Shown: positions 1-64,000 of the stretch, one piece after another
Layout of the letters: each line of letters starts with the position of its first letter
Position numbering within the stretch: position 1 is the stretch's first letter
DNA from: Stylophora pistillata
Lineage: Eukaryota
Assembly: GCF_002571385.2 (NCBI RefSeq)
Contig: NW_019218103.1
Span: 145,752 to 209,751, forward strand
Direction of reading: 5' to 3'
Length of the DNA: 64,000 nt
Translations under genes and position numbers: made by a program
Notes under the pieces: generated by a model
What the model was told of the DNA's origin: nothing
The model's database searches: none
What the model saw: only the letters and a program-made list of their open reading frames with translations

Positions 1-61
1 GCCATTAAGTTGATTCGTAATAAACCCGTGATGATAAATTAGATACAATGAATATATGAAA
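1..61. repeat. Fragment of the same tRNA-derived repeat family found at 3814-4440
   Basis: gccattaagttgattcgtaataaacccgtga...agatacaatgaatatatgaa closely matches 3972-4034. Confidence 0.75.
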
Positions 62-371
62 GTTGGACTTATGGATTTATGTGATTTATGGATTTATTTC
101 TTGGATTTATGTGAAGCAGAATACGTGGATTTTGAGCGAAGAATTCAGGCGAGTGCCGGGCGAGCGAGTGGAGACGAACACGTGGACTTGTGAAAGGAAT
201 TAGCAGTCAGACTCCAACGGTAAGAGTGCATCAATTGAATTATCGTGGCCGATAAGATAATTCCGTTGTGGAGTCGATTAGATGGATAGTTTGATTCGTT
301 CTGTTGGAATATCTACACTTTGAACTGCACGTTTGTGTTTTGGAGCTCGCCGCGTTGTACGGCATTTCGAT

Positions 372-1729
372 ATGGAGTAACTGCAAGTAGAAGCGCTACT
401 GTTTGATCTAGATAGGGCAGCCTAGCTGAAATGATAGATCTATTAGGAACCGAGGACGATGTAACGGGGAAAACTAAAATGCAGAGGATTAAAATTATCA
501 GGAAAGAAGTTGACAGTAAAATGGAAAGCGATGAAAAGGTCGCACGCACCTGTCTGGAACAACTACTCGCGTACATTAAAGCAACTGTACCTCGATCCTC
601 TCGAACAAACTGAGGAGACAGGGCCAAAAGTAGCTGCTGGAGTAAAGAGCGAACAAATGAGCGCCCAGGGAAAGTTAAAAAAAGGAACAAGTCGAACAAG
701 GGGCGGAGGATATTTTGGCTCAAATGGAGAAAACAAAAGCGGTCTCCTCGTTACTCCGTAGAGAATACAAACTTTCGGGACAGATTTGCGAACCAGGACA
801 GACAGAAAAATTGACCTTTGTGCCCTTAATGCATCAGATAGACTCTGGTCTTAACGTGGTTTAAAAGAAAGTGAAATTGTGGATGCCGTGATTTGTGCGA
901 TATCGCCCCATAGTAGTCTTAGAAATTATGGGGAAACATTAAGTGACCTCTCCCTCTCAAAATTACGGCGAATTCTGCGTGTCCACTACCGGGAGAAAGC
1001 TGCATCTGAGGTGTATCAACAGCTTGCAACCGTATGCCAACAAAGCAACGAGTCACCGCAGCAATTCCTACTCCGTGCTTTGGACCTGCGCAACAAGGTA
1101 AATTTTGCCGGTCAGGAATCGGATTGTGAATTTAACTATGGCCTCTCTCTGATCCAGAAGACATTTGTAAAATCCTTCGAAGCTGTTCTTCGTGATGATA
1201 TTTTAGCGTCCAACTTAAGAACCACCCTTCGTACCCCGGGGCTGACTGATGAAGAACTTATGAAACAAGTTAATGAACTAGCTTCACAGCAAGATGAGCG
1301 AACTACAAAATTGGCCACTGAACACCAAAAAAGGGCCAAGGTAAACGCTTGCGACGCCTTCAGGGAGGGAGGGGAACAGAGAGCCAGGAACCCAGGTTCA
1401 GACGAGAGCCAACAGATTCTTTATGAAACCCGGCAAATGAAATCAGAAATTAACGCCCTCACTGAAAGGTAGAGTTAATGCCCCAAACGGGTCAGAAGGT
1501 AAAACTAAACTGGGGCCGGTTCCCCTACGGAGACCATAAAGGTTGTTATCAGCCAAAGAACCCAAGCTGGGGATGTCAAAGTTGTAAAGAGCGTGGAAGA
1601 GGAGAGGAATGTGACCTTTGTTTCGCTTGTGGTATCTCAAGACATGTAGCTCGTGAGTGTACTAGAAGAAGGAATCAGGCCAGTCGGATGGGAAACGACC
1701 AGCGACTACTCAGGCGGGACACAGAATAG
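372..1729 (+). pseudogene. gag: Gypsy gag, frameshifted
   Basis: ORF pieces 431-613, 879-1472 (ESPQQFLLRALDLR) and 1478-1729 with zinc knuckle CFACGISRHVAREC. The ATG at 372 is followed two codons later by a premature TAA. Confidence 0.85.
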
Positions 1730-1808
1730 TCAACAGCAACAAATACAAGTCCCACCGATGTAACGGCTGTGGCCAAGTTCAGTTGGAGAGGGTAAAGTTG
1801 TTGTAATN

Positions 1809-2110
1809 AAACTCGACTGCGTAAAAAAATGGCAAATTCGATCGATTTGAAGGGGCAATTGGCAATGTTGCACGGTCTCAGCAGCTTTGTAATGTTGAAA
1901 TAAATCGTTTTTGCTACTAGACAGTCTCTTCCTTTTCTTTCTCTTACTGTAGCAAACCTAAGTGATAAAACGTGCCGTTCGGCGCATTAGCCCATCGTGT
2001 AATATATCATGAAGTGTCCTTCCCTTCTGTTTTTTTTTAGGGGGAGGGGAAGGGGGCGACTAAATTTTTTTTATGGTGACCATTTTATAATTGAGAGCGC
2101 TGCCTAGGGG
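1809..2110. mobile_element. Non-coding insertion (MITE-like end) between gag and protease, starting at an assembly N
   Basis: The pol reading breaks at the N at 1808 and resumes at ~2113. The segment ends in gagagcgctgcctagggg, a TIR-like terminus. The other end is lost at the gap. Confidence 0.4.
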
Positions 2111-2115
2111 TATGA

Positions 2116-3222
2116 TTGGTGGGGAAAAGCTGCACTGTTAAAGGAGAAATCAGTGATCATTCAGTAGATGTACTGTGGGACACATGGGCCCAGGTTTCGA
2201 TAATATCCAACGACTTCTTGAGGAGGAATTTGCCTGGTGTTGCTGTTAAAAATATTTCGGAATTACTCAACATTGAACTGAACTTGACTACTGTTAACGG
2301 TAGCGAGATGCCATTCGTCGGATTGGTGGAGCTAAATTTCAGACTGCCGTCTTACAAACATGATTTGAAAGTTCCATTTCTTGTTACGGAACAACATTTG
2401 GACTCACTGTTGATTGGTTTTAATATTATAGAAGAAATTATTAGAGATAATAATGGGGAAGTGGCGTTGTCCCAAGCTGTCGTCTCCAGCTTCCCTGACC
2501 TTGACAGCCAGACGGCTCCGGTATTTGTGAATTTTATAAAGAATCTTAATCAGGAGGAACTTTGCTTCGTTCGAACTAGCGAGCGTGACACCACTATACC
2601 ACCAAAGCAGAGTCAAAGAGCCACCTGCAGAGCAAACACGGGACCAGTGAGAAGACCTACGCCAGTGCTGTTTGAACCTGATGAGACCAGCCCATGGCCA
2701 AATGGTTTGGAGTTCTCCAAGACCCTGCTGACTGTAAAGAAAGGAAAATCAAGTCAAGTGGACATTGACATCACCAACAACACCATCCATGGGATCGTAC
2801 TTCGGGGACGGACCCTACTTGGCCGACTACAACTTGTCCAGTCGGTGACACCAGTTGAAGTGAAGACAAAAGAGCCTGATAGTAGTGCCAGCAACTCCCA
2901 ACCGAAGGGGGTACAGGTATCAGGGATTACAGAGCCAATCCAAACAGTTGATAAAGGGTTAGGAGGGATTCCGATGGAGAATCCATCGCATATCAGGGAC
3001 ATAGACCTGGAAGGTCTGACACCCGGTCAAAAAGAGATGGCTGTAAAGTTGCTTACGGAGGAGACTGATTCTTTTGCTAAAGATGATAATGATGTTGGAT
3101 GCATCCCTGACCTTGAACTTGACCTAGTTTTAGAGGACCAGACACCTGTACAGAAGAACTTTTTAGCAGTACCTAAACCACTCTACCCCCAGAGGTCAGG
3201 GCCTAAATTGAAGATTTCTTAA
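2116..3222 (+). pseudogene. pol: Gypsy pol: aspartic protease, spacer and start of RT
   Basis: VLWDTWAQVSII is the mutated DTGAQVS catalytic motif. The ORF ends in DVGCIPDLELDL..PVQKNF..VPKPLY, the RT N-terminus. Most of the RT core appears deleted downstream. Confidence 0.88.
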
Positions 3223-3813
3223 ACCGGAATTTTATAAAGAAATCATCATCCTCGTACAGCTCTCCGGAAATCGAAAATGTAAATTGTTTAAGGGAGAGGT
3301 GACATACCTCGGGCGCAATGTGTCGGAAGAGGGTTACAAGCTAGATCCATTCAGTATTAAGCCTGTCTTTGCACTCAGAGACTCGGCTCCAAAGACAGTT
3401 AGTGTAGTGCGCAGACTTATAGGTTTCCTGAACCGGTGGTTTTCATAGGTTTTTTCATAGGTTTTCTTATAGGTTTTCTTATAGGTTTCCTGACCGGCGA
3501 TATGTTAAAGACTTTTTCTAGAAGTGCCAAGCCTATCTATGATCTGGTGATGACACCTAGTCGCTCTCCGCAGCAAGTTCAGCTGGACGAACCTAGGAAG
3601 GACCGCAGTAACAATGGCCAATTACCGACAAAACACCCGCCGGATTGGACTGACATTCATCAATCTGCCTTGCGGACTCTTATCGACTCCATCACAAGTG
3701 CTCCGGTAATGGCGTATCCTGACTTTCAGAAACCATTCGTTCTCCATACAAACGCCTCAAAGGATGGCTTGGGCGGCGTGTTGTATCAGTATCAGGATGA
3801 CATTCTCCGTGTT

Positions 3814-4440
3814 ACGTATGATGCACGATCCTCGCAGTAGATAGCGCTATTTAAGCAATAGCGAAAATCAGACCTGAAAAAAATCAGGCCTGTACGGGAT
3901 TCGAACCACTGACCTCTCCGATACTAGTGCAGCGCTCTACCAATTGAGCTAACAAGCCAACTGGGAGCAGGCCGTTAAGTTGATTCGTAATAAACCCGTG
4001 AAAGTGATAAATAAGATACAATGAAATATATGAAGTTCACATATTTTGAACTGCTGTATTAGATACGTATGATGCACGATCCTCGCAGTAGATAGCGCTA
4101 TTTAAGCAATAGCGAAAATCAGACCTGAAAAAGATCAGGCCTGTACGGGATTCGAACCACTGACCTCTCCGATACTAGTGCAGCGCTCTACCAATTGAGC
4201 TAACAAGCCAACTGGGAGCAGGCCGTTAAGTTGATTCGTAATAAACCCGTGAAAGTGATAAATAAGATACAATGAAATATATGAAGTTCATATATTTTGA
4301 ACTGCTGTATTAGATACGTATGATGCACGATCGAATTTCGCTATTGCTTAAATAGCGCCATCTACTGCGAGGATCGTGCATCATACGTATCTAATGCCGC
4401 AGTTCAAAATATATGAACTTCATATATTTCATTGTATCTT
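3814..4440. mobile_element. tRNA-derived mobile repeat: two 251-bp head-to-tail units, a short third start and an inverted ~105-bp terminal copy, with a 12-bp TSD
   Basis: Units start at 3814, 4065 and 4316. 4336-4440 is the reverse complement of the unit junction. ATTCTCCGTGTT is duplicated at 3802-3813 and 4441-4452. Confidence 0.88.
3886..3958 (-). ncRNA. tRNA-like Pol III unit (pseudo-tRNA, loop CTAGTAT, Thr-like), second copy at 4137-4209
   Basis: GGCTTGT/ACAGGCC acceptor stem, A-box TAGCTCAATTGGTAGAGC, B-box GGTTCGAATCC, followed by a T-run. The anticodon and T stems are imperfect. Confidence 0.7.
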
Positions 4441-5021
4441 ATTCTCCGTGTTGTCGCATACAGGTCGCGCAACTTGACTCCAGCCGAGAAGAATTATCAT
4501 TTCCATTCCGGGAAATTGGAATTCTTAGCCCTCAAATTGGCTATCTGCGATCAGTTTCGATACTATCTCTATTGCGCACCAAGTTTTAAAGTGTTCACCG
4601 ATAATAATCCACTCACCTATGTCTTATCCTCAGCAAAATTGAATGCCACCGGTTTGCGCTGGATTGGAGGGTTAGCTGATTTCAATTTTATCATACACTA
4701 TCGCCCAGGAAAAGCCAACGTTGATGCCGACGCTTTATCTCGAATGCCTTTTGAGGACACAGCTACGCAGAAATAGTACCACAGGAGGTCCTTCAGGCCG
4801 TTGTATTTTCGGCAAAATCTCAAGACCGAGGACAAGTGAACTGGTTGTCTGCCCTTATAGGAGACCACACCGTCTTAACGACTGACCCATTTAGAAATGA
4901 AGAATTCACAGCACCAAGGATTGACCTGAAGCGCGCACAAGCCACTGACCAGGTCGTTTGTCGAGTGAGGGATTTAATCTAGCGTGGTCAACAACCACCA
5001 ACAGCATAGAGAAAACGTGAG

Positions 5022-6180
5022 TTGGCTGAGACGCAACTTCTCCTGCATGAATGGGATAAACTATCCCTTGACGAGGATGGCCTACTAAGACGCCGTAAAG
5101 GAACTAGGACTGAAGTTATTGTACCCAGACTGCTTCGTTCACGCATCCTCAAGGAATTCCACGAAAACATGGGTCATGTTGGGGTGGACCGCACACTAGA
5201 CCTCGCTAGAGAGCGCTTCTATTGCCCCGCATGCAGCGAGATATTGAACACCATATTGGACATGTCTGTCAATGCGCAAAACAAAAAGCCCCCTCGCTTA
5301 AGACTACAGCCCCACTAAATCCCATTGTGACTACCTCGCCTTTTGAGCTTATCGCCATCGACTTCCTTCATTTGGAGAAGAGTAGAGGAGGGTACGAATA
5401 TATTCTCGTTGTGATAGACCATTTTACACGCTACGCCCAAGCTTATGCCATGAGAAACGAGTCAGCTAAGACAGTTGCCCAGAAACTTTACAATTATTTT
5501 ATTTTGCGGTTTGGTTTTCCGTTCAGAATTCACCATGATCAAGGGGGAGAATTTGAAAATTACCTTCATCGGGAGCTCGAGAGGCTGTGCGGCGTGGAAC
5601 ATTCTCGCACTACCCCCTATCATCCCCAAGGGAACGGTCACTGACTTGAGCACTTCAACCGGACACTTTTGGGAATGCTCCGTACCTTGCCAGAGACCCA
5701 AAAATCACGTTGGGCAAAACACTTGAACCCCGTGGTATACGCTTATAAATGCACGAAACACGAATCAACCTCCTCTTCGGCCGCCACCCCCGTTAGCCGG
5801 TAGACTTGATGTTTGGAACTGAAGATGAAACCAACCACGTGAACCATTCACAATATGTCGAGAAGTGGCGAAAAGCAATGACAGAGGCTTACAAATTGCA
5901 ATTGGCAGGCAAGAAGTCCAGTAAAGCAGGCACACGAGCCAAACAACGTTATGACCGTTTTGTACGAAGTTCTATATTGCTACCTGGTGATCGAGTTCTT
6001 TTACGCAATCTAAGAGAACGGGGTGGACCGGGGAAGCTGCGCGCGCATTGGGAGAATCAGATTCACATAGTCGTTAGCCGTAAGGGAGAAGATAGCCCTG
6101 TGTATGAAGTCAAGCCCAATGCTGGCACTGGGAGGAACAGAACCCTACATAGGAACTTGCTATTGCCATGCAATAATCTT
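5022..6180 (+). pseudogene. pol: Gypsy integrase (zinc-binding and DDE core), frameshifted
   Basis: FHENMGHVGVDRT..RERFY, CQC, PFELIAIDFLHLE, DHFTRYAQAY, IHHDQGGEFEN, TTPYHPQGNG, C-terminal GPGKLRAHWE..LHRNLLLPC. Confidence 0.9.
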
Positions 6181-8558
6181 CCATTAACATCCCAAACGGA
6201 ATTAGTCAGAGGAGAGAAAGAAGGATCGGGAACTATAAGCGTAACACTGCTTGTCAGATACCTGTACCACAGGCCGAAGACTTGGAAGATGGCACTTGTA
6301 GTAATGATGAATATACAATCACCCCAGGGAACCCCTACCATGGGCGGACCGTAGAAGGGGCGGTTACAGAGGAGCTCGCCAAATCTTCGGTTAAAGAGAA
6401 ACAGCCTAAACCGACACAGTCGGAGGATGCAATATCGGACAACGCCCATCGAGGGAAAGTAATCAGCGATCGCACTGTTTTGGGAGAGACGAAAGAAAGC
6501 GGATTAGAGAACGGAAATGGCCAAGATCCCCTAACCCAGGATAACAACAGCTCACCAGACAGTCCCGAACTGAACCTCGGCCTAAACGACAGAGACACCC
6601 ACCAGCAGTTCTGACGTACAACACACTTGGCAATCCCATGTATGAGACCCAAGCTGCTGTACACGTCATAGCCGCCGACAGTGTTTCTGGAAGTCAATTA
6701 CCCCAGTGCGGCACTTCTAATCTTCATTGAAGAACAGGTTTGCCAACTGTAAAGCAGTTTCAGCTACCCCCATACCCACCTTTGTCCCAGTATCCAGTAA
6801 TCTTTGGCTACCTGGGAACGTACCTGCAGTATCCACCCATGCCTCCACCTGTGTTCCATCCGGTTAACCAGTTCCCTGCTCCCTCACCTATCATGTATCA
6901 GCCAAGGAGTGACGTGATGCAAGTACCCGTAGCCATGAACTCTGGGCACATACCTGTACCCGGCTTTGTGTCTTAAGCGAACTTTTAGTGAACAAGGTTG
7001 TTTAAAAAAATGCACTTAGATTTACGTCTGAGTTCCCATACTTCCAAATGATGCGATTGTATCCTATGGACAGGAGATGCTACCATGGATTTCAGTTGCT
7101 GTAGCCTTTTATTAGAGATTGACACGTCAGGATCCTATTATTTCACAAGAAGATATGTGTAACCTTCAGTATCATTCCCCTTTACGGGCGTGAAACCTAT
7201 GCATGTGTGCTATTCACGTACGCCTATTTAGGTGCAAGTGTCAGGGACGACAATTTTCTTCGAGGGGGAAGTTTGTTAGGGAGTAAACGTAATGGAAACA
7301 TGTGACTTTTGACGTAGCGACATCTGGGACAGTTACAAAAAAGCTGTTGTAGTTTTGTAAAAAGAAACAAGAAATACATTCTTCTAGAAGCGTTAGTTAT
7401 TAAGAGTTCTTTGTGGTTCTTGGAGTACGGATAACAGTTGTTGAGCAAATTTATTTTGATCCTAACTTCTGGTAAACTGCTGTCCATTATTTGAGTCACT
7501 TCTATTACAAATTATTTTTGCCTAAATATGTTGCCATTTAGGAGTATGCATGCAGACAAGTGAGGCAGTAGACAGAATACAAATGTTTATTTTAAGAAGA
7601 TCTTTCAAAATGACATTTGGTTTGACAACCTTTCATGTATGCATGTACTAGCTACAGTAAGGCCTTGTCTATATGATCTTGGAAACCCGAGACAGCCCTG
7701 CCTCCCCCTGAGACAACTGCACATAGTTTTAAAGCACTTACATGAATTTACCATACTAGGGGTGGTAAAAGATTGACAAGTGCCACTATCACAACAAGTA
7801 TGTCACTTGCACTGTGTACCAAATCTAGTTTGCAAGTTGTGTTGAGTATATGGAACTTTTTCATTTGACTAATGACATGTTCCACCTGTCAATTAAAAAA
7901 GAACAAAATCCATTGTAGCTATGTTTTGTGTGGTTATCACTTTCAAATAATTTTTAATTTTGATAATATACCACATTGAACTGTTACATGGTAGAAAGCT
8001 ACATAACCAGAGCAAATTTGGATATGGAATGTTTTTTCTATTAAATGTTACAATAATCAACTCAGCGGTAAATCAGTCTGAAAAGGATCAAAATGGTATT
8101 TGACTTGAAAGCTGCCCACTTACCATCAAGAGTACAAAAGCATAAAGTCATTTAAACGTACAAAAACATTTTTCATTTAATGTTTTACCCATGTAAAACT
8201 CAGGAACTTTGACTGTTTTGTGTTGTATGTACATGTGTACATGTAAATGCTAGTGCTTCCATCACGGCCTCTGAAGCTGGTATTTCTTGCATGGATTCTG
8301 ACATTTGCAATTTTCCTTGATGTCATCACTTCTGTCATCTTCAGCTGGTTTTCCCTTTGATAAAAGCTGGAATGACAAGGCTAGCACCTCCACATGGAAG
8401 TTCATCCTTAATCAGGAATCTTGTCAGCCTTAACTTCTTGTGAAACCATTTGAATAAATGCTCATTAAAATGATGTATAAAATTACATGTAACTTCCTTG
8501 TTTGAACAAAATAATATTATTATGGGTAACTAAGAACTGATTGCAGGTAAATGAATAA

Positions 8559-11500
8559 GAGGCGGGGCATTGGGATTTTCGGTTTTGCGGTTTTTGACCA
8601 TTTTTTATAACGGTTTTGCGGTTTTTGTGCTAAAAAACGTCGGTTTTTCGGTTTTGGTACTCATTGCGGTTTGCGGATTTTCTGTATTTAAGCATTGGTT
8701 TTCGGTTTACGCGAAAAATACTAACGGGTTTTCGGATTTGATATCCGATGCGGTTTTCGGCTTATCCTATTTGACCTATTTGGGTTTCGGTTTCTCTTCG
8801 ATCTGAGCGGCAATCACGCGCCTCCACTGATCTCGAATAGCCGCTAAACGCAAATGTTATTGAGAGGAATGCGTGACAAACCAATTGAAATATCGTAGGG
8901 ATCCCTAGGGGGTTTGTGCAATGACGACCAAGACTTTGGCCATCTGAAAAGGGTGGAAGGTCTGAAGCCAACCTGTTTTATGTCGAAAGCGATAAGAATA
9001 TGAGAACAGTTATGTACAACTCATTGACGACACACTGGAAATACATCTACTAAAGGTTTCCTGAGTCTCTTGAACCGAGTTCTGGCATTTGTTTCGTTCT
9101 TTTCTTAACTCAAGAAAAAAAATTGGGTGCTCCATTGTTGTTTCACAAAAGCCCCTTAAAACTAAACTAGTTTGAAAAATCGTAATTCTCTTTCAAAAAG
9201 CCACACCAACCCCAATTATACCGTTTATTTCAAATCGTGCTATCATTATCTCCTTCAAGCTCTGACGCCAGCACCCACTTTCACATTGAAACTTCTAGTT
9301 CCAGTGCCTTTTCATTAATCCATAAACGACAAGAAACGTTATTTGGCTTCCTAAACTTGTCAACTCTCTAGATAATTTAGGAAGCGAACAGCCCTTTTAG
9401 CGTTAAAACTCTAGAGATGGGTAAAATAAACAACTAACAACTGCATTTTCCATCGCTTTTATTTATAAAAAGTTCCGCGGAAATAGTTCGAAATGTCATT
9501 TCCGTGACCCTCGAAATCTCACGCTACGCCCCTGCAATATATATATTATGTGGCTCGTTTAGGAAGACACAGAGTTAAAGAAGACTAACAGTTCTTATAC
9601 ACTTGGAACACGCGATATCTACACCTATGATAAATTGGAAATTCGCGATCGGTGAGGAAGATCATGACTAATTACCGTGAGCGTCTGTTCCATGGCCTGG
9701 TGCTGAATTTAATGCGTGAGAACGAGGTTGATAGACAGATAGATGGATAGATCACTTTATTTATACACGGTAAATTCCACTCAGTCGCATACAAGCAATA
9801 TACCTACAAATGTAAAACTTAAAACTATATAATCATTATAAAATATATACAAAGATTAAAAGCCTAATCTAAACGAACTGAACTAACTTCTTATTAGAAT
9901 GAAAATAAATGAAAATAAAAGTACTGCTTTTCAGGGACGCCGTGTCATTAGTTCACTCAAAACTGAAGTTACTCAGCTTCGTCTTAAACTCACCTAATGT
10001 TTTAGATACTCTGATATCAGTCGGAAGGCTATTACACAATGCGGCACCGCTATAATAGAAACTTTTACGAACATAATCGGTACGAGGTTGCGGAAGAGCC
10101 AGCCTCATTTCACTACTTCGCAATCTATAACTAGTAGTATCATTATGAAAGATGAATTTATTTGATAAATAATCAGGGGTCTGTCTATTTAGAATTTTGG
10201 ACATCATAACGGCTTCGGCAAAAAGCCTCTGATTCATTAGGTTTTTCCAATGAAGTCTACGGAACAGGTCTAGAGCACTAGAATCATAAGGGGCGGACAA
10301 CAATATACGAGCCGCACGGTTCTGTAGCTTCTGAAGTTTTTCGGCCAGACTTGCACTACAGCAATCCCATACTAAGCTGCAGTAGTCAAACTGGGGCCTT
10401 ACCAAACCATTGAAGATGTTCAAAAGAGTGTAGAATGGTACAAAATCTCTAATGCGCTTAATTAAGCCCAAAGCTGAAGAAATTTTCTTACAAACAGTTT
10501 CAATATTGGGTATTCCAGCTTAAGTTTTCATCGATAGATACACCGAGAGACTTTGTTGACGACACCTGCTCAATGGGAAAATTATTAATGGTAAGAGACA
10601 GATTGTCTGACAAGTAAACTCGCCTTTGCCTTGAAGTTATTATTAAGAGTTCGGTCTTAGTCAGGCTCAATGTGAGTTTATTAGAAGACAACCAGGTATG
10701 AACAGATTTCAAATCTTTGTTAACTTAGATAATCATCAATTTCATTTAAATCTCTGCCAGCGTAAGTAATGCTGGTATCGTCAGCATACATTCGAGGATG
10801 AGAAAAATTAAGGCACTGAGGTAAATCGTTAATATAGAGTAAGAATAAAAGCGGGCCCAGAATCGTGCCTGGAGGCACACCGCAATTAAAGAACTTTGGC
10901 GTCGATTTAGAACAATCGATTTGGCAGATCTGTGTTCGGTCAACTAAATAGGAGCGAAACAAACGCAAAGCTAGTCCACGAATTCCGTACGAACGAAGCT
11001 TAGATAAAAGAATCTCATGATCGACTGTATCAAATGCTTTCTTTAAATCTAAGAAGACAACAGCATTGATCAATCCACGGTCTATATTAAGAGCGCAGCT
11101 ATCGGTTGCCTCGAGTAGAGCCGTAACCGTCGAGTGTAATGAATGGAAACCGGACTGATGTTTGGAAAGAAGATTATACTTCGTAAGATGGACATACAGT
11201 TGATCATAGATTATTCGCTCAAAAACTTTTGCTACCACAGGAATTACTGAAATAGGGCGATAATTGGATGGATCATTGCGCTTGCCCGAATTTTTGTAGA
11301 GAGGGGAGACTCTAGCATTTTTCCAATCATTCGGAAATAGGCCTGTGTTAAATGATTGATTAAATATCAATGATAGCGACTCACGGCGACTCACTCTGCA
11401 GGGGTGGTTTCACAAAAGGAAAACCGTTTGTCAGTTTCGATTAGAAATTCGGAATAGCTAATGGCCGCCTTTGCAACATCTTTACTACGATTTGTACCAA

Positions 11501-11957
11501 TTACCGAGAAAAATGTATTGAAGATCTCTGCAGCTTCCAACGAGCTCTCCGATTTTTGGCCACAATATTCAACTTCATTTATAACTGTTCTGTTTGATTT
11601 ACGGGAAAGCAAAGAAAAAGAAAAAAAAAAGAGCGTTACAAGACGATTCAGTCTTATTGGACCTCGAGAGAGCAGCTGAAATATAGCCTATAATTTAAAC
11701 AGATAGAAGATACGAATGTCAAGTCCATGGCATTCACAAATACTGTAATGAAATGAGTGTAGTTTACTCTGTATGCTCCTCTTGTCGCTACTTAATCGGA
11801 TCGGTCAGGGTTTTGATAACTGGGATGTGAAAATGTGTCGGCTTTGACAGTTTTGTATGCGTTTTTCGGTTTCATCGATTTTTGTTTCGGTTTTTCGGTT
11901 TTGGATGATTTGTTTTCTACGGTTTTGTGGTTTCTAATAGGCTCCAATGTCCCCCTC
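8559..11957. mobile_element. Non-autonomous TIR DNA transposon with 6-bp TSD, carrying a nested LINE
   Basis: Ends GAGGCGGGGCATTGG...CCAATGTCCCCCTC. GAATAA lies at 8553-8558 and 11958-11963. CGGTTTT subterminal repeats occur at both ends. Confidence 0.75.
9730..11612 (-). mobile_element. 5'-truncated CR1/L2-group non-LTR retrotransposon (RT, frameshifted)
   Basis: NYRPISVIP, VFLDLKKAFDTVDH, GVPPGTILGPLLF, MYADDT, KLQKLQNRAAR. Poly(A) signal and (TATC)n tail near 9730-9760. Confidence 0.93.
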
Positions 11958-14149
11958 GAATAACTCTCTGTGGAGTACCCTAAAAAAATTGTCAAACGAT
12001 TAGTTTAGTGGAAGTGGGATAAAAATGACAAAAAGGGGAGCAACCTAACCACCACGAGATGTTACCCATAAAATTTCTTTATGCTCTGACCCCACCCCTA
12101 CATGCTTCATAACAAAGTAATGTGTATTTCACAGTTTCAAAGAAAATAAATTAACCAAATCAATAAAATAAGCACTTGGGAACAACATAATTGACAACTA
12201 AACCTCATGTACTCTGTTCTGAAAAGAACCTGTTACCTGATCTCCATGTTCAAGGTCTTCAAATTGGTCTCGAGAGCCACTGTTAATGGTTAGCCCCTCG
12301 TCTGACACTCTTTCACCCTAACATTTTGAGATAAAAGAAATTTTACCTGATGGGGTGATACTAATCAACACCTTGTTCCTCTGAATGCCTTTGGTATGTT
12401 CCTCATGATTGCACCCTTTTCTGGCCACAATCAGGAACCTCAGTTTATTTGCAATTGTACCTACACTAAGCTTAATGACTTTTGAAGTTTGATCTTCACT
12501 GATGTTAAACCTGAAAAAAATATATGACTATTATTACTTCAACAGTGTTTAAACCCACGCCTTAAACTCTTTGATAATGGAGACATAATTTTCTCCACTT
12601 GAAACGGTGGAAATCAGATTTTTTCCATGCCCCATCATCTCACCGGTATGCTAAACACTTGTTTTGCTCCATTCAAATGAGCAAAACCTTATCTGCAGGA
12701 CTCAACTTTGCACATGATGTCGGAAGACATCAACCAGATACCAACCCCCCAATCCATTGAAATATGTTCTGACTTCAAACATCTGCCATATGATAATCAA
12801 AAGTCACTGATCATCAGATATGAAGCAATTGTGTGAATGAATTAGAGGATAGTTATTAAAAACAACTCTTAGGACACAATGAACACTTTCCACAATCAAA
12901 CTTTTTACTCCCCCCGAAATGGAACGTGTCCTGTGGTAAAACTAGTTTCCAGCCACATGTATACCTCTGGATACTCATAAGAAAATAAAAAGGGGGGTTT
13001 ATCAGAAATATTGAGGAGAAATCCCTCGATATACCAGATTCTTAACTTATAGACCTGAAAGGTGATCCCTTCCCCCCCCCCTGTGAATATCACTACCTGC
13101 TTAACCACTGTTGGGAAACACAAGGACTTGCCAACCCCTCCCCCGACCCCTAAGCCTCAGAAGCTGATGAGAGTCTCCCCAGAGTGACCCAACATTGAAA
13201 GGTGTAACCTTTGATATTTCCAAATTACCAAAATTATTTTATTTGAAACTAGGCAAAATAATTCTAAAAACATACTTTCTACTCTTTCCTTAAACATAAA
13301 AAAAACTTTCTACTCTTTCTTGCAACACCTACATGTTAATTCAATAATGAATGGTCAACCCCTTGAACTCCCAGAGGTGATTAACCTTTAACTTCTCTCT
13401 TTAATAATCAAGCATTATCCTGTAGAAGTTGTTATCTTGATCTAGCACCAAATTCTTCTAACTTGTTTACATGGAAATGTGTCACAGGCACACTGAGGGG
13501 AGAATGAACAATCAGATCTTGGGAGTTAAACGGTTGACTCACCTGTAAAGTACTTTTTATTAGCTGCTTTCTTCTAAGATGGGATACTGAGGAATGTGAT
13601 TTCGTTAATAAATGGGACAGTTAGGCGTTTTCTAATTTTAATCGGACGCATACTTACTTTTAGAGGATCGCAGCATCCCTTTATTTCTGAACTTCAAGGT
13701 GCAGTTGCCGCATTGCGGCGCTTAGGTGCATGTACTTTCCACTCGCAGCAGGAAAAGTCTGTTTGGACAGCTTTTTCGTTTTCCTCAACCCAAAGGAATC
13801 GTAGCCTCATTTTCTCCGCCAGTCTCAATCACACTGTCGCCATCACTGGCTGTAGCACTGAAGGTCGATGCTGCAAGGTCATCACAATAAGTATCAGAAG
13901 GTGAAGCTGGTTTGCTTTCCAAATCCAAAGGATTGAATCGTGGTCTCAGCATCGACACGACTGATCGTAGCTTTGACGCTGCGGGACAACAACTCCCACG
14001 GTGCATTGTCAGGGAAACATAAACAAGACGTAAGCAAATATTCGCCTTAACTCAACTCAAACATATTTGTATTTAAAGATTCGTACAGTGTACAGGCGAC
14101 AGAACAATAGCCGCCGTAGTTTCCTACTAGGATCATCCGCTTAAATCAA

Positions 14150-14378
14150 CCCCAACCCACCCATCCATCACACAGTAATAGTACGTGGGAAATTAACGTC
14201 TCCTACCCCTAACCCTATTCGTCCGAAACCGAGAAGACATTTCTTGATGTAATAGAAAGGTAGCATATTCTTCTCAATCATTTAAAGACCTTGGGTATTG
14301 GTCCGGCTGGGGCTCGAACCCTCGACCTCCCACACAACAGTCCAGCGCTCTATCCATTGAGCTAATCGGGAGGCGGCG
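14150..14378 (-). mobile_element. tRNA-derived SINE
   Basis: Minus strand reads TAGCTCAATGGATAGAGCG (A box) and GGTTCGAGCCC (B box), followed by a SINE-like body. Confidence 0.7.
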
Positions 14379-17300
14379 GTTACATGTGTCAATATTGTGT
14401 AAATTAAGCGCCCCGCTCTTGTGATTGGCTCTTGGTTGGGCGGAGAAAGTTAGCTAAATTCCTGCTTTGGGTGGAACTCGCCCGTAGACGCCTTGCCTCT
14501 CTGACTGCTTTTGTCTGCTCGAATTCGAATCCATTGAGACAAGATGGACACCCTAAAAACTCTGATTCTTCTTGTGCTGGTAACTGGGACTATTCAAATA
14601 GCAGTCTCTGGTAAATGATGAGAATTGTACCTTAATTGTTTATGATGATTGAGTTATAGGATCCATGGCTTTGATTATCAAAGTAGTGCCCAGCATGATG
14701 GGACAAATACGATTTACAGCTAGTTTCGCGTGAAATGAGACCATGCTTTCAAGAGGCTTCCCTCTTCTGAAGATCCTATTAGAAGCAATGGGCCGTTGCG
14801 GCTAAGAAATGATATTGGAATCCGCTTTGAAATGAAACGAAGAGTCTCAAACGCTCCAACTAACGTATATTTCTGTTTTACTTCCCAATTCCCTTTGCAT
14901 AGGGAGAAAGAAACATTGCAGCTGTTACCGCTTACCCAACATTGCTACAATTGGAAGTGGTAAATTTATTTGATTGTAACTATCATACAGAATTAACGGT
15001 CGTGTGTTTCATCTCTATGACGAGTTTATCTTTGATTTATTTGGAAATGAAGAGTCAAGAAGTATTACGCAGATGCCAATCCTTGTTTAACACAAATGTC
15101 CTGACTTCAATATGAATTAACTCATTTAATCAAATATGAGGGCAGTTAACTTAATATTCCTTTACATTTACAACGGTGAATTACAGAATCTGTTCTTTTC
15201 ATCGAATTCAAGTTTTCTTCAACTCAATATTCTTTTGCATCTATAACGGTGACTTACAGAATAGTGCATATTCTGTTATTTTCATCGAATTTTAGGTCGA
15301 GCAGATACAAAGTGATTACGTAGGTTTGCTCGATTTTTGACACCTAAATACTTTTCATATGAAGTATAATGGTTTGTCTAACAATCTTAAGGCAACGACC
15401 ATATTTTTATATATAAGAACGTGGCTTCACCACGGTAGCAAACCGTAACAATTTTCATGTTATTGACCTCAATAATTTTCAAGATGTCCGGCATACCATT
15501 TGCCTTTCTACAAACACAAAGCGAAATGGCTGCAAGAGGTCAAAGTTATCACTTCCTTGCGTGTTCTTTAGTTGGCTTTTAGGGGAAAATGGAGAGCATC
15601 AACAAAGAAAAACGACTTTTTTAAATCAACTAACGCTTGAAAGGCAAACTCTTACGTTTTTCGAAAGTCTCAAGGCATCGATCGGTTAACTCCTCAGCTC
15701 AGCATGCGAACTAACTGGGAATGTCAAGCAAAATGCGCTTTTGTCTTGCAGAGGAAGATTAGAGAAATTCGCAGAGTTTATAAACACGTGCGTATAGCCA
15801 TGTTCATATTCATTAGATCCATTGTCTGCCACGTTTTCGTTTCCAGGATTACAAGGGGTTCCAATCGAGAGTTGTCCGTGGTATTGTCGCGTGATTATCG
15901 CTGTTAGGTAACGGTGTGTTTCCCACCTTTTCAACTGGACAAAATTGATCAAAAAGCAACGTGGAACAGGCTCTTTTCACCTCGCATTTTTTGGGATAGT
16001 CTTCTTTGTGGAATTAAATATGTTATTTGGACCGAGAAAAAAATTGAACTTGCGTCAGGAATTGTTCTCCTCTTTGCTAGTGCCGAACGGCAAGGAATAC
16101 CAATGTTAATCGGGTAATTTTTGATTGCATGCAAGATGATTCACTTTGGCTACAAACCAAGTGCTCAATTTCCAATCGACTTGAAACTTGAAAACCACCA
16201 TCTCATCCCTTTAGACGGCATTGCGCAACATTAAAGCTCACTATGAGACAGCCACGTTGAAAGAATTCATTTTGTTCGGAATTTTTCTATTTACGCAATC
16301 GACATTCATGACTCAGTTTATTTAGGAGCTCTTTTAGCAGTACAAAGATGTGCACTAAAGTTACGTATTTGAAATAATTTGGAACGTCTCGTCTCGTCCT
16401 TGTAATACTGCATAGCACAGACATTGAAAACAGAATGGCGTTCTGTTGGTTGGACGGTAATTTTCTAGAGTTTCGAAACCGCTCAAAAATACTTTGCCCT
16501 ACAGCCATCCCACGAAGCCCGAACAGAAAATTGAAAGATTGAAACGCCTCGTTTGAAGCACGTCTTATAATGTTATATGAAAAAGACATTGAAAACAAAA
16601 TGGCGCATTGTAACGATGCATCATGCTTCTTTAGCCATAAGGCACTGATGTCAACTATCAAAATCAGCAAATGAAATAAGTTTAAACAAGGAGTCATCTC
16701 TTTCATCAACCACACATCCCTTTTAATAAATCAACCAGACTGGGGAATGATACGAACACGAAAACTTAGAAATCAGTATATGCGTGAATAATCAAGGTAC
16801 CCTCTAGCAAATGCTGAGAAATCCTCGCTCTACAGTTTGTTACATCCAGTTGCCGCGAGCTTTCATTAAGCGTTTTTCAAGAAAGGGCATTTTATTTACG
16901 TTTTTATGAAAAACTCTTCTGTCTCTTGTGTCATCCCTCGTTCTCAAAGATTGCAGATAATGTGGACCTCGATGGCCCTTTATTCAATCTTTAGTTCATC
17001 CGAGAATTTCACTTCAATAATCCCTTAAAATACTCTATTGTGTCTTCTGTCATCTCTCGTTCTCAAAGATTGCAGACATGCGGACCTCGATGGGCCTTTA
17101 TTCAATCTGCAGTTCATCAAGGAATTTCATATCGAGAAAACCTTGTTCTGCACCTCATTATACAACTGATTACCGCGAGGTATTGTTAAGAGTCCTAACA
17201 GATAGAAAAGAGTCAACAAGAACAAAGGTAAAAAAGTTGCCCTGTATTAAATCTGTAGTTCATCCGAGATTTTCGTGTACTTAGAACCAGTTCAAACTAA

Positions 17301-20236
17301 GTCACACTATAATATTAAAATTTAAGTGCTACCGATGCCAATTTCAACAAAACATTACCGATAAACTTATCTTACGATTCGCCTTGCATTATTTACGAAG
17401 CCCTCATTTTTTGGAAAAACATATATACAGAAAGACAAAGGAGCTTAAACTCAATGAAATGGATAGGAATCGATTTAAAAACCGCTCCGAAAACAAAGAA
17501 ACGCACAACTGAAGCAAGAGTAGAGAAGAAGACTGTACTTTTGTGGTGAACAGTAAGCCTGCAGTAGGACCATGATATTTACTTCTTCTCACTTATCTTT
17601 CTTTTATCCCTACCCATGAGGTTAAAACTTAATTTTTTAGCAGAGACTTATTTTCATCCAGGTTGCCAGTGCACGTTGAAATATCTTCTTGTAAGCACGT
17701 CTTATGATGTTCTACGAAACAGACACTGCAAACAAAAAAAGTGGCGCATTACAACGATGCATCATGGTTCTTAAGACATAACGCACTGGTCTCAACTATC
17801 ATGCGAAATCGGCAAATGAGATGGGCTTAAACAAAGAGTCATGTCTTTTATCAACCTTTTTTCTTTATATTTTTTTTTAATAAACCAACTAGACTTTGGC
17901 GTAGTGATAGGAACGCATAAGTTTGGGAATCAGCAGACTCGTGAATAATCCTGATACATTCAATCAAACATCGAGAAATCCTCAGTTTGTTCTGCAGCTT
18001 GTTACATCTAATTACCCTGAGGTTTTATGAAGAGTTTTTTGAAAAAAAGGTAAACAACGGATGTCTTGCTATACAAACTAGAATTTAACTATAAAATGCA
18101 GGACCACGTATTTCATTTTTATGAAACACACTACTGTCTGTTGTAGCATCCCTCGTTCTCAAAGATTGCAGACATGTGAACCACGATGGTCCTTTATTCA
18201 ATCTGTAGTTAATCCGAGAATTTTCCGCTCTGAACCTCATTACAACCAATTACCACGAACTATTATTAAGAGTTCTAACAGAAAAGGATCATAAGAAACA
18301 AAGGTAAAGAAGTTGTTTTGAACCTTAAACTAGAATAGTTCTCTAGACATACGGCACGGGTGTCACTGAACTGAAATTCGAAATCGGCGAATGATATGGG
18401 TTAAAACAAATTGAAATGGATAGGAATTGACTTAAAAACCACTCCGAAAACAAAGAAACGCACAACGGAAGCGAGACTAAAGAAAAAGTCAGGTACTTTT
18501 GTGATGAACACTAAGTCTGCAGTACAACCATGATATTTACTTCTTCTTACTTAACTTTCTATATTTATTCCCATGCACAAGGTTGAAATCTTGAGTTTCT
18601 AACAGAGACTTATTCTTATTCAGGTTGCTCATGCACGTTGATTGCCTTCTTTTAAGCACGTCTTATAATACTACATGAAACGGTGACATTGCAGCAAAAT
18701 GGCACATTGCAGTGATGCATCATGATTCTTTAGACATTAGGCACTGGTATTAACTACCATGTGAAATCGGCGAATGAGATGGGTTTAATCAAGGTGTCAT
18801 CTCCATTATCAAGATTTTCTCTTTCTGTTCTTTGAAACAAATCTACTAGACCTTTAAGAAATGAAAGGAATACGAAAATTCAGACTATTCACAGACTTGT
18901 GAACAATCCTCGTACATCCAAGAGTGCATGATTCTTAACGGAGGTAAAAATGTTTTCTTATATTACAGACTAGAATAAAATTATAGTGTCATTCCTCGTT
19001 CTCAAAGAATTTAGATAATGTGGACCACGATGGCCTTCTAATAGATTATCCGAGAATATTATGTACCTATAACTAGTTTAAGCTAAGTCATATTCTATTA
19101 CTGCAGAGTTCGCAAGAAATCTTAGTTCCTACCAGAGGCTAATTCTCACTGAGGTTGTTCGTACAGGTTTAAATTATGCAAGAAATAACAAACACGAAAA
19201 CATAGCATGAGCTCGAACGCCAGAGATGTAAACTTACGAATTCTGGATAGCTCCTTGCTCAGCCAAAAAAAAATTGTAACACCACCCAGACTCATTTCTT
19301 TCAACAAGTGAGCATTTTTAATATCAAACGTTGATAATTCCTTTTGAAAGCAAGCTTACTAAACAAGTTCAGCCGCCAAGGATTCACAGAAATTCTCTTC
19401 TCTCTAATCCTGAAACAGATCAAAACAAAACACTTTGAGTAGTTATTTAACCTGATGTACAATGTCTTGTGATGTGTGGTGTGTGGTGTGCCTAATTCTA
19501 CATTAGTTTAGCTTGTTTTTTACCTTTTTGATCGGTTTAGGAAGTCGGTAATTTCAGCCAAGAATTTTACAGCTTTTAAAGTAAAGCTCTTAAGCTAGGA
19601 GGTAAACACTTTGCCTTTAGCTGAACCAGGACATTTACTAAGTATACACAAGTTACTTTCTGTGCCTCTACACATACACGAGGTCGAATTTTTTATTTCT
19701 TTTCCGGAGACTATTCCTCACTTAGGTTCCTCGTGCATGTTGAACCTATGCAAGAAAACACAGACTCGAAAACTTACCATTAGCTCTAAAGCGCACAGAT
19801 GCATTCTCATGAAGGCTTACGCATATCTTGGATTACGCTTTCTTTAGCCAAAATTAACATTGTAACAGTACCTAGATCGATTTGTGTTCAGAGACTGAGA
19901 ACGATGCATTCACCTTTTCAGCAAGCGAGCAACTCATAAATAATCATTTCCACTAAGAAGTGTATTAAATTCTGACCCGATTTATATCTGAAATACGTCT
20001 GTCTAAAGGTTGTATCTCCGCTAATTTTCCCGATATCTGCACTCAGATTGAACCTAATTACACTGACAAAGAGCTGAAAAAAACTGCTATGAAACAGTCC
20101 ATTTACTTCTCTATGATTTTATTTCTACCCATGCACGAGGTTAAAATCTCAAATTTCTAGCAGAGTATCGTTCATATCGAGGTTGTTCGTGCACGTTAAA
20201 ATATCTTGTTTAAAGCGCGTCTTATAATTATGATAC

Positions 20237-20632
20237 ATAGATGATAGATAGATGATAGATAGATCGTTTATTGAATAATACTTTGCCGTCGTAAAACTGA
20301 ATTGCGTATTTTACAGATAACATTGGTTAAAATACAGAGCTAAATACAATCATATAAATGTAGAAGCTTAATATAATAAATCTAGAATATGTATGAATAT
20401 CTAAGATTAAAGTCGACTTTCTTTGAAGCTTTAGGAGCTATTGTGCGCACCCTGGAACATAGCATAAAAGAAAGAGCGTCGAAAACGTTCTGTGTGAGAA
20501 CGTGGCAAATTATATATCTCTTGACGCCTTAAATTATAACTAGATATTTTCCTTGATGGCAGAAGATGGCACAACTTATGTTCGGGATTGTTAGCGATGG
20601 AATTGAAAAAATGAAAACAGAGTTCTATGCGA
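20237..20632 (-). mobile_element. Short 3' end of a non-LTR retrotransposon
   Basis: HKLCHLLP..YNLRR..PRSHTERFRRSF C-terminus, AATAAA and a (TATC)n tail. It interrupts an array unit. Confidence 0.8.
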
Positions 20633-23600
20633 TTCGATGCTACAAGAGACCGGCACACTGCAAACAAAATTGCGCATTGCGAGGATGCATCGTGGTTCTT
20701 TAAACATTGGGTACAGAGATGAACTATCATGCGAAATCGGCAAGAGAAATGGGTTTAAACAAGGAGTTGTTTCTTTTATCAACCTTTTTCCTTTCTATTC
20801 CCTTCAATAAATCAACTAGGCTTTGGCGTAATGATAGGAACGCAAAAATTTGGGAATCAGCAGACTTTTGAATAATCCAGGTACTTTCAAGCAAATGTCT
20901 AGAAATCCTTGCTCTTCAGTTTGTTACATTCAATTAGCACGAGCTTTTATTGTTTTTTTAGGCAACTAATAAAGATGTCTTGTGGTACATACTAGAATAG
21001 AACAATAGAATGCAGAGCCACTTATTTCCATTTTTTATGAAACACACTAGTGTCTCTTATGTCATTCCTCTTTCCCAAAGATTGCAGATAATGTGGACCT
21101 CGATGGCCCTTTTTACAATATGTGGTTTATCCGAGAACTTTTTGTCGAGAAATCCTTGAATCACACCACTTTCTCTTCTGTCATCCCTCGTTCTCAAAGA
21201 CTGCAGATAATATGGACTTCGATGGCCCTTTGTTCAATCTTTAGCTCATCCGAAAACTTAATTTCGAGAAACCCTTAAACCACTCTATTGTCTCTTGTGT
21301 CATCCCTCGTTTCTGAAAGATTGCAGATATTATGGACCTTGATGGCACTGTATTCAATCTGTAGTTCATCCCAGAAATTTATACACCAATAACTTGGTGA
21401 GGCGAAGTCACACTCTTATTCTAAATTCTCAGTGCTACTGGTCTTAACTTCAAGGAAACACTCTTATAAATTAATATTTTAACTTACCTTCTCGTTAAAT
21501 ACAGAGTCCTCATTTTTTGGGAAAAACATATATATATAGAAAGACAGAAGAGCTAAACACCTATGAAATGGATAGCATTCGATTTAAAAACCAATCCGAA
21601 AACAAAGGAGCGAAACTAGAGAAGAAGACTGTACTTTTGCGGTGAACACTAAGCCTGCAGCAGAACCATGATATTTACTTCTTCTCACTCGTCTTTCTTT
21701 GTCTCTAGATGCACGAGGTTGAAATCTTAAACTACTACCAGACACTTATTCTTATTCAGGTTGCTCGTGCGGGTTGAAAGATCTTGTTTTGAGCACGTCT
21801 TAAAATGCTACATCAAACGGACACACTGCAAACAAAATGGTGCATAAAAACGATGCAATATGGTTTTTTAGACATAAGGCACTGGTATCTATTATCTTGC
21901 AAAATCGGCGGATGAGATAGGTTTAAAGCAGGAGTCATCCCTTTTACCAAGCTTTTTTCTTTTTGTTCCTTTCAATAAATCAACCAGACTTTTGGCGTAA
22001 TGATTGAGGAAAACGAGAATTTGGGAGTCAGCAGACTCTTGAATTATCTAAGTACATTAAAGCAAATGTCAAGAAATCCTTATTCTGCAGCTCGTTCCAT
22101 CCAATTACCACGAGCTTTTATCAAGAGTTTTTCAAGAAAAGTAAAGAAGATGTCTTGTGATGCAAACTAGAATAAAACTATAGAAAGCAGGGCCACTTAC
22201 TTACATCTTTATGGAACACACCAGTGTCTCTTATGTCATCCTTTGCTTTCAAAGATTGAAGATAGTTTGAACCTCGATGGTGGCCCTTTATTCACTCTCA
22301 GCTCATCCGAGAATTTTATGCACTTATAACTAGTTTGAGCTACACTTTCATACTGAAATTCAAGTGCTACTGAAATCACCTCAACAAGTGACTACTACTG
22401 ATCTTAAACGTAAATATATCCCGGCTTCTTGAAAACAAGCTTATTAAAGAAGCTAGGAGGTAAACGCTTTGCCTCTGGTTTATCCAGGATATTTTCTTAG
22501 TCATTTTAAGACACTTTCTATGCCTATACACATGCACGAGGTCGAGTTCTCGATTTGATTTTTTATGATTATTTCTCACTCAGGTTCCTTGTGCACGCTG
22601 AACCTCTGCAAGAAAAAACAAACTCCACAACTTACTATTAGCTCGAACGCGCACAGATGCATTCTGATGTAAGTTTACGCATCTTGGATTAGGGTTTCTT
22701 TAGCCAAAATTAACATAGCAACCTTACCTAAATTGATTTGTGTTCAGACACTGATGACGATGCAATTAACATTTTTTCAAGCGAGAAATATCACAAACAT
22801 GAATAGAGCCTTGTTGAAAGCGACCTCAATGAGGAAATTCAGGAGTCAATGGCACACAGTACCCTCAATCTCTCAAATCCCATAAGAAATCAAGATAAAA
22901 CAGTTTATTACCCTGGTACACGGTGTGTATTATGAGGTACGATACATAATTCCGATTTGTTTTGAGTTTTTTTAGCTCCCTCATCGCGTTAGGGGCATTG
23001 GTCATTTCCACCAAGACGTGTACTACATTCTGACTTCTAAATACGTCTGTGTGGTAGTTTCTGCCAACAGCTGGTATCTCAGCTAATTCTCCCAATGTCT
23101 GCACCCACATTGAATCAAGTTACGCGACAAAGAGCTGAGAAAAACTGCAATGAAAGAATACATTTAATATCTTCGACTTTATCTCTACTTATGTACGAGG
23201 TTGAAATCTTAATTTTCTAGCAGAGACCTATACACATTTTGGTTGCTCGTGCGCGTTGAAATATCTTGTTTAAAGCACGTCCTAAAATTATGATGCTACA
23301 AGAGACGGACACACTGCAAACAAAATGGCGCATTGCAACGATGCATTATGGTTCTTTAACATAAGGCGCTGGTGTTAACTATCACTGATGCGAAATCGGC
23401 AAGTGGTTTCAACAAGAAGTAATCTCTTTAATCAACCTTTTTTTATTTTATTCCTTTTAATAAATTAAACTAGACTTAAACGTAATGATAGGAACACAAA
23501 AACTTGGGAATCAGCACAATTATAAATAATTAAGATACCTTCAAACAAATGTCAAGGATTACCACAAGCTTTTCCTACGAGTTTTTCGAGGAAGGTAAAA

Positions 23601-24102
23601 AGATGTCTTGCAATACAAAACTAATATAAAGCTATAAAATGCAAGGCCACATATTTATATTATTATGAAACACACTACTGTCTCTTGTGTCGTTCTTTCT
23701 CAAAGATAGCTTAGCTTTCTTTCTCAAAGATAGCTGAGAATGTGGACCTCAGTGACACTAATCAATCGGTAGCTCATCCGAGATTTCCATGCACTTTTAA
23801 CTAGTTCAAGCCAAGTCACACACTATTACCAAAATTTAATTGCTACTAATCCTAGCAACAACAAAAGTGTAGCGATACTAAACCGATATTAACGATTTAC
23901 CTTCTCGTTATTTACGAAGTTCTTATTCTTGGGAAACCCTCATATACAGAAAGACAAAGGAGGCAAGAACCAATAAAATGGATAGCAACTGAATCTGCTT
24001 AAAAACCACTCCGAAAACAAAGAAACGCACAACTAAAGCGAGACTAGAGAAGAAGTCTCTACTTTTGTGGTGAACGCCAAGCTTGCAGTAGAACCATGAT
24101 AT

Positions 24103-24472
24103 CAGGGACCTTAAGCAGTCAGGACGGCAACGCCAAGGAAGACGCCGATTAAAAAATGAATTTCAACTTTTAATTAGAATTTCGAATATGGCTGCATGCG
24201 TTTTCCATTTCATACGGCGCCACAACTCAACCTCAACATAACGTCTAAAAATAGTGTTGAGTTACAAATGGAAATTGAAATAATTTGCCGTTGCGGTTTC
24301 GTTTCGCAGACGACGCAAATTTTGCTGATTTCACGTTATCGTTTTGCAAAGGACGGCTGAGAAATGTACTAAGTTTTAAAATGCACGTGCTGAGCTATTG
24401 TTCTGCTAATTAGATCTTTTATTTTTCCAAGTTCTCGTTGCCGTCGCCGTCGTGGTTTGCTTGAGGTCCCTA
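24103..24472. mobile_element. MITE with AGGGACCTTAAGCA-type TIRs (Academ-like TAG..CTA ends)
   Basis: cagggaccttaagca...tgcttgaggtcccta; same family as 34785-35153. Confidence 0.8.
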
Positions 24473-24916
24473 TTTCTTCTCACTTACCTTTGTTTATCTC
24501 TACCCATGTCCGAGGTTGAAATCTTAATTTTTTTACCAGAGACTTAGTCTTATTCAGGTTGCTCGTGCCGGTTGAAATATCCGTCATCTCTTTTATCAAC
24601 CTTTTTTCTTTGTAATTCTTTCGATAAATCCACTAGCCTTTGGCTAAATGATAGAAACTTGAAAATTTGGGAATCAGCTGACTCGTGAATAGGTACATAC
24701 ATTCAAGCAAATGTCGAGAAAATCCTTGTTCTGCAGCTCATTACATCCAAGTACCACGAACTTTTCTTATGAGTTTTCTGGGAAAGGAAAAAAATTGTAG
24801 TTTATCCGAGCATTTCATGCACTTATGCACCAGTTCAAGCTAAGTCACACTCTAATAATGAAATTTAGGCGCTCCTGGTCTTAACACAGTACAACAAGAC
24901 AGTACATGTGATATAC

Positions 24917-25541
24917 GGGGCTCACTGTAATTTGAGGAACGAAACGGAACGACGAAATGAAAATCTGCAATTCGCGAAACAGCATCTGTAAAAAAATCGT
25001 TAACATACCTGAACCCCAAGGAAATCAAAGAGTTCGGGTCATTCCATTTCCCCAACAAACGTGATATTTTATCTAGAAACATTATGGTGCGACATTTTCT
25101 ACGTGAATTCTCGGTCGGGAAAATGTCATGTCACGCATTCAAATTATTCATCGACATCGTACACTGTTTACACTGTATTATGTACTACGCTTTCGCTAGT
25201 TATTGTAATTATGATTTGTTGGGCTGCTTTTGCAATCCGCCCTTGTAGTGAACTGACCGATTCATTCTCCCAGCCTGTGAAATCTTCCGCTGAGATTCTC
25301 GTTTAGGAAATTGGAGAATTACAGATTTCAATTTATTTTGCAAATCATTAACCGATTTCTATTTCGCAAATTTACGGATTCCTATTTCGCAAATTACAGA
25401 TTTCTATGTCACAAATCATTAAAAGATTTCTATTTTGCAAATTAAAGATTCCACTTAGGAAATATTAACAGATTTCTATTTCGCAAATTACTGATTTTTA
25501 TTTCGTTGGGTTTCGTTTCGTTTCGCAAATTACACCAAGCT
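24917..25541. mobile_element. MITE with imperfect TIRs and an internal ~22-bp tandem repeat
   Basis: gggctcactgtaatttgaggaacgaaacg...cgtttcgtttcgcaaattacaccaagc. ttacagatttctatttcgcaaa repeats at 25319-25535. Confidence 0.65.
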
Positions 25542-26091
25542 ATTTACGTAGCTCATTTGTTTTGGGAAAACACACTTAAACGAAAAGCGAATAAACTGAA
25601 ATGTAACTACATTGCTATAAATCGAATCAAAACCCACACCGTAGACAAATCATTCGAGGTTTCTCGTACACGCTTGTACGTCTCATTTTAAGCACATTTG
25701 ATATTGCTACATGAAACAGATACTTGAAACAAAATGGCGCATTGCAACGATAAAATCAGTGGAGGAAATGGGCCTAAACAAGGAGTCATTTCTTTCCTCA
25801 ACCTCTTTTCTTTCTATTCCTTTTAATTTAGCACACTGACAGGAACACGATTTTAAACTGGCATTCAAGTCACTTTTAAAATCAAAAGCTGTCAAAGTGC
25901 AGCACACCTGCATATTTAGTATAAGACATGATGTTTATCGATATTTTTTTAATAACAAAGGAATATTATCAAGGGACTCTAAATACACCATGCTCAGCAT
26001 AGAGGATTTTAACAAGTTGTCCCTATCTTATTATTGGTGGTATATTTTGGATGCTCATAGCCAGGAAAAGGCTGTTGATTTCTCTTTAAAG

Positions 26092-26999
26092 TTAAACTTA
26101 AAGTGTCAACAAAGGTACCACCCAAGGAAGTGTCAGCGGGCCGCACTTGTTCAATGTCTTTCTCAGTGATTTAGAGATACACTTGGACAATAAGAGCGTG
26201 CTGGTAAAATATGCAGATGATACAACCATTATCTCGCCTGTGATAGGTGATAATGACAATTCTATCGCACTGATTAATCAGTTTTCCCAGTGGTCTAGAA
26301 GTAATGGTATGTGTAGCAATCCATCTAAGTGCAAGGAAATCATTTTCCGCAAGAAAGGTTGTACAATAGAGTTTCCGATGGTGTCTGGAATACCACAGAC
26401 AAAAGAGCTTACTATTTTAGGGGTAACATTTCAGGAAGACAGTAGGTTCATAACACATATTCGGGAAAAACTAATCAAAGCAAACAAGTGCCTGTTCATT
26501 TTAAGATCTTTAAGGAAAGAAGGGTACAATCAGGCCGAAATAGACCATCTGTTTCTAAATCTGGTTCTACCAAATATATTATACGGGCTGTCCGTATTTG
26601 GCGCTGTAAATTCCGAATTAACAACAATCCAATGTTTCTTAGATCGATGTTATAAGCGCAAGTATACATCCGACCACATTAATGTTTATGAATTGTTAGT
26701 TCAACAGGACACACGTATCTTCAAGAATGTTTTTAATAACACAATACACCCTTTAAGAGCTATAATGCCAAAAAAGAAATCAACCAAGTACAATCTGAGG
26801 AAAGAGACAAGTCACCATCCTAAAATAAACACTGATAGGTTCAAAAACACGTTTGTTAATCGCTTAATTTTTAAACATAATCTAGTCTTATAATTTTTAT
26901 CTTGATTTTCTCTGTAACTTATATATATACCTTCTTTTAATGTTGTAACATAGGATATGTGATTATTTATCTTATGACTTAATAAAGATTCAATTCAAT
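26092..26999 (+). mobile_element. 5'-truncated non-LTR retrotransposon (CR1-group RT C-half) with 9-bp TSD
   Basis: ORF 26147-26893 with KYADDTT and INTDRFKNTF. AATAAA plus (TTCAA)n tail. TCTTTAAAG at 26083-26091 and 27000-27008. Confidence 0.9.
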
Positions 27000-27232
27000 T
27001 CTTTAAAGATAAAAGTTTACCTTGGAAACTCACCAAAGCATTTCATTGTGCAAGCAGGGAAACTTATTGAAGCACCAAAAATGCTCCTTGAGATGGTATC
27101 TTTCAAAATTAATACTAAAGCATGTAGTAACAAATATTAACCCACCTAATTTTTAGCTAATTAATAATTTTTTCAACATCAAGCTTTGATATTTGGTTGA
27201 CAGAGATATATGTAAAGAAGGATATACAGTTT

Positions 27233-27651
27233 CAGGGGTGGATCCAGGTTTTGAAGTGAGTAGTTTCCACCCGGGGAGACACTCCCACTAGGGGGGTTCG
27301 GGGACATGCCCCCCCCCCCCCCGAGAAAATTTGAAATTTCAAGCTCTCTAAATGCCATTTCCTGCATTTTCAGATAATTTAATTGCACTATAGAGAGCAA
27401 ATTATAGCATGTACCAAAAAGGCAAAAAGACTTTTAAAGTACTACATGAAACACTCTGATCTACTAGCATCAGCTGCTATGCAAACCTGTGTCACTGATG
27501 TGTGTTCACTATGACAGTATAAAGTCCAGTTTTCAGGAAAGTCAAGTCATCTCCAGAAACGGATCAGTAGTTTCTAAAGGGAGATCAGAGTGTTTTTGAA
27601 AATTTTGAGTGAGTTCTGGAACTCACGTAAACTACCCTGGATCCAAACCTG
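27233..27651. mobile_element. hAT-like MITE
   Basis: Ends CAGGGGTGGATCCAGG...CCTGGATCCAAACCTG. The TSD is not preserved. Confidence 0.6.
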
Positions 27652-28106
27652 ACTGTCTTTATATCTGGATGAAGTTAAGACATAATGCAACATACCTGTT
27701 ATCGACAATACCAAATTATTTTTTTATTTGAAATTAGATGTGCTTTCTTCCTTTAGTTTATCTTTATTTGCTTGCCATGACTCCCGCTTCTCTTTCTAGC
27801 CTTCCTTGGACACAGTAGCCTGTCACTCGACTGCATGTAACTCTAAACCATGATCTAGAAATGTGGAAATGAGAAAATAAATATAATCACATCCCTCCTA
27901 AACATTTTCATGCCATATCTTTAGTAATGGGTTTGGTGTATTCCCTGCTAGAGCAATTTGAAATCTAGTAATCCCTTGCTGTTTTATATATCATAAAGGT
28001 GGATCTGTGATAGAGATTTCCCACTCATACTTCCCTGCATGAACCTTCAAATGACATCAGCTGACATTTTGGTGATATATTTGGGTTTAAACGAATGATA
28101 TAATAT

Positions 28107-28145
28107 CCCGACGTTTCGGCGACTTCATGACGCCATTATCAAGGG
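28107..28145 (-). ncRNA. Penelope-type minimal hammerhead ribozyme variant
   Basis: Minus strand: CCC-TTGATAA-T-GGCG(loop)CGCC-GAAAC-GTC-GGG. Confidence 0.55.
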
Positions 28146-31100
28146 TACAAATGAAAATAAAATTAAATGCGAGTTCAAGAGTTACAACTAATTTGCATAG
28201 GGGAGGTAGCTACACAAATACTTTAGCATGGATAGAAACCGTTTGCACTTTTGCAGCCTATAAGTAGTTTAATGTTACGACTGAAATGTGATTATTATTT
28301 ATATGTTTTCCCAGTAATACCTAGAATTATTCAGACCTTAACATTTCTTGACTTCCTGTAAGTTTGGCAGTCTTCTAAATTCTCTTTATAATGGTTCAGA
28401 TCAGCATTGATATTTAAACTTGGTGACAATACATGTGTATTAGGCCTTTATTTGGCAGACGACAACTCCTTTTCAGTTACTTGTTTGGTTTTGGTTAATT
28501 TATCGCAACACTGATATACATGAAAAATTACGCTCTTGATTGGCTGAAAACAGCAAGGTGTCCTTTTCATGTATCACTAGTGCAAAAGTAATTACTCAAG
28601 TACAAATGTAAACCACTGGTAGACTCAGCAACAATAGATCACACTAGAAACCAATCAGATTTACATAAAGTAGGTTGTGCTGATTGATATACATAGTAGC
28701 TGACCAAAATAAACAGAAGCTTCAATTGTTTTTAGGTACATTGACAGACACTGACAAAATTTCATTGCTGAGTAAGATTTCAGCTGAAGGACAAATTTTG
28801 ATAGCATGTCAAGTTGACCATTTACATGATGATGTCAAGTTCACCTTTTCATTTCATGTCTCCACATAGTTTGAATTTGGGAAACACACTGGCATGAAAT
28901 AACAATATCAATAATAAGAAAACTTGAACGATTCTGGTACTTTAAATCATATGATACCATCATGCACTTGCCTGTACATTGAACTCTGTTGTGTTTAAGT
29001 TATGTCTCTGATTACTTTCCTGAAATCTATAATGGTGACACTTAACTCTCTTACACTTTCTGTTAAATGAAACCTATAGGTCAAATTGTGAATCTTATTG
29101 GGTTAAAAATTATTAGCAGTTTTAATGTAATGTTACTTCAGAGTACTACCTAACATATGATTCATTAAAATATTGTTTGTGTTCTGATCTTCTTATGCAC
29201 CAATCTTTTTTCCATAGATTCTCCCATTTGTATCCCCATTTCCACCTACCTCAACTAAATTTTTCTGTGTTCTTTATTGAAAACACAGTCCCTCAAAACC
29301 CAACTACAATAATTAGAGTAAACATTTTGCTTTCAACAAATTGAAAATAGAACTTTGTGCCCTAATGAATAATAGAAACCTACACTCAGCATTGTGTAAC
29401 TTTACATGTATGTATTGTCCAAAATTAGTGGTACTTTCAAACCAAATCAAGTTCCCAATGGCTTCTAGTGTAGGTTTCATCATTTCCCGAATGTTTCGGC
29501 CCTTCTGGAAAGTTCTGTCCTCGTGTACTGGTACACAAAATGCCAAAAATATTCATATGAAATGCTTCCCTAGAGTTAATTTCACATCACTTGCCTTGGA
29601 AAACACCACCAAAAAATATCAGAACTCTATTCCACTTAGTTATGTAAACAAAATCATGACCAAATCTATTAGGCCACTATGGGAGATGATGCTGACGCTT
29701 TTTCTAGTTCCTACAATCCTCAAGTTACATGTGCAACCTTTGTTGTCAAAATGAGACCTCAATAACAAAGTTTGGCCTTTAACCCTCACCTTGAAAATGA
29801 ACATTTTGAGACTACTGTATGCCAGTTATCTTATTTTATCGATGAACACGAACAATATTGAAAACTGTTTAACCGTAATCAGATATTAGCTCTTCTAACA
29901 GAAACTCAATAAGACACCAGACACTAAAGAGCAGCTCAATTTCGTAAGCCTAACATGTACGCATTGCGGACCTATTTTTATCAGTAAGCTATACATTCTG
30001 TGCCCTCACACATAGCGTATATACCTGAATAAGCGAGGTTACAAACCTTATTTGGAAACAATATTGGTCGATTGGCGGGAGGATTTTGCAGAAGAAAACA
30101 TGTCGTTTTGCAGTCCCCTTGGACCTTATCTCCTGCATGGGAGAAAGCCGTGAAATACACTAAAACAAACTGCAACGACAGGAGAATGTTTTTCGTGGTT
30201 GGGGTACCACTATTCCTCATAAGACGCCTAACCTTACGACCTTTAATAGAGAATACCTCGGACAAATCTAAGACACTACAAGGAGTTGCACTAGAGCAGA
30301 ATAAACCGTATTTTATATGCACTTGGACCTGACAAGGAGGTCTCAATGATTTATATATTGATCTTTTGGAATTTGTCGGGTGTGCTGAAAGATAAATGAG
30401 AGGCCGGGAAAACCTGTGCCTTTTAAATACAAGAAACCGCCGCCGCTGGCGTCATTTTATAGTTATGATTTGGGTATCAACAGGCGGACTCGTGAAGAAT
30501 CCGGGTACAAACAGGAAAATGTTGAAAAATGCCTGCTGTGCAGTTTGTTACATCCAATTACCACGAGCTTGTGCTAACTAATGTCATCTATCATATAAAA
30601 TCAGCAAATGAACAAGGAGTCATCTCTTTTATCAACCTTTCTTTTCTCTTCCTTTGAATAAATCAACCATACTTTGGCGTAGTTGTAATAATAGGAACAC
30701 AAAAATTTGGGAATCAAGACCCGTACTGCCGGAATAATCTAGGTACATTCAATAAAATGTTGAGAAATTCTTGTTCTGGAGCTCGTTACATCCAATTACT
30801 ACGAGCTTTTATTAAGAGTTTAATTAAGAGTTTTTTGAGAAAGGTAAAAAAGATATCTTGCAATACAAACTAGAATAAAACTGTAGGTTGCTGGGCCACT
30901 TATTTACATTTTTATGAAACACCACTGTCTGTTGTGCCATTCCTCGTTCTCAAAGATTGCAGATAGGGTGGACCTCGACGGCCCTTCAGTTTCCAATCTG
31001 TAGTTCATCGAAGAATGTTATGTCGAGAAACCATAGTTCTGCACCTCGCAACAATCAATTTCCATAAGCTATTATTAAGAGTTCTAACAAATAGCAAAGA

Positions 31101-33889
31101 ATAATCAGAAACAAAGGTAAAAAAGTTGTTTTGTAGTGTAAACTAGAACAAAACTATAGAATGCAGGGCCACTTATTCAGTTACATCCAAGTAAATCACA
31201 CACTGTCTCTTGTGTCATTCCTTGTTTTCAGAAACCGGTGGCCCTATATCTAATCTGTTGTTGCTCTGAGATTTTCATGTACTTATAACTAGTTCAAGCT
31301 GAATCACACTTTAATACTGAAATGTAAGGACTATAGATCTTGATTACAACGAAACAGAACCGATAAACCGCCGCCATAATTTACCTTCTTGTGAATAACA
31401 GAGCCCCCCTTTTTCGGGAGAAGTATGATATGGCGAGGGAACTCAAAATCATCTAATTGCTACGAATCGGCTTAAAAATCACGCGTGAAACAAAGAAACG
31501 CATAAATGAATGTAGCGAGGTCAAATGTGAGAAAAAGACTCACTGCACTTTTGCAGCGAAGAGGAAGCCTGTAGTATAATGAACCATGCATGATATTTAC
31601 TTCTCACAGTAACTACTTTCTCTATCTCTAACCATGCGTGAAGACGAGATCTTAATCTTCCATTAGAGACTAATTTCTCAAGCAGCCATTTTATTAAACG
31701 TAAATAAACCCTCGCTGGAAGCAAGCTCATTGAAGAAGCTCAGGAGCCATCGCGTCACAACAATGTCTCTTGGATAATTCTCCGTCCGCAAAGACTGCAA
31801 ATAAAGTTGACTTGGGAGGCCATTTATTTCTAGTTGCTTCAAGATCTCCATGCACATATAACTAATTAAAGCTGAGTCACACACTGATACTGCATTTTCA
31901 GTGCTATTTATCTTGACCACAGCGAAACAGCGGTGAACAAACGATATCATTATTTACCTTGTTGTAATTTACGAGAGCCCCTTTTTCGGGAAAAAAAGTA
32001 CATTCAGAAAGACGAAGGGCCTAAAAACCAACTAAATCTGAATGAATCGATTTCAAAACCGCACCGGAGACAAAGAAACGAAAGACTGAAGTGAGATTAG
32101 ATTAGAGAATGAGTATAATATCTAAATACTTCTTGTCAGGATGCTTTCTCTAACTCTACCCATGCACAAGGTTGAAAGCTTAGGTTGCTCTTGCACGTTG
32201 AAACTATTTCTTTCATTTGGTTTCCGTATATCAGTCTCTCAGTGATTTCCAAATGTAATCCTTTTATACCGATCCTTAACGTCTGCTGTTTTGTAACAAC
32301 GGTCAAAAACGTTCAAATGGAATTGCACTACAATTGTACGGGTAAAGTCAACTGGGGTAGGTTCAAATCAGTATAACTTCTCTGTTGTTTGTGCGATGAC
32401 TGCTAAATAGCTACTAGGTTGTATTATTTCAACGCCATGAATCTGTGCTCGTTGTGTGCGGCATGTACTGCATATATGCACAGGCTGATTAAAAGCAGAG
32501 TTTTAAATAGAAAAATCTCTATACTTAGGCGGTAAAGTATAAGCAAGTAGTGGATTCATAAAAGAAAATACCTCTCATGATCTTTTTTTCCTCTCCCAGC
32601 CGGCTTGAGTTATTTGTTATATGCCTGAAAAAAGACAAGAAAAAAAAAGCATATCATTAACGCTGCATCTGATGTAAGCTTACGTATCCTGAATTACGCT
32701 TTGTCTTGCCAAAAACGTTGAAACATCTCCTAAGCTGATTTGCCCTTAAGATACCGGTGCATGCACATTCATTGTCTGGGATTTGATTTCTCTGAAATTT
32801 CCTTTTACCTCTAGCATAAAGCCAGGCCGCTTATGAGTAATTGAAAGTACCGTTCCACTCACAGGAAAAAATTTAAGATTCCAAGTTGGAATGACATTGG
32901 TAAATATGTGGGATGATAATCCAACGTTGGCATATTATTGGTTATTTTTAAGGTTACCAATATTATACCAATGATATACCAAAAAATGTAAATTTATGTC
33001 AGTACTGACAAGTGAATATCCACCGAATCAAGCAGATCTACAGCAGTCTGCACAATAACTAATAAGCCTGTCGTGATTTCCGTCAAGACCACGTTTGGGT
33101 GATGCGAGCGAAAGTTTTGAGCAGACCCCGAACAAATTGCCAGTACTACAATTTTAAATTAGTCTAGATATCATATCCTGGCATTCGTCTCGATATTTTT
33201 TCACCCAAGCTTTGGCATTACAACTGCATTACGATTAATCAAGATTAAGTCCCAAACAGAAGCGAAAAACACTGTTTCACAAACCACAGGTTGAGGATGT
33301 GTATAGATTTTTCCATCACCGGACAGAGGCCTTTCATATTATGCTCTGCAACTTCTGGCAATTGGAGCAACTTTTTGCAGTTTTGGCAACCTCGAACAAT
33401 CTCTGCCTTTTTGAGCGAAAAAGAAAAATAAAGCTTTTAGTTAACGTTTATATGAAAATATCAAGAAACTTAGACTGCAAATTTTTGGATTTTTGGTGGT
33501 GGCTTATTTTGCAAGAGGTCTTTTTTCTATCCGCAAAAGTTTCATGCTACACGGTATGAGAACCTCAAAAAATAATCGAAGGTTGTAGAAGATGCACCAA
33601 TTTCTCGGAAGTTTTTAAACACTGACTCAGCTCATTCTGGTGGAGATATTTTTGGTCATTTTTGTCTTCTGTCAAAAAGATAAAAGGATCACTGTTGAAA
33701 AAAAAAATGATCGAGCAGGTAGATGTGTGAAATATCTATACCGGCCGACATTACATAGATTTTGCAAATTGATTGTCAGCCTTACCGGTGATTTGTGGTC
33801 TCTCAAAACCAACGCTAACCTTACAATTACCGAACAAGTGACATTTCTAGTAACTTGGCTACTGGAATATCAATACGCAGCCAAAAGTG

Positions 33890-36221
33890 GCCGCAAGATG
33901 CACAATAGAGACATATTAAAAATCAAACCTAGCAAGACAAATGATCCTAACGATTCGGCATTATTTAAAAAACAAAGAAATATAGTCAATAAGCAAATAC
34001 GCTCAGCTAAGCAAGTTTATTACCAAAATAGTTTTAATAAGCACACCAGCGACTCCCGAAAGACCTGGCAGACTATAAACGAGCTAACTTCTCGAAAATC
34101 TGGGAAAACGCCAGTGGCGTCACTAATAGTAAACGGATTGACGATAACAAATCCGTTGGAGCTATCAAACGAATTCAATAACTACTTTTCTAACGTTGGT
34201 CCAAAACTTACCAGTGAGATAAGTTGTGATAGTGGTAGCTATCAAAGATATCTTACCGCTACAGATAAACGGTTTAAGCTCCAACCCAAGAGCACGATAT
34301 TCTATGTCAAAATCAATCAGGATTTCGTGCTAATCATTCAACTTTAACAGCTTTGTTGGAAGCGACAGATTCTTGGGCATATAATATTGATAAAGGAAAA
34401 ATCAATGGAGTCATATTTCTAGATTTGTAAAAAGCTTTTGACACTGTTGATCATCAGATCCTTCTATCGAAAGTAAACTTCTACGGTTTCACTCATATTT
34501 GGAAAACCGCATACAGAAATGCTCTGTGAACGGGTCGCTATCCAATAGCTACTAAGGACCTTAAGCAAACCACGACGGCGACGGCAACGGTAACGAGGAC
34601 GTGGAAAAACAAAAGATCTAATCGACAGAACAATAGCTCAGCACGTGCGTTTTAAAACTTATCGTACATTTCTTAGCCGTCCATTGCAAGACAACGACGT
34701 GCAATCATCAAAATTCGCGTCGTCTGCGAACCGAAACCGCGACGGCAAATTATTTAATTTCCATTTCGAACTGAACGCTACTTTTAGGGACCTTAAGCAG
34801 TCAGGACGGCGACGCCAAGGAAGACGTTGATTAAAAAATGAATTTCTAATTTTAATTAGAATTTCGAAAATGGCTGCATGTGTTTACCGTTTCATAAGGC
34901 GCCGCACCTAAACCTCAACATAACGGATAAAAGTAGCGTTCAGTTCGAAATAGAAATTAAATAATTTGCCGTCGCGGTTTCGGTTCGCAGGCGACGCGAA
35001 TTTTGGTGATTGCCCGTCGTTGTCTTGCAATGGACGGCTAAGAAATGTACTAAGTTTTGAAACGCACGTGCTGATCTATTGTTCTGTCTATTAGATCTTT
35101 TGTTTTTCCACGTCCTCGTTGCCGTCGCTGTCGTGGTTTGCTTAAGGTCCCTACTAATTGACATGCGGCGTCCCTCAAGGAACCATCCTCGGCCCATTAT
35201 TGTTCTTATTATACATCAACGATCTTCCAAATTGCTTATTAAATTGTAAACCGAGAATGTACGCTGACGACACACACCTCACATATGCGGGAAGTAATCT
35301 TAAGAATGTTCAGTTTAGTCTGAATGAAGATCTAGCAAACGTTTTCAACTGGCTACAAGCGAACAAACTCACATTGAACATGACCAAAACCAAATTCATG
35401 CTAATAGGGTCGAGGCATAAGTTGAATATTCTCACAGCTTTACCAACAATTGGAATGAACAGTACTCAAGTGAGCCAGGTTACAGCTACAAAATCGCTTG
35501 GTGTAATAATAGACGATAAACTCGATTGACATATTCACATCGAAAAATTAACGAAAAAGATCGCCTCTGGTATCGGAGCCCTAAAGCGAATTAGGCACCT
35601 GATCTCAGCATTAACCTTACATCTCATTTACCAAGCTTTAGTGAAACCTCACTTTGATTACTGTGACATTGTTTGGGGTAGCTGTGGGAAAACGCTACGA
35701 GTCAAACTGCAGAAATTGCAGAATAGAGCAGCCCGTGTGTTGACATTCTCTAACTATGATGCTGATACAACTGCACTACTCGAGTTTTTAGGGTGGAAAA
35801 ATGTTGCACGCCAGCAGGAAATTCATAAAGCCACCATGACGTTTAGATGTCTGCACGGGCTAGCTCCAGAGTATCTGTGTTCAAAGTTTACGTGGCGTAA
35901 CTCTACTTATGACTTCAGGGACTCTGAAAATAAGTTTAATGTTTAATTACCGCGCACTAATTATTACCGAAAAAGTTTTAGCTACAATGGTACCACATTA
36001 TGGAATAGTCTACCATGCGATATAAGGAACACAGAGTCTCTGAGGGTATCTAAACGTTGTATCAATGACATTCTTAAGTCTAACGCACGGCATTCACGGA
36101 AAACAGCTTTTAGTGTCGTAGTATGTTGTTTGAATTTTAAATATCTTAGCTTATGTGATATGCATTTTTAAGGACTGATGAATTGAGCGTATTTAAATAC
36201 AGATTACTACTACTACTACTA
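33890..36221 (+). mobile_element. Degenerate CR1/L2-group LINE, split by a MITE
   Basis: KKQRNIVN..KTWQTINEL, FLDL*KAFDTVDH, CGVPQGTILGPLLF, MYADDT, KLQKLQNRAAR, (TAC)n tail at ~36205-36221. Confidence 0.9.
34553..35153. mobile_element. Composite MITE: partial inverted copy (34553-34784) fused to a full copy (34785-35153)
   Basis: 34553-34784 is the reverse complement of ~34930-35153. TAGGGACCTTAAGCA..TGCTTAAGGTCCCTA termini. Confidence 0.8.
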
Positions 36222-36368
36222 CAAGCAAAAGCAATAGGCAATCACAGCCTAAATAAAAAAGTGTCATAAACGCCTTTAGCACAGATTGTTGGTTGGAAGC
36301 GTGATCCACCTTGTTCTAGGCCCTTAACATTGATCATGCCGCTTAAACCATCAGTGCATAGTTATTTC

Positions 36369-36402
36369 GCTTTGACAAGGGGCTAACGCTCGAAACGTCA
36401 GC
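36369..36402 (+). ncRNA. Degenerate Penelope-type hammerhead motif
   Basis: GCT-TTGACAA-GGGGC-TAAC-GCTC-GAAAC-GTC-AGC; same family as 47205 and 59462. Confidence 0.5.
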
Positions 36403-37291
36403 TATAAAACCCTTTCCGATGGCCAATTTACACAGTTGATAAAACCATGATTACGCACTTACGAAAAGGCATGCTAGATTTAAAGGTAAGATCGCTTCAG
36501 GAAACGTCGAACTTCTAAACAACAGGGTTCACATTCTCCCACATACTGGATAGGATTTGTGCAAAGTAAAAACACATCATCTTTTAAGTGACTCAGCACA
36601 CTGAAGACCTTAGTAGCTGCTACGATTCCGGTTACGATTACGTTAATATCGTCATCAAGGCTACGTACAAGAGTGCGTTAGCGTTTGTAAGACTGAGGAA
36701 AAAAGTAACGACAGAGTAAAAGACATACCAAAAGATTCAAGACATCAGCGATACCTGAAAGAATATTTCGAGAAGTAAACAGATAAATTACTTTCCGCCT
36801 TGTTTCCATGCACTGAAAACTCGTTGGTGTAGTTTGTACAGATCGAAAACCGGTCTCAACAAATTTTACATACTTTTAGGTTACATGTCTTTTATATCAG
36901 TATGGGCTCTCTAAAAATCACGTTGTGACCTGTGCTCACCCGCGCCATGCCCGCACGTGGCTTAACCAAGTGACCGAGAACGTGCGTCGATATTCTCAGT
37001 CGAATTTGGTGATTGCAAAGTAACCATTAAACTAACCGGCATTGATTTTCTCTCAAAAAATCTAGCCAGAAGCTGTGCTGATAAACAGCCCAGCGATGTG
37101 TAATGCAAACTGGACGCAAATCTTGAACGTGTTTTACTCCAAGCTGGATGCAAACCTTCCACGTGAGGTTTACTCCAAACTGATGTGAACCTTCCACGTG
37201 AGTTAAACTGCGCATAAGCCGACGTAGAGGACTTCTACAAACACATGTGTGACTAACTAGCCACGTGAATGACTAGCCCCGCGTTCACGTT

Positions 37292-37572
37292 GATTCCCCA
37301 ATGGGGACTCAGGTTCTGTTTTCTTATCCCACGCTCATGACTCTAGACCAAATAATAATTTGTTTATTTGTTTATCGAACCCAAGTTAAACCATCTTTAT
37401 TGCACACACATGTCACACTTAAAGCGAGTAACGGCTTTGCTCACCGAAGAGTCTCCGGCTGTGGCTCGGTGGTAGAGCATTGGAGCATGGAATCCCAAGG
37501 TCTGAGGTTTGATTGTTCAGAACTTTTTACTTGATCGCACGTCCGTGACAGGAATAAAGTATCCTTTTTCTT
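37292..37572 (+). mobile_element. Diverged copy of the second tRNA-derived repeat family (as 53805-55442)
   Basis: gattccccaatggggactcag...TGGCTCGGTGGTAGAGCA...tctgaggtttgat; terminally redundant layout. Confidence 0.65.
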
Positions 37573-38650
37573 CTAACGCTGGGGTACACGTCCACATGAC
37601 CTAATGTCACGTCTTTTCTGTTCGCACACCCTATCACTGCAGCTGCTTAAGAGGTTCGTGGCGGGAGTTTTATCTTCTTACTCTACTCAAGGGTGTAGGA
37701 TGTAGAACTTCCGCGATTCTGTGCACGAGTGCATTTTTAAAGAAAGTGAGGGGAGCATCGTTGATACATGTCATAATGACAAAATTTTGCAGACTACAAT
37801 TATAATTTCACAATTTTTCGTCTAAAGATTAAAGCTGATTAATTAAGTCTGCCCCAGGGCAGTGTGACGATTCGGTTAATAAGTCATGGGTTGTCAATGT
37901 TCGTTCGACAAAAGGATCGAACCTTTATCATGCGCGAAGCCGATCTAAAATGACAGAGACAAGGTTCAATATGATTATATGTTGGCCTGGAGTGTCACGG
38001 CTTCCCTTCTCAGTCTTTCCCTTCTCGCTCGTTTACGCAAGGCTAGAAAGTTAAGAAAGCTCAGTGCAATGAATAAACTTATACATTTAATAAATTTGTG
38101 CCGGTAATGATGGCCTAGACGAGTGATTTCCACTGGTCATTTCCAATCATATCTCAGACGGAAGTGATTCGGTCATGGTTATAGGCCAAGCATTCCGCTT
38201 CCCAAAATGATTAGTCCTTTGTAGCTTAACCTCTAATCCTTAAAATCACGCAAGTTTTAAATAGCTCGGTCGAGTGTACACACGTACATTTCAAATTGAA
38301 GGGAGCACTGGGTATGATTTCGTGAATGATCTACCCAAAGACTAGGTTTTTTTAATCGTCTTATTATTATTTGCGAATCTTAAGCGGGACAATTGTTGTT
38401 TCGATCCAGTAGCACTCTATACAATTCAAAGCTATAAAAACGCGACTGAAATCAGCTTTGATAAAAAAAAGTCACGAATTGCACCGGCAACGTGAATTCG
38501 CAAAACGTGTCGTTGAACTACATTTTCAACGTCATCCTAACAAAGTGCATTGTGCTCGAAAACGTGAGAAATAGTGTGAGCACTTATCATGTTGAATCAG
38601 GCAGTGTGGCTTGCTGTTGAATTGTTTTGCTTGACAATGGACGATTTAAT

Positions 38651-38794
38651 TAGGCCATTTCCGAGTTTTAAGAATGCTTACTTTCAAAATGAGCTTAGGT
38701 GCCAAACTTTCTTTCTCAAAATGAATTTTATGTGCATGAGAATAAGCGCCCAGCCTCCTTTTAAACAGAAGTTTCTGGCATCCCAGAACGGCCT
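38651..38794. mobile_element. Small MITE-like element (duplicate at 42769-42912)
   Basis: taggccatttccgag...cagaacggcct imperfect TIRs. Confidence 0.4.
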
Positions 38795-39091
38795 TTTGAA
38801 ACATAAATTTGAAAGAGGGACCCCCCTCATTATTTTCCAAGTAATCGTTGCCCAGCCTTAGTAATGCATACAGAGAAAGTCCAATGGTACAATTACTTGA
38901 AACCTAGCTAGTGTTAATTACGATGAAGTCAACTTCTGATCAACTTCTGAGTTGGAAATTGCAGCTGAGACTGGATGGAAATTATTTCATTTTTAAGACA
39001 AACCAAATAATGTACTCGGTTAGAAAGTATTTAATTTACAGTGAATTAAGTAAAGTTTCTTTTTCTATTATTATTATTTTCCTGCTTTCAG

Positions 39092-39183
39092 ACGTTACTC
39101 GCAGGCCTTATGAAGCAGATGTGGGGCGATGTGTAGAAACGTGCAACGCGTCTGACACCGTCACCATCAAAGCTCTTCCTGAG
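39092..39183 (+). CDS. Duplicated copy of an internal exon of the cystine-knot repeat gene
   Basis: tttcag|AC..GAG|gtgaga encodes (x)VTRRPYEADVGRCVETCNASDTVTIKALPE; identical to 43210-43301. Confidence 0.6.
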
Positions 39184-40441
39184 GTGAGAATGGTATCTTT
39201 GCGAGCAGGCCCTCGGTTCATTAACGCTGCGACACGAGCGGCGAAGAACCCGGAGACTCGAGCCAGCGAATTAAGCACACCTCCGGAAGCCTGTTGAAAC
39301 TTTTGCAAACCTCTCTCACGCTCGCACGCCGCTTCTAAACCCGCGGGCTTCGCCGCTCGTGTCGCAGTGCTTCAGAGACCCTACACGCTCGCAGGCCTTG
39401 GAAATGGCGGAAGCACAGCGTGCAGTCATGTAATGGCTACGAAATCTAACACATTTCCGAAACCATACTTCACCTTAGCTAATCTGAATTCGAATTTTTC
39501 AGATCATTTTGGACTCGCTTTGAGTTATCCCATACGGACATTAGAGAGGAGCCTAAATCTTCTTTGCGGGAAGTTTCTGGGTAACACGATGAGTGGAAGG
39601 AATTAAGTCTTGTTGCAAAGAACGGATACACCTAACCTGTTCCGAGTTGATCCAGACCTTGTGTTCCATAAAGTGTTATTGATCAAATTCGCCAATTGCC
39701 TCAATGTAGAATGTGTCATCAGTATACTTTTTGACGTTTCTTTTGGCTCAAGGTTCGTCGCTGCATTTTCTAAATGTTACAAGCTCATCGTTGGTAAACA
39801 GATGTAATTTCCTCAGTAATAACACCCGTTACATTGATTCATCTTTTCCACTTTGGCGTTTTTTGTGTTTCCAGACTGACATTTTCTGGTTTATTTCACT
39901 TTTAAATTAATTATAAAAGCCGTAACAGACGACTTAAGACTCGATTGCTTTCTCTATGATCTGCGTATATAAATATTGCATAACTTTTAAAGAGGAAACT
40001 TGTTCTCAGACCCTAACCATTAACACTATGGCTCGAATTATTTTTGAAAATTGCAATAAAAATTTTCCTTAAACGTGTTATTTTAAATAACAGCCTCAAG
40101 GTGCTAAAGAATTCTTTGGCTTCCAGTCAGTGGGGTTCTTTTAGAGTAGGAAGGGGCTTGTCAGACAGAAGGCAGGGCTTCAAAAACCTTACTTATGGCC
40201 AAAATGCAATCCATTCTTCTACCTCATGAATTATTGCCCAGATTTGATAAATACCCTAGACAATTGAAAACCCACATATATGCGATATCTAACAAATAGA
40301 GAAGCCTTGACTGTGCTTTTTTCTGGTGCAAAGCACGCAGGAAGTGCTTAGGGCACGAAAAGAGGAGACAGAAGAGTTTTTTTTAGATAACCTCTCAAAC
40401 GAAACAACCCGAAAAATCAGTATGCAGTGATACATTAATTT

Positions 40442-41143
40442 ATAGGTGTAGCTTAGTGTAGTAGGTGTAGTAAGTGTGGTTTAGTGTAGTTTGGTGTAAT
40501 AGGTATAGTAAGTGTAGTTTAGTGTAGTTAGGTGTAGTAGGTGTAGTTTGGTGTAGTAGGTGTAGTTTGGTGTAGTTTGGTGTAGTAGGTGTAGTAGTTG
40601 TACTTTAATGTAGTCTGGTGTATTAGGTGTAATTTGGTGTAGTTTGGTGTAGTAGGTGTAGTTTGGTGTAGTTTATTATAGTAGGTGGAGTTTGGTGTAG
40701 TAGGTGTACTTTAGTGTAGTTTGGTGTAGTTTGGTGTAGTTTGGTGTAGTAGGTGTAGTAGGAGTAGTTTGTTGTAGTAGGTGGACTATGGTGAAGTAGG
40801 TGTAGTTTGGTGTAGTTTGTTGTAGTAGGTGGAGTTTGGTGTAGTCGGTGTAGTTTGTTATAGAAGGTGGAGTTTGGGGTAGAAGGTGTAGTTTGGTGTA
40901 GTTTGTTGTAGTAGGTGGAGTTTGGTGTAGTAGGTGGAGTTTGGTATAATAGGTGTAGTTTGATGTAGTTTGTTGTAGTAGGTGGAGTTTGGTGTAGTCG
41001 GTGTAGTTTGATGTAGTTTGGTATAGTAGGTGGAGTTTGGTGTTGTAGGTGTAGTTTGGTGTAGGTTGTTATAGTAGGTGTAGTAGAAGTAGTTTGGTGT
41101 AGTAGAAGTAGTTTGGTGTAGTAGGTGTAGTTTGGTGTAGTTT
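40442..41143 (+). repeat. GGTGTAGTTT/GGTGTAGTA 9-10-mer minisatellite (duplicate copy)
   Basis: Direct reading of the sequence. Confidence 0.95.
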
Positions 41144-43209
41144 GGGAGATGACAAAACGCGGAGCCCTACTCCATGGAGTACCCTATGGACTACCTGAAT
41201 AGAGTACCCCTAAAATCATGTATGAGTCAAATAAAATACTTTATGAATATGGTGAATCGTTTAGATGTACATATCCTGATATATTTTGAGCTTGTCAGCT
41301 CTCCGATTGTCGCACTTAGATGTAGTACACGAATTGACCGCCATCTTGAAATTAAGATTAAACTGCTGACCGTTTCCAACGGAAAGCTTTAATGTAGGTA
41401 GGATCCATGAACGTTATCGTTAATAGGTCGACTACCATCTATTTTCATATGATCTTCAAGAGGTCAAATGGAGGGACAACCTTCATTCTGCAACGGGTTT
41501 TACGTCTTCCAAAATACCTTATGTGTGGCGTCTGTAAGAAGTTTGGCGCTCCATCTAGTAACGCATGGCCTCGCATGGGTTTCTTAAATGTGCGAAACGA
41601 TGAGGATACAAGCTTATATTTGTTTAAAAAGGTAATCTATATCTTTAAACTGAGGGTCTCCTCCCCCATCTATTCGTAGCGCAATAAAATTGAGGTATAT
41701 AAACAAACCAAAAAAAAAAAACAGTGACAGGTCGGCAAATAAATCCGACTGGGGTTGTTGATCTGGGAAATGCAGTAAGCTTAGATATTTTACCTCGTGC
41801 AGAAATCGAAACAGTGGGTTTTGTTCATTACATGGAGTTGTTTGTCTTCTCGTCAAAGGACTCATTACACAGCGGTAAAAACAAAATGGAGTAACCAGTA
41901 AGACTGAGAGCCCTAGTCAACTGTTCCCCCAAAAACTGGATTGTATCGAACTGTGACATTCGGAGAGCTGGTAAGCTCAATATATTTTAGGATANAATAA
42001 GTCATGGGTTGTCAATGTTCGTTCGACAAAAGGATCGAACCTTTATCATGCGCGAAGCCGATCTAAAATGACAGAGACAAGGTTCAATATGATTATATGT
42101 TGGCCTGGAGTGTCACGGCTTCCCTTCTCAGTCTTTCCCTTCTCGCTCGTTTACGCAAGGCTAGAAAGTTAAGAAAGCTCAGTGCAATGAATAAACTTAT
42201 ACATTTAATAAATTTGTGCCGGTAATGATGGCCTAGACGAGTGATTTCCACTGGTCATTTCCAATCATATCTCAGACGGAAGTGATTCGGTCATGGTTAT
42301 AGGCCAAGCATTCCGCTTCCCAAAATGATTAGTCCTTTGTAGCTTAACCTCTAATCCTTAAAATCACGCAAGTTTTAAATAGCTCGGTCGAGTGTACACA
42401 CGTACATTTCAAATTGAAGGGAGCACTGGGTATGATTTCGTGAATGATCTACCCAAAGACTAGGTTTTTTTAATCGTCTTATTATTATTTGCGAATCTTA
42501 AGCGGGACAATTGTTGTTTCGATCCAGTAGCACTCTATACAATTCAAAGCTATAAAAACGCGACTGAAATCAGCTTTGATAAAAAAAAGTCACGAATTGC
42601 ACCGGCAACGTGAATTCGCAAAACGTGTCGTTGAACTACATTTTCAACGTCATCCTAACAAAGTGCATTGTGCTCGAAAACGTGAGAAATAGTGTGAGCA
42701 CTTATCATGTTGAATCAGGCAGTGTGGCTTGCTGTTGAATTGTTTTGCTTGACAATGGACGATTTAATTAGGCCATTTCCGAGTTTTAAGAATGCTTACT
42801 TTCAAAATGAGCTTAGGTGCCAAACTTTCTTTCTCAAAATGAATTTTATGTGCATGAGAATAAGCGCCCAGCCTCCTTTTAAACAGAAGTTTCTGGCATC
42901 CCAGAACGGCCTTTTGAAACATAAATTTGAAAGAGGGACCCCCCTCATTATTTTCCAAGTAATCGTTGCCCAGCCTTAGTAATGCATACAGAGAAAGTCC
43001 AATGGTACAATTACTTGAAACCTAGCTAGTGTTAATTACGATGAAGTCAACTTCTGATCAACTTCTGAGTTGGAAATTGCAGCTGAGACTGGATGGAAAT
43101 TATTTCATTTTTAAGACAAACCAAATAATGTACTCGGTTAGAAAGTATTTAATTTACAGTGAATTAAGTAAAGTTTCTTTTTCTATTATTATTATTTTCC
43201 TGCTTTCAG

Positions 43210-46200
43210 ACGTTACTCGCAGGCCTTATGAAGCAGATGTGGGGCGATGTGTAGAAACGTGCAACGCGTCTGACACCGTCACCATCAAAGCTCTTCCTGA
43301 GGTGAGAATGGTATCTTTGCGAGCAGGCCCTCGGTTCATTAACGCTGCGACACGAGCGGCGAAGAACCCGGAGACTCGAGCCAGCGAATTAAGCACACCT
43401 CCGGAAGCCTGTTGAAACTTTTGCAAACCTCTCTCACGCTCGCACGCCGCTTCTAAACCCGCGGGCTTCGCCGCTCGTGTCGCAGTGCTTCAGAGACCCT
43501 ACACGCTCGCAGGCCTTGGAAATGGCGGAAGCACAGCGTGCAGTCATGTAATGGCTACGAAATCTAACACATTTCCGAAACCATACTTCACCTTAGCTAA
43601 TCTGAATTCGAATTTTTCAGATCATTTTGGACTCGCTTTGAGTTATCCCATACGGACATTAGAGAGGAGCCTAAATCTTCTTTGCGGGAAGTTTCTGGGT
43701 AACACGATGAGTGGAAGGAATTAAGTCTTGTTGCAAAGAACGGATACACCTAACCTGTTCCGAGTTGATCCAGACCTTGTGTTCCATAAAGTGTTATTGA
43801 TCAAATTCGCCAATTGCCTCAATGTAGAATGTGTCATCAGTATACTTTTTGACGTTTCTTTTGGCTCAAGGTTCGTCGCTGCATTTTCTAAATGTTACAA
43901 GCTCATCGTTGGTAAACAGATGTAATTTCCTCAGTAATAACACCCGTTACATTGATTCATCTTTTCCACTTTGGCGTTTTTTGTGTTTCCAGACTGACAT
44001 TTTCTGGTTTATTTCACTTTTAAATTAATTATAAAAGCCGTAACAGACGACTTAAGACTCGATTGCTTTCTCTATGATCTGCGTATATAAATATTGCATA
44101 ACTTTTAAAGAGGAAACTTGTTCTCAGACCCTAACCATTAACACTATGGCTCGAATTATTTTTGAAAATTGCAATAAAAATTTTCCTTAAACGTGTTATT
44201 TTAAATAACAGCCTCAAGGTGCTAAAGAATTCTTTGGCTTCCAGTCAGTGGGGTTCTTTTAGAGTAGGAAGGGGCTTGTCAGACAGAAGGCAGGGCTTCA
44301 AAAACCTTACTTATGGCCAAAATGCAATCCATTCTTCTACCTCATGAATTATTGCCCAGATTTGATAAATACCCTAGACAATTGAAAACCCACATATATG
44401 CGATATCTAACAAATAGAGAAGCCTTGACTGTGCTTTTTTCTGGTGCAAAGCACGCAGGAAGTGCTTAGGGCACGAAAAGAGGAGACAGAAGAGTTTTTT
44501 TTAGATAACCTCTCAAACGAAACAACCCGAAAAATCAGTATGCAGTGATACATTAATTTATAGGTGTAGCTTAGTGTAGTAGGTGTAGTAAGTGTGGTTT
44601 AGTGTAGTTTGGTGTAATAGGTATAGTAAGTGTAGTTTAGTGTAGTTAGGTGTAGTAGGTGTAGTTTGGTGTAGTAGGTGTAGTTTGGTGTAGTTTGGTG
44701 TAGTAGGTGTAGTAGTTGTACTTTAATGTAGTCTGGTGTATTAGGTGTAATTTGGTGTAGTTTGGTGTAGTAGGTGTAGTTTGGTGTAGTAGTTGTACTT
44801 TAATGTAGTCTGGTGTATTAGGTGTAATTTGGTGTAGTTTGGTGTAGTAGGTGTAGTTTGGTGTAGTTTATTATAGTAGGTGGAGTTTGGTGTAGTAGGT
44901 GTACTTTAGTGTAGTTTGGTGTAGTTTGGTGTAGTTTGGTGTAGTAGGTGTAGTAGGAGTAGTTTGTTGTAGTAGGTGGACTATGGTGAAGTAGGTGTAG
45001 TTTGGTGTAGTTTGTTGTAGTAGGTGGAGTTTGGTGTAGTCGGTGTAGTTTGTTATAGAAGGTGGAGTTTGGGGTAGAAGGTGTAGTTTGGTGTAGTTTG
45101 TTGTAGTAGGTGGAGTTTGGTGTAGTAGGTGGAGTTTGGTATAATAGGTGTAGTTTGATGTAGTTTGTTGTAGTAGGTGGAGTTTGGTGTAGTCGGTGTA
45201 GTTTGATGTAGTTTGGTATAGTAGGTGGAGTTTGGTGTTGTAGGTGTAGTTTGGTGTAGGTTGTTATAGTAGGTGTAGTAGAAGTAGTTTGGTGTAGTAG
45301 AAGTAGTTTGGTGTAGTAGGTGTAGTTTGGTGTAGTTTGGGAGATGACAAAACGCGGAGCCCTACTCCATGGAGTACCCTATGGACTACCTGAATAGAGT
45401 ACCCCTAAAATCATGTATGAGTCAAATAAAATACTTTATGAATATGGTGAATCGTTTAGATGTACATATCCTGATATATTTTGAGCTTGTCAGCTCTCCG
45501 ATTGTCGCACTTAGATGTAGTACACGAATTGACCGCCATCTTGAAATTAAGATTAAACTGCTGACCGTTTCCAACGGAAAGCTTTAATGTAGGTAGGATC
45601 CATGAACGTTATCGTTAATAGGTCGACTACCATCTATTTTCATATGATCTTCAAGAGGTCAAATGGAGGGACAACCTTCATTCTGCAACGGGTTTTACGT
45701 CTTCCAAAATACCTTATGTGTGGCGTCTGTAAGAAGTTTGGCGCTCCATCTAGTAACGCATGGCCTCGCATGGGTTTCTTAAATGTGCGAAACGATGAGG
45801 ATACAAGCTTATATTTGTTTAAAAAGGTAATCTATATCTTTAAACTGAGGGTCTCCTCCCCCATCTATTCGTAGCGCAATAAAATTGAGGTATATAAACA
45901 AACCAAAAAAAAAAAACAGTGACAGGTCGGCAAATAAATCCGACTGGGGTTGTTGATCTGGGAAATGCAGTAAGCTTAGATATTTTACCTCGTGCAGAAA
46001 TCGAAACAGTGGGTTTTGTTCATTACATGGAGTTGTTTGTCTTCTCGTCAAAGGACTCATTACACAGCGGTAAAAACAAAATGGAGTAACCAGTAAGACT
46101 GAGAGCCCTAGTCAACTGTTCCCCCAAAAACTGGATTGTATCGAACTGTGACATTCGGAGAGCTGGTAAGCTCAATATATTTTAGGATATGTACATCTAA

Positions 46201-49200
46201 ACGATTCACCATGTTCATAAAATATTTTATTGGACCAATACATGACTTTTATGGGTACTCCATTAAGGTACTCCATAGGGTACTCCATGGAGTAGGGCTC
46301 CGCGTTTTGCCATCTCCCGTGTAGTTTGGTGTAGTAGGTGTAATTTAGTGTAGTAAATATAGTTTGGTGTAGTGTAATGTAGTAGGTATAGTTTGGTGTA
46401 CTTTGGTGTAGTTTATGTGTAGTAGGTGTATTTTAGTGTAGTAAGTATAGTTTTGTGTAGTGTAATGTAGTAGGTGTAGTTTGGTGTAGTTTGGTGTAGT
46501 TTGTTGTAGTGGGTGTAGTAGGTGGAGTCTGGTGTGTAAGTGTAGTTAAGTGTAGTAGATGTCGTTTGGTGTGGTAGGGATTGTTCCGTATATTGGGTGT
46601 AGTGTGGTGTAGTTTGGTGTAGTGGGTGTAGTAGAAGTAGTTTGGTGCAGTAGGTGTATTTTAGTGTAGTTTGGTGTGGCAGGCGTAGTTCAGTTTAGTT
46701 TGGTGTGGTAGGTGTAGTAGGTGGAGTAGGTGGAGTTTGGTGTAGTAAGTATAATTTAGTGTAGTTTGGTGTATTTGGTGTATTTTGGTGCAGTAGGTGT
46801 AGTAGGTGTAGTTTGGTGTAGTAGGTGTGTTTTAGTGTAGTAAGTATAGTTTTGTGTAGTGTAATGTAGTAGGTGTAGTTTGGCGTAGTGGGTGTAGTAG
46901 GTGTAGTTAAGTGTAGTAGATGCCGTTTGGTGTGGTAGGGATTGTTCCGTATATGAGGTGTAGTGTGGTGTAGTTTGGTGTAGTAGGTGTACTAAGAGTA
47001 GTTTGGTGCAATAGGTGTATTTTAGTGTAGTTTGGTGTGGCAGGCGTAGTTCAGTTTAGTTTGGTGTGGTAGGTGTAGTAGGAGTAGTTTGGTGTAGTAG
47101 GTGTAACTTAGTATAGTTTGGTGTAGTAGGTGTAGTTTAGTGTATTAATTTGGATATATCAACAAAGTTGAAATGGTAAATTGGCCACTGTAACGATTAC
47201 AAAAGCTGACGTTTCGAGCGTTAGCCCTTCGTCAGAGCGAAAGTAGTTTAATGTAGTTTGGTGTAGTAGGTGTAGTTTGGTGTAGTAGTTGTAGTTTGGT
47301 GTAGTTGCTGTAGCAGGTGTTGTTTGGTGTAGCATGTTTACTTTAGTGTGATACGTGTAGTTTGGTGTAGTAGGGGTTGTTGTGTATATGAGGTGTAGTT
47401 TGGTGTTGTAGGTGTAGTTTGGTGTAGTAGGTGTAGTTTAGTGTAGTTTGGTGTAGTAGGTGTAGTTTGGTGTAGTAGGTGTAGTTTGGTGTAGTAGTTG
47501 TAGTTTGGTGTAGCAGTTGTAGTAGTTGTTGTTTGGTGTGGCATGTTTAGTTTAGTGTAATAGGTGTAGTTTGGTGTATTAGGGGTTGTTCTGTATATTA
47601 GGTGTAGTTTGGTGTAGTAGGTGTGGTTTGGTGTAGTAGGTGTAGTTTGATGTAGTAGGTGTAATGTGGTGTAGTTTATTGCAGTAGGTGTATATTGGTG
47701 TGGTAGGTGTAGTCTGGTGTAGTAGGTGTAGTTTGGTGTAGTTGGTGTATTTTGGTGCAGTAGGTGTAGTAGGTGTAGTAGGTGCGGTTTGGCGTAGTTG
47801 ATGTAGTAGGTGTAGTTTCGTGTAATTTGGTGTGGTAGATATAGTTTGGTGTGTTAGGTGTACTTCGGTGTAATTTAGTGTGGTAGCTGTAGTTTGGTAT
47901 AGTAGGTGTTTTTTAATGTATTAGGTGTAGTTTGGTGTGGTTTGGTGTAGTAGGTGTAGCTTAATGTAGTAGGTGTAGTTTGGTGTAGTTTGGTGTATTA
48001 GGTGTTGTAGATATAGTTTGGCGTAATAGGCGTAGTTTGGTGTACTTTTGTGTAGTTTGGTGTAGAAGGGGTAGTTTAACATAGTTTTATGTAGTAGGTG
48101 TAGTTTTATGTAGTAGGTGTAGTTTTATGTAGTAGGTGTAGTTTGATGTACTAGGGGTAGTTTGGTGTAGTAGGTGTAATTTGGTGTAGTAATCAAACAG
48201 CCACTACACCTACTACACCAAAATACACCTACTACACCTACTAAACCAAACTATGACTGCTACATGAAACTACACTTATTACACTCAACTACCACTAAAC
48301 CACCAATCTACACCTACTTCACCAAGCTTCACCAAACTACACTAAACGACACTAACTACACCTACTACACCTACTACACCTACTACACCAAACTACACTA
48401 AACTACACTTACTACACCTACTACAACTACTACATTAAACTACACCAAACTACACCTACTAGATCAAACTACACTTACTACACCTGCTACACCTACTGCA
48501 TCTTCTACAGTTACTACACCAAACTACACTTACTACATCTACTGCACCTACTACACCAAACTACACCTACTACATCTTCTACACCTACAACACCAAAGTA
48601 CACCAAACTACACCTACGACATCTTCTACACCTACAACACCAAAGTACACTAAACTACACCTACTACACTTTATTCTAGATTGTGTTACATAACAAGCGT
48701 TGGTTTTTTTTCACTTAGATAGCGTAGAACCTTGTTTTATATTCGTGATGGTAATAATGGATCTATTAACATGTGTGACCATGAGTGTAGATGGAGCGGC
48801 AAGATCTAAGGAGCCGCAAAAGGTTTACGAGTTAGTCGAAAAAGCTGTTCTCTCGTCAACTAAACTAAGTATATACCCAAGGTTGTTAAACATATTTGTA
48901 AACCTATTAGACAGTCGGAAGAGTGATGTGTTTTTCAAAATTTTATAAGTTATCTATTGTGTTGGTGGAACAAGAGTTGAAGATTGTATTGCATTCTACT
49001 TTAGGCCGTCCAAGTCGAAGCTTAGTTATAAGAAAGTTCCTGTTCGTGTCAACAAACTAAACGAGAGTTTGCCAATAATGCGCAAAAAAGTAGGTTTAAC
49101 GCGAAAGACGAGTCATAGTCTTGGTGTTACTTGGGCATCGTCGTTGTTTTTTAAATGCAGGTGTAAAAGAGAAATTAATAATAGCTAGAACTGAACACCG

Positions 49201-52022
49201 GTCGGACTCTTTGTTTAAGTATGAAAAGGCTGGCGATGAGAAAATTAGAGAAGTTTCCACAGTATTAGGACTAAGAACTAGTACTAGTACATCTGAAGTT
49301 GCTATTACTAAACAGAAAGAGGAGTCAAGTTGTTTGGAGAGTTCTGATTTTCACGAATATGTGACTGCAAGTTCACGTAATAGCTGTTTTCTTTCCAACT
49401 GTTCTGTGAAAATCAGGGTTAATTATATCAAATAAATCTCAGGTCATTTTTGGAAATGTTGTTAACGGTGTATTAATGATTGAAAAATGCTCATTAAAAT
49501 GCAAGTGTTTGATCTGAGATCTAAACTATGTTTCAACTCAGATCAAAACCCTTAATTAAGATTTGCATCTGAGTGTTCATTGGGTATCAAGGTTCGTGCA
49601 TGAGACCCAAATACGCATTATTTGTTGGTTGCTGCACTCATGAATTATTAATGAATTAGAGAAACGAATTTCAAAAAATTTTTTGAAATGAAAGGTATCC
49701 GACCTCTTTCAGCATATTTCAAATGCTAAAAAATATCTCTTTCATAAAAGAACTCAGCGCAGTTTCCATGCCACAGAGTGGCACAAAAGGCTTTCTTAGC
49801 ACTAAAAGTGAGTTAAACCTACTTAATAAACCTTTAAAAAAAATCTGATTTGATCATAGAAGATGTCCTATGGTTCTTCTTCCTGTAACCCAACTGAGCT
49901 GACCAGCAGAAGTTATCCCCTCATTGGTGAGTCAAAGTACAAGACCGCCATTTCCAAGTGTGGCTATCAACATACCTCTGGCGGCTGCAGTCGCCAAGCT
50001 TTGTTCAAATCCTTCTTTAACGGAACATCATACAGTCGTCGTCATGATACAGGTGTCTGCCTTGGCTCTTGTGGAAACAGTGGACATGCCTGCAAAGCCA
50101 TTGACAGCGTAATGATTGGCATAAAAGGGCCAAATGGTAGGATATTTATATAGATATAAAGTGTGAACATCTCACATTGCTTAAGGTCATGCAGGTACAC
50201 TTGAATTGATTACTTGTTTCTAAATAGGAGAAGGGGAACTAACTGTTCGTGTTATTAAGAAGTGTGGTTGTGTGAACCCAATTTGCCATCGCGTTGCGTT
50301 TCGTGAAGTTTTCAAGAGGAAGACGGGTAAAGCGTGGATCCAAGAGGTATGTAATAAAGAGAATAAGCAAAGAAATGTCACAAGAAAGTGACTGATAACA
50401 GAGATCATAATTTAAAGATCACTGATGACAATTGCAATAATTGTGAGAAAAATAAATTATGTCCCTTGTGCGACGTTGATTCTAAAGCATTTTTCAGTAA
50501 CGTGACGTGCCAAATATAATTTAGAAACGACAGTCGTGTCTATAAGTGTACGTGAGTGGCCATAGTCACTCGTGAATACTCGTGTGTACTTTGAATCACA
50601 ACCAGAAACCGTTGCCACAACACAATTTAAGAATGTGCAATAGTTCAGTAATTGATTTATTCATTTACCCGATCTTTTAAAAATGGTTGCCGAATATTTT
50701 TATTTAAACCAGCGCCTTAACACTTTGCAAAAATGCAATAGTCAAGCGGAGTCTTCCGCAAAGCGTCATATCATTCGACGATCGGATGATAAACCAAGCA
50801 GCTGAAAAAATTACGAAGTAAATAGAGCTAGAAATAAATGAAATAGTAATGAATAAGAAAAGGACGAAATAAAAACATGGATGGTTGAACATGTAACTTT
50901 CTTATATTGTACTGATACATCATAAAGAAAAAATGATGACAATACGCAACCCTTGAGAGTTTGATGATTAAGAAGCTGTACCGAAAAATATTTACTCCTC
51001 TTAAATGAAAAACCATTATTAAAGGTTAAATAAACAAAACATACTGAGTAACATAAAAAAAGAATGAAAGATTTATGCAAGAGAATATGATTCTCTTGAG
51101 CTATGTAAATACGCGCAAACAGAAAAAAACGATTCAAAATTTTAAGCATACGTGTAAATACATTGACATGTAAAGATCGACAGATATTTCCCTCTTCCAG
51201 TATTAAGTTTTTTTTTTCAGGAAAAAGACGTTGGAATGTGCGTCGGTACTGGTTGCCCGAGGGACTGTATTCGCTGTTTCTTCGGGTAAGTCGTTGCATT
51301 CCATGCAATTTATATACTGAGGCAATTTTATGAAGTTCGTTGACGGAGTCTGTGGCAGCGGTCGAAAACCATTTGAAAGAAGAATTAATAATGCTATGAT
51401 AGGCAGAATGATACTAGCATTTTGATTGGTTCTTACTTTTGATCTGTTGGAAGACAGACGCATAAATGACGTCACCATTGTTGCGGCTATTCCTCAACAA
51501 GGTTTTATGTCAGTCTGTTCCGTTCCGTTCTTCATTTTTTTGTATGTCACGTAGACCACAATCCTTCAGTAGTAATTTTTATTTTTGGCCCCCCTTTTAC
51601 GCACGTGGTGAAGCGCTTGTAAATAATTTAGGTACGTGAAACTGTTTCTTTTCTTTCGTTTACCGCCTTTCATCATGTGGTTTTTATGGCTCCCTGAGTC
51701 TCGTAATTTATGATGAAAGAGCGACCGGATGGTTTTGTAAACATTGGAATTCTTCGCCGTCATTAAATTCGTTGGTTTAATGAGCTGTTCTGTTGTTATT
51801 CGACATCGACGCCGCTATATGTGTCCGACCCGGACAACCATTAACCTGCCAACTCATTCATTTATCATTTTATTTCTATACAGGAACAAGTATTGTGACG
51901 ATAATTGCCTGGTTTATCGCGAGAGAACCTGTATCGCTACCAACTACACTACAGAATATGTTCACACTGGCGATCACGAAGAAAAGAAGATCTACACTAT
52001 AACTGAATGTGGATGCAAGTAG
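43210..52022 (+). CDS. Spliced gene for a Cys-rich protein with three tandem cystine-knot-like modules (5' end unresolved)
   Basis: Exons 43210-43301, 49860-50136, 50228-50346, 51221-51285, 51884-52022 are all GT-AG with compatible phases (0,1,0,2) and give one open frame. Repeated motif D[VT]GxCx[GE]xC..C..I..CGC, ending ITECGCK*. Confidence 0.85.
45339..46318. mobile_element. Mutator(MULE)-like MITE, 980 bp, long TIRs, 9-bp flanking repeat (truncated duplicate at 41144-41994)
   Basis: GGGAGATGACAAAACGCGGAGCCCTACTCCATGGAGTACCCTATGGA...TCCATAGGGTACTCCATGGAGTAGGGCTCCGCGTTTTGCCATCTCCC, flanked by GTGTAGTTT on both sides. Confidence 0.82.
47205..47238 (-). ncRNA. Penelope-type minimal type I hammerhead ribozyme motif within a ~90-bp Penelope-like fragment (~47150-47241)
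   Basis: Minus strand: GCT-CTGACGA-A-GGGC-TAAC-GCTC-GAAAC-GTC-AGC has an intact core, stems I and II, and palindromic ACGT in place of stem III. Confidence 0.7.
48860..49435 (+). pseudogene. Crypton-like tyrosine recombinase remnant (DUF3504-type C-terminus)
   Basis: Frameshifted AFYFRPSK..VPVRVNKLN..KVGLTRKTSHSL..FLNAGVKEKLIIARTEHRSDSLFKYEK matches the HSLR..GHRS...Y recombinase motifs. Confidence 0.72.
49860..50136 (+). CDS. Cystine-knot repeat gene, exon
   Basis: catag|KMSYGSSSCNPTELTSRSYPLIGESKYKTAISKCGYQHTSGGCSRQALFKSFFNGTSYSRRHDTGVCLGSCGNSGHACKAIDSVMIGIKGPN(G)|gtagg. Confidence 0.85.
50228..50346 (+). CDS. Cystine-knot repeat gene, exon
   Basis: aatag|(G)EGELTVRVIKKCGCVNPICHRVAFREVFKRKTGKAWIQE|gtatg. 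Confidence 0.85.
51221..51285 (+). CDS. Cystine-knot repeat gene, exon
   Basis: ttttcag|EKDVGMCVGTGCPRDCIRCFF(G)|gtaag. Confidence 0.85.
51884..52022 (+). CDS. Cystine-knot repeat gene, terminal exon
   Basis: tacag|(G)NKYCDDNCLVYRERTCIATNYTTEYVHTGDHEEKKIYTITECGCK*. Confidence 0.85.
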
Positions 52023-53334
52023 AGAAGAAGAAGGGGAGGTCACTATTTCATGATATCCCTCGGATTACGATGTTGACGATAACTTCCCAAAAATAGTTTG
52101 AGTAGGGTAAAGGTAGTGCGATGCAAATACCTTGTTCCTTCTATTTGTTTTGACGTTTTTGTTTTGTTTTCTTAGTTTTTGGTTCTTTTTCAGTTGTATC
52201 TCTATACATGAAAATAAAACCGCCAGTAATGTAGAAGAGACAGAAATTCTCCCTTTTTTCTTCTTTTTGATAGAGTTAGTACATTTCATTTAATTGAACA
52301 AAGATTTTAATCCAGTAAAATTCACTACTTCTAATGAAAAAACACTACGTTATATCTAGAGACTGTGACGTATCCACTGTCCTCTTGTCGCAACTATTTT
52401 CAAATACACAAATTTTAAAAAAAATCCAAAACGGTATTAAAAAAAAACAAAACAAAAGGAACAATTGAGTTATTTGCATCGCACTATTTTAGTGAAAGTC
52501 TTGCTTATACAGATTGAAATCAGATTTTTTTTATTATATTACCTTCTTTAGGAGAGTGGTTTTAAGGAAAGCAACAACGTGTTTTTCTGACGAATCAACT
52601 TTTCGAAGTTTAGGCTTCAGGCTTTTTTATGTTGGTTAGTTAGTTTGTTTTTGTCAGCCTTTGTTTTCTTTTACACCAAAATATTACAGTACAAATCGGA
52701 TGTAATAGATGAACTAATGGATTTTTTAGGTGCGCAAAAAAAGTCATCTTTTCCACTGTATGTTTAAATCTCTTTTTATTTCTCACCTCTGCTCCTACTA
52801 TTCCTTCTTATTTCGTTTATGTATTTGTCTTCTTTTGGTTACCTTTTTTTCTTGTGGCAAAAGTCTCTACCGACTGCATTTTGCATCAGTTGTTTCTATG
52901 TTTAATATGGAGAGGAAGTAGTAAAAATTAGTTTTGACTTGTCTCGGGTCTTATCTGTGGAACATTTTAAGAGTATTGGTACACTTTAGCGTTTTTTGAC
53001 TTTCAACTTTTTCCATAGTCAGTAGTTTGTAGGTCTCAAGCAAATGAGTTTTCAAATCATCCCAGGATTTTTTAGGAGTTTGTTGGTGTTTTTTCAGTCA
53101 GCTTCATTGTAAAGAATATTGTACTGAACTTGGTTTGAAAGTTTAAGTAAGTAGTGTCGAGACTGTGTTAACTGATTACGCTGCAGGTTAAATAAAGCAA
53201 GACAATGAACATTCAAAAGTTGTAATGCGTTAGTGATGTCTATCTACAAGCATTTATATGATAAGCTAGCGCTGAATCCTACACGAATTTTGACTGGTTC
53301 TTACATATGAGAGTAGGAATGGGGAGGAGACCTC

Positions 53335-53535
53335 GCATGCAAAGCTCAGAATGCCTATCAATGATTGAAGTTCTTGCATGCAAGCTCAGAATGCCTATCA
53401 ATGATTGAAGTTCTTGCATGCAAAGCTCAGAATGCCTATCAATGATTGAAGTTCTTACATGCAAGCTCAGAATGCCTATCAATGATTGAAGTTCTTGCAT
53501 GCAAAGCTCAGAATGCCTATCAACGATTGAAGTTC
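53335..53535. repeat. 38/39-bp tandem repeat, about 5 copies
   Basis: gcatgc(a)aagctcagaatgcctatcaatgattgaagttctt repeated; derived from the DIRS RT segment ELQSLIGILSFAC. Confidence 0.92.
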
Positions 53536-53804
53536 CTGAAGTGTTGTTGACCGCTGAGATTGAAAAGTGGAAGAAGCAGATTTGATCTTATCAACCTTGT
53601 TCTTGGGTCGCCTTCCTTCCATTTTCTCAGAATCCAGTGCGATACCCATGAATTGAAGAACTTGAAAGGGTCAATCAGTTATAGATGCTGAGATGGGGAT
53701 ATTCAAATTTTTAAAAGTGAAGATCATACTGGAGAGACTTTCCCGGCAAAGATAATCCACAGGTGGGGTGGGGCAAAGTGGTTCCACCATGAAGAAATCA
53801 TCTA

Positions 53805-55442
53805 AGGTTCGATTCCTCATGAGGACTCAGAATGTTTTCTTTGTCTCACACTCGTGACCAGGCGCAAAACATCTTTCTACATTTCTTTACTGAGCTCAAA
53901 ACTTACCATCTTTCATATTCTTTACAAAACATGACGCTTTCGACATTGTCGATCCTAGCGGCACGCATGCGCATATGAGCAAAGCCTTCGATAGCGTCAA
54001 TCACGACACGTTAATTTTAAAATTGCAAGATGTCGGAATTTCCAGTGACGCTCTCCAATGGTTTCGTAGTTACCTAAGCAACAGGACACAAATAGTACGA
54101 ATCCATTCAACGCTATCTGAGCCTTTGTCTGTGACCAACGGCGTCCCTCAAGGAAGTATCTTAGGCCCACTACTATTTAGCATATATACGAACGATCTTC
54201 CATCGATCCCACAGAAATGCAGCACTCAGAGTTATGTAGATGATACGAAACTCATCACTTCCTTCGAACTTAAAGACAACCTGGATGCAATTGCTGATTT
54301 GGAAGACGACTTGTTTAAAATAGGAGAATGGTGTTCCAACAACCAATTGTTACTTAACCCTGGCAAAACCAAGCTGATGATATTTGGCAGCAGGCAGATG
54401 CGTGCAAAATTGCAATTTCGCTCCCTTTCCTTTATGGGTGAGGACATCGTCCCCGCAGACACCGCCAAAGACCTTGGTGTGATTTTGGATTCTAATTTAA
54501 CTTACGATGAACACATAATTAAGACCGCTTCCTCGTGCATGTCCCGCCTCGGCCAAATAAACCGTGTCAAGCATGTTTTCGACAAACGTACACTTTTGAT
54601 GATTATTAATTCCTTAGTTTTCAGCAGGTTATTTTATTGTTCCAATGTTTGGTCAAATACCTCAAAATGTAATGTTAACAAGTTACAGGCGGTGCAGAAC
54701 TTCGCATGCCGCATTGTTAGCGGTGCGCGTAAATTTGACCACGTTACACCAATTCGCAAGGAACTAAATTGGCTTTCAGTTCAAAGCCAGCTTTACTACC
54801 GGAACGCTACTATGGCCTTTAGATGCATGACTGGTCAGGCCCCAGAATACCTCTCATCAAAATTCATAAAGCGAGCCGAGGTTAGTCGACGTAGCACCAG
54901 AAATTCGCAGCTTTTGCAAATTCCATTCTTTAGAACAGCTAGCGGTCAGAGAACATTTTTCTATAGAACTGTAAACTTATGGAATTCTTTGGATAATTCC
55001 TGTAAACTGTGCAACTCCGTTAATGTTTTTAAAAAACGTTTAAGTACCAAATTACTCAAAGAGTTGTAATTTTACATATATATTTGTATACTTTTATTTT
55101 TCTTTTAGAACATTCAGATTTTAAAACATTTTTAATTGTAAATTAAAACAATTTTGTACATTTAAAACATTTTTAATTGTAATAGGAATATTTTTATAAC
55201 ATTGTCTTTGAAAAGCCTCCTTGGGGAAAGTCAATAAAGTATGTATGTATGTATGTATGCACGCAGGAAGCGTGTCAAATATGAACTTCGTAATGGGCCT
55301 TGCTCACCATAGAGTCTCTGTTACTCAGTGGTAGAGCATCAGAGCACAGAATCCAAAGGTCTGAGGTTCGATTCCTCATGAAGACTCAGAATTTGTTCTT
55401 TCTCCCACGCTCGTGACTAGAGACAAACAAACATCTTTCTAT
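53805..55442 (+). mobile_element. tRNA-derived terminally redundant repeat with 8-bp TSD, interrupted by a LINE
   Basis: ATCATCTA at 53797-53804 and 55443-55450. A-box TTACTCAGTGGTAGAGCA and B-box GGTTCGATTCC at ~55320-55375. The start (aggttcgattcctcatga..) is repeated at the end. Confidence 0.8.
53968..55258 (+). mobile_element. 5'-truncated CR1/L2-group LINE with uninterrupted RT C-half and 7-bp TSD
   Basis: ORF 53975-55069 (SKAFDSVNH, GVPQGSILGP, YVDDT, KLQAVQNFACR). AATAAA plus (TATG)n tail. GCACGCA at 53961-53967 and 55259-55265. Confidence 0.93.
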
Positions 55443-56601
55443 ATCATCTATGATGTGACAAACAAAGGAGATGGTGCACTGGTTCAGTAGGATCCACTGA
55501 ATGGCATCGGATAGTTGATTAAAAATGAACGGGACAGAGCGAAGACCAAAGGGGGATACTTTGTCAGAGCTATACTGTCCATTCCAAAAGATTCCGAAAA
55601 TTTCCCAGTCATCCAGATGGACCGGAAAGAGCCGAAAAGCTGACTCCATGTCTGTTTTAGCCATTTAGCAGCCTAGGCAAAATTTCTGAATGGCTACAAA
55701 GGCATTGTCATGACAAATGGAGGCAGAAGTCATCATTTTCAATAAAATAGTTGATGGTGGAGGTCCCAGACTTAGGAAGGACAATGGAATATTGTTCTGG
55801 ATTTCTGTCAATGATTTTTCGGGAACAAGCCCAGTAGGGGAAACTTGAAAATTCCTAAAGGGGGGCGAGGGAAGGGGACCCATAGTACCCCCATTGGAAA
55901 CCTCGCCGGCTAGATTCGCTGAAACCGCTTCAGAATTCAAGCAAGCAGTAGGTGAACTATTGGATAAACGAAGGTTAGAATACCCAATCCTATACCCCTC
56001 CCTCAGATCCGAGTATAACTTGTTGACAAATTCCTTTACGGAATGATTAGATAAAGCTTAACATAACGCTGGAATATTTACAGGAGTAACCACACCCTTT
56101 CCTTCGCTGTTCCAGAGGGACTGGGACACTTGATCCCAGGTACATTTTTCCCTCACCCAGACTTGTTGCATTTGTGGTAGATGCAGGGGGTTCTGGCACA
56201 GGGTACCCCTGGTGAAGTTGTGACAAATACGGTGTTCCGTCTCCCTTGAAAAGCACTCGCTGGTGAGAGTCCTAGCTGGAAACCCTGATTTCTTCCTTTG
56301 GAAGGGAGGGGAAGGTATTATTGGCACTGGCCTTCTGCCTAAACTTAATATCGTACACGCCCCTAATCCCTTATGGAGTTTAGCTGCGTAGCGGATGAGT
56401 GACATGTCCTCTAATAATTCGGGCGCACGATTCGGATAAGTGCTAATAAAGACACATGTCAGTTATTGATGCAGCTTTGCCCTTATTTACTTTCATTACT
56501 GAGTTCTTTACGGTTAGAGTAACTGGCTAATCATGTAATGGATTCCTGAACAAGCTTAGCCGGTAGTTCGTGCATGGAATTCACCACTGTTCTTAAAGAA
56601 T

Positions 56602-56634
<33 letters not shown>

Positions 56635-58741
56635 TTTATTTGCCTTATTTTAACAATTAAAAATAGTTAATTGCAGCGATAACAGTTAGAAGGCGAGGAG
56701 ACCCAAGAAGCCACCAGGCTTATGGGAGAGCCACCTCACTTACAATAATAAATTAAGTAAAGAAAAAGTGCTGCGAATGTGCGGCTTGGCCAATTCAGTG
56801 ATTATTTAAGTAAAAACTCTTGCAATTTCGCTTTAAAGCTGAGAAAGTTTGACGAACGAGTGACTGAAATAGGGAGAGAGTTCCAAATTTTAGGACCTTG
56901 GTAGAGAATTGTAAACTGCTTGACATTTGTACGGCACAAATGCGTTCGATAATTACTGGCTGTTCTGGTACCATAGTTGTGAATTTGGCTATTCCTTACA
57001 AAAAGATCGAGAAGCAATGGGGGCAATAAGTTATTTTTGAAATAAAACATAAATTTAGCGATTTCAAACGTATTGACTTGGAAAATATCTAAAATTCCTA
57101 GTTTGGAGAATAAAGGGGCAGAGTGGTCTCGATAGTCTGAGTTGGTGATAGCCCGCACAGCTCGCTTTTGCAAATAATAAATTCTATTTAAGTTAGATAC
57201 GTATGTGGACGACCAGACGGAGTTACAATAAACGATATAAGGATAAACTAAGGTGTAATACAAATAGTCCTTCTCGGTGATTTTAACTTTGACTACATCT
57301 CACCAAATGCGACAACAAAACATTTCCAGCGTACCATGAATCTTCTAAATTTAAAGAAATTAATCAACGAGCCCACAAGGATCACCCAAAACTCAAGAAC
57401 TTTAATCGATTGCAAATAGTAAATTCTATTTAAGTTAGATACGTATGTGGACGACCAGACGGAGTTACAATAAACGATATAAGGATAAACTAAGGTGTAA
57501 TACAAAGTGAGCTTGGTTGCAGAGGATAGGGAAAAGCGAGACCTAAATATAATACCTATTGATTTAGCGATTTGTTTACATACATAGTTGATATGGTATT
57601 TCCAGGTGAGATGATTGTCAATATAGACCCCAAGGAATTTAGTTACTTTACCTTGTTGTAGAGGTTTACCTCCAAAGGAGAGAGAAATGCTGAGTTAAAT
57701 TTCTTCTGTCTGGGTTTAAAAACTATATAGTTGGTTTTCTTTACACTAACTGAAAGCTTGTTACATTTTAGCCAAACGTCAATGTTTTGGAGTTCATCAT
57801 TAAGTATGGATTCTAAGCAATTTAGATTTGAGTGAGAATTAAAGATACTGGTGTCATTAGCGAAAAGTAGAGGGTCTGATAATTCAGAGGCATTAGGAAG
57901 GTCATTAATGTATAGAACAAACAATAGTGGGCCTAAAATCGAACCTTGAGGGACACCACCCTTGATGGTTTGCATCGGAGAGCAAGCTTGATTGAATTGG
58001 ACAAATTTCTGGCGGAAAGAAAAGTAGCTTTTAAACCACTGCATAGCCACGTCACGGATACCATGGTGCTCCAATTTGGCAAACAAGATTTGGTGCTCGA
58101 GAGTGTTGAATGCTTTGGAAAGATCTAGGAAAACACCCACCGTTGTTTGGTGTTGGTCGATTGCAGATGCAAGTTTGTTTACCAAATGAATTAGCGCGTG
58201 CGATGTTGAGTGATTTTTCCGAAATCCGAACTGACAGCGGTAAAGTATATCGTGTTTTTCGGCAAATTCTACTAAGCGATTGTATATGACTTTTTCGAAA
58301 AATTTGGAAAAATTTGACAACAAAGAAATGGGTCTGTAGTTTACAAAAAAGCTAGGATCCTCTGCCTTGAAAATGGGAATGATTTTAGCGATTTTAAGTT
58401 TGTCCGGGAAAATACCTTTTAGTAAAGATGTATTGATGATATCTGCCAAAGGGGCGGCAGAAATAAGGTGAAATGAATAGTTAATGACATGCATTGGGAT
58501 ACTGTCAGAGCCAGGAGCTTTCTTTGAAGCGAACATGCTACAAATACTCTCCAGTTCACTAGTTGTGGTGGGCTTTAAGTTAATGGAGAGATGTTTGTTG
58601 TAACCGAGATAAGAACGAAAAGAAGGATTCACGGTAGCTAGGTTGGGACCAATGTTTGTAAAGTATTTGCAGAATCTGTCAGCGATCTCCATTGAATCCG
58701 TTAATGTTCTACCTTTAGATTTAAATGATGTGGGAAGAGAT
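56602..58741 (-). mobile_element. 5'-truncated CR1/L2-group LINE (frameshifted)
   Basis: ORFs 57643-58692 (NYRPISLL, FLDLSKAF, GVPQGSILGP, FANDT) and 56802-57263 (LQKRAVR, YQGPKIWNSLP); (ATG)n tail at 56602-56633. Confidence 0.92.
57265..57409 (+). mobile_element. Fragment of a LINE apurinic endonuclease domain inserted in opposite orientation
   Basis: Translates to IVLLGDFNFDY..LINEPTRITQNSRTLID; flanked by a 97-bp direct duplication. Confidence 0.8.
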
Positions 58742-59461
58742 GAATAAGGGAAACCTAGATGAATCTTTGGAGAAATATATCTCTGTTTTAATTTTACCTG
58801 GAGAGAAAGGATAACCGCTTACGCTTGCGATTCCTCGTTAACGTTTCCTCGCCTGACGGTCACCCTGGTGCCGAGATGAGCTTTCTTTTTGACTTTCCTT
58901 CGAAATGCGGTTAAGGAGGGCCTCTGGGAACTCGCTGTTCGTTTTCTTGCCAAATCCTAGTAAAGTTGTCTTTTGCTCATTCCAAGTTTTTATAGCTAAT
59001 TTAATGATCCATGTAATATGGCGGTTTTCCTTCCGTGCAGGACGACTTCTTTTCGATGGCTTCTTTCCGTCAAAAACTTGAAAACGGAGCAAATAGGCGA
59101 TAGACCCTTTAAGAGACTAAATGAGAGAAGAAAAAGCCGTTCTCGATCAAAATTGCAAAGAGTTAGCTGTTTCTGTAAAACAGTTAATGCTGCCGCCAGT
59201 GGCAACTTCGCCCGCATTCTGGTTGAACATGGTTCTTCAAGTATGGCCGTATCATTACTGTTCCGTTAACAAATAGGCGTTGCAACCTACTGACAGTTAA
59301 TTAAACGATTTCTTTTAACTATGACTGACATTACTTTGATTAGAACAATGATTTGAGCCATGAACCTATTGTCACCATTATATTCCAACTAGTTTTTAAT
59401 ATCACTGGACCACGTCACGAGTGGCTGTAATGCGCTGACTTGAACTATGAAATTAGGCTAA

Positions 59462-59550
59462 CCTCCGACGAAGGGCTAACGCTCGAAACGTCAGCTTTTA
59501 TAATCTTAACGGTGGCCAATTTACCATTTCAACTTTTTTGATATATTGAA
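59462..59550 (+). mobile_element. Penelope-like fragment with mutated hammerhead core
   Basis: CCGACGAAGGGCTAACGCTCGAAACGTCAGC..ggccaatttaccatttcaac matches the reverse complement of 47150-47241. Confidence 0.65.
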
Positions 59551-61228
59551 ATTATAACCTTAGGTTAAATTGATACGTCTCCGGATTACGATCCTTCACA
59601 GACTGAAGTAGTTTTTGGTTGTTTTGTTTATGTTAATTTATGGTATTAATATCTGGGTTCTGTTACAAAAGGCCACCTTTGTATTCAGTTCGACTTAGCT
59701 GTTTTTCTGATTTCCCAAGATCGAATAATCAAGGAGAACAATAATGATTCAAATATTTTACAAGGTCGTCTAAACTTGCTTGTTCCCTACGGAAACAGCA
59801 ATCATAACACCGCAATTAGAACGTTTAAAATGTTGAGAAGATTCCAGAGTTTTACATCAGTCTAGTCACTTTTCATACCATCTGAGTTCTGACTGGTTCC
59901 GTGTGATAACTATCGTTGTTTTGTTCGGCCAATTGCGATCATGTGATTTCGAAATGCGTTCTTTCATCACTTGTTACAGATTGTCAGGGACTGATTATTT
60001 CAACAAACACTTTTCAGGGGAATTGCGTTATTTAATGTTAGGAGATGAACCATTTACTCATAGAAGAACGAGAAAAATGTTTTTTCTCGTCTCTACTACA
60101 TCTTTCTGCTTATGACCACTAATTAATCACAAAAGGCTCTATCATAATTTTTGCTAATTATTGTGTTCTGATATGAAAAACCATCTACACTCTTATGCAA
60201 TTAGGGGATTCCTGCCACACAGAAACCTTACTACGTTCTTACTAGTTCGGCCTGCCTCAGTCAGCCTCATTCGCTGTAATCAGGTGTCTTGCGAGAGTAC
60301 AGTTTTGTGTGAGTTAAAAAAATATTAAATAAACGAAAAATGTTGGTCTTTTGTTAACTTAAATTTATGGCATTCGGAGAGAACTGAGACAAAAAAGTCT
60401 ATTTATTTGACAACATTTCCATGCATATTCCAATAGTGAAAACTCCACGAGCATTGCACGTGCGGGGCCACCAAGTACTGCTTCCCACGTTTTGCATCAC
60501 GAGCACTGGAAATGGAACGGACCAGGAGTTAAGATCATTTTTGAGATATTTTCATTTAATGTAATCCTTTGTTGTTTACCGAAACAAACCACCAATTAGT
60601 CTTTTGTCAAGCGACGGAATCTCTTCCTCATAATTAAATATGCGTTCTACACGGAAAATGTTTACTCCGCACATGGCCGACTCGGAGGAGTGTTGGTGAA
60701 AATGAGTAAACGGGGCAAAGGCAAAGGCAAACGTTACGGCTTCAAACAGAAGAAAGCAAACGTTGAAGAGGACGGATACCTTTTTAATCAAAACAACGCC
60801 TTTCAAGGAAAAAACAGAAGAGGCACCCTTGATGACAGCAGAAAAAAAGACTGCAAGAATTAAAGATGAAATGTCTACCGGGTTCAAGAAATTTGAATCT
60901 AACGTGAAATGGCAAACAATCGAGCCAGAAACTGCACTGCTGCTCTGGGAAGATATTTTCAAGCCGTTGTACACCTTTGATCTCGTAAGGAATGTCCTCG
61001 CAGTAAGTGAAACGACAAAAAGTCAGCAGACCTAGTTTCTGATGGTTCAAAAGTTTTCTTACTTGCATGGAAAAAACACTCTCATAGTCTGTTTATTGTT
61101 TTCTGAATACATGTACTAAATATTTGCTCTTAGTAAATCGATTTTAAATCCTATGGTAGTCACAGCTTTTTCTCAACATTTTGAATGGGGGTACGAAAGT
61201 TTGGCCATAAAAACGATTTTAGTGCGGA

Positions 61229-61955
61229 CAAAATACGCCTAAATAGCCGTTGTCCCCCCCGTAAAGCAATAAAAAATTATGAAACTTTGGCAATTTCGTA
61301 CGCTACAACGCGATGCAATCCCGCTCAACAGCCGTTCAACGGATCGCATTACAATTTTTGTAATTTTTTAGCTCGAACTCTTTTCAAGCTGGACGCGCCG
61401 CCTATGGCGTGCCAAGAAAAAAAAATTTGAAGAATTAAACTACAAGGATAAAGCTTTAAGATCATATCTATTTTGATTTGTAAATATATCATACATGACC
61501 TTTTTAAAGGCCTTCAAATGGGTCATGACAGCTGTTCAGCGGTTCGCATTACATTTTTGACAAAATAGCCCAAAGTCTATTAAACCTGGACGTGCCGCTT
61601 ATGGCGGGCCAAGATAGAGAATTGGAGGAATTAAAATACAGGGATAAAGCTTTAAGATGATGTATATTATGATTTTTAAGTATACATGGCAGACCTGTTC
61701 ATAGGCCACTGAAGCTGACCTTTATTTCACCTCCACGAAAGAGACGCGAAGTACTTTATTTCACCGGGTCACTATTTAGACTAATAAACGTAACAACATA
61801 ACAAGAAACTAATATTTCCAAGAGATAAAAGGACCATCTGCGAGCATACAAAATTTAAAAGCAGGATTGCGTCGTATTGAAGCGTACGAGGTTGCCATAG
61901 TTGCATAATTTCTTATTGCTTTACGGGGGGACAACGGCCATTTAGGCGTATTTTG
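61229..61955. mobile_element. MITE-like element with ~44-bp inverted repeats and an internal diverged direct repeat
   Basis: caaaatacgcctaaatagccgttgtccccccgtaaagcaataa / ttattgctttacggggggacaacggccatttaggcgtattttg. ~61330-61500 resembles ~61535-61700. Confidence 0.6.
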
Positions 61956-62346
61956 AACTTTTCGAAGGAAAAAAAGCGCGATGGAACTTTTTGGTATAAT
62001 TTTCGAAAAAGGTTCATTAAAAGGGTCCTTTAGAAAAAATTAAATGAATTACCAAATTTTGTAACTGTCGGCGGATTCTCTATGTTTATGGTCTGTGGCT
62101 CTTAAAGCGTCTACTCAAATCTACTTATAGTCACCAGTCATTTCGCTTGCTAATCAACGCCGGCCACTCTGTTTCGCTACTCGGGCCGCCTTCAAGATCG
62201 AACACCTACAAACAAAACCGCTCAGCACCGGCGAGGTAATATCATCAGCACCCTAAATTTCTGAATTTTTTCGAGCGGACTTTTGAAAAAATTTACATGA
62301 ATCAAAGCTACTTACTTATTGAGCTCAGTGGATTCGCAATTACGGA

Positions 62347-64000
62347 TCAACTCAGGGTCAAGCTTTCGTAGTTTCTTGGTTCATTCCCTTCTTTTATTAC
62401 CGAGTTTTCCGGCTGTTTTTCATGTTCTGTACCATGAGGCTTTTCGAGATAACCTCCCATATCAAAGCCGTCGAGCTTTTCACTGCTGTGAACTGTACAC
62501 CCAGTGGGCGAGCCAATTAAATTAATGCAAGCTTGTAAAACGTAAAGGACAGCGATTGATACAAAATGGCCGATCAGTGCACTAGCTACTGGGCGATCTG
62601 AAAATATACAAAAGAAAAGCGTATCAAAATAACTTGGTGACACAAACAGCGGACTAAATACAAGGCGCTGCCTTTCTGTGACGATACCGCGCCACAAAGG
62701 TAGACGCCCTCTAACACACACACACAAAAAAAAACACCAGGCATAAACAAACCCGAGAAAGCACGCCACAACCAAACGTAAGCCTACAAATATTTGATAA
62801 GAAAATAACAGTAACTAACAATCACGATAATACAATAAGCTAAATTATTTACCTTAATTAATTTACGGGAATATCATAATTTAAAATTAGAGTACGTACG
62901 CTAAATCTATTTACAAGAGTATTATTAAATAAAAAAAATAAGTTTTTACTAGTTCAGTTCGGTTCGCCTTGCGTCCGTGTTCTCAACTCTCCCACGATCC
63001 ACCAACAAACTACGTACTGATAAACCAAATTTCCGTTTCACAAACCAACCTCCCGTTTCACGAACCAATCTCCCGTTTCACCAGTTTCCAACTTTGCGTA
63101 CTTCCCCTCTTCGCTCAGAAAACTTCTCGTAATTTGACCTTCGTTCGGACTTTTCTTCTTAATTCAGTTATAATCACTTCTTCGTCAGCTTACTGTTTGA
63201 CAGCTTCTCTGCGCACATACGTTCCTCGGCAAATGGATTCTTTGTCATGAAATAGAACGGTTATCTGAATGACTTTTCAGAGATGATAATGTGCTCTGAT
63301 CTTGAACGAGTCTCTGTTCCTTTCAATTTCCCAACGCCCCTCGCTCAAAACTAATAAAACCTCTCCAACCGTAACCACCTAAAAGTCTTAAATATATGTG
63401 GACCCAAGGTGCAAGGTGACAGAAAAAGGAAAGAAAACTCTTGGATAAAGGTTAATTACAAAACGGGTTACGCAAGTAAAGAATACAGATTACGTAATAG
63501 GTACACTACAATACAACACAATACATTGATCCCAGGAAAGTAAAAGAATGAATTACATACAATTAAATAAATTCTTTGTTAACTACCATGCTTTCATGAC
63601 ACTCTCTTGGCTGGAAGTCGTTCAAGGATCCTCTTCAAAATCCGCCAGATAAAGCCAGCAAAATTAATCTGAACAGACATCCACGCATGTATATATCCAT
63701 AGGTTTCAACGTTTCCGTTTAAGTTGCTACCTTCTTCCTTACAATACGATGGACTTACCTGATGGAAGACAAGCATCCATAAGGAGCCAAATGCCTGCCC
63801 AAGAGGACACCACTCCAAATGCCAATATGTACACAAAGATCTGCTCCAAGGCATGGCTTAATATAGAATAAGGCGGATTCATTGGGATCGTTGATAGGAA
63901 CTCTGTGAGGACATAACACACAATCCATATACTGTATCCCACGATAATCAGTAAAATTGAAGATAGGATCAGATCGTTGTCAGGATATTGTATTATGGTC
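62347..64000 (-). CDS. Fuseless-family-like multi-pass membrane protein, last two exons (64000-63759 and 62597-62347); the gene continues beyond the window
   Basis: ..YPDNDLILSSILLIIVGYSIW..FVYILAFGVVSSWAGIWLLMDACLPS(D)RPVASALIGHFVSIAVLYVLQACINLIGSPTGC..* with a phase-1 GT-AG intron (G|gtaagt..ttttcag|AT). The V..W.G.W.L.D motif is recalled from the Fuseless family. Confidence 0.72.
63022..63082. repeat. 20-bp tandem repeat, 3 copies
   Basis: aaaccaa(a/c/t)(t/c)tcc(c)gtttcac repeated three times. Confidence 0.7.

Follow-up and report, generated by a model that had tools for sequence, protein, structure and literature searches.

A non-coding tandem element with a tRNA-like domain in Stylophora pistillata bears the insertion footprint of Penelope-like elements

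The insertion and its target

Within the 64,000-nucleotide stretch of Stylophora pistillata DNA that was analysed (the window), positions 3802 to 4452 hold a mobile element together with the duplicated target on either side of it. Positions in the repeat unit are numbered from the 5' end of the tRNA-like domain (u1, at 4209 on the minus strand). The features of the locus are as follows:

3652..3810, plus strand: host element, a decayed Ty3/Gypsy pol; initial portion of its RNase H domain (Pfam)
3802..3813: left target-site duplication (TSD), 12 bp, its final base common to the TSD and the element end
3813..4332, minus strand: tandem arm, 2.07 units of 251 bp, units 99% alike
3886..3958, minus strand: second tRNA-like domain (ARAGORN, Rfam)
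3923..3928: self-complementary hexamer of the second unit (sequence)
3959..4001, minus strand: "anti-tRNA" segment, u209-251 (folding prediction)
4014..4089, minus strand: putative RT-recognition region, with the stem u121-126/u155-160 and an AT-rich hairpin
4096..4114, minus strand: 6-bp hairpin, u96-114, whose stem sequence varies by subfamily with pairing retained (consensus alignment)
4122..4141, minus strand: T-run hairpin, u69-88 (folding, consensus alignment)
4137..4209, minus strand: tRNA-like domain, u1-73 (ARAGORN, Rfam)
4174..4179: self-complementary hexamer of the anticodon loop, u31-36 (sequence), predicted to pair with the hexamer of the next unit
4333..4443, plus strand: inverted arm, from u90 to the long fixed site u197-200, 111 nt, 95% complementary
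4441..4452: right TSD (direct-repeat comparison)
4444..4776, plus strand: host element, subsequent portion of that RNase H domain (Pfam)

The two flanks match the Pfam profile RT_RNaseH_2 consecutively, at profile positions 5-52 and then 56-96. Since they are successive pieces of one RNase H domain, we conclude that the element landed in a Ty3/Gypsy pol and that the TSD is a true target duplication. An earlier note on this DNA had described a 12-bp TSD around 251-bp head-to-tail units, and both were recovered; the inverted end that it described is also present, at 111 nt rather than the slightly shorter ca. 105 nt claimed. The tandem arm runs from a truncated 5' end at u129 (4332) to the short fixed site, u146 (3813), where its 3' end lies. 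The 5' ends of the two arms meet at 4332/4333, and the outer boundaries are u146 on the left and u197-200 on the right, the last 3 nt of the inverted arm overlapping the TSD. Because the tRNA-like domain lies on the minus strand, both outer boundaries are 3' ends, and what had been taken for a start in the middle of the unit, at 3813, is a 3' end. The inverted arm carries a "tail" of about 50 nt, which the opposite outer end is without. The insertion has neither a poly(A) nor a microsatellite tail, as had been noted before, and no open reading frame of 80 or more amino acids lies inside the element, which thus encodes neither the RT nor the GIY-YIG domain of an autonomous Penelope-like element (PLE).

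Both tRNA-like domains were called Thr-AGT by ARAGORN and scored 40.1 bits with the Rfam tRNA model, against a gathering score of 29. The domain at 4137..4209 has intact A and B boxes, a 7-bp acceptor stem and two T-stem mismatches; a change at u41 is private to this insertion. The T-run in a CCTGA/TCAGG hairpin, reported earlier as lying just after the cloverleaf, begins 3 nt past each tRNA-like domain; it consists of seven T in one copy and of T-C-T5 in the other, and its sequence resembles a Pol III terminator. The 5' arm of this hairpin is the 3' acceptor strand, and the hairpin is therefore predicted to compete with the cloverleaf. Segment u209-251 is predicted to pair on two sides, upstream with the T arm of one tRNA domain and downstream with the D arm of the next; in folding, this pairing, with the T-run hairpin taking the acceptor strand, gave z = -4.2 against shuffles. 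Further along the unit, the conserved stem u121-126/u155-160 contains the short end (u146, 4064); it is followed by an AT-rich hairpin and by the long end (u196, 4014).

The insertion record of the family

In the genome of 398 Mb, a T-arm 23-mer was matched exactly 7,230 times, compared with 0 times for its reversed control; the family thus comprises at least 7,230 copies. Subfamily-specific motifs gave 4,456 and 4,554 matches. The two young subfamilies, with units of 251 and 247 bp, are ca. 83% identical overall and identical in the tRNA domain; older copies are also present (locus L314). At least 120 stretches of a metagenome scan carry the element; among the matches listed, 88 of 126 fall into four further subfamilies and 38 were assigned to none. 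These relatives are probably host DNA of other corals, and a scan of viral contigs gave 0 matches. The element is real, abundant, and young, and there may well be a catalogue entry for its sequence under a different name.

A total of 191 insertions were mapped, 119 in a first set and 72 in an independent second one, the loci being best DNA matches or first-listed pattern matches, with pieces shorter than 40 nt or below 85% identity excluded. The two arms were head-to-head in 89 insertions and tail-to-tail in one, and 101 had a single orientation. With end windows that were chosen after the first loci had been inspected (u140-153, short; u186-203, long), 241 of 263 outer 3' ends fell at two sites 50 nt apart (122 short, 119 long), and 22 lay elsewhere. 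The 77 gap-free head-to-head insertions comprised 58 with one short and one long end, one with two long ends, none with two short ends, and 18 with one end elsewhere. The classifiable cases thus paired short with long in 58 of 59, and in 16 of 16 when the second set was taken alone. A TSD of at least 9 bp was found in 56 of the 77; across the whole collection, 66 of 81 TSDs were 12-14 bp long, with a mode of 12. Targets are AT-rich and have a weak dyad-symmetric preference (37 sites), an A two positions left of the TSD in 26/37 and a T two positions right of it in 27/37.

The 3' ends of the element abut the TSD at u146 or u196, with no LINE-like or simple-repeat tail between them, and the 89 head-to-head insertions combine 5' truncation with an inverted 5' copy in the manner of PLEs. 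In published descriptions, PLE insertions are 5'-truncated, with partial tandems, a frequent inverted 5' copy and a 30-40-bp tail at one end (PMC8557442), and the Poseidon protein nicks both strands in vitro and starts RT at two internal sites that delimit the tail (PMC11167929). Many elements with RT and GIY-YIG domains are present in this genome. When 13 inverted arrangements of true PLEs were used as a control, five had a 12-13-bp TSD and one extended arm (by 23-30 nt in the four clean ones), one had a 9-bp TSD and no extension, one was obscured by local repeats, and six had none. The resemblance to the EN+ PLEs (Penelope/Poseidon, Neptune, Hydra, Naiad) therefore covers 5' truncation, partial tandems, the inverted 5' copy, a tail at one end and two RT start sites (PMC8557442; PMC11167929), and the TSD length equals that of the PLEs of this genome. 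The differences are that the element has no ORF and that its tail is ca. 50 nt long, versus 23-30 nt and ca. 90 nt in the PLE families sampled here; no sequence common to the element and any sampled PLE end was found.

The PLE footprint is firm. As five of the 13 inverted PLE insertions of the same genome bear it too, it is very likely that the element is mobilised by a PLE RT-endonuclease. In the earlier view, the element is non-autonomous, differs from a standard SINE, has a circular or multimeric RNA as its template and probably owes its mobility to a Penelope RT. This is supported by the two fixed 3' ends, the short and long pairing, the 12-14-bp TSDs and the footprint of the resident PLEs. 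From the strict pairing, it would seem that the two subunits of an RT dimer divide the work, each acting at one site and on one strand. A dimer of PLE protein would nick both target strands 12-14 nt apart, RT would begin at two internal sites, one per strand, and the cDNAs would join at their truncated ends, often at hairpins.

An autonomous partner that shares the unit as a terminal repeat was sought by tblastn with two PLE proteins and by a Pfam GIY-YIG search, with the loci compared with the unit. None was found in 80 PLE loci of this genome, the candidates scored (148 of 1,142, 131 of 2,051 and 150 of 1,590) being a small part of the total. No PLE ORF was found beside the 120 metagenome matches listed. 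A PLE 3' end fused to a truncated unit (L110) was set aside as a one-off, as another copy of that PLE (L109) is without the unit.

tRNA-derived SINEs have a tRNA-related domain with A and B boxes. It is very improbable, however, that the element is a standard SINE that a LINE moved with twin priming, or that it is a satellite derived from a SINE and amplified in situ. A tRNA-derived domain with Pol III boxes is what such an origin would provide, but the element lacks the head-to-tail anatomy of a SINE, has no tail, does not begin at the tRNA start and has two fixed, PLE-type 3' ends within the unit; in the 191 insertions tabulated, copies with a tail and a start at the tRNA 5' end are likewise not the rule. 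SINE-derived satellites have been described, with tandem arrays like those found here (PMC10702118), but they originate in a different way: the copies of the element are dispersed, and entire arrays lie inside a single TSD.

The tRNA mimic and the RNA template

The tRNA domain is the most conserved part of the unit, at 88-93% identity between subfamily consensuses versus 45-70% elsewhere, a comparison in which the first 14 nt of the domain were part of the search pattern. Acceptor pair 7:66 changes on both sides between subfamilies, and all six subfamily consensuses retain intact A and B boxes, with a terminator-like T-run after them. The domain departs from a functional tRNA-Thr gene by a 31:39 mismatch, by two T-stem mismatches, found in both young subfamilies of this genome, and by C33 in the relatives. 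Its closest match among 17 other tRNA genes sampled agrees at no more than 52 of 73 positions. A likeness to tRNA-Ile found no confirmation in the single Ile gene that was compared. No hammerhead core was found in 10 unit and consensus sequences, on either strand, and the element has no match to an Rfam ribozyme; twister and HDV-like folds were dropped after comparison by eye with their consensus.

Reverse transcription commonly ran through this domain. Of 245 arms, 167 pass through u1 into the preceding unit; 90 arms are at least 300 nt long, the longest reach 2.6-2.7 kb, and homogeneous arrays have up to 10 units, with a truncation rate of ca. 1 per 300 nt. Because the cDNAs traverse the tRNA domain, the template was probably an uncut multimer or a circle. 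Divergence between units of one arm has a mean of 0.67% and a median of 0.29% (28 arms), compared with 0.46% between the two arms of one insertion (11 comparisons) and 2.1% between insertions. Units within an arm often have private variants in common, as would be expected of a circle and of a homogeneous array alike.

The distribution of cDNA 5' ends bears on how the template is made. At the tRNA start (u249-3) there were 4 ends among 196 uncensored ones, versus 4.6 expected, and the 72 insertions of the second set had none at u249-7. With no excess at u1, monomers released by RNase P, or Pol III transcripts started at u1, were not the usual template. The larger peaks sit at palindromic hairpins (u102-106 and u160-167), which fits two cDNAs joined by microhomology. 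No ends fell at u35-40 in the tables of either set, and loop-cut linear monomers are thus not evident as templates. A depletion of 5' ends at u11-50 was seen in the first set only (14 versus 9.8 expected in the second) and was discarded.

The earlier note had suggested, as a possibility, that RNase P and/or RNase Z excise the cloverleaf from multimers to give monomers or circles. We now regard this as improbable. A 7-bp acceptor stem whose pair 7:66 is altered on both sides would suit such cleavage, but the 5' ends do not follow it: ends at the tRNA 5' side are at expectation, most arms pass u1, and other hairpins give stronger peaks. Ends at u73-77, by the tRNA 3' end, numbered 9 versus 3.35 expected in the first set, an excess that was not replicated in the second (2 versus 1.32, with low power). 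The two sets combined gave 11 versus 4.61 (p = 0.008, uncorrected), and a palindromic hairpin also has its loop at u73-77. The cloverleaf is, in addition, predicted to be absent in multimers. Seamless circles made by RNase P/Z cuts would leave no footprint, and the idea is weakened by these results.

The unit is present in thousands of assembled RNA contigs from several studies; the bins of the flanking Gypsy element had no cover in three RNA runs. An adapter abuts u1 exactly in one RNA contig (run X7), and a further contig has an adapter junction at u45, which is too little to weigh. The join at u1 would fit RNase P cleavage; it would also fit another arrangement, in which the tRNA domain does no more than promote Pol III transcription or open chromatin, and PLE mobilisation draws on uncut read-through transcripts of existing arrays without any circle being made. 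This arrangement is possible, if somewhat doubtful. It would account for the A and B boxes and terminator-like T-run of all six consensuses and for the abundance of the unit in RNA contigs, and Poseidon RT initiation in vitro is internal and independent of its hammerhead, so that ribozyme cleavage is dispensable there (PMC11167929). Against it, conservation extends beyond the boxes to the acceptor and anticodon arms, the palindromic loop and the 31:39 mismatch are left unexplained, and the X7 contig is single, the other adapter join being at u45. Linear templates would, moreover, shorten arrays in each round, yet arms reach 2.6-2.7 kb; at ca. 1 truncation per 300 nt, some length-restoring step appears to be needed.

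A palindromic loop and a possible splicing route

The hexamer at u31-36 is ACTAGT in this genome and ACCGGT in the metagenome relatives; both are self-complementary, and 31:39 is mismatched in both. The consensus arm is exact in 351 of 413 motif matches, the 413 including other repeats, genuine tRNAs and loci that overlap. Among the metagenome relatives, C33 was found in 63/70 and G34 in 60/70. Two such loops are predicted to form an inter-unit arm in which a helix of 4-6 bp is bordered by two 3-nt bulges and which encloses exactly one unit as an "intron". In animal pre-tRNAs, the first pair is C-G, the cut lies 6 nt from it, the bulge measures 3 nt, and the intron is made circular by RtcB (PMC6614914); the C32-G35' register of the predicted fold fits this geometry. 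A helix that is too strong hinders splicing, according to the same source (PMC6614914).

We considered a model in which the tRNA splicing endonuclease and RtcB release unit-length RNA circles that serve as the template, and assign it a probability of about 0.4. Given a transcript of at least two units, the palindromic loop would let the 5' half of a tRNA domain pair with the 3' half of the following one, and the anti-tRNA segment would mask the inner tRNA halves. Cuts at the two 3-nt bulges would excise exactly one unit, with ends that RtcB could close, as in tRNA intronic circles. The tRNA mimic would then stand in for the hammerhead of retrozymes. This route would fit the data better than RNase P/Z. 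More tentative is the full picture of ribozyme-free, retrozyme-like parasites that adopt a pre-tRNA disguise, are circularised by the endonuclease and RtcB, and are copied by a Penelope RT dimer rolling from two sites.

The basis of the model is a set of folding predictions together with two states of the loop. Relative to the predicted minimum, the split fold is higher by 2.4 kcal/mol in subfamily A and by 1.6 kcal/mol in subfamily B. When 53 natural two-unit stretches were folded in a long context, with the repeat sequence that flanks them, the inter-unit helix passed a probability of 0.5 in 44 (median 0.93), and the single cloverleaf had a predicted median of 0 in the same stretches, many of which are near-identical and so not independent. 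In a short, Pol III-like form, which leaves room for the tRNA body to fold, the helix exceeded 0.5 in 23/53 (median 0.27); for the copy in the window, with its private u41 change, its probability was 0.01. The native spacer outdid 25/25 shuffled spacers in three of four units of this genome that lack the u41 change and 22/25 in the fourth. There was no native-spacer gain in the one metagenome unit folded (13/25 shuffles) and likewise none in an old, decayed copy. Inter-unit acceptor pairing was dropped as support, being equally likely with shuffled spacers.

Several observations speak against the splicing model, among them the two T-stem mismatches of both young subfamilies. A genuine tRNA-Thr(AGT) gene (L298) also has CTAG at 32-35, and part of the palindrome may therefore be inherited. 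Only two loop states were seen, and double CpG decay can turn CG into TA. The tRNA body, usually recognised by the eukaryotic endonuclease, is predicted to be absent in long transcripts. A T7 run after the first tRNA domain should also stop most Pol III transcripts.

The loop may have another role. It could be an RNA dimerisation signal (a kissing loop) that holds two units for the RT dimer, or an unrecognised self-cleaving motif, comparable to the palindromic stem of dimeric minimal hammerheads, that cuts without protein. Two anticodon arms together are predicted at -13.6 and -17.1 kcal/mol, versus -2.7 for a single hairpin, both start sites are used in nearly all inverted insertions, and retrozymes with dimeric hammerheads have been reported (PMC7229834). 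We consider this explanation unlikely, as neither a hammerhead core nor an Rfam ribozyme match was found and the retained acceptor stem and D arm are left unexplained.

The element is close to several known systems. Animal non-LTR retrozymes are described as non-coding tandem units of 150-450 bp (220-245 bp in the coral Acropora millepora), with low GC, longer TSDs, highly self-paired RNA and a proposed dependence on PLEs (PMC7229834; bioRxiv 10.64898/2026.07.22.740005), all of which the element resembles; its own non-coding tandem units of 244-254 bp and TSD mode of 12 fall within the retrozyme pattern. Retrozymes, as far as these texts describe them, carry a type I hammerhead in each unit and form demonstrated circles closed by RtcB, whereas the circles of the element are predicted and a tRNA mimic lies upstream of its RT starts. 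The element works like an animal non-LTR retrozyme but has no hammerhead, the defining trait of that class, and it does not have the traits of a SINE either. The word "tRNA" is absent from the accessible text of the preprint (bioRxiv 10.64898/2026.07.22.740005). A precedent for a tRNA-derived part in a retrozyme-like element is provided by schistosome Sm-alpha/Sj-alpha, high-copy, tRNA-related, SINE-like repeats reported to swamp tRNA gene prediction, as the element does, but these carry a hammerhead (PMC2770079). The tricRNAs have the C-G first pair, the 6 nt to the cut, the 3-nt bulge and the use of TSEN and RtcB that are predicted here (PMC6614914); they come from single, non-mobile tRNA genes, whereas the predicted "intron" of the element would be a permuted whole unit. 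The available text of a sea anemone repeat paper (PMC12070523) held nothing relevant to the element. No description of a ribozyme-free, tRNA-bearing PLE parasite was found in the literature searched, which lay outside subscription journals, Repbase and Dfam, and none of a mobile element using the splicing endonuclease was found in the same literature, again outside subscription journals.

If the splicing model is true, a mobile element makes its circular template through the host tRNA-splicing pathway and not with a ribozyme, and the retrozyme hammerhead would be a replaceable processing module. Regardless of that model, thousands of short copies constitute a natural record of PLE integration. 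Their short and long pairing (58/59) indicates that, of the two RT start sites known from in vitro work, each target strand uses one, an arrangement that a 250-nt RNA now makes testable. Elements of this kind also inflate coral tRNA gene counts; an old copy scored 66 bits as tRNA-Thr(GGT).

Composition of the arrays and possible template switching

In several arrays of the tRNA-bearing family read elsewhere in the S. pistillata genome (loci L009, L279, L331, L332 and L338), the 5'-most unit deviates from the others at linked positions. The deviant units suggest a jump onto another RNA molecule late in synthesis. In the L279 array, the 5'-most unit is far more diverged than the remaining units. 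At L110 (5792-5889), a truncated unit, u90-186 (numbered from the tRNA 5' end), is fused directly onto the 3' end of an intact-looking Penelope-like element (PLE). This single case possibly reflects a template switch.

Loci L385-L405 belong to a young family of PLEs that has a hammerhead-like core and two 3' ends ca. 90 nt apart. Tail length, the distance between two such ends, therefore varies widely among families within one genome.

Short pieces of the family

Tiny insertions consisting solely of tail and short-end scraps (sequence around the ~u146 3' end) were observed at L116 (3771-3809) and L081 (3379-3466), with flanking short direct repeats that were identified by eye. These scraps represent the smallest product of the reaction that also yields full insertions. 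A further fragment of the family in the window (u176-239, 91%) occupies positions 1-60 on the minus strand, and adjoins an assembly gap.

Other tRNA-like sequences

A first look with Rfam returned 43,618 tRNA candidates genome-wide. An old copy of the family, L314 1501-1573, lies within a tRNA-rich contig and scores 66 bits as tRNA-Thr(GGT). At L286, L297, L308 and L309, tRNA genes with an encoded CCA lie on very short contigs, which are likely bacterial sequence within the assembly. A different tRNA-headed repeat, whose body is unrelated to that of the family, looks like an ordinary SINE:

Window 14314-14365, and L116 from 6088: tRNA-headed repeat, ca. 77-81% alike in the head only

Host element and other tandem arrays of the window

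The Pfam comparison of the decayed Ty3/Gypsy element covered its RNase H piece only. The final GTGTA-type array, at 48203-48669, is in inverted orientation.

855-6354: decayed Ty3/Gypsy element, whose gag-like, protease-like, RNase H and integrase-like pieces do not share a frame
16909-17129 and 21038-21371: a pair of related arrays built from 118/119-bp units
40443-48669: multiple long, strongly GC-skewed arrays, in which the GTGTA-type unit measures 9-10 bp

Follow-up and report, generated by a model that had tools for sequence, protein, structure and literature searches.

An expressed seven-exon gene of Stylophora pistillata encodes a predicted secreted three-knot protein of the Pinhead family

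The 64-kb stretch of the Stylophora pistillata genome analyzed here (the window, on contig C319) raised the question of whether a series of exons repeating a cysteine-rich motif belongs to a real gene and, if so, which family its product belongs to and what it may do. A preliminary description had proposed an unannotated spliced gene of five exons encoding three tandem cystine-knot modules. We argue that the locus is, with high probability, an expressed seven-exon gene whose 271-amino-acid product is a secreted three-knot protein of the Pinhead family, belonging to a divergent coral clade, with a second copy on contig C34 and with an extracellular role in the TGF-beta superfamily that is predicted by homology.

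Gene structure, expression, and the neighboring assembly

The five exons proposed at the outset (43210-43301, 49860-50136, 50228-50346, 51221-51285, and 51884-52022, which closes with TAG) do splice in frame, with canonical AG acceptors and GT donors and compatible phases. Junction support came from public RNA-assembly contigs: two Logan contigs (L014 from SRR13022815 and L015 from SRR10968396; 1.77 kb), originating from two runs, cross exactly the proposed exon borders and cover seven exons at 98-100% identity. The gene is thus real, spliced, and expressed. All seven exons lie on the + strand, and the gene spans window positions 14497-52928, starting ~29 kb upstream of the first exon initially recognized owing to two extra 5' exons, which were located by tblastn with the Pocillopora orthologue (P0002).

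Exon 1 (14497-14610, +), matched by both cDNA contigs at 98% and by tblastn with the same Pocillopora protein, carries the 5'UTR from the first cDNA-contig base, the ATG at 14544, and the signal peptide; its coding part comprises 22 codons plus one base and is followed by a GT donor at 14611. Exon 2 (14903-14959, +), found in the same tblastn search and in the cDNA, is bordered by an AG acceptor at 14901-2 and a GT donor at 14960-1 and encodes the start of module 1 (G-R-K-K-H-C-S-C-Y-R...T-I-G-S), thereby supplying the first cysteines that module 1 had been missing. Exon 3 (43210-43301, +), the first exon of the preliminary description, matches the cDNA, encodes D-V-G-R-C-V-E-T-C and the NAS sequon, and has splice sites that are kept in the C34 paralogue. 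Exon 4 (49860-50136, +) completes module 1 (C-N-P-T-E-L ... K-C-G-Y) and encodes most of module 2 (C-S-R ... D-T-G-V-C-L-G-S-C ... G-P-N-G), exon 5 (50228-50346, +) holds the end of module 2 (K-C-G-C) and the start of module 3 (C-H-R...), and exon 6 (51221-51285, +), 100% identical to both the cDNA and the C34 copy, encodes D-V-G-M-C-V-G-T-G-C of module 3. Exon 7 (51884-52928, +) contains the end of module 3 (E-C-G-C-K), a stop codon that ends at 52022, and a 3'UTR that, from the cDNA alignment, reaches at least 52928. A tblastx comparison between the window and the region upstream of the C34 copy revealed no further conserved coding exons, and outside this gene the window contains retroelement ORFs only.

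The open reading frame of the matching transcript (P0181) encodes 271 amino acids, two of which differ from the window translation, and it was used for all full-length protein analyses (fold, BLASTP, and alignments). The transcript was assigned to the window locus because its 3'UTR is 98.3% identical here versus 82% to the C34 copy. Among the NCBI proteins of Stylophora, the searches turned up none from this locus, while a paralogue on contig C6 is annotated; the description of the gene as unannotated is therefore plausible. A transcript-backed gene model now exists for a locus apparently absent from the public Stylophora protein set.

Could this locus instead be a decaying duplicate, the C34 copy being the functional one? 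Besides the existence of that second copy, such a reading could draw on the huge, repeat-filled intron 2 and on the doubling of exon 3 in the assembly, an identical second exon 3 being found at 39092-39183 (+). This second copy lies within a duplicated block of ~4.1 kb (37878-41994 and 41996-46189), whose two copies flank a single N at 41995 and are exact outside a 19-bp satellite. Exon 3 is present once in the cDNA, the C34 paralogue carries the block once, and the exon, at 92 nt, would put the message out of frame if it were spliced in twice. The duplicated block is probably an unmerged contig overlap, i.e., an assembly artifact coinciding with a gap, and the true intron 2 is hence likely ~4.1 kb shorter than assembled. 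Moreover, the reading frame of the window locus has no stops or frameshifts, and a transcript with an intact 271-codon frame fits this locus better than C34 in its 3'UTR; pseudogene decay thus appears highly improbable. Between the two copies, exons are 91-100% identical and introns 82-89%, with a dN/dS of 0.43 computed on the concatenated exons 3-7, and the C34 paralogue keeps all 20 cysteines of these exons as well as the stop codon and every splice site. The sequence comparison indicates a gene under purifying constraint.

Three homologous modules and a predicted cystine-knot fold

The cystine-knot growth-factor fold consists of two long beta-hairpins held by a three-disulfide knot, in which C-x-G-x-C and C-x-C form the ring. 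All the motifs quoted in the preliminary description, as well as the NAS, NGT, and NYT sequons, are present in the exon translations, and its proposal of a secreted-type protein agrees with a hydrophobic N-terminal signal sequence, residues 3-20 of which form a helix in the AlphaFold2 model. Three modules follow the general plan C-x-R ... D-V/T-G-x-C-x-x-x(x)-C ... C ... C-x-C and are mutually homologous (pairwise hhalign, 97.6-98.4%). The claim of three tandem knots holds in that there are three knot-like modules; the canonical motif spacing (C-x-G-x-C and C-x-C) is satisfied in modules 2 and 3, but module 1 departs from it, with C-V-E-T-C lacking the Gly and with C-G-Y at its end instead of C-x-C.

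The AlphaFold2 model of the full-length protein is all-beta (pLDDT, 89.1; pTM, 0.77), and its best Foldseek and VIA matches are the knots of DAN, CTCK, glycoprotein-hormone, and TGF-beta proteins. Cystine-knot proteins make up 32 of the 38 top VIA rows and all the top Foldseek rows, with middling scores (Z of at most 6.8; Foldseek E of about 0.1). These structural Z-scores bear on module 3 (residues ~180-271), modules 1 and 2 being barely covered, and they rank Gremlin-1 (6.8) and NBL1 (6.6) ahead of GPA2/GPB5 (6.5), Norrin (6.4), and the VWF CTCK (6.0). On exon 4, the ESM Atlas gave weak CTCK, DAN, and vitellogenin leads (0.76-0.85, all below 0.9). A profile search of PDB sequences returned no cystine-knot chain; its C2H2 zinc-finger match was spurious. 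Likewise, the five exon peptides and nine full-length family members gave no relevant Pfam domain at E values up to 1-10, including the DAN (PF03045), Cys_knot (PF00007), and TGF_beta (PF00019) models, so that the likeness to TGF-beta lies at the fold level only.

How does this protein compare with the known cystine-knot families? The DAN antagonists (Gremlin-1, NBL1, and sclerostin, the latter with a Z of 5.6) are the best structural matches to module 3 and are likewise secreted cystine-knot proteins, which bind BMP ligands, but they have one knot per chain and dimerize, and their structural-alignment identity with the coral protein is 14-17%. The CTCK proteins (VWF, Norrin, and mucins) and the glycoprotein-hormone subunits share the C...CxGxC...C...CxC spacing with modules 2 and 3 (Z, 5-6.5), and the family members of Pocillopora and Branchiostoma bear the automatic UniProt label "CTCK domain-containing protein"; the coral protein differs from them by its small size, by three tandem knots without any other domain, and by a module 1 without the Gly and the last Cys. 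With the mature domains of TGF-beta and BMP ligands it has in common the fold (Foldseek probability of 0.9-0.98 to activin, AMH, and BMP9), a C-G-C at the C terminus, and a C-x-P-T-E-L segment that recalls BMPs, whereas no prodomain, RxxR cleavage site, or wrist helix is visible and the modules number three, not one. Altogether, the protein is predicted to adopt a cystine-knot-type fold in three tandem homologous modules after a signal peptide.

Membership in the Pinhead family and coral paralogues

The preliminary description had recognized no named family. An exon-4 profile search matched 118 cluster representatives (50% identity) from sponges to fish, mostly of 220-420 amino acids with two to four repeat matches each. 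The representatives whose source was looked up are metazoan; one lower-ranked match, to a bacterial inverse autotransporter (P0108), is spurious. Among the matches were the "pinhead-like protein precursor" of Saccoglossus (E, 3.5e-9) and Arapaima LOC111847599 (E, 2.3e-7), a fish pnhd orthologue that is 50-59% identical to pnhd- or Pinhead-named proteins of gar, coelacanth, and many teleosts. The coral clade aligned end to end with 10 vertebrate Pinheads (hhalign, 98.1%; E, 6.6e-14; 232 columns), and BLASTP of the full-length protein against gar Pinhead covered residues 1-271 (E, 1e-9). In an alignment with 13 family members, the three modules are collinear, with D-V-G-x-C and G-P-N-G kept.

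The window gene is thus best assigned, by full-length homology, to the Pinhead (Pnhd) family, an already named family rather than a new one; such an end-to-end match to characterized proteins is what the preliminary description had listed as counter-evidence to its own reading. As in Pinhead of Xenopus, zebrafish (im:7138239), Ciona, and Saccoglossus, a signal peptide precedes three collinear knot modules in a protein of 270-340 amino acids, with a D-V-G-x-C motif ahead of each knot, G-P-N-G within module 2, a C-terminal C-x-C, and no prodomain. The coral protein differs in being only 21-29% identical, in lacking the long linker inside module 1, and in belonging to a coral-restricted paralogue clade whose window gene adjoins neither admp nor any TGF-beta gene.

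Four loci of the family were found in the S. pistillata genome, including the window gene on C319, its recent second copy on C34, and those on contigs C6 and C413. The Pocillopora orthologue is 81% identical to the window protein and the Oculina proteins 57-58%. In a quick maximum-likelihood tree of 67 family members, the window protein falls together with the Pocillopora and Oculina sequences (SH-aLRT, 99), and this clade is nested in a 30-row group of cnidarians and sponges that also includes Styela (SH-aLRT, 97), separate from the group of Saccoglossus, amphioxus, and fish. One-to-one orthology with chordate pinhead was not borne out by this tree and the four genomic loci, and the window gene is therefore considered a paralogue within the family. 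It belongs to a divergent coral clade, so far comprising Stylophora, Pocillopora, and Oculina, with a long stem branch of 1.49 substitutions per site. Three cysteines found in 56-81% of other members are lost (aligned to S75, Y108, and T170), and three others (C28, C220, and C230) are its own.

The pinhead gene has been described as lying immediately upstream of admp "from arthropods to vertebrates" (PMC6989304). A whole-genome scan of S. pistillata with PF00019 gave 26 matches, none of them on contigs C319, C34, or C6, so the pinhead-admp tandem is absent there. The C413 paralogue precedes a TGF-beta gene, head to tail, at a distance of ~3 kb. This neighbor was rejected as ADMP, being closer to TGF-beta1-3 (E of about 1e-43) than to BMP6 (1e-18), i.e., like TGF-beta sensu stricto. 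The C413 pair suggests that a tandem of Pinhead and a TGF-beta-superfamily ligand may be older and more flexible than pinhead-admp.

Predicted extracellular role

Pinhead is a secreted regulator of BMP/ADMP signaling in chordate embryos. The window protein may act outside the cell on TGF-beta-superfamily signaling, a prediction whose chances we consider evenly balanced for this paralogue; in doing so, it would most likely bind a ligand of the BMP/ADMP class and change the access of that ligand to its receptors. The published mechanisms of Pinhead conflict, antagonist versus ligand: Pnhd of Xenopus, a secreted factor containing several cystine-knot domains, undergoes no furin processing and both binds and inhibits Admp (PMC8188501), while zebrafish Pinhead, in concert with Admp, behaves like a BMP ligand (PMC6989304). 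The initial suggestion of an antagonist or ligand mimic would be consistent, on grounds of homology, with this published function.

Were the coral protein itself a ligand, as proposed for the zebrafish protein, which is secreted, ventralizing, and BMP-like (PMC6989304), it would signal through BMP-type receptors, with activation of Smad1/5, instead of sequestering another ligand; activin, BMP9, and GDF8 are indeed among the best Foldseek rows of the model. We hold this to be unlikely: Xenopus Pnhd is structurally unlike BMPs, escapes furin processing, and works by binding Admp (PMC8188501), the best VIA matches are the antagonists Gremlin-1 and NBL1, and an RxxR site is missing from the coral protein, whose 22 cysteines, an even number, seem to leave no obvious one free for a covalent dimer. 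To a similarly small degree, we envisage that the paralogue has taken a coral-specific role apart from BMP/ADMP, e.g., that of an immune effector or of a cystine-knot protein serving in structure, in mucus, or in the skeletal matrix. Its long branch, its rewired cysteine pattern, its recent duplication (C319 and C34) among four family loci, and its position without a linked TGF-beta gene would fit such a role, and mucins and VWF also have CTCK modules. It is nevertheless the whole three-module Pinhead architecture, including D-V-G-x-C and G-P-N-G, that has been retained, and the repeats, low-complexity regions, and acidic tracts typical of matrix proteins are absent. Regulation of a TGF-beta-superfamily ligand outside the cell remains our preferred reading.

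To our knowledge, Pinhead has so far been studied only in chordate axis patterning. Our study adds coral and sponge homologues, found in anthozoans, calcareous sponges, and demosponges, to a family whose described range ran "from arthropods to vertebrates." We tentatively suggest, as a scenario more doubtful than probable, that the Pinhead family is older than Bilateria, that its pairing with TGF-beta-superfamily ligands is older and more flexible than pinhead-admp, and that the robust-coral paralogue rewired its disulfides, duplicated, lost the TGF-beta linkage, and took on a coral-specific extracellular role. In cnidarians, the directive axis is patterned by BMP signaling, and links have been drawn between TGF-beta signaling and the symbiosis and immunity of corals. 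The coral Pinhead paralogues may, therefore, constitute testable candidates for the extracellular regulation of these pathways.

Structure and transcription of the seven-exon gene

Reading of 42.8-52.5 kb of the window, with a listing of the ORFs there, recovered the five coding segments proposed in the preliminary description, all on the forward strand: 43210-43301, 49860-50136, 50228-50346, 51221-51285, and 51884-52022. An AG precedes every segment, a GT follows each of the first four, and the last ends in TAG. Intron phases of 0, 1, 0, and 2 maintain a single open frame throughout, and the motifs and sequons (NAS, NGT, and NYT) quoted from the translation were all found as stated.

A word search with the second of these segments (exon 4 of the full gene) yielded nothing beyond a genomic ORF of the Tara coral metagenomes. 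We then searched the whole library with an HMM profile built from this ORF, window exon 4, its copy on contig C34 of the same assembly, and the paralogue on contig C6. The matches included full-length proteins, at the top P0002, an uncharacterized 270-aa protein of Pocillopora damicornis (LOC113666280), and its use as a query led to P0181, an ORF of 271 aa present on two RNA-assembly contigs of 1.77 kb, derived from public runs SRR13022815 and SRR10968396. Against the forward strand of the window, both contigs align in seven blocks at 98 to 100% identity: 14497-14611, 14902-14959, 43209-43301 (equally 39091-39183), 49858-50137, 50222-50347, 51219-51286, and 51883-52928. All four predicted splice junctions are thus confirmed by RNA-derived, assembled sequence. 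Two 5' exons had been missed, i.e., exon 1 (14497-14610, +), which contains the ATG (14544) and encodes the signal peptide, and exon 2 (14903-14959, +), which encodes G-R-K-K-H-C-S-C-Y-R at the start of module 1. The summed coding lengths of the exons, 816 nt, correspond to 271 codons plus the stop. Because the 3' untranslated region is 98.3% identical to the window locus versus 82% to the C34 copy, we assigned the transcript to the former. The gene is spliced and transcribed.

As assembled, exon 3 occurs twice, since 37878-41994 repeats 41996-46189, the only difference being the length of a 19-bp satellite. The single N at 41995 is the exact joint between the two ~4.1-kb copies, the cDNA carries the 92-nt exon 3 once (two copies would break the frame), and in the C34 paralogue the block is single. 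The duplication is most likely an assembly artefact, in which two overlapping contig ends were joined in the scaffold but left unmerged; the gene would therefore truly span about 34 kb instead of 38.4 kb.

Intron 2 measures about 28 kb in the assembly and is taken up by a tandem array, LINE fragments, satellite, and an element with terminal inverted repeats. Much of it is occupied by an array of ~1- to 1.5-kb units, 65 to 80% alike (15900-24100 and 30600-32100), in which 118- to 119-bp tandem repeats are embedded (16909-17129 and 21038-21371); relatives of these units also lie upstream of the C34 paralogue. The 19-bp satellite, with a unit close to GGTGTAGTTTGGTGTAGTA, totals about 3.5 kb in the intron ahead of exon 4 (40443-41145, 44561-45340, and 46319-48191) and is directly followed by about 470 bp in the opposite orientation (48203-48669), forming a large imperfect inverted repeat. 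Inserted in the satellite at 45333-46320, with a truncated copy at 41138-41994, is a ~1-kb element bounded by terminal inverted repeats of ~40 bp; it looks like a nonautonomous DNA transposon. Retroelement remains, comprising Gypsy-like gag-pol with protease, reverse transcriptase, and integrase ORFs and several LINE reverse transcriptase fragments, lie at 879-6400 (+), 9953-11394 (-), 26147-26893, 33640-35946, 53975-55069, and 56802-58692 (-). Outside the gene, no further host gene is evident in the window, and the ORFs there are all retroelement derived.

Three cystine-knot-like modules and membership of the Pinhead family

After the signal peptide, the protein comprises three modules (residues ~26 to 113, 114 to 183, and 184 to 271). 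When a 58-member family alignment was cut accordingly and the modules were compared profile to profile (hhalign), the three pairs scored probabilities of 97.9%, 97.6%, and 98.4% (E = 4e-13 to 4e-15); judged by these profiles, the internal triplication is real. Modules 2 and 3 have the canonical C...C-x-G-x-C...C...C-x-C spacing, module 3 with a one-residue insertion (C-V-G-T-G-C) and additional cysteines; module 1 reads C-V-E-T-C and terminates in C-G-Y. Pfam gave no match in the exon peptides or full-length family members, and a profile search of PDB sequences returned nothing relevant.

The family alignment was used to compute an AlphaFold2 model of P0181, which is confident (mean pLDDT, 89.1; pTM, 0.77) and has an all-beta fold featuring long hairpins. 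Its top Foldseek matches are exclusively cystine-knot proteins (activin, TGF-beta, AMH, BMP9, Gremlin-2, VEGF-B, FSH, NBL1, and Norrin; E about 0.1 to 0.7, probability up to 0.98). An independent VIA-align scan over 48,161 chains ranked highest Gremlin-1 (Z = 6.8), NBL1 (6.6), Caenorhabditis elegans GPA2/GPB5 (6.5), Norrin (6.4), and the VWF CTCK domain (6.0), with artemin, GDNF, FSH-beta, sclerostin, PDGF, VEGF, and TGF-beta2 also among the top matches. Nearly all fall on module 3, and module 1 gave weak matches to NGF and PTTH (Z = 2.7 to 2.8). The structural Z-scores of this predicted fold are middling, yet the match list is uniformly cystine-knot. The structural part of the preliminary description is supported, the product being a secretory-type protein with three homologous cystine-knot-like modules.

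The family had initially not been recognized as a named one; the idea that it lacks a name is refuted by a full-length match to a characterized family. The exon-4 profile retrieved 118 representatives, mostly of 220 to 420 aa and many matching in 2 to 4 stretches. Those looked up come from corals (Acropora, Porites, Oculina, and Pocillopora), one sea anemone, sponges (Sycon and Ephydatia), nemerteans, a brachiopod, arthropods (barnacle, ostracod, isopod, shrimp, termite, and springtail), echinoderms, amphioxus, Styela, and one fish. Among them, P0038 of Saccoglossus kowalevskii is deposited as a "pinhead-like protein precursor," and the fish protein P0049 is 50 to 59% identical to named pnhd/Pinhead proteins of gar, coelacanth, bichir, and dozens of teleosts, including zebrafish locus im:7138239. 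A profile comparison of the coral clade with ten vertebrate Pinheads aligned 232 columns (hhalign, 98.1%; E = 6.6e-14), and P0181 aligns end to end with gar Pinhead (BLASTP; E = 1e-9). Landmarks shared in a 14-sequence alignment are C-(C)-x-R near the start, D-V-G-x-C ahead of each knot, a C-terminal C-x-C, and, in modules 1 to 3, respectively, C-x-P, G-T-x-Y-E with G-P-N-G, and the opening C-Y/H-R. On sequence grounds, the window protein is a full-length Pinhead homologue, and its apparently unannotated gene is a new coral member of this known family. Two teleost Pinheads (P0264 and P0310) carry a precomputed Pfam TGF_beta (PF00019) match that other fish pnhd proteins do not, which hints at a borderline similarity of Pinhead modules to TGF-beta domains.

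Paralogues and divergence in corals

The 398-Mb S. pistillata assembly (5513 contigs) holds four family loci, on C319 (the contig of the window, which occupies C319:145752-209751), C34, C6 (encoding XP_022788735.1 and PFX34165.1), and C413. The C34 copy of exons 3 to 7 (C34:~863200-874000, -; loci L008/L010) has flanks syntenic with the window over >20 kb and preserves all splice sites, the reading frame, the stop codon, and 20 of 20 cysteines. Its exons are 91 to 100% and its introns 82 to 89% identical to those of the window (dN/dS, 0.43; dS, 0.073). Its exons 1 and 2 were not found within 21 kb upstream; a ~2.3-kb unplaced contig carries, at C3300:259-782 (L020/L021), diverged copies of exon 1 (91% nucleotide identity) and of intron 1 plus exon 2 (75% for the two together), and this fragment may represent the 5' end that the C34 paralogue lacks.

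The window protein shares 81% identity with its Pocillopora orthologue and 57 to 58% with two Oculina proteins. In a quick maximum-likelihood tree of 67 family members, it groups with Pocillopora and Oculina on a long stem (SH-aLRT, 99), nested in a 30-row group of cnidarian and sponge sequences plus Styela (SH-aLRT, 97); Saccoglossus, amphioxus, and fish fall in a separate group. The window clade lacks three cysteines found in 56 to 81% of other Pinhead members (aligned to S75, Y108, and T170) but has three of its own (C28, C220, and C230), giving 22 in the mature protein versus the typical 23.

The fourth gene (C413:~190500-201000, -; L016-L018) is the orthologue of P. damicornis LOC113670981 (72 to 87% amino acid identity per exon). 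An in-frame stop at the expected first cysteine of the module-2 C-G-C (V-I-Q-S-*-G-C-E-R-K-C-Y-R) could reflect a pseudogene, a nonsense allele, or a sequencing error. About 3 kb downstream on the same strand lies a TGF-beta-superfamily ORF (C413:186681-187439, -; L016:6682-7440) whose product has an RKRR site and a mature domain of nine cysteines. An ADMP-like identity was ruled out for this ORF: among solved structures it is closest to TGF-beta2, 3, and 1 (E about 1e-43) and not to BMPs (BMP6, 1e-18), and it is therefore TGF-beta sensu stricto-like. The C413 Pinhead-family gene thus stands in tandem with a gene of this type instead of with ADMP. Just beyond the ORF, on the opposite strand, are degenerate pinhead-like exon fragments with stops.

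Proposed function and significance

Pinhead is secreted, is not processed by furin, and is described as having "multiple cystine knot domains" and as being "structurally very different from BMPs"; the Xenopus protein binds Admp, blocking the ventralizing, Smad1-activating activity of that ligand (PMC8188501). We propose that the window protein would likewise be secreted, fold into three knots, and act extracellularly on TGF-beta-superfamily signaling. The most likely mechanism would be binding of a BMP/ADMP-class ligand, the mode seen in Xenopus and Ciona. By analogy with zebrafish Pinhead, described as a BMP-like ligand that buffers dorsoventral patterning jointly with Admp (PMC6989304), the window protein could itself be a ligand, which we regard as less likely than ligand binding.

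In genomes "ranging from arthropods to vertebrates," admp is reported to lie directly downstream of pinhead, a gene that birds and mammals are said to lack (PMC6989304). The window gene departs from this bilaterian linkage, because a Pfam TGF_beta scan of the whole genome (26 matches) found none on C319, nor on C34 or C6, and the remainder of the window contains no ORFs but those of retroelements. Since this paralogue has diverged and has no ligand gene linked to it, it may alternatively have a coral-specific role.

Pinhead is listed only among chordate regulators in a 2024 review of BMP signaling in cnidarians and bilaterians (PMC11226491), and the literature that we searched contained no paper on cnidarian or sponge Pinhead. 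The interest of this gene now lies in the pre-bilaterian age of the Pinhead family, in its expansion in corals, and in the pairing of one coral paralogue, that on C413, with a TGF-beta-like gene.
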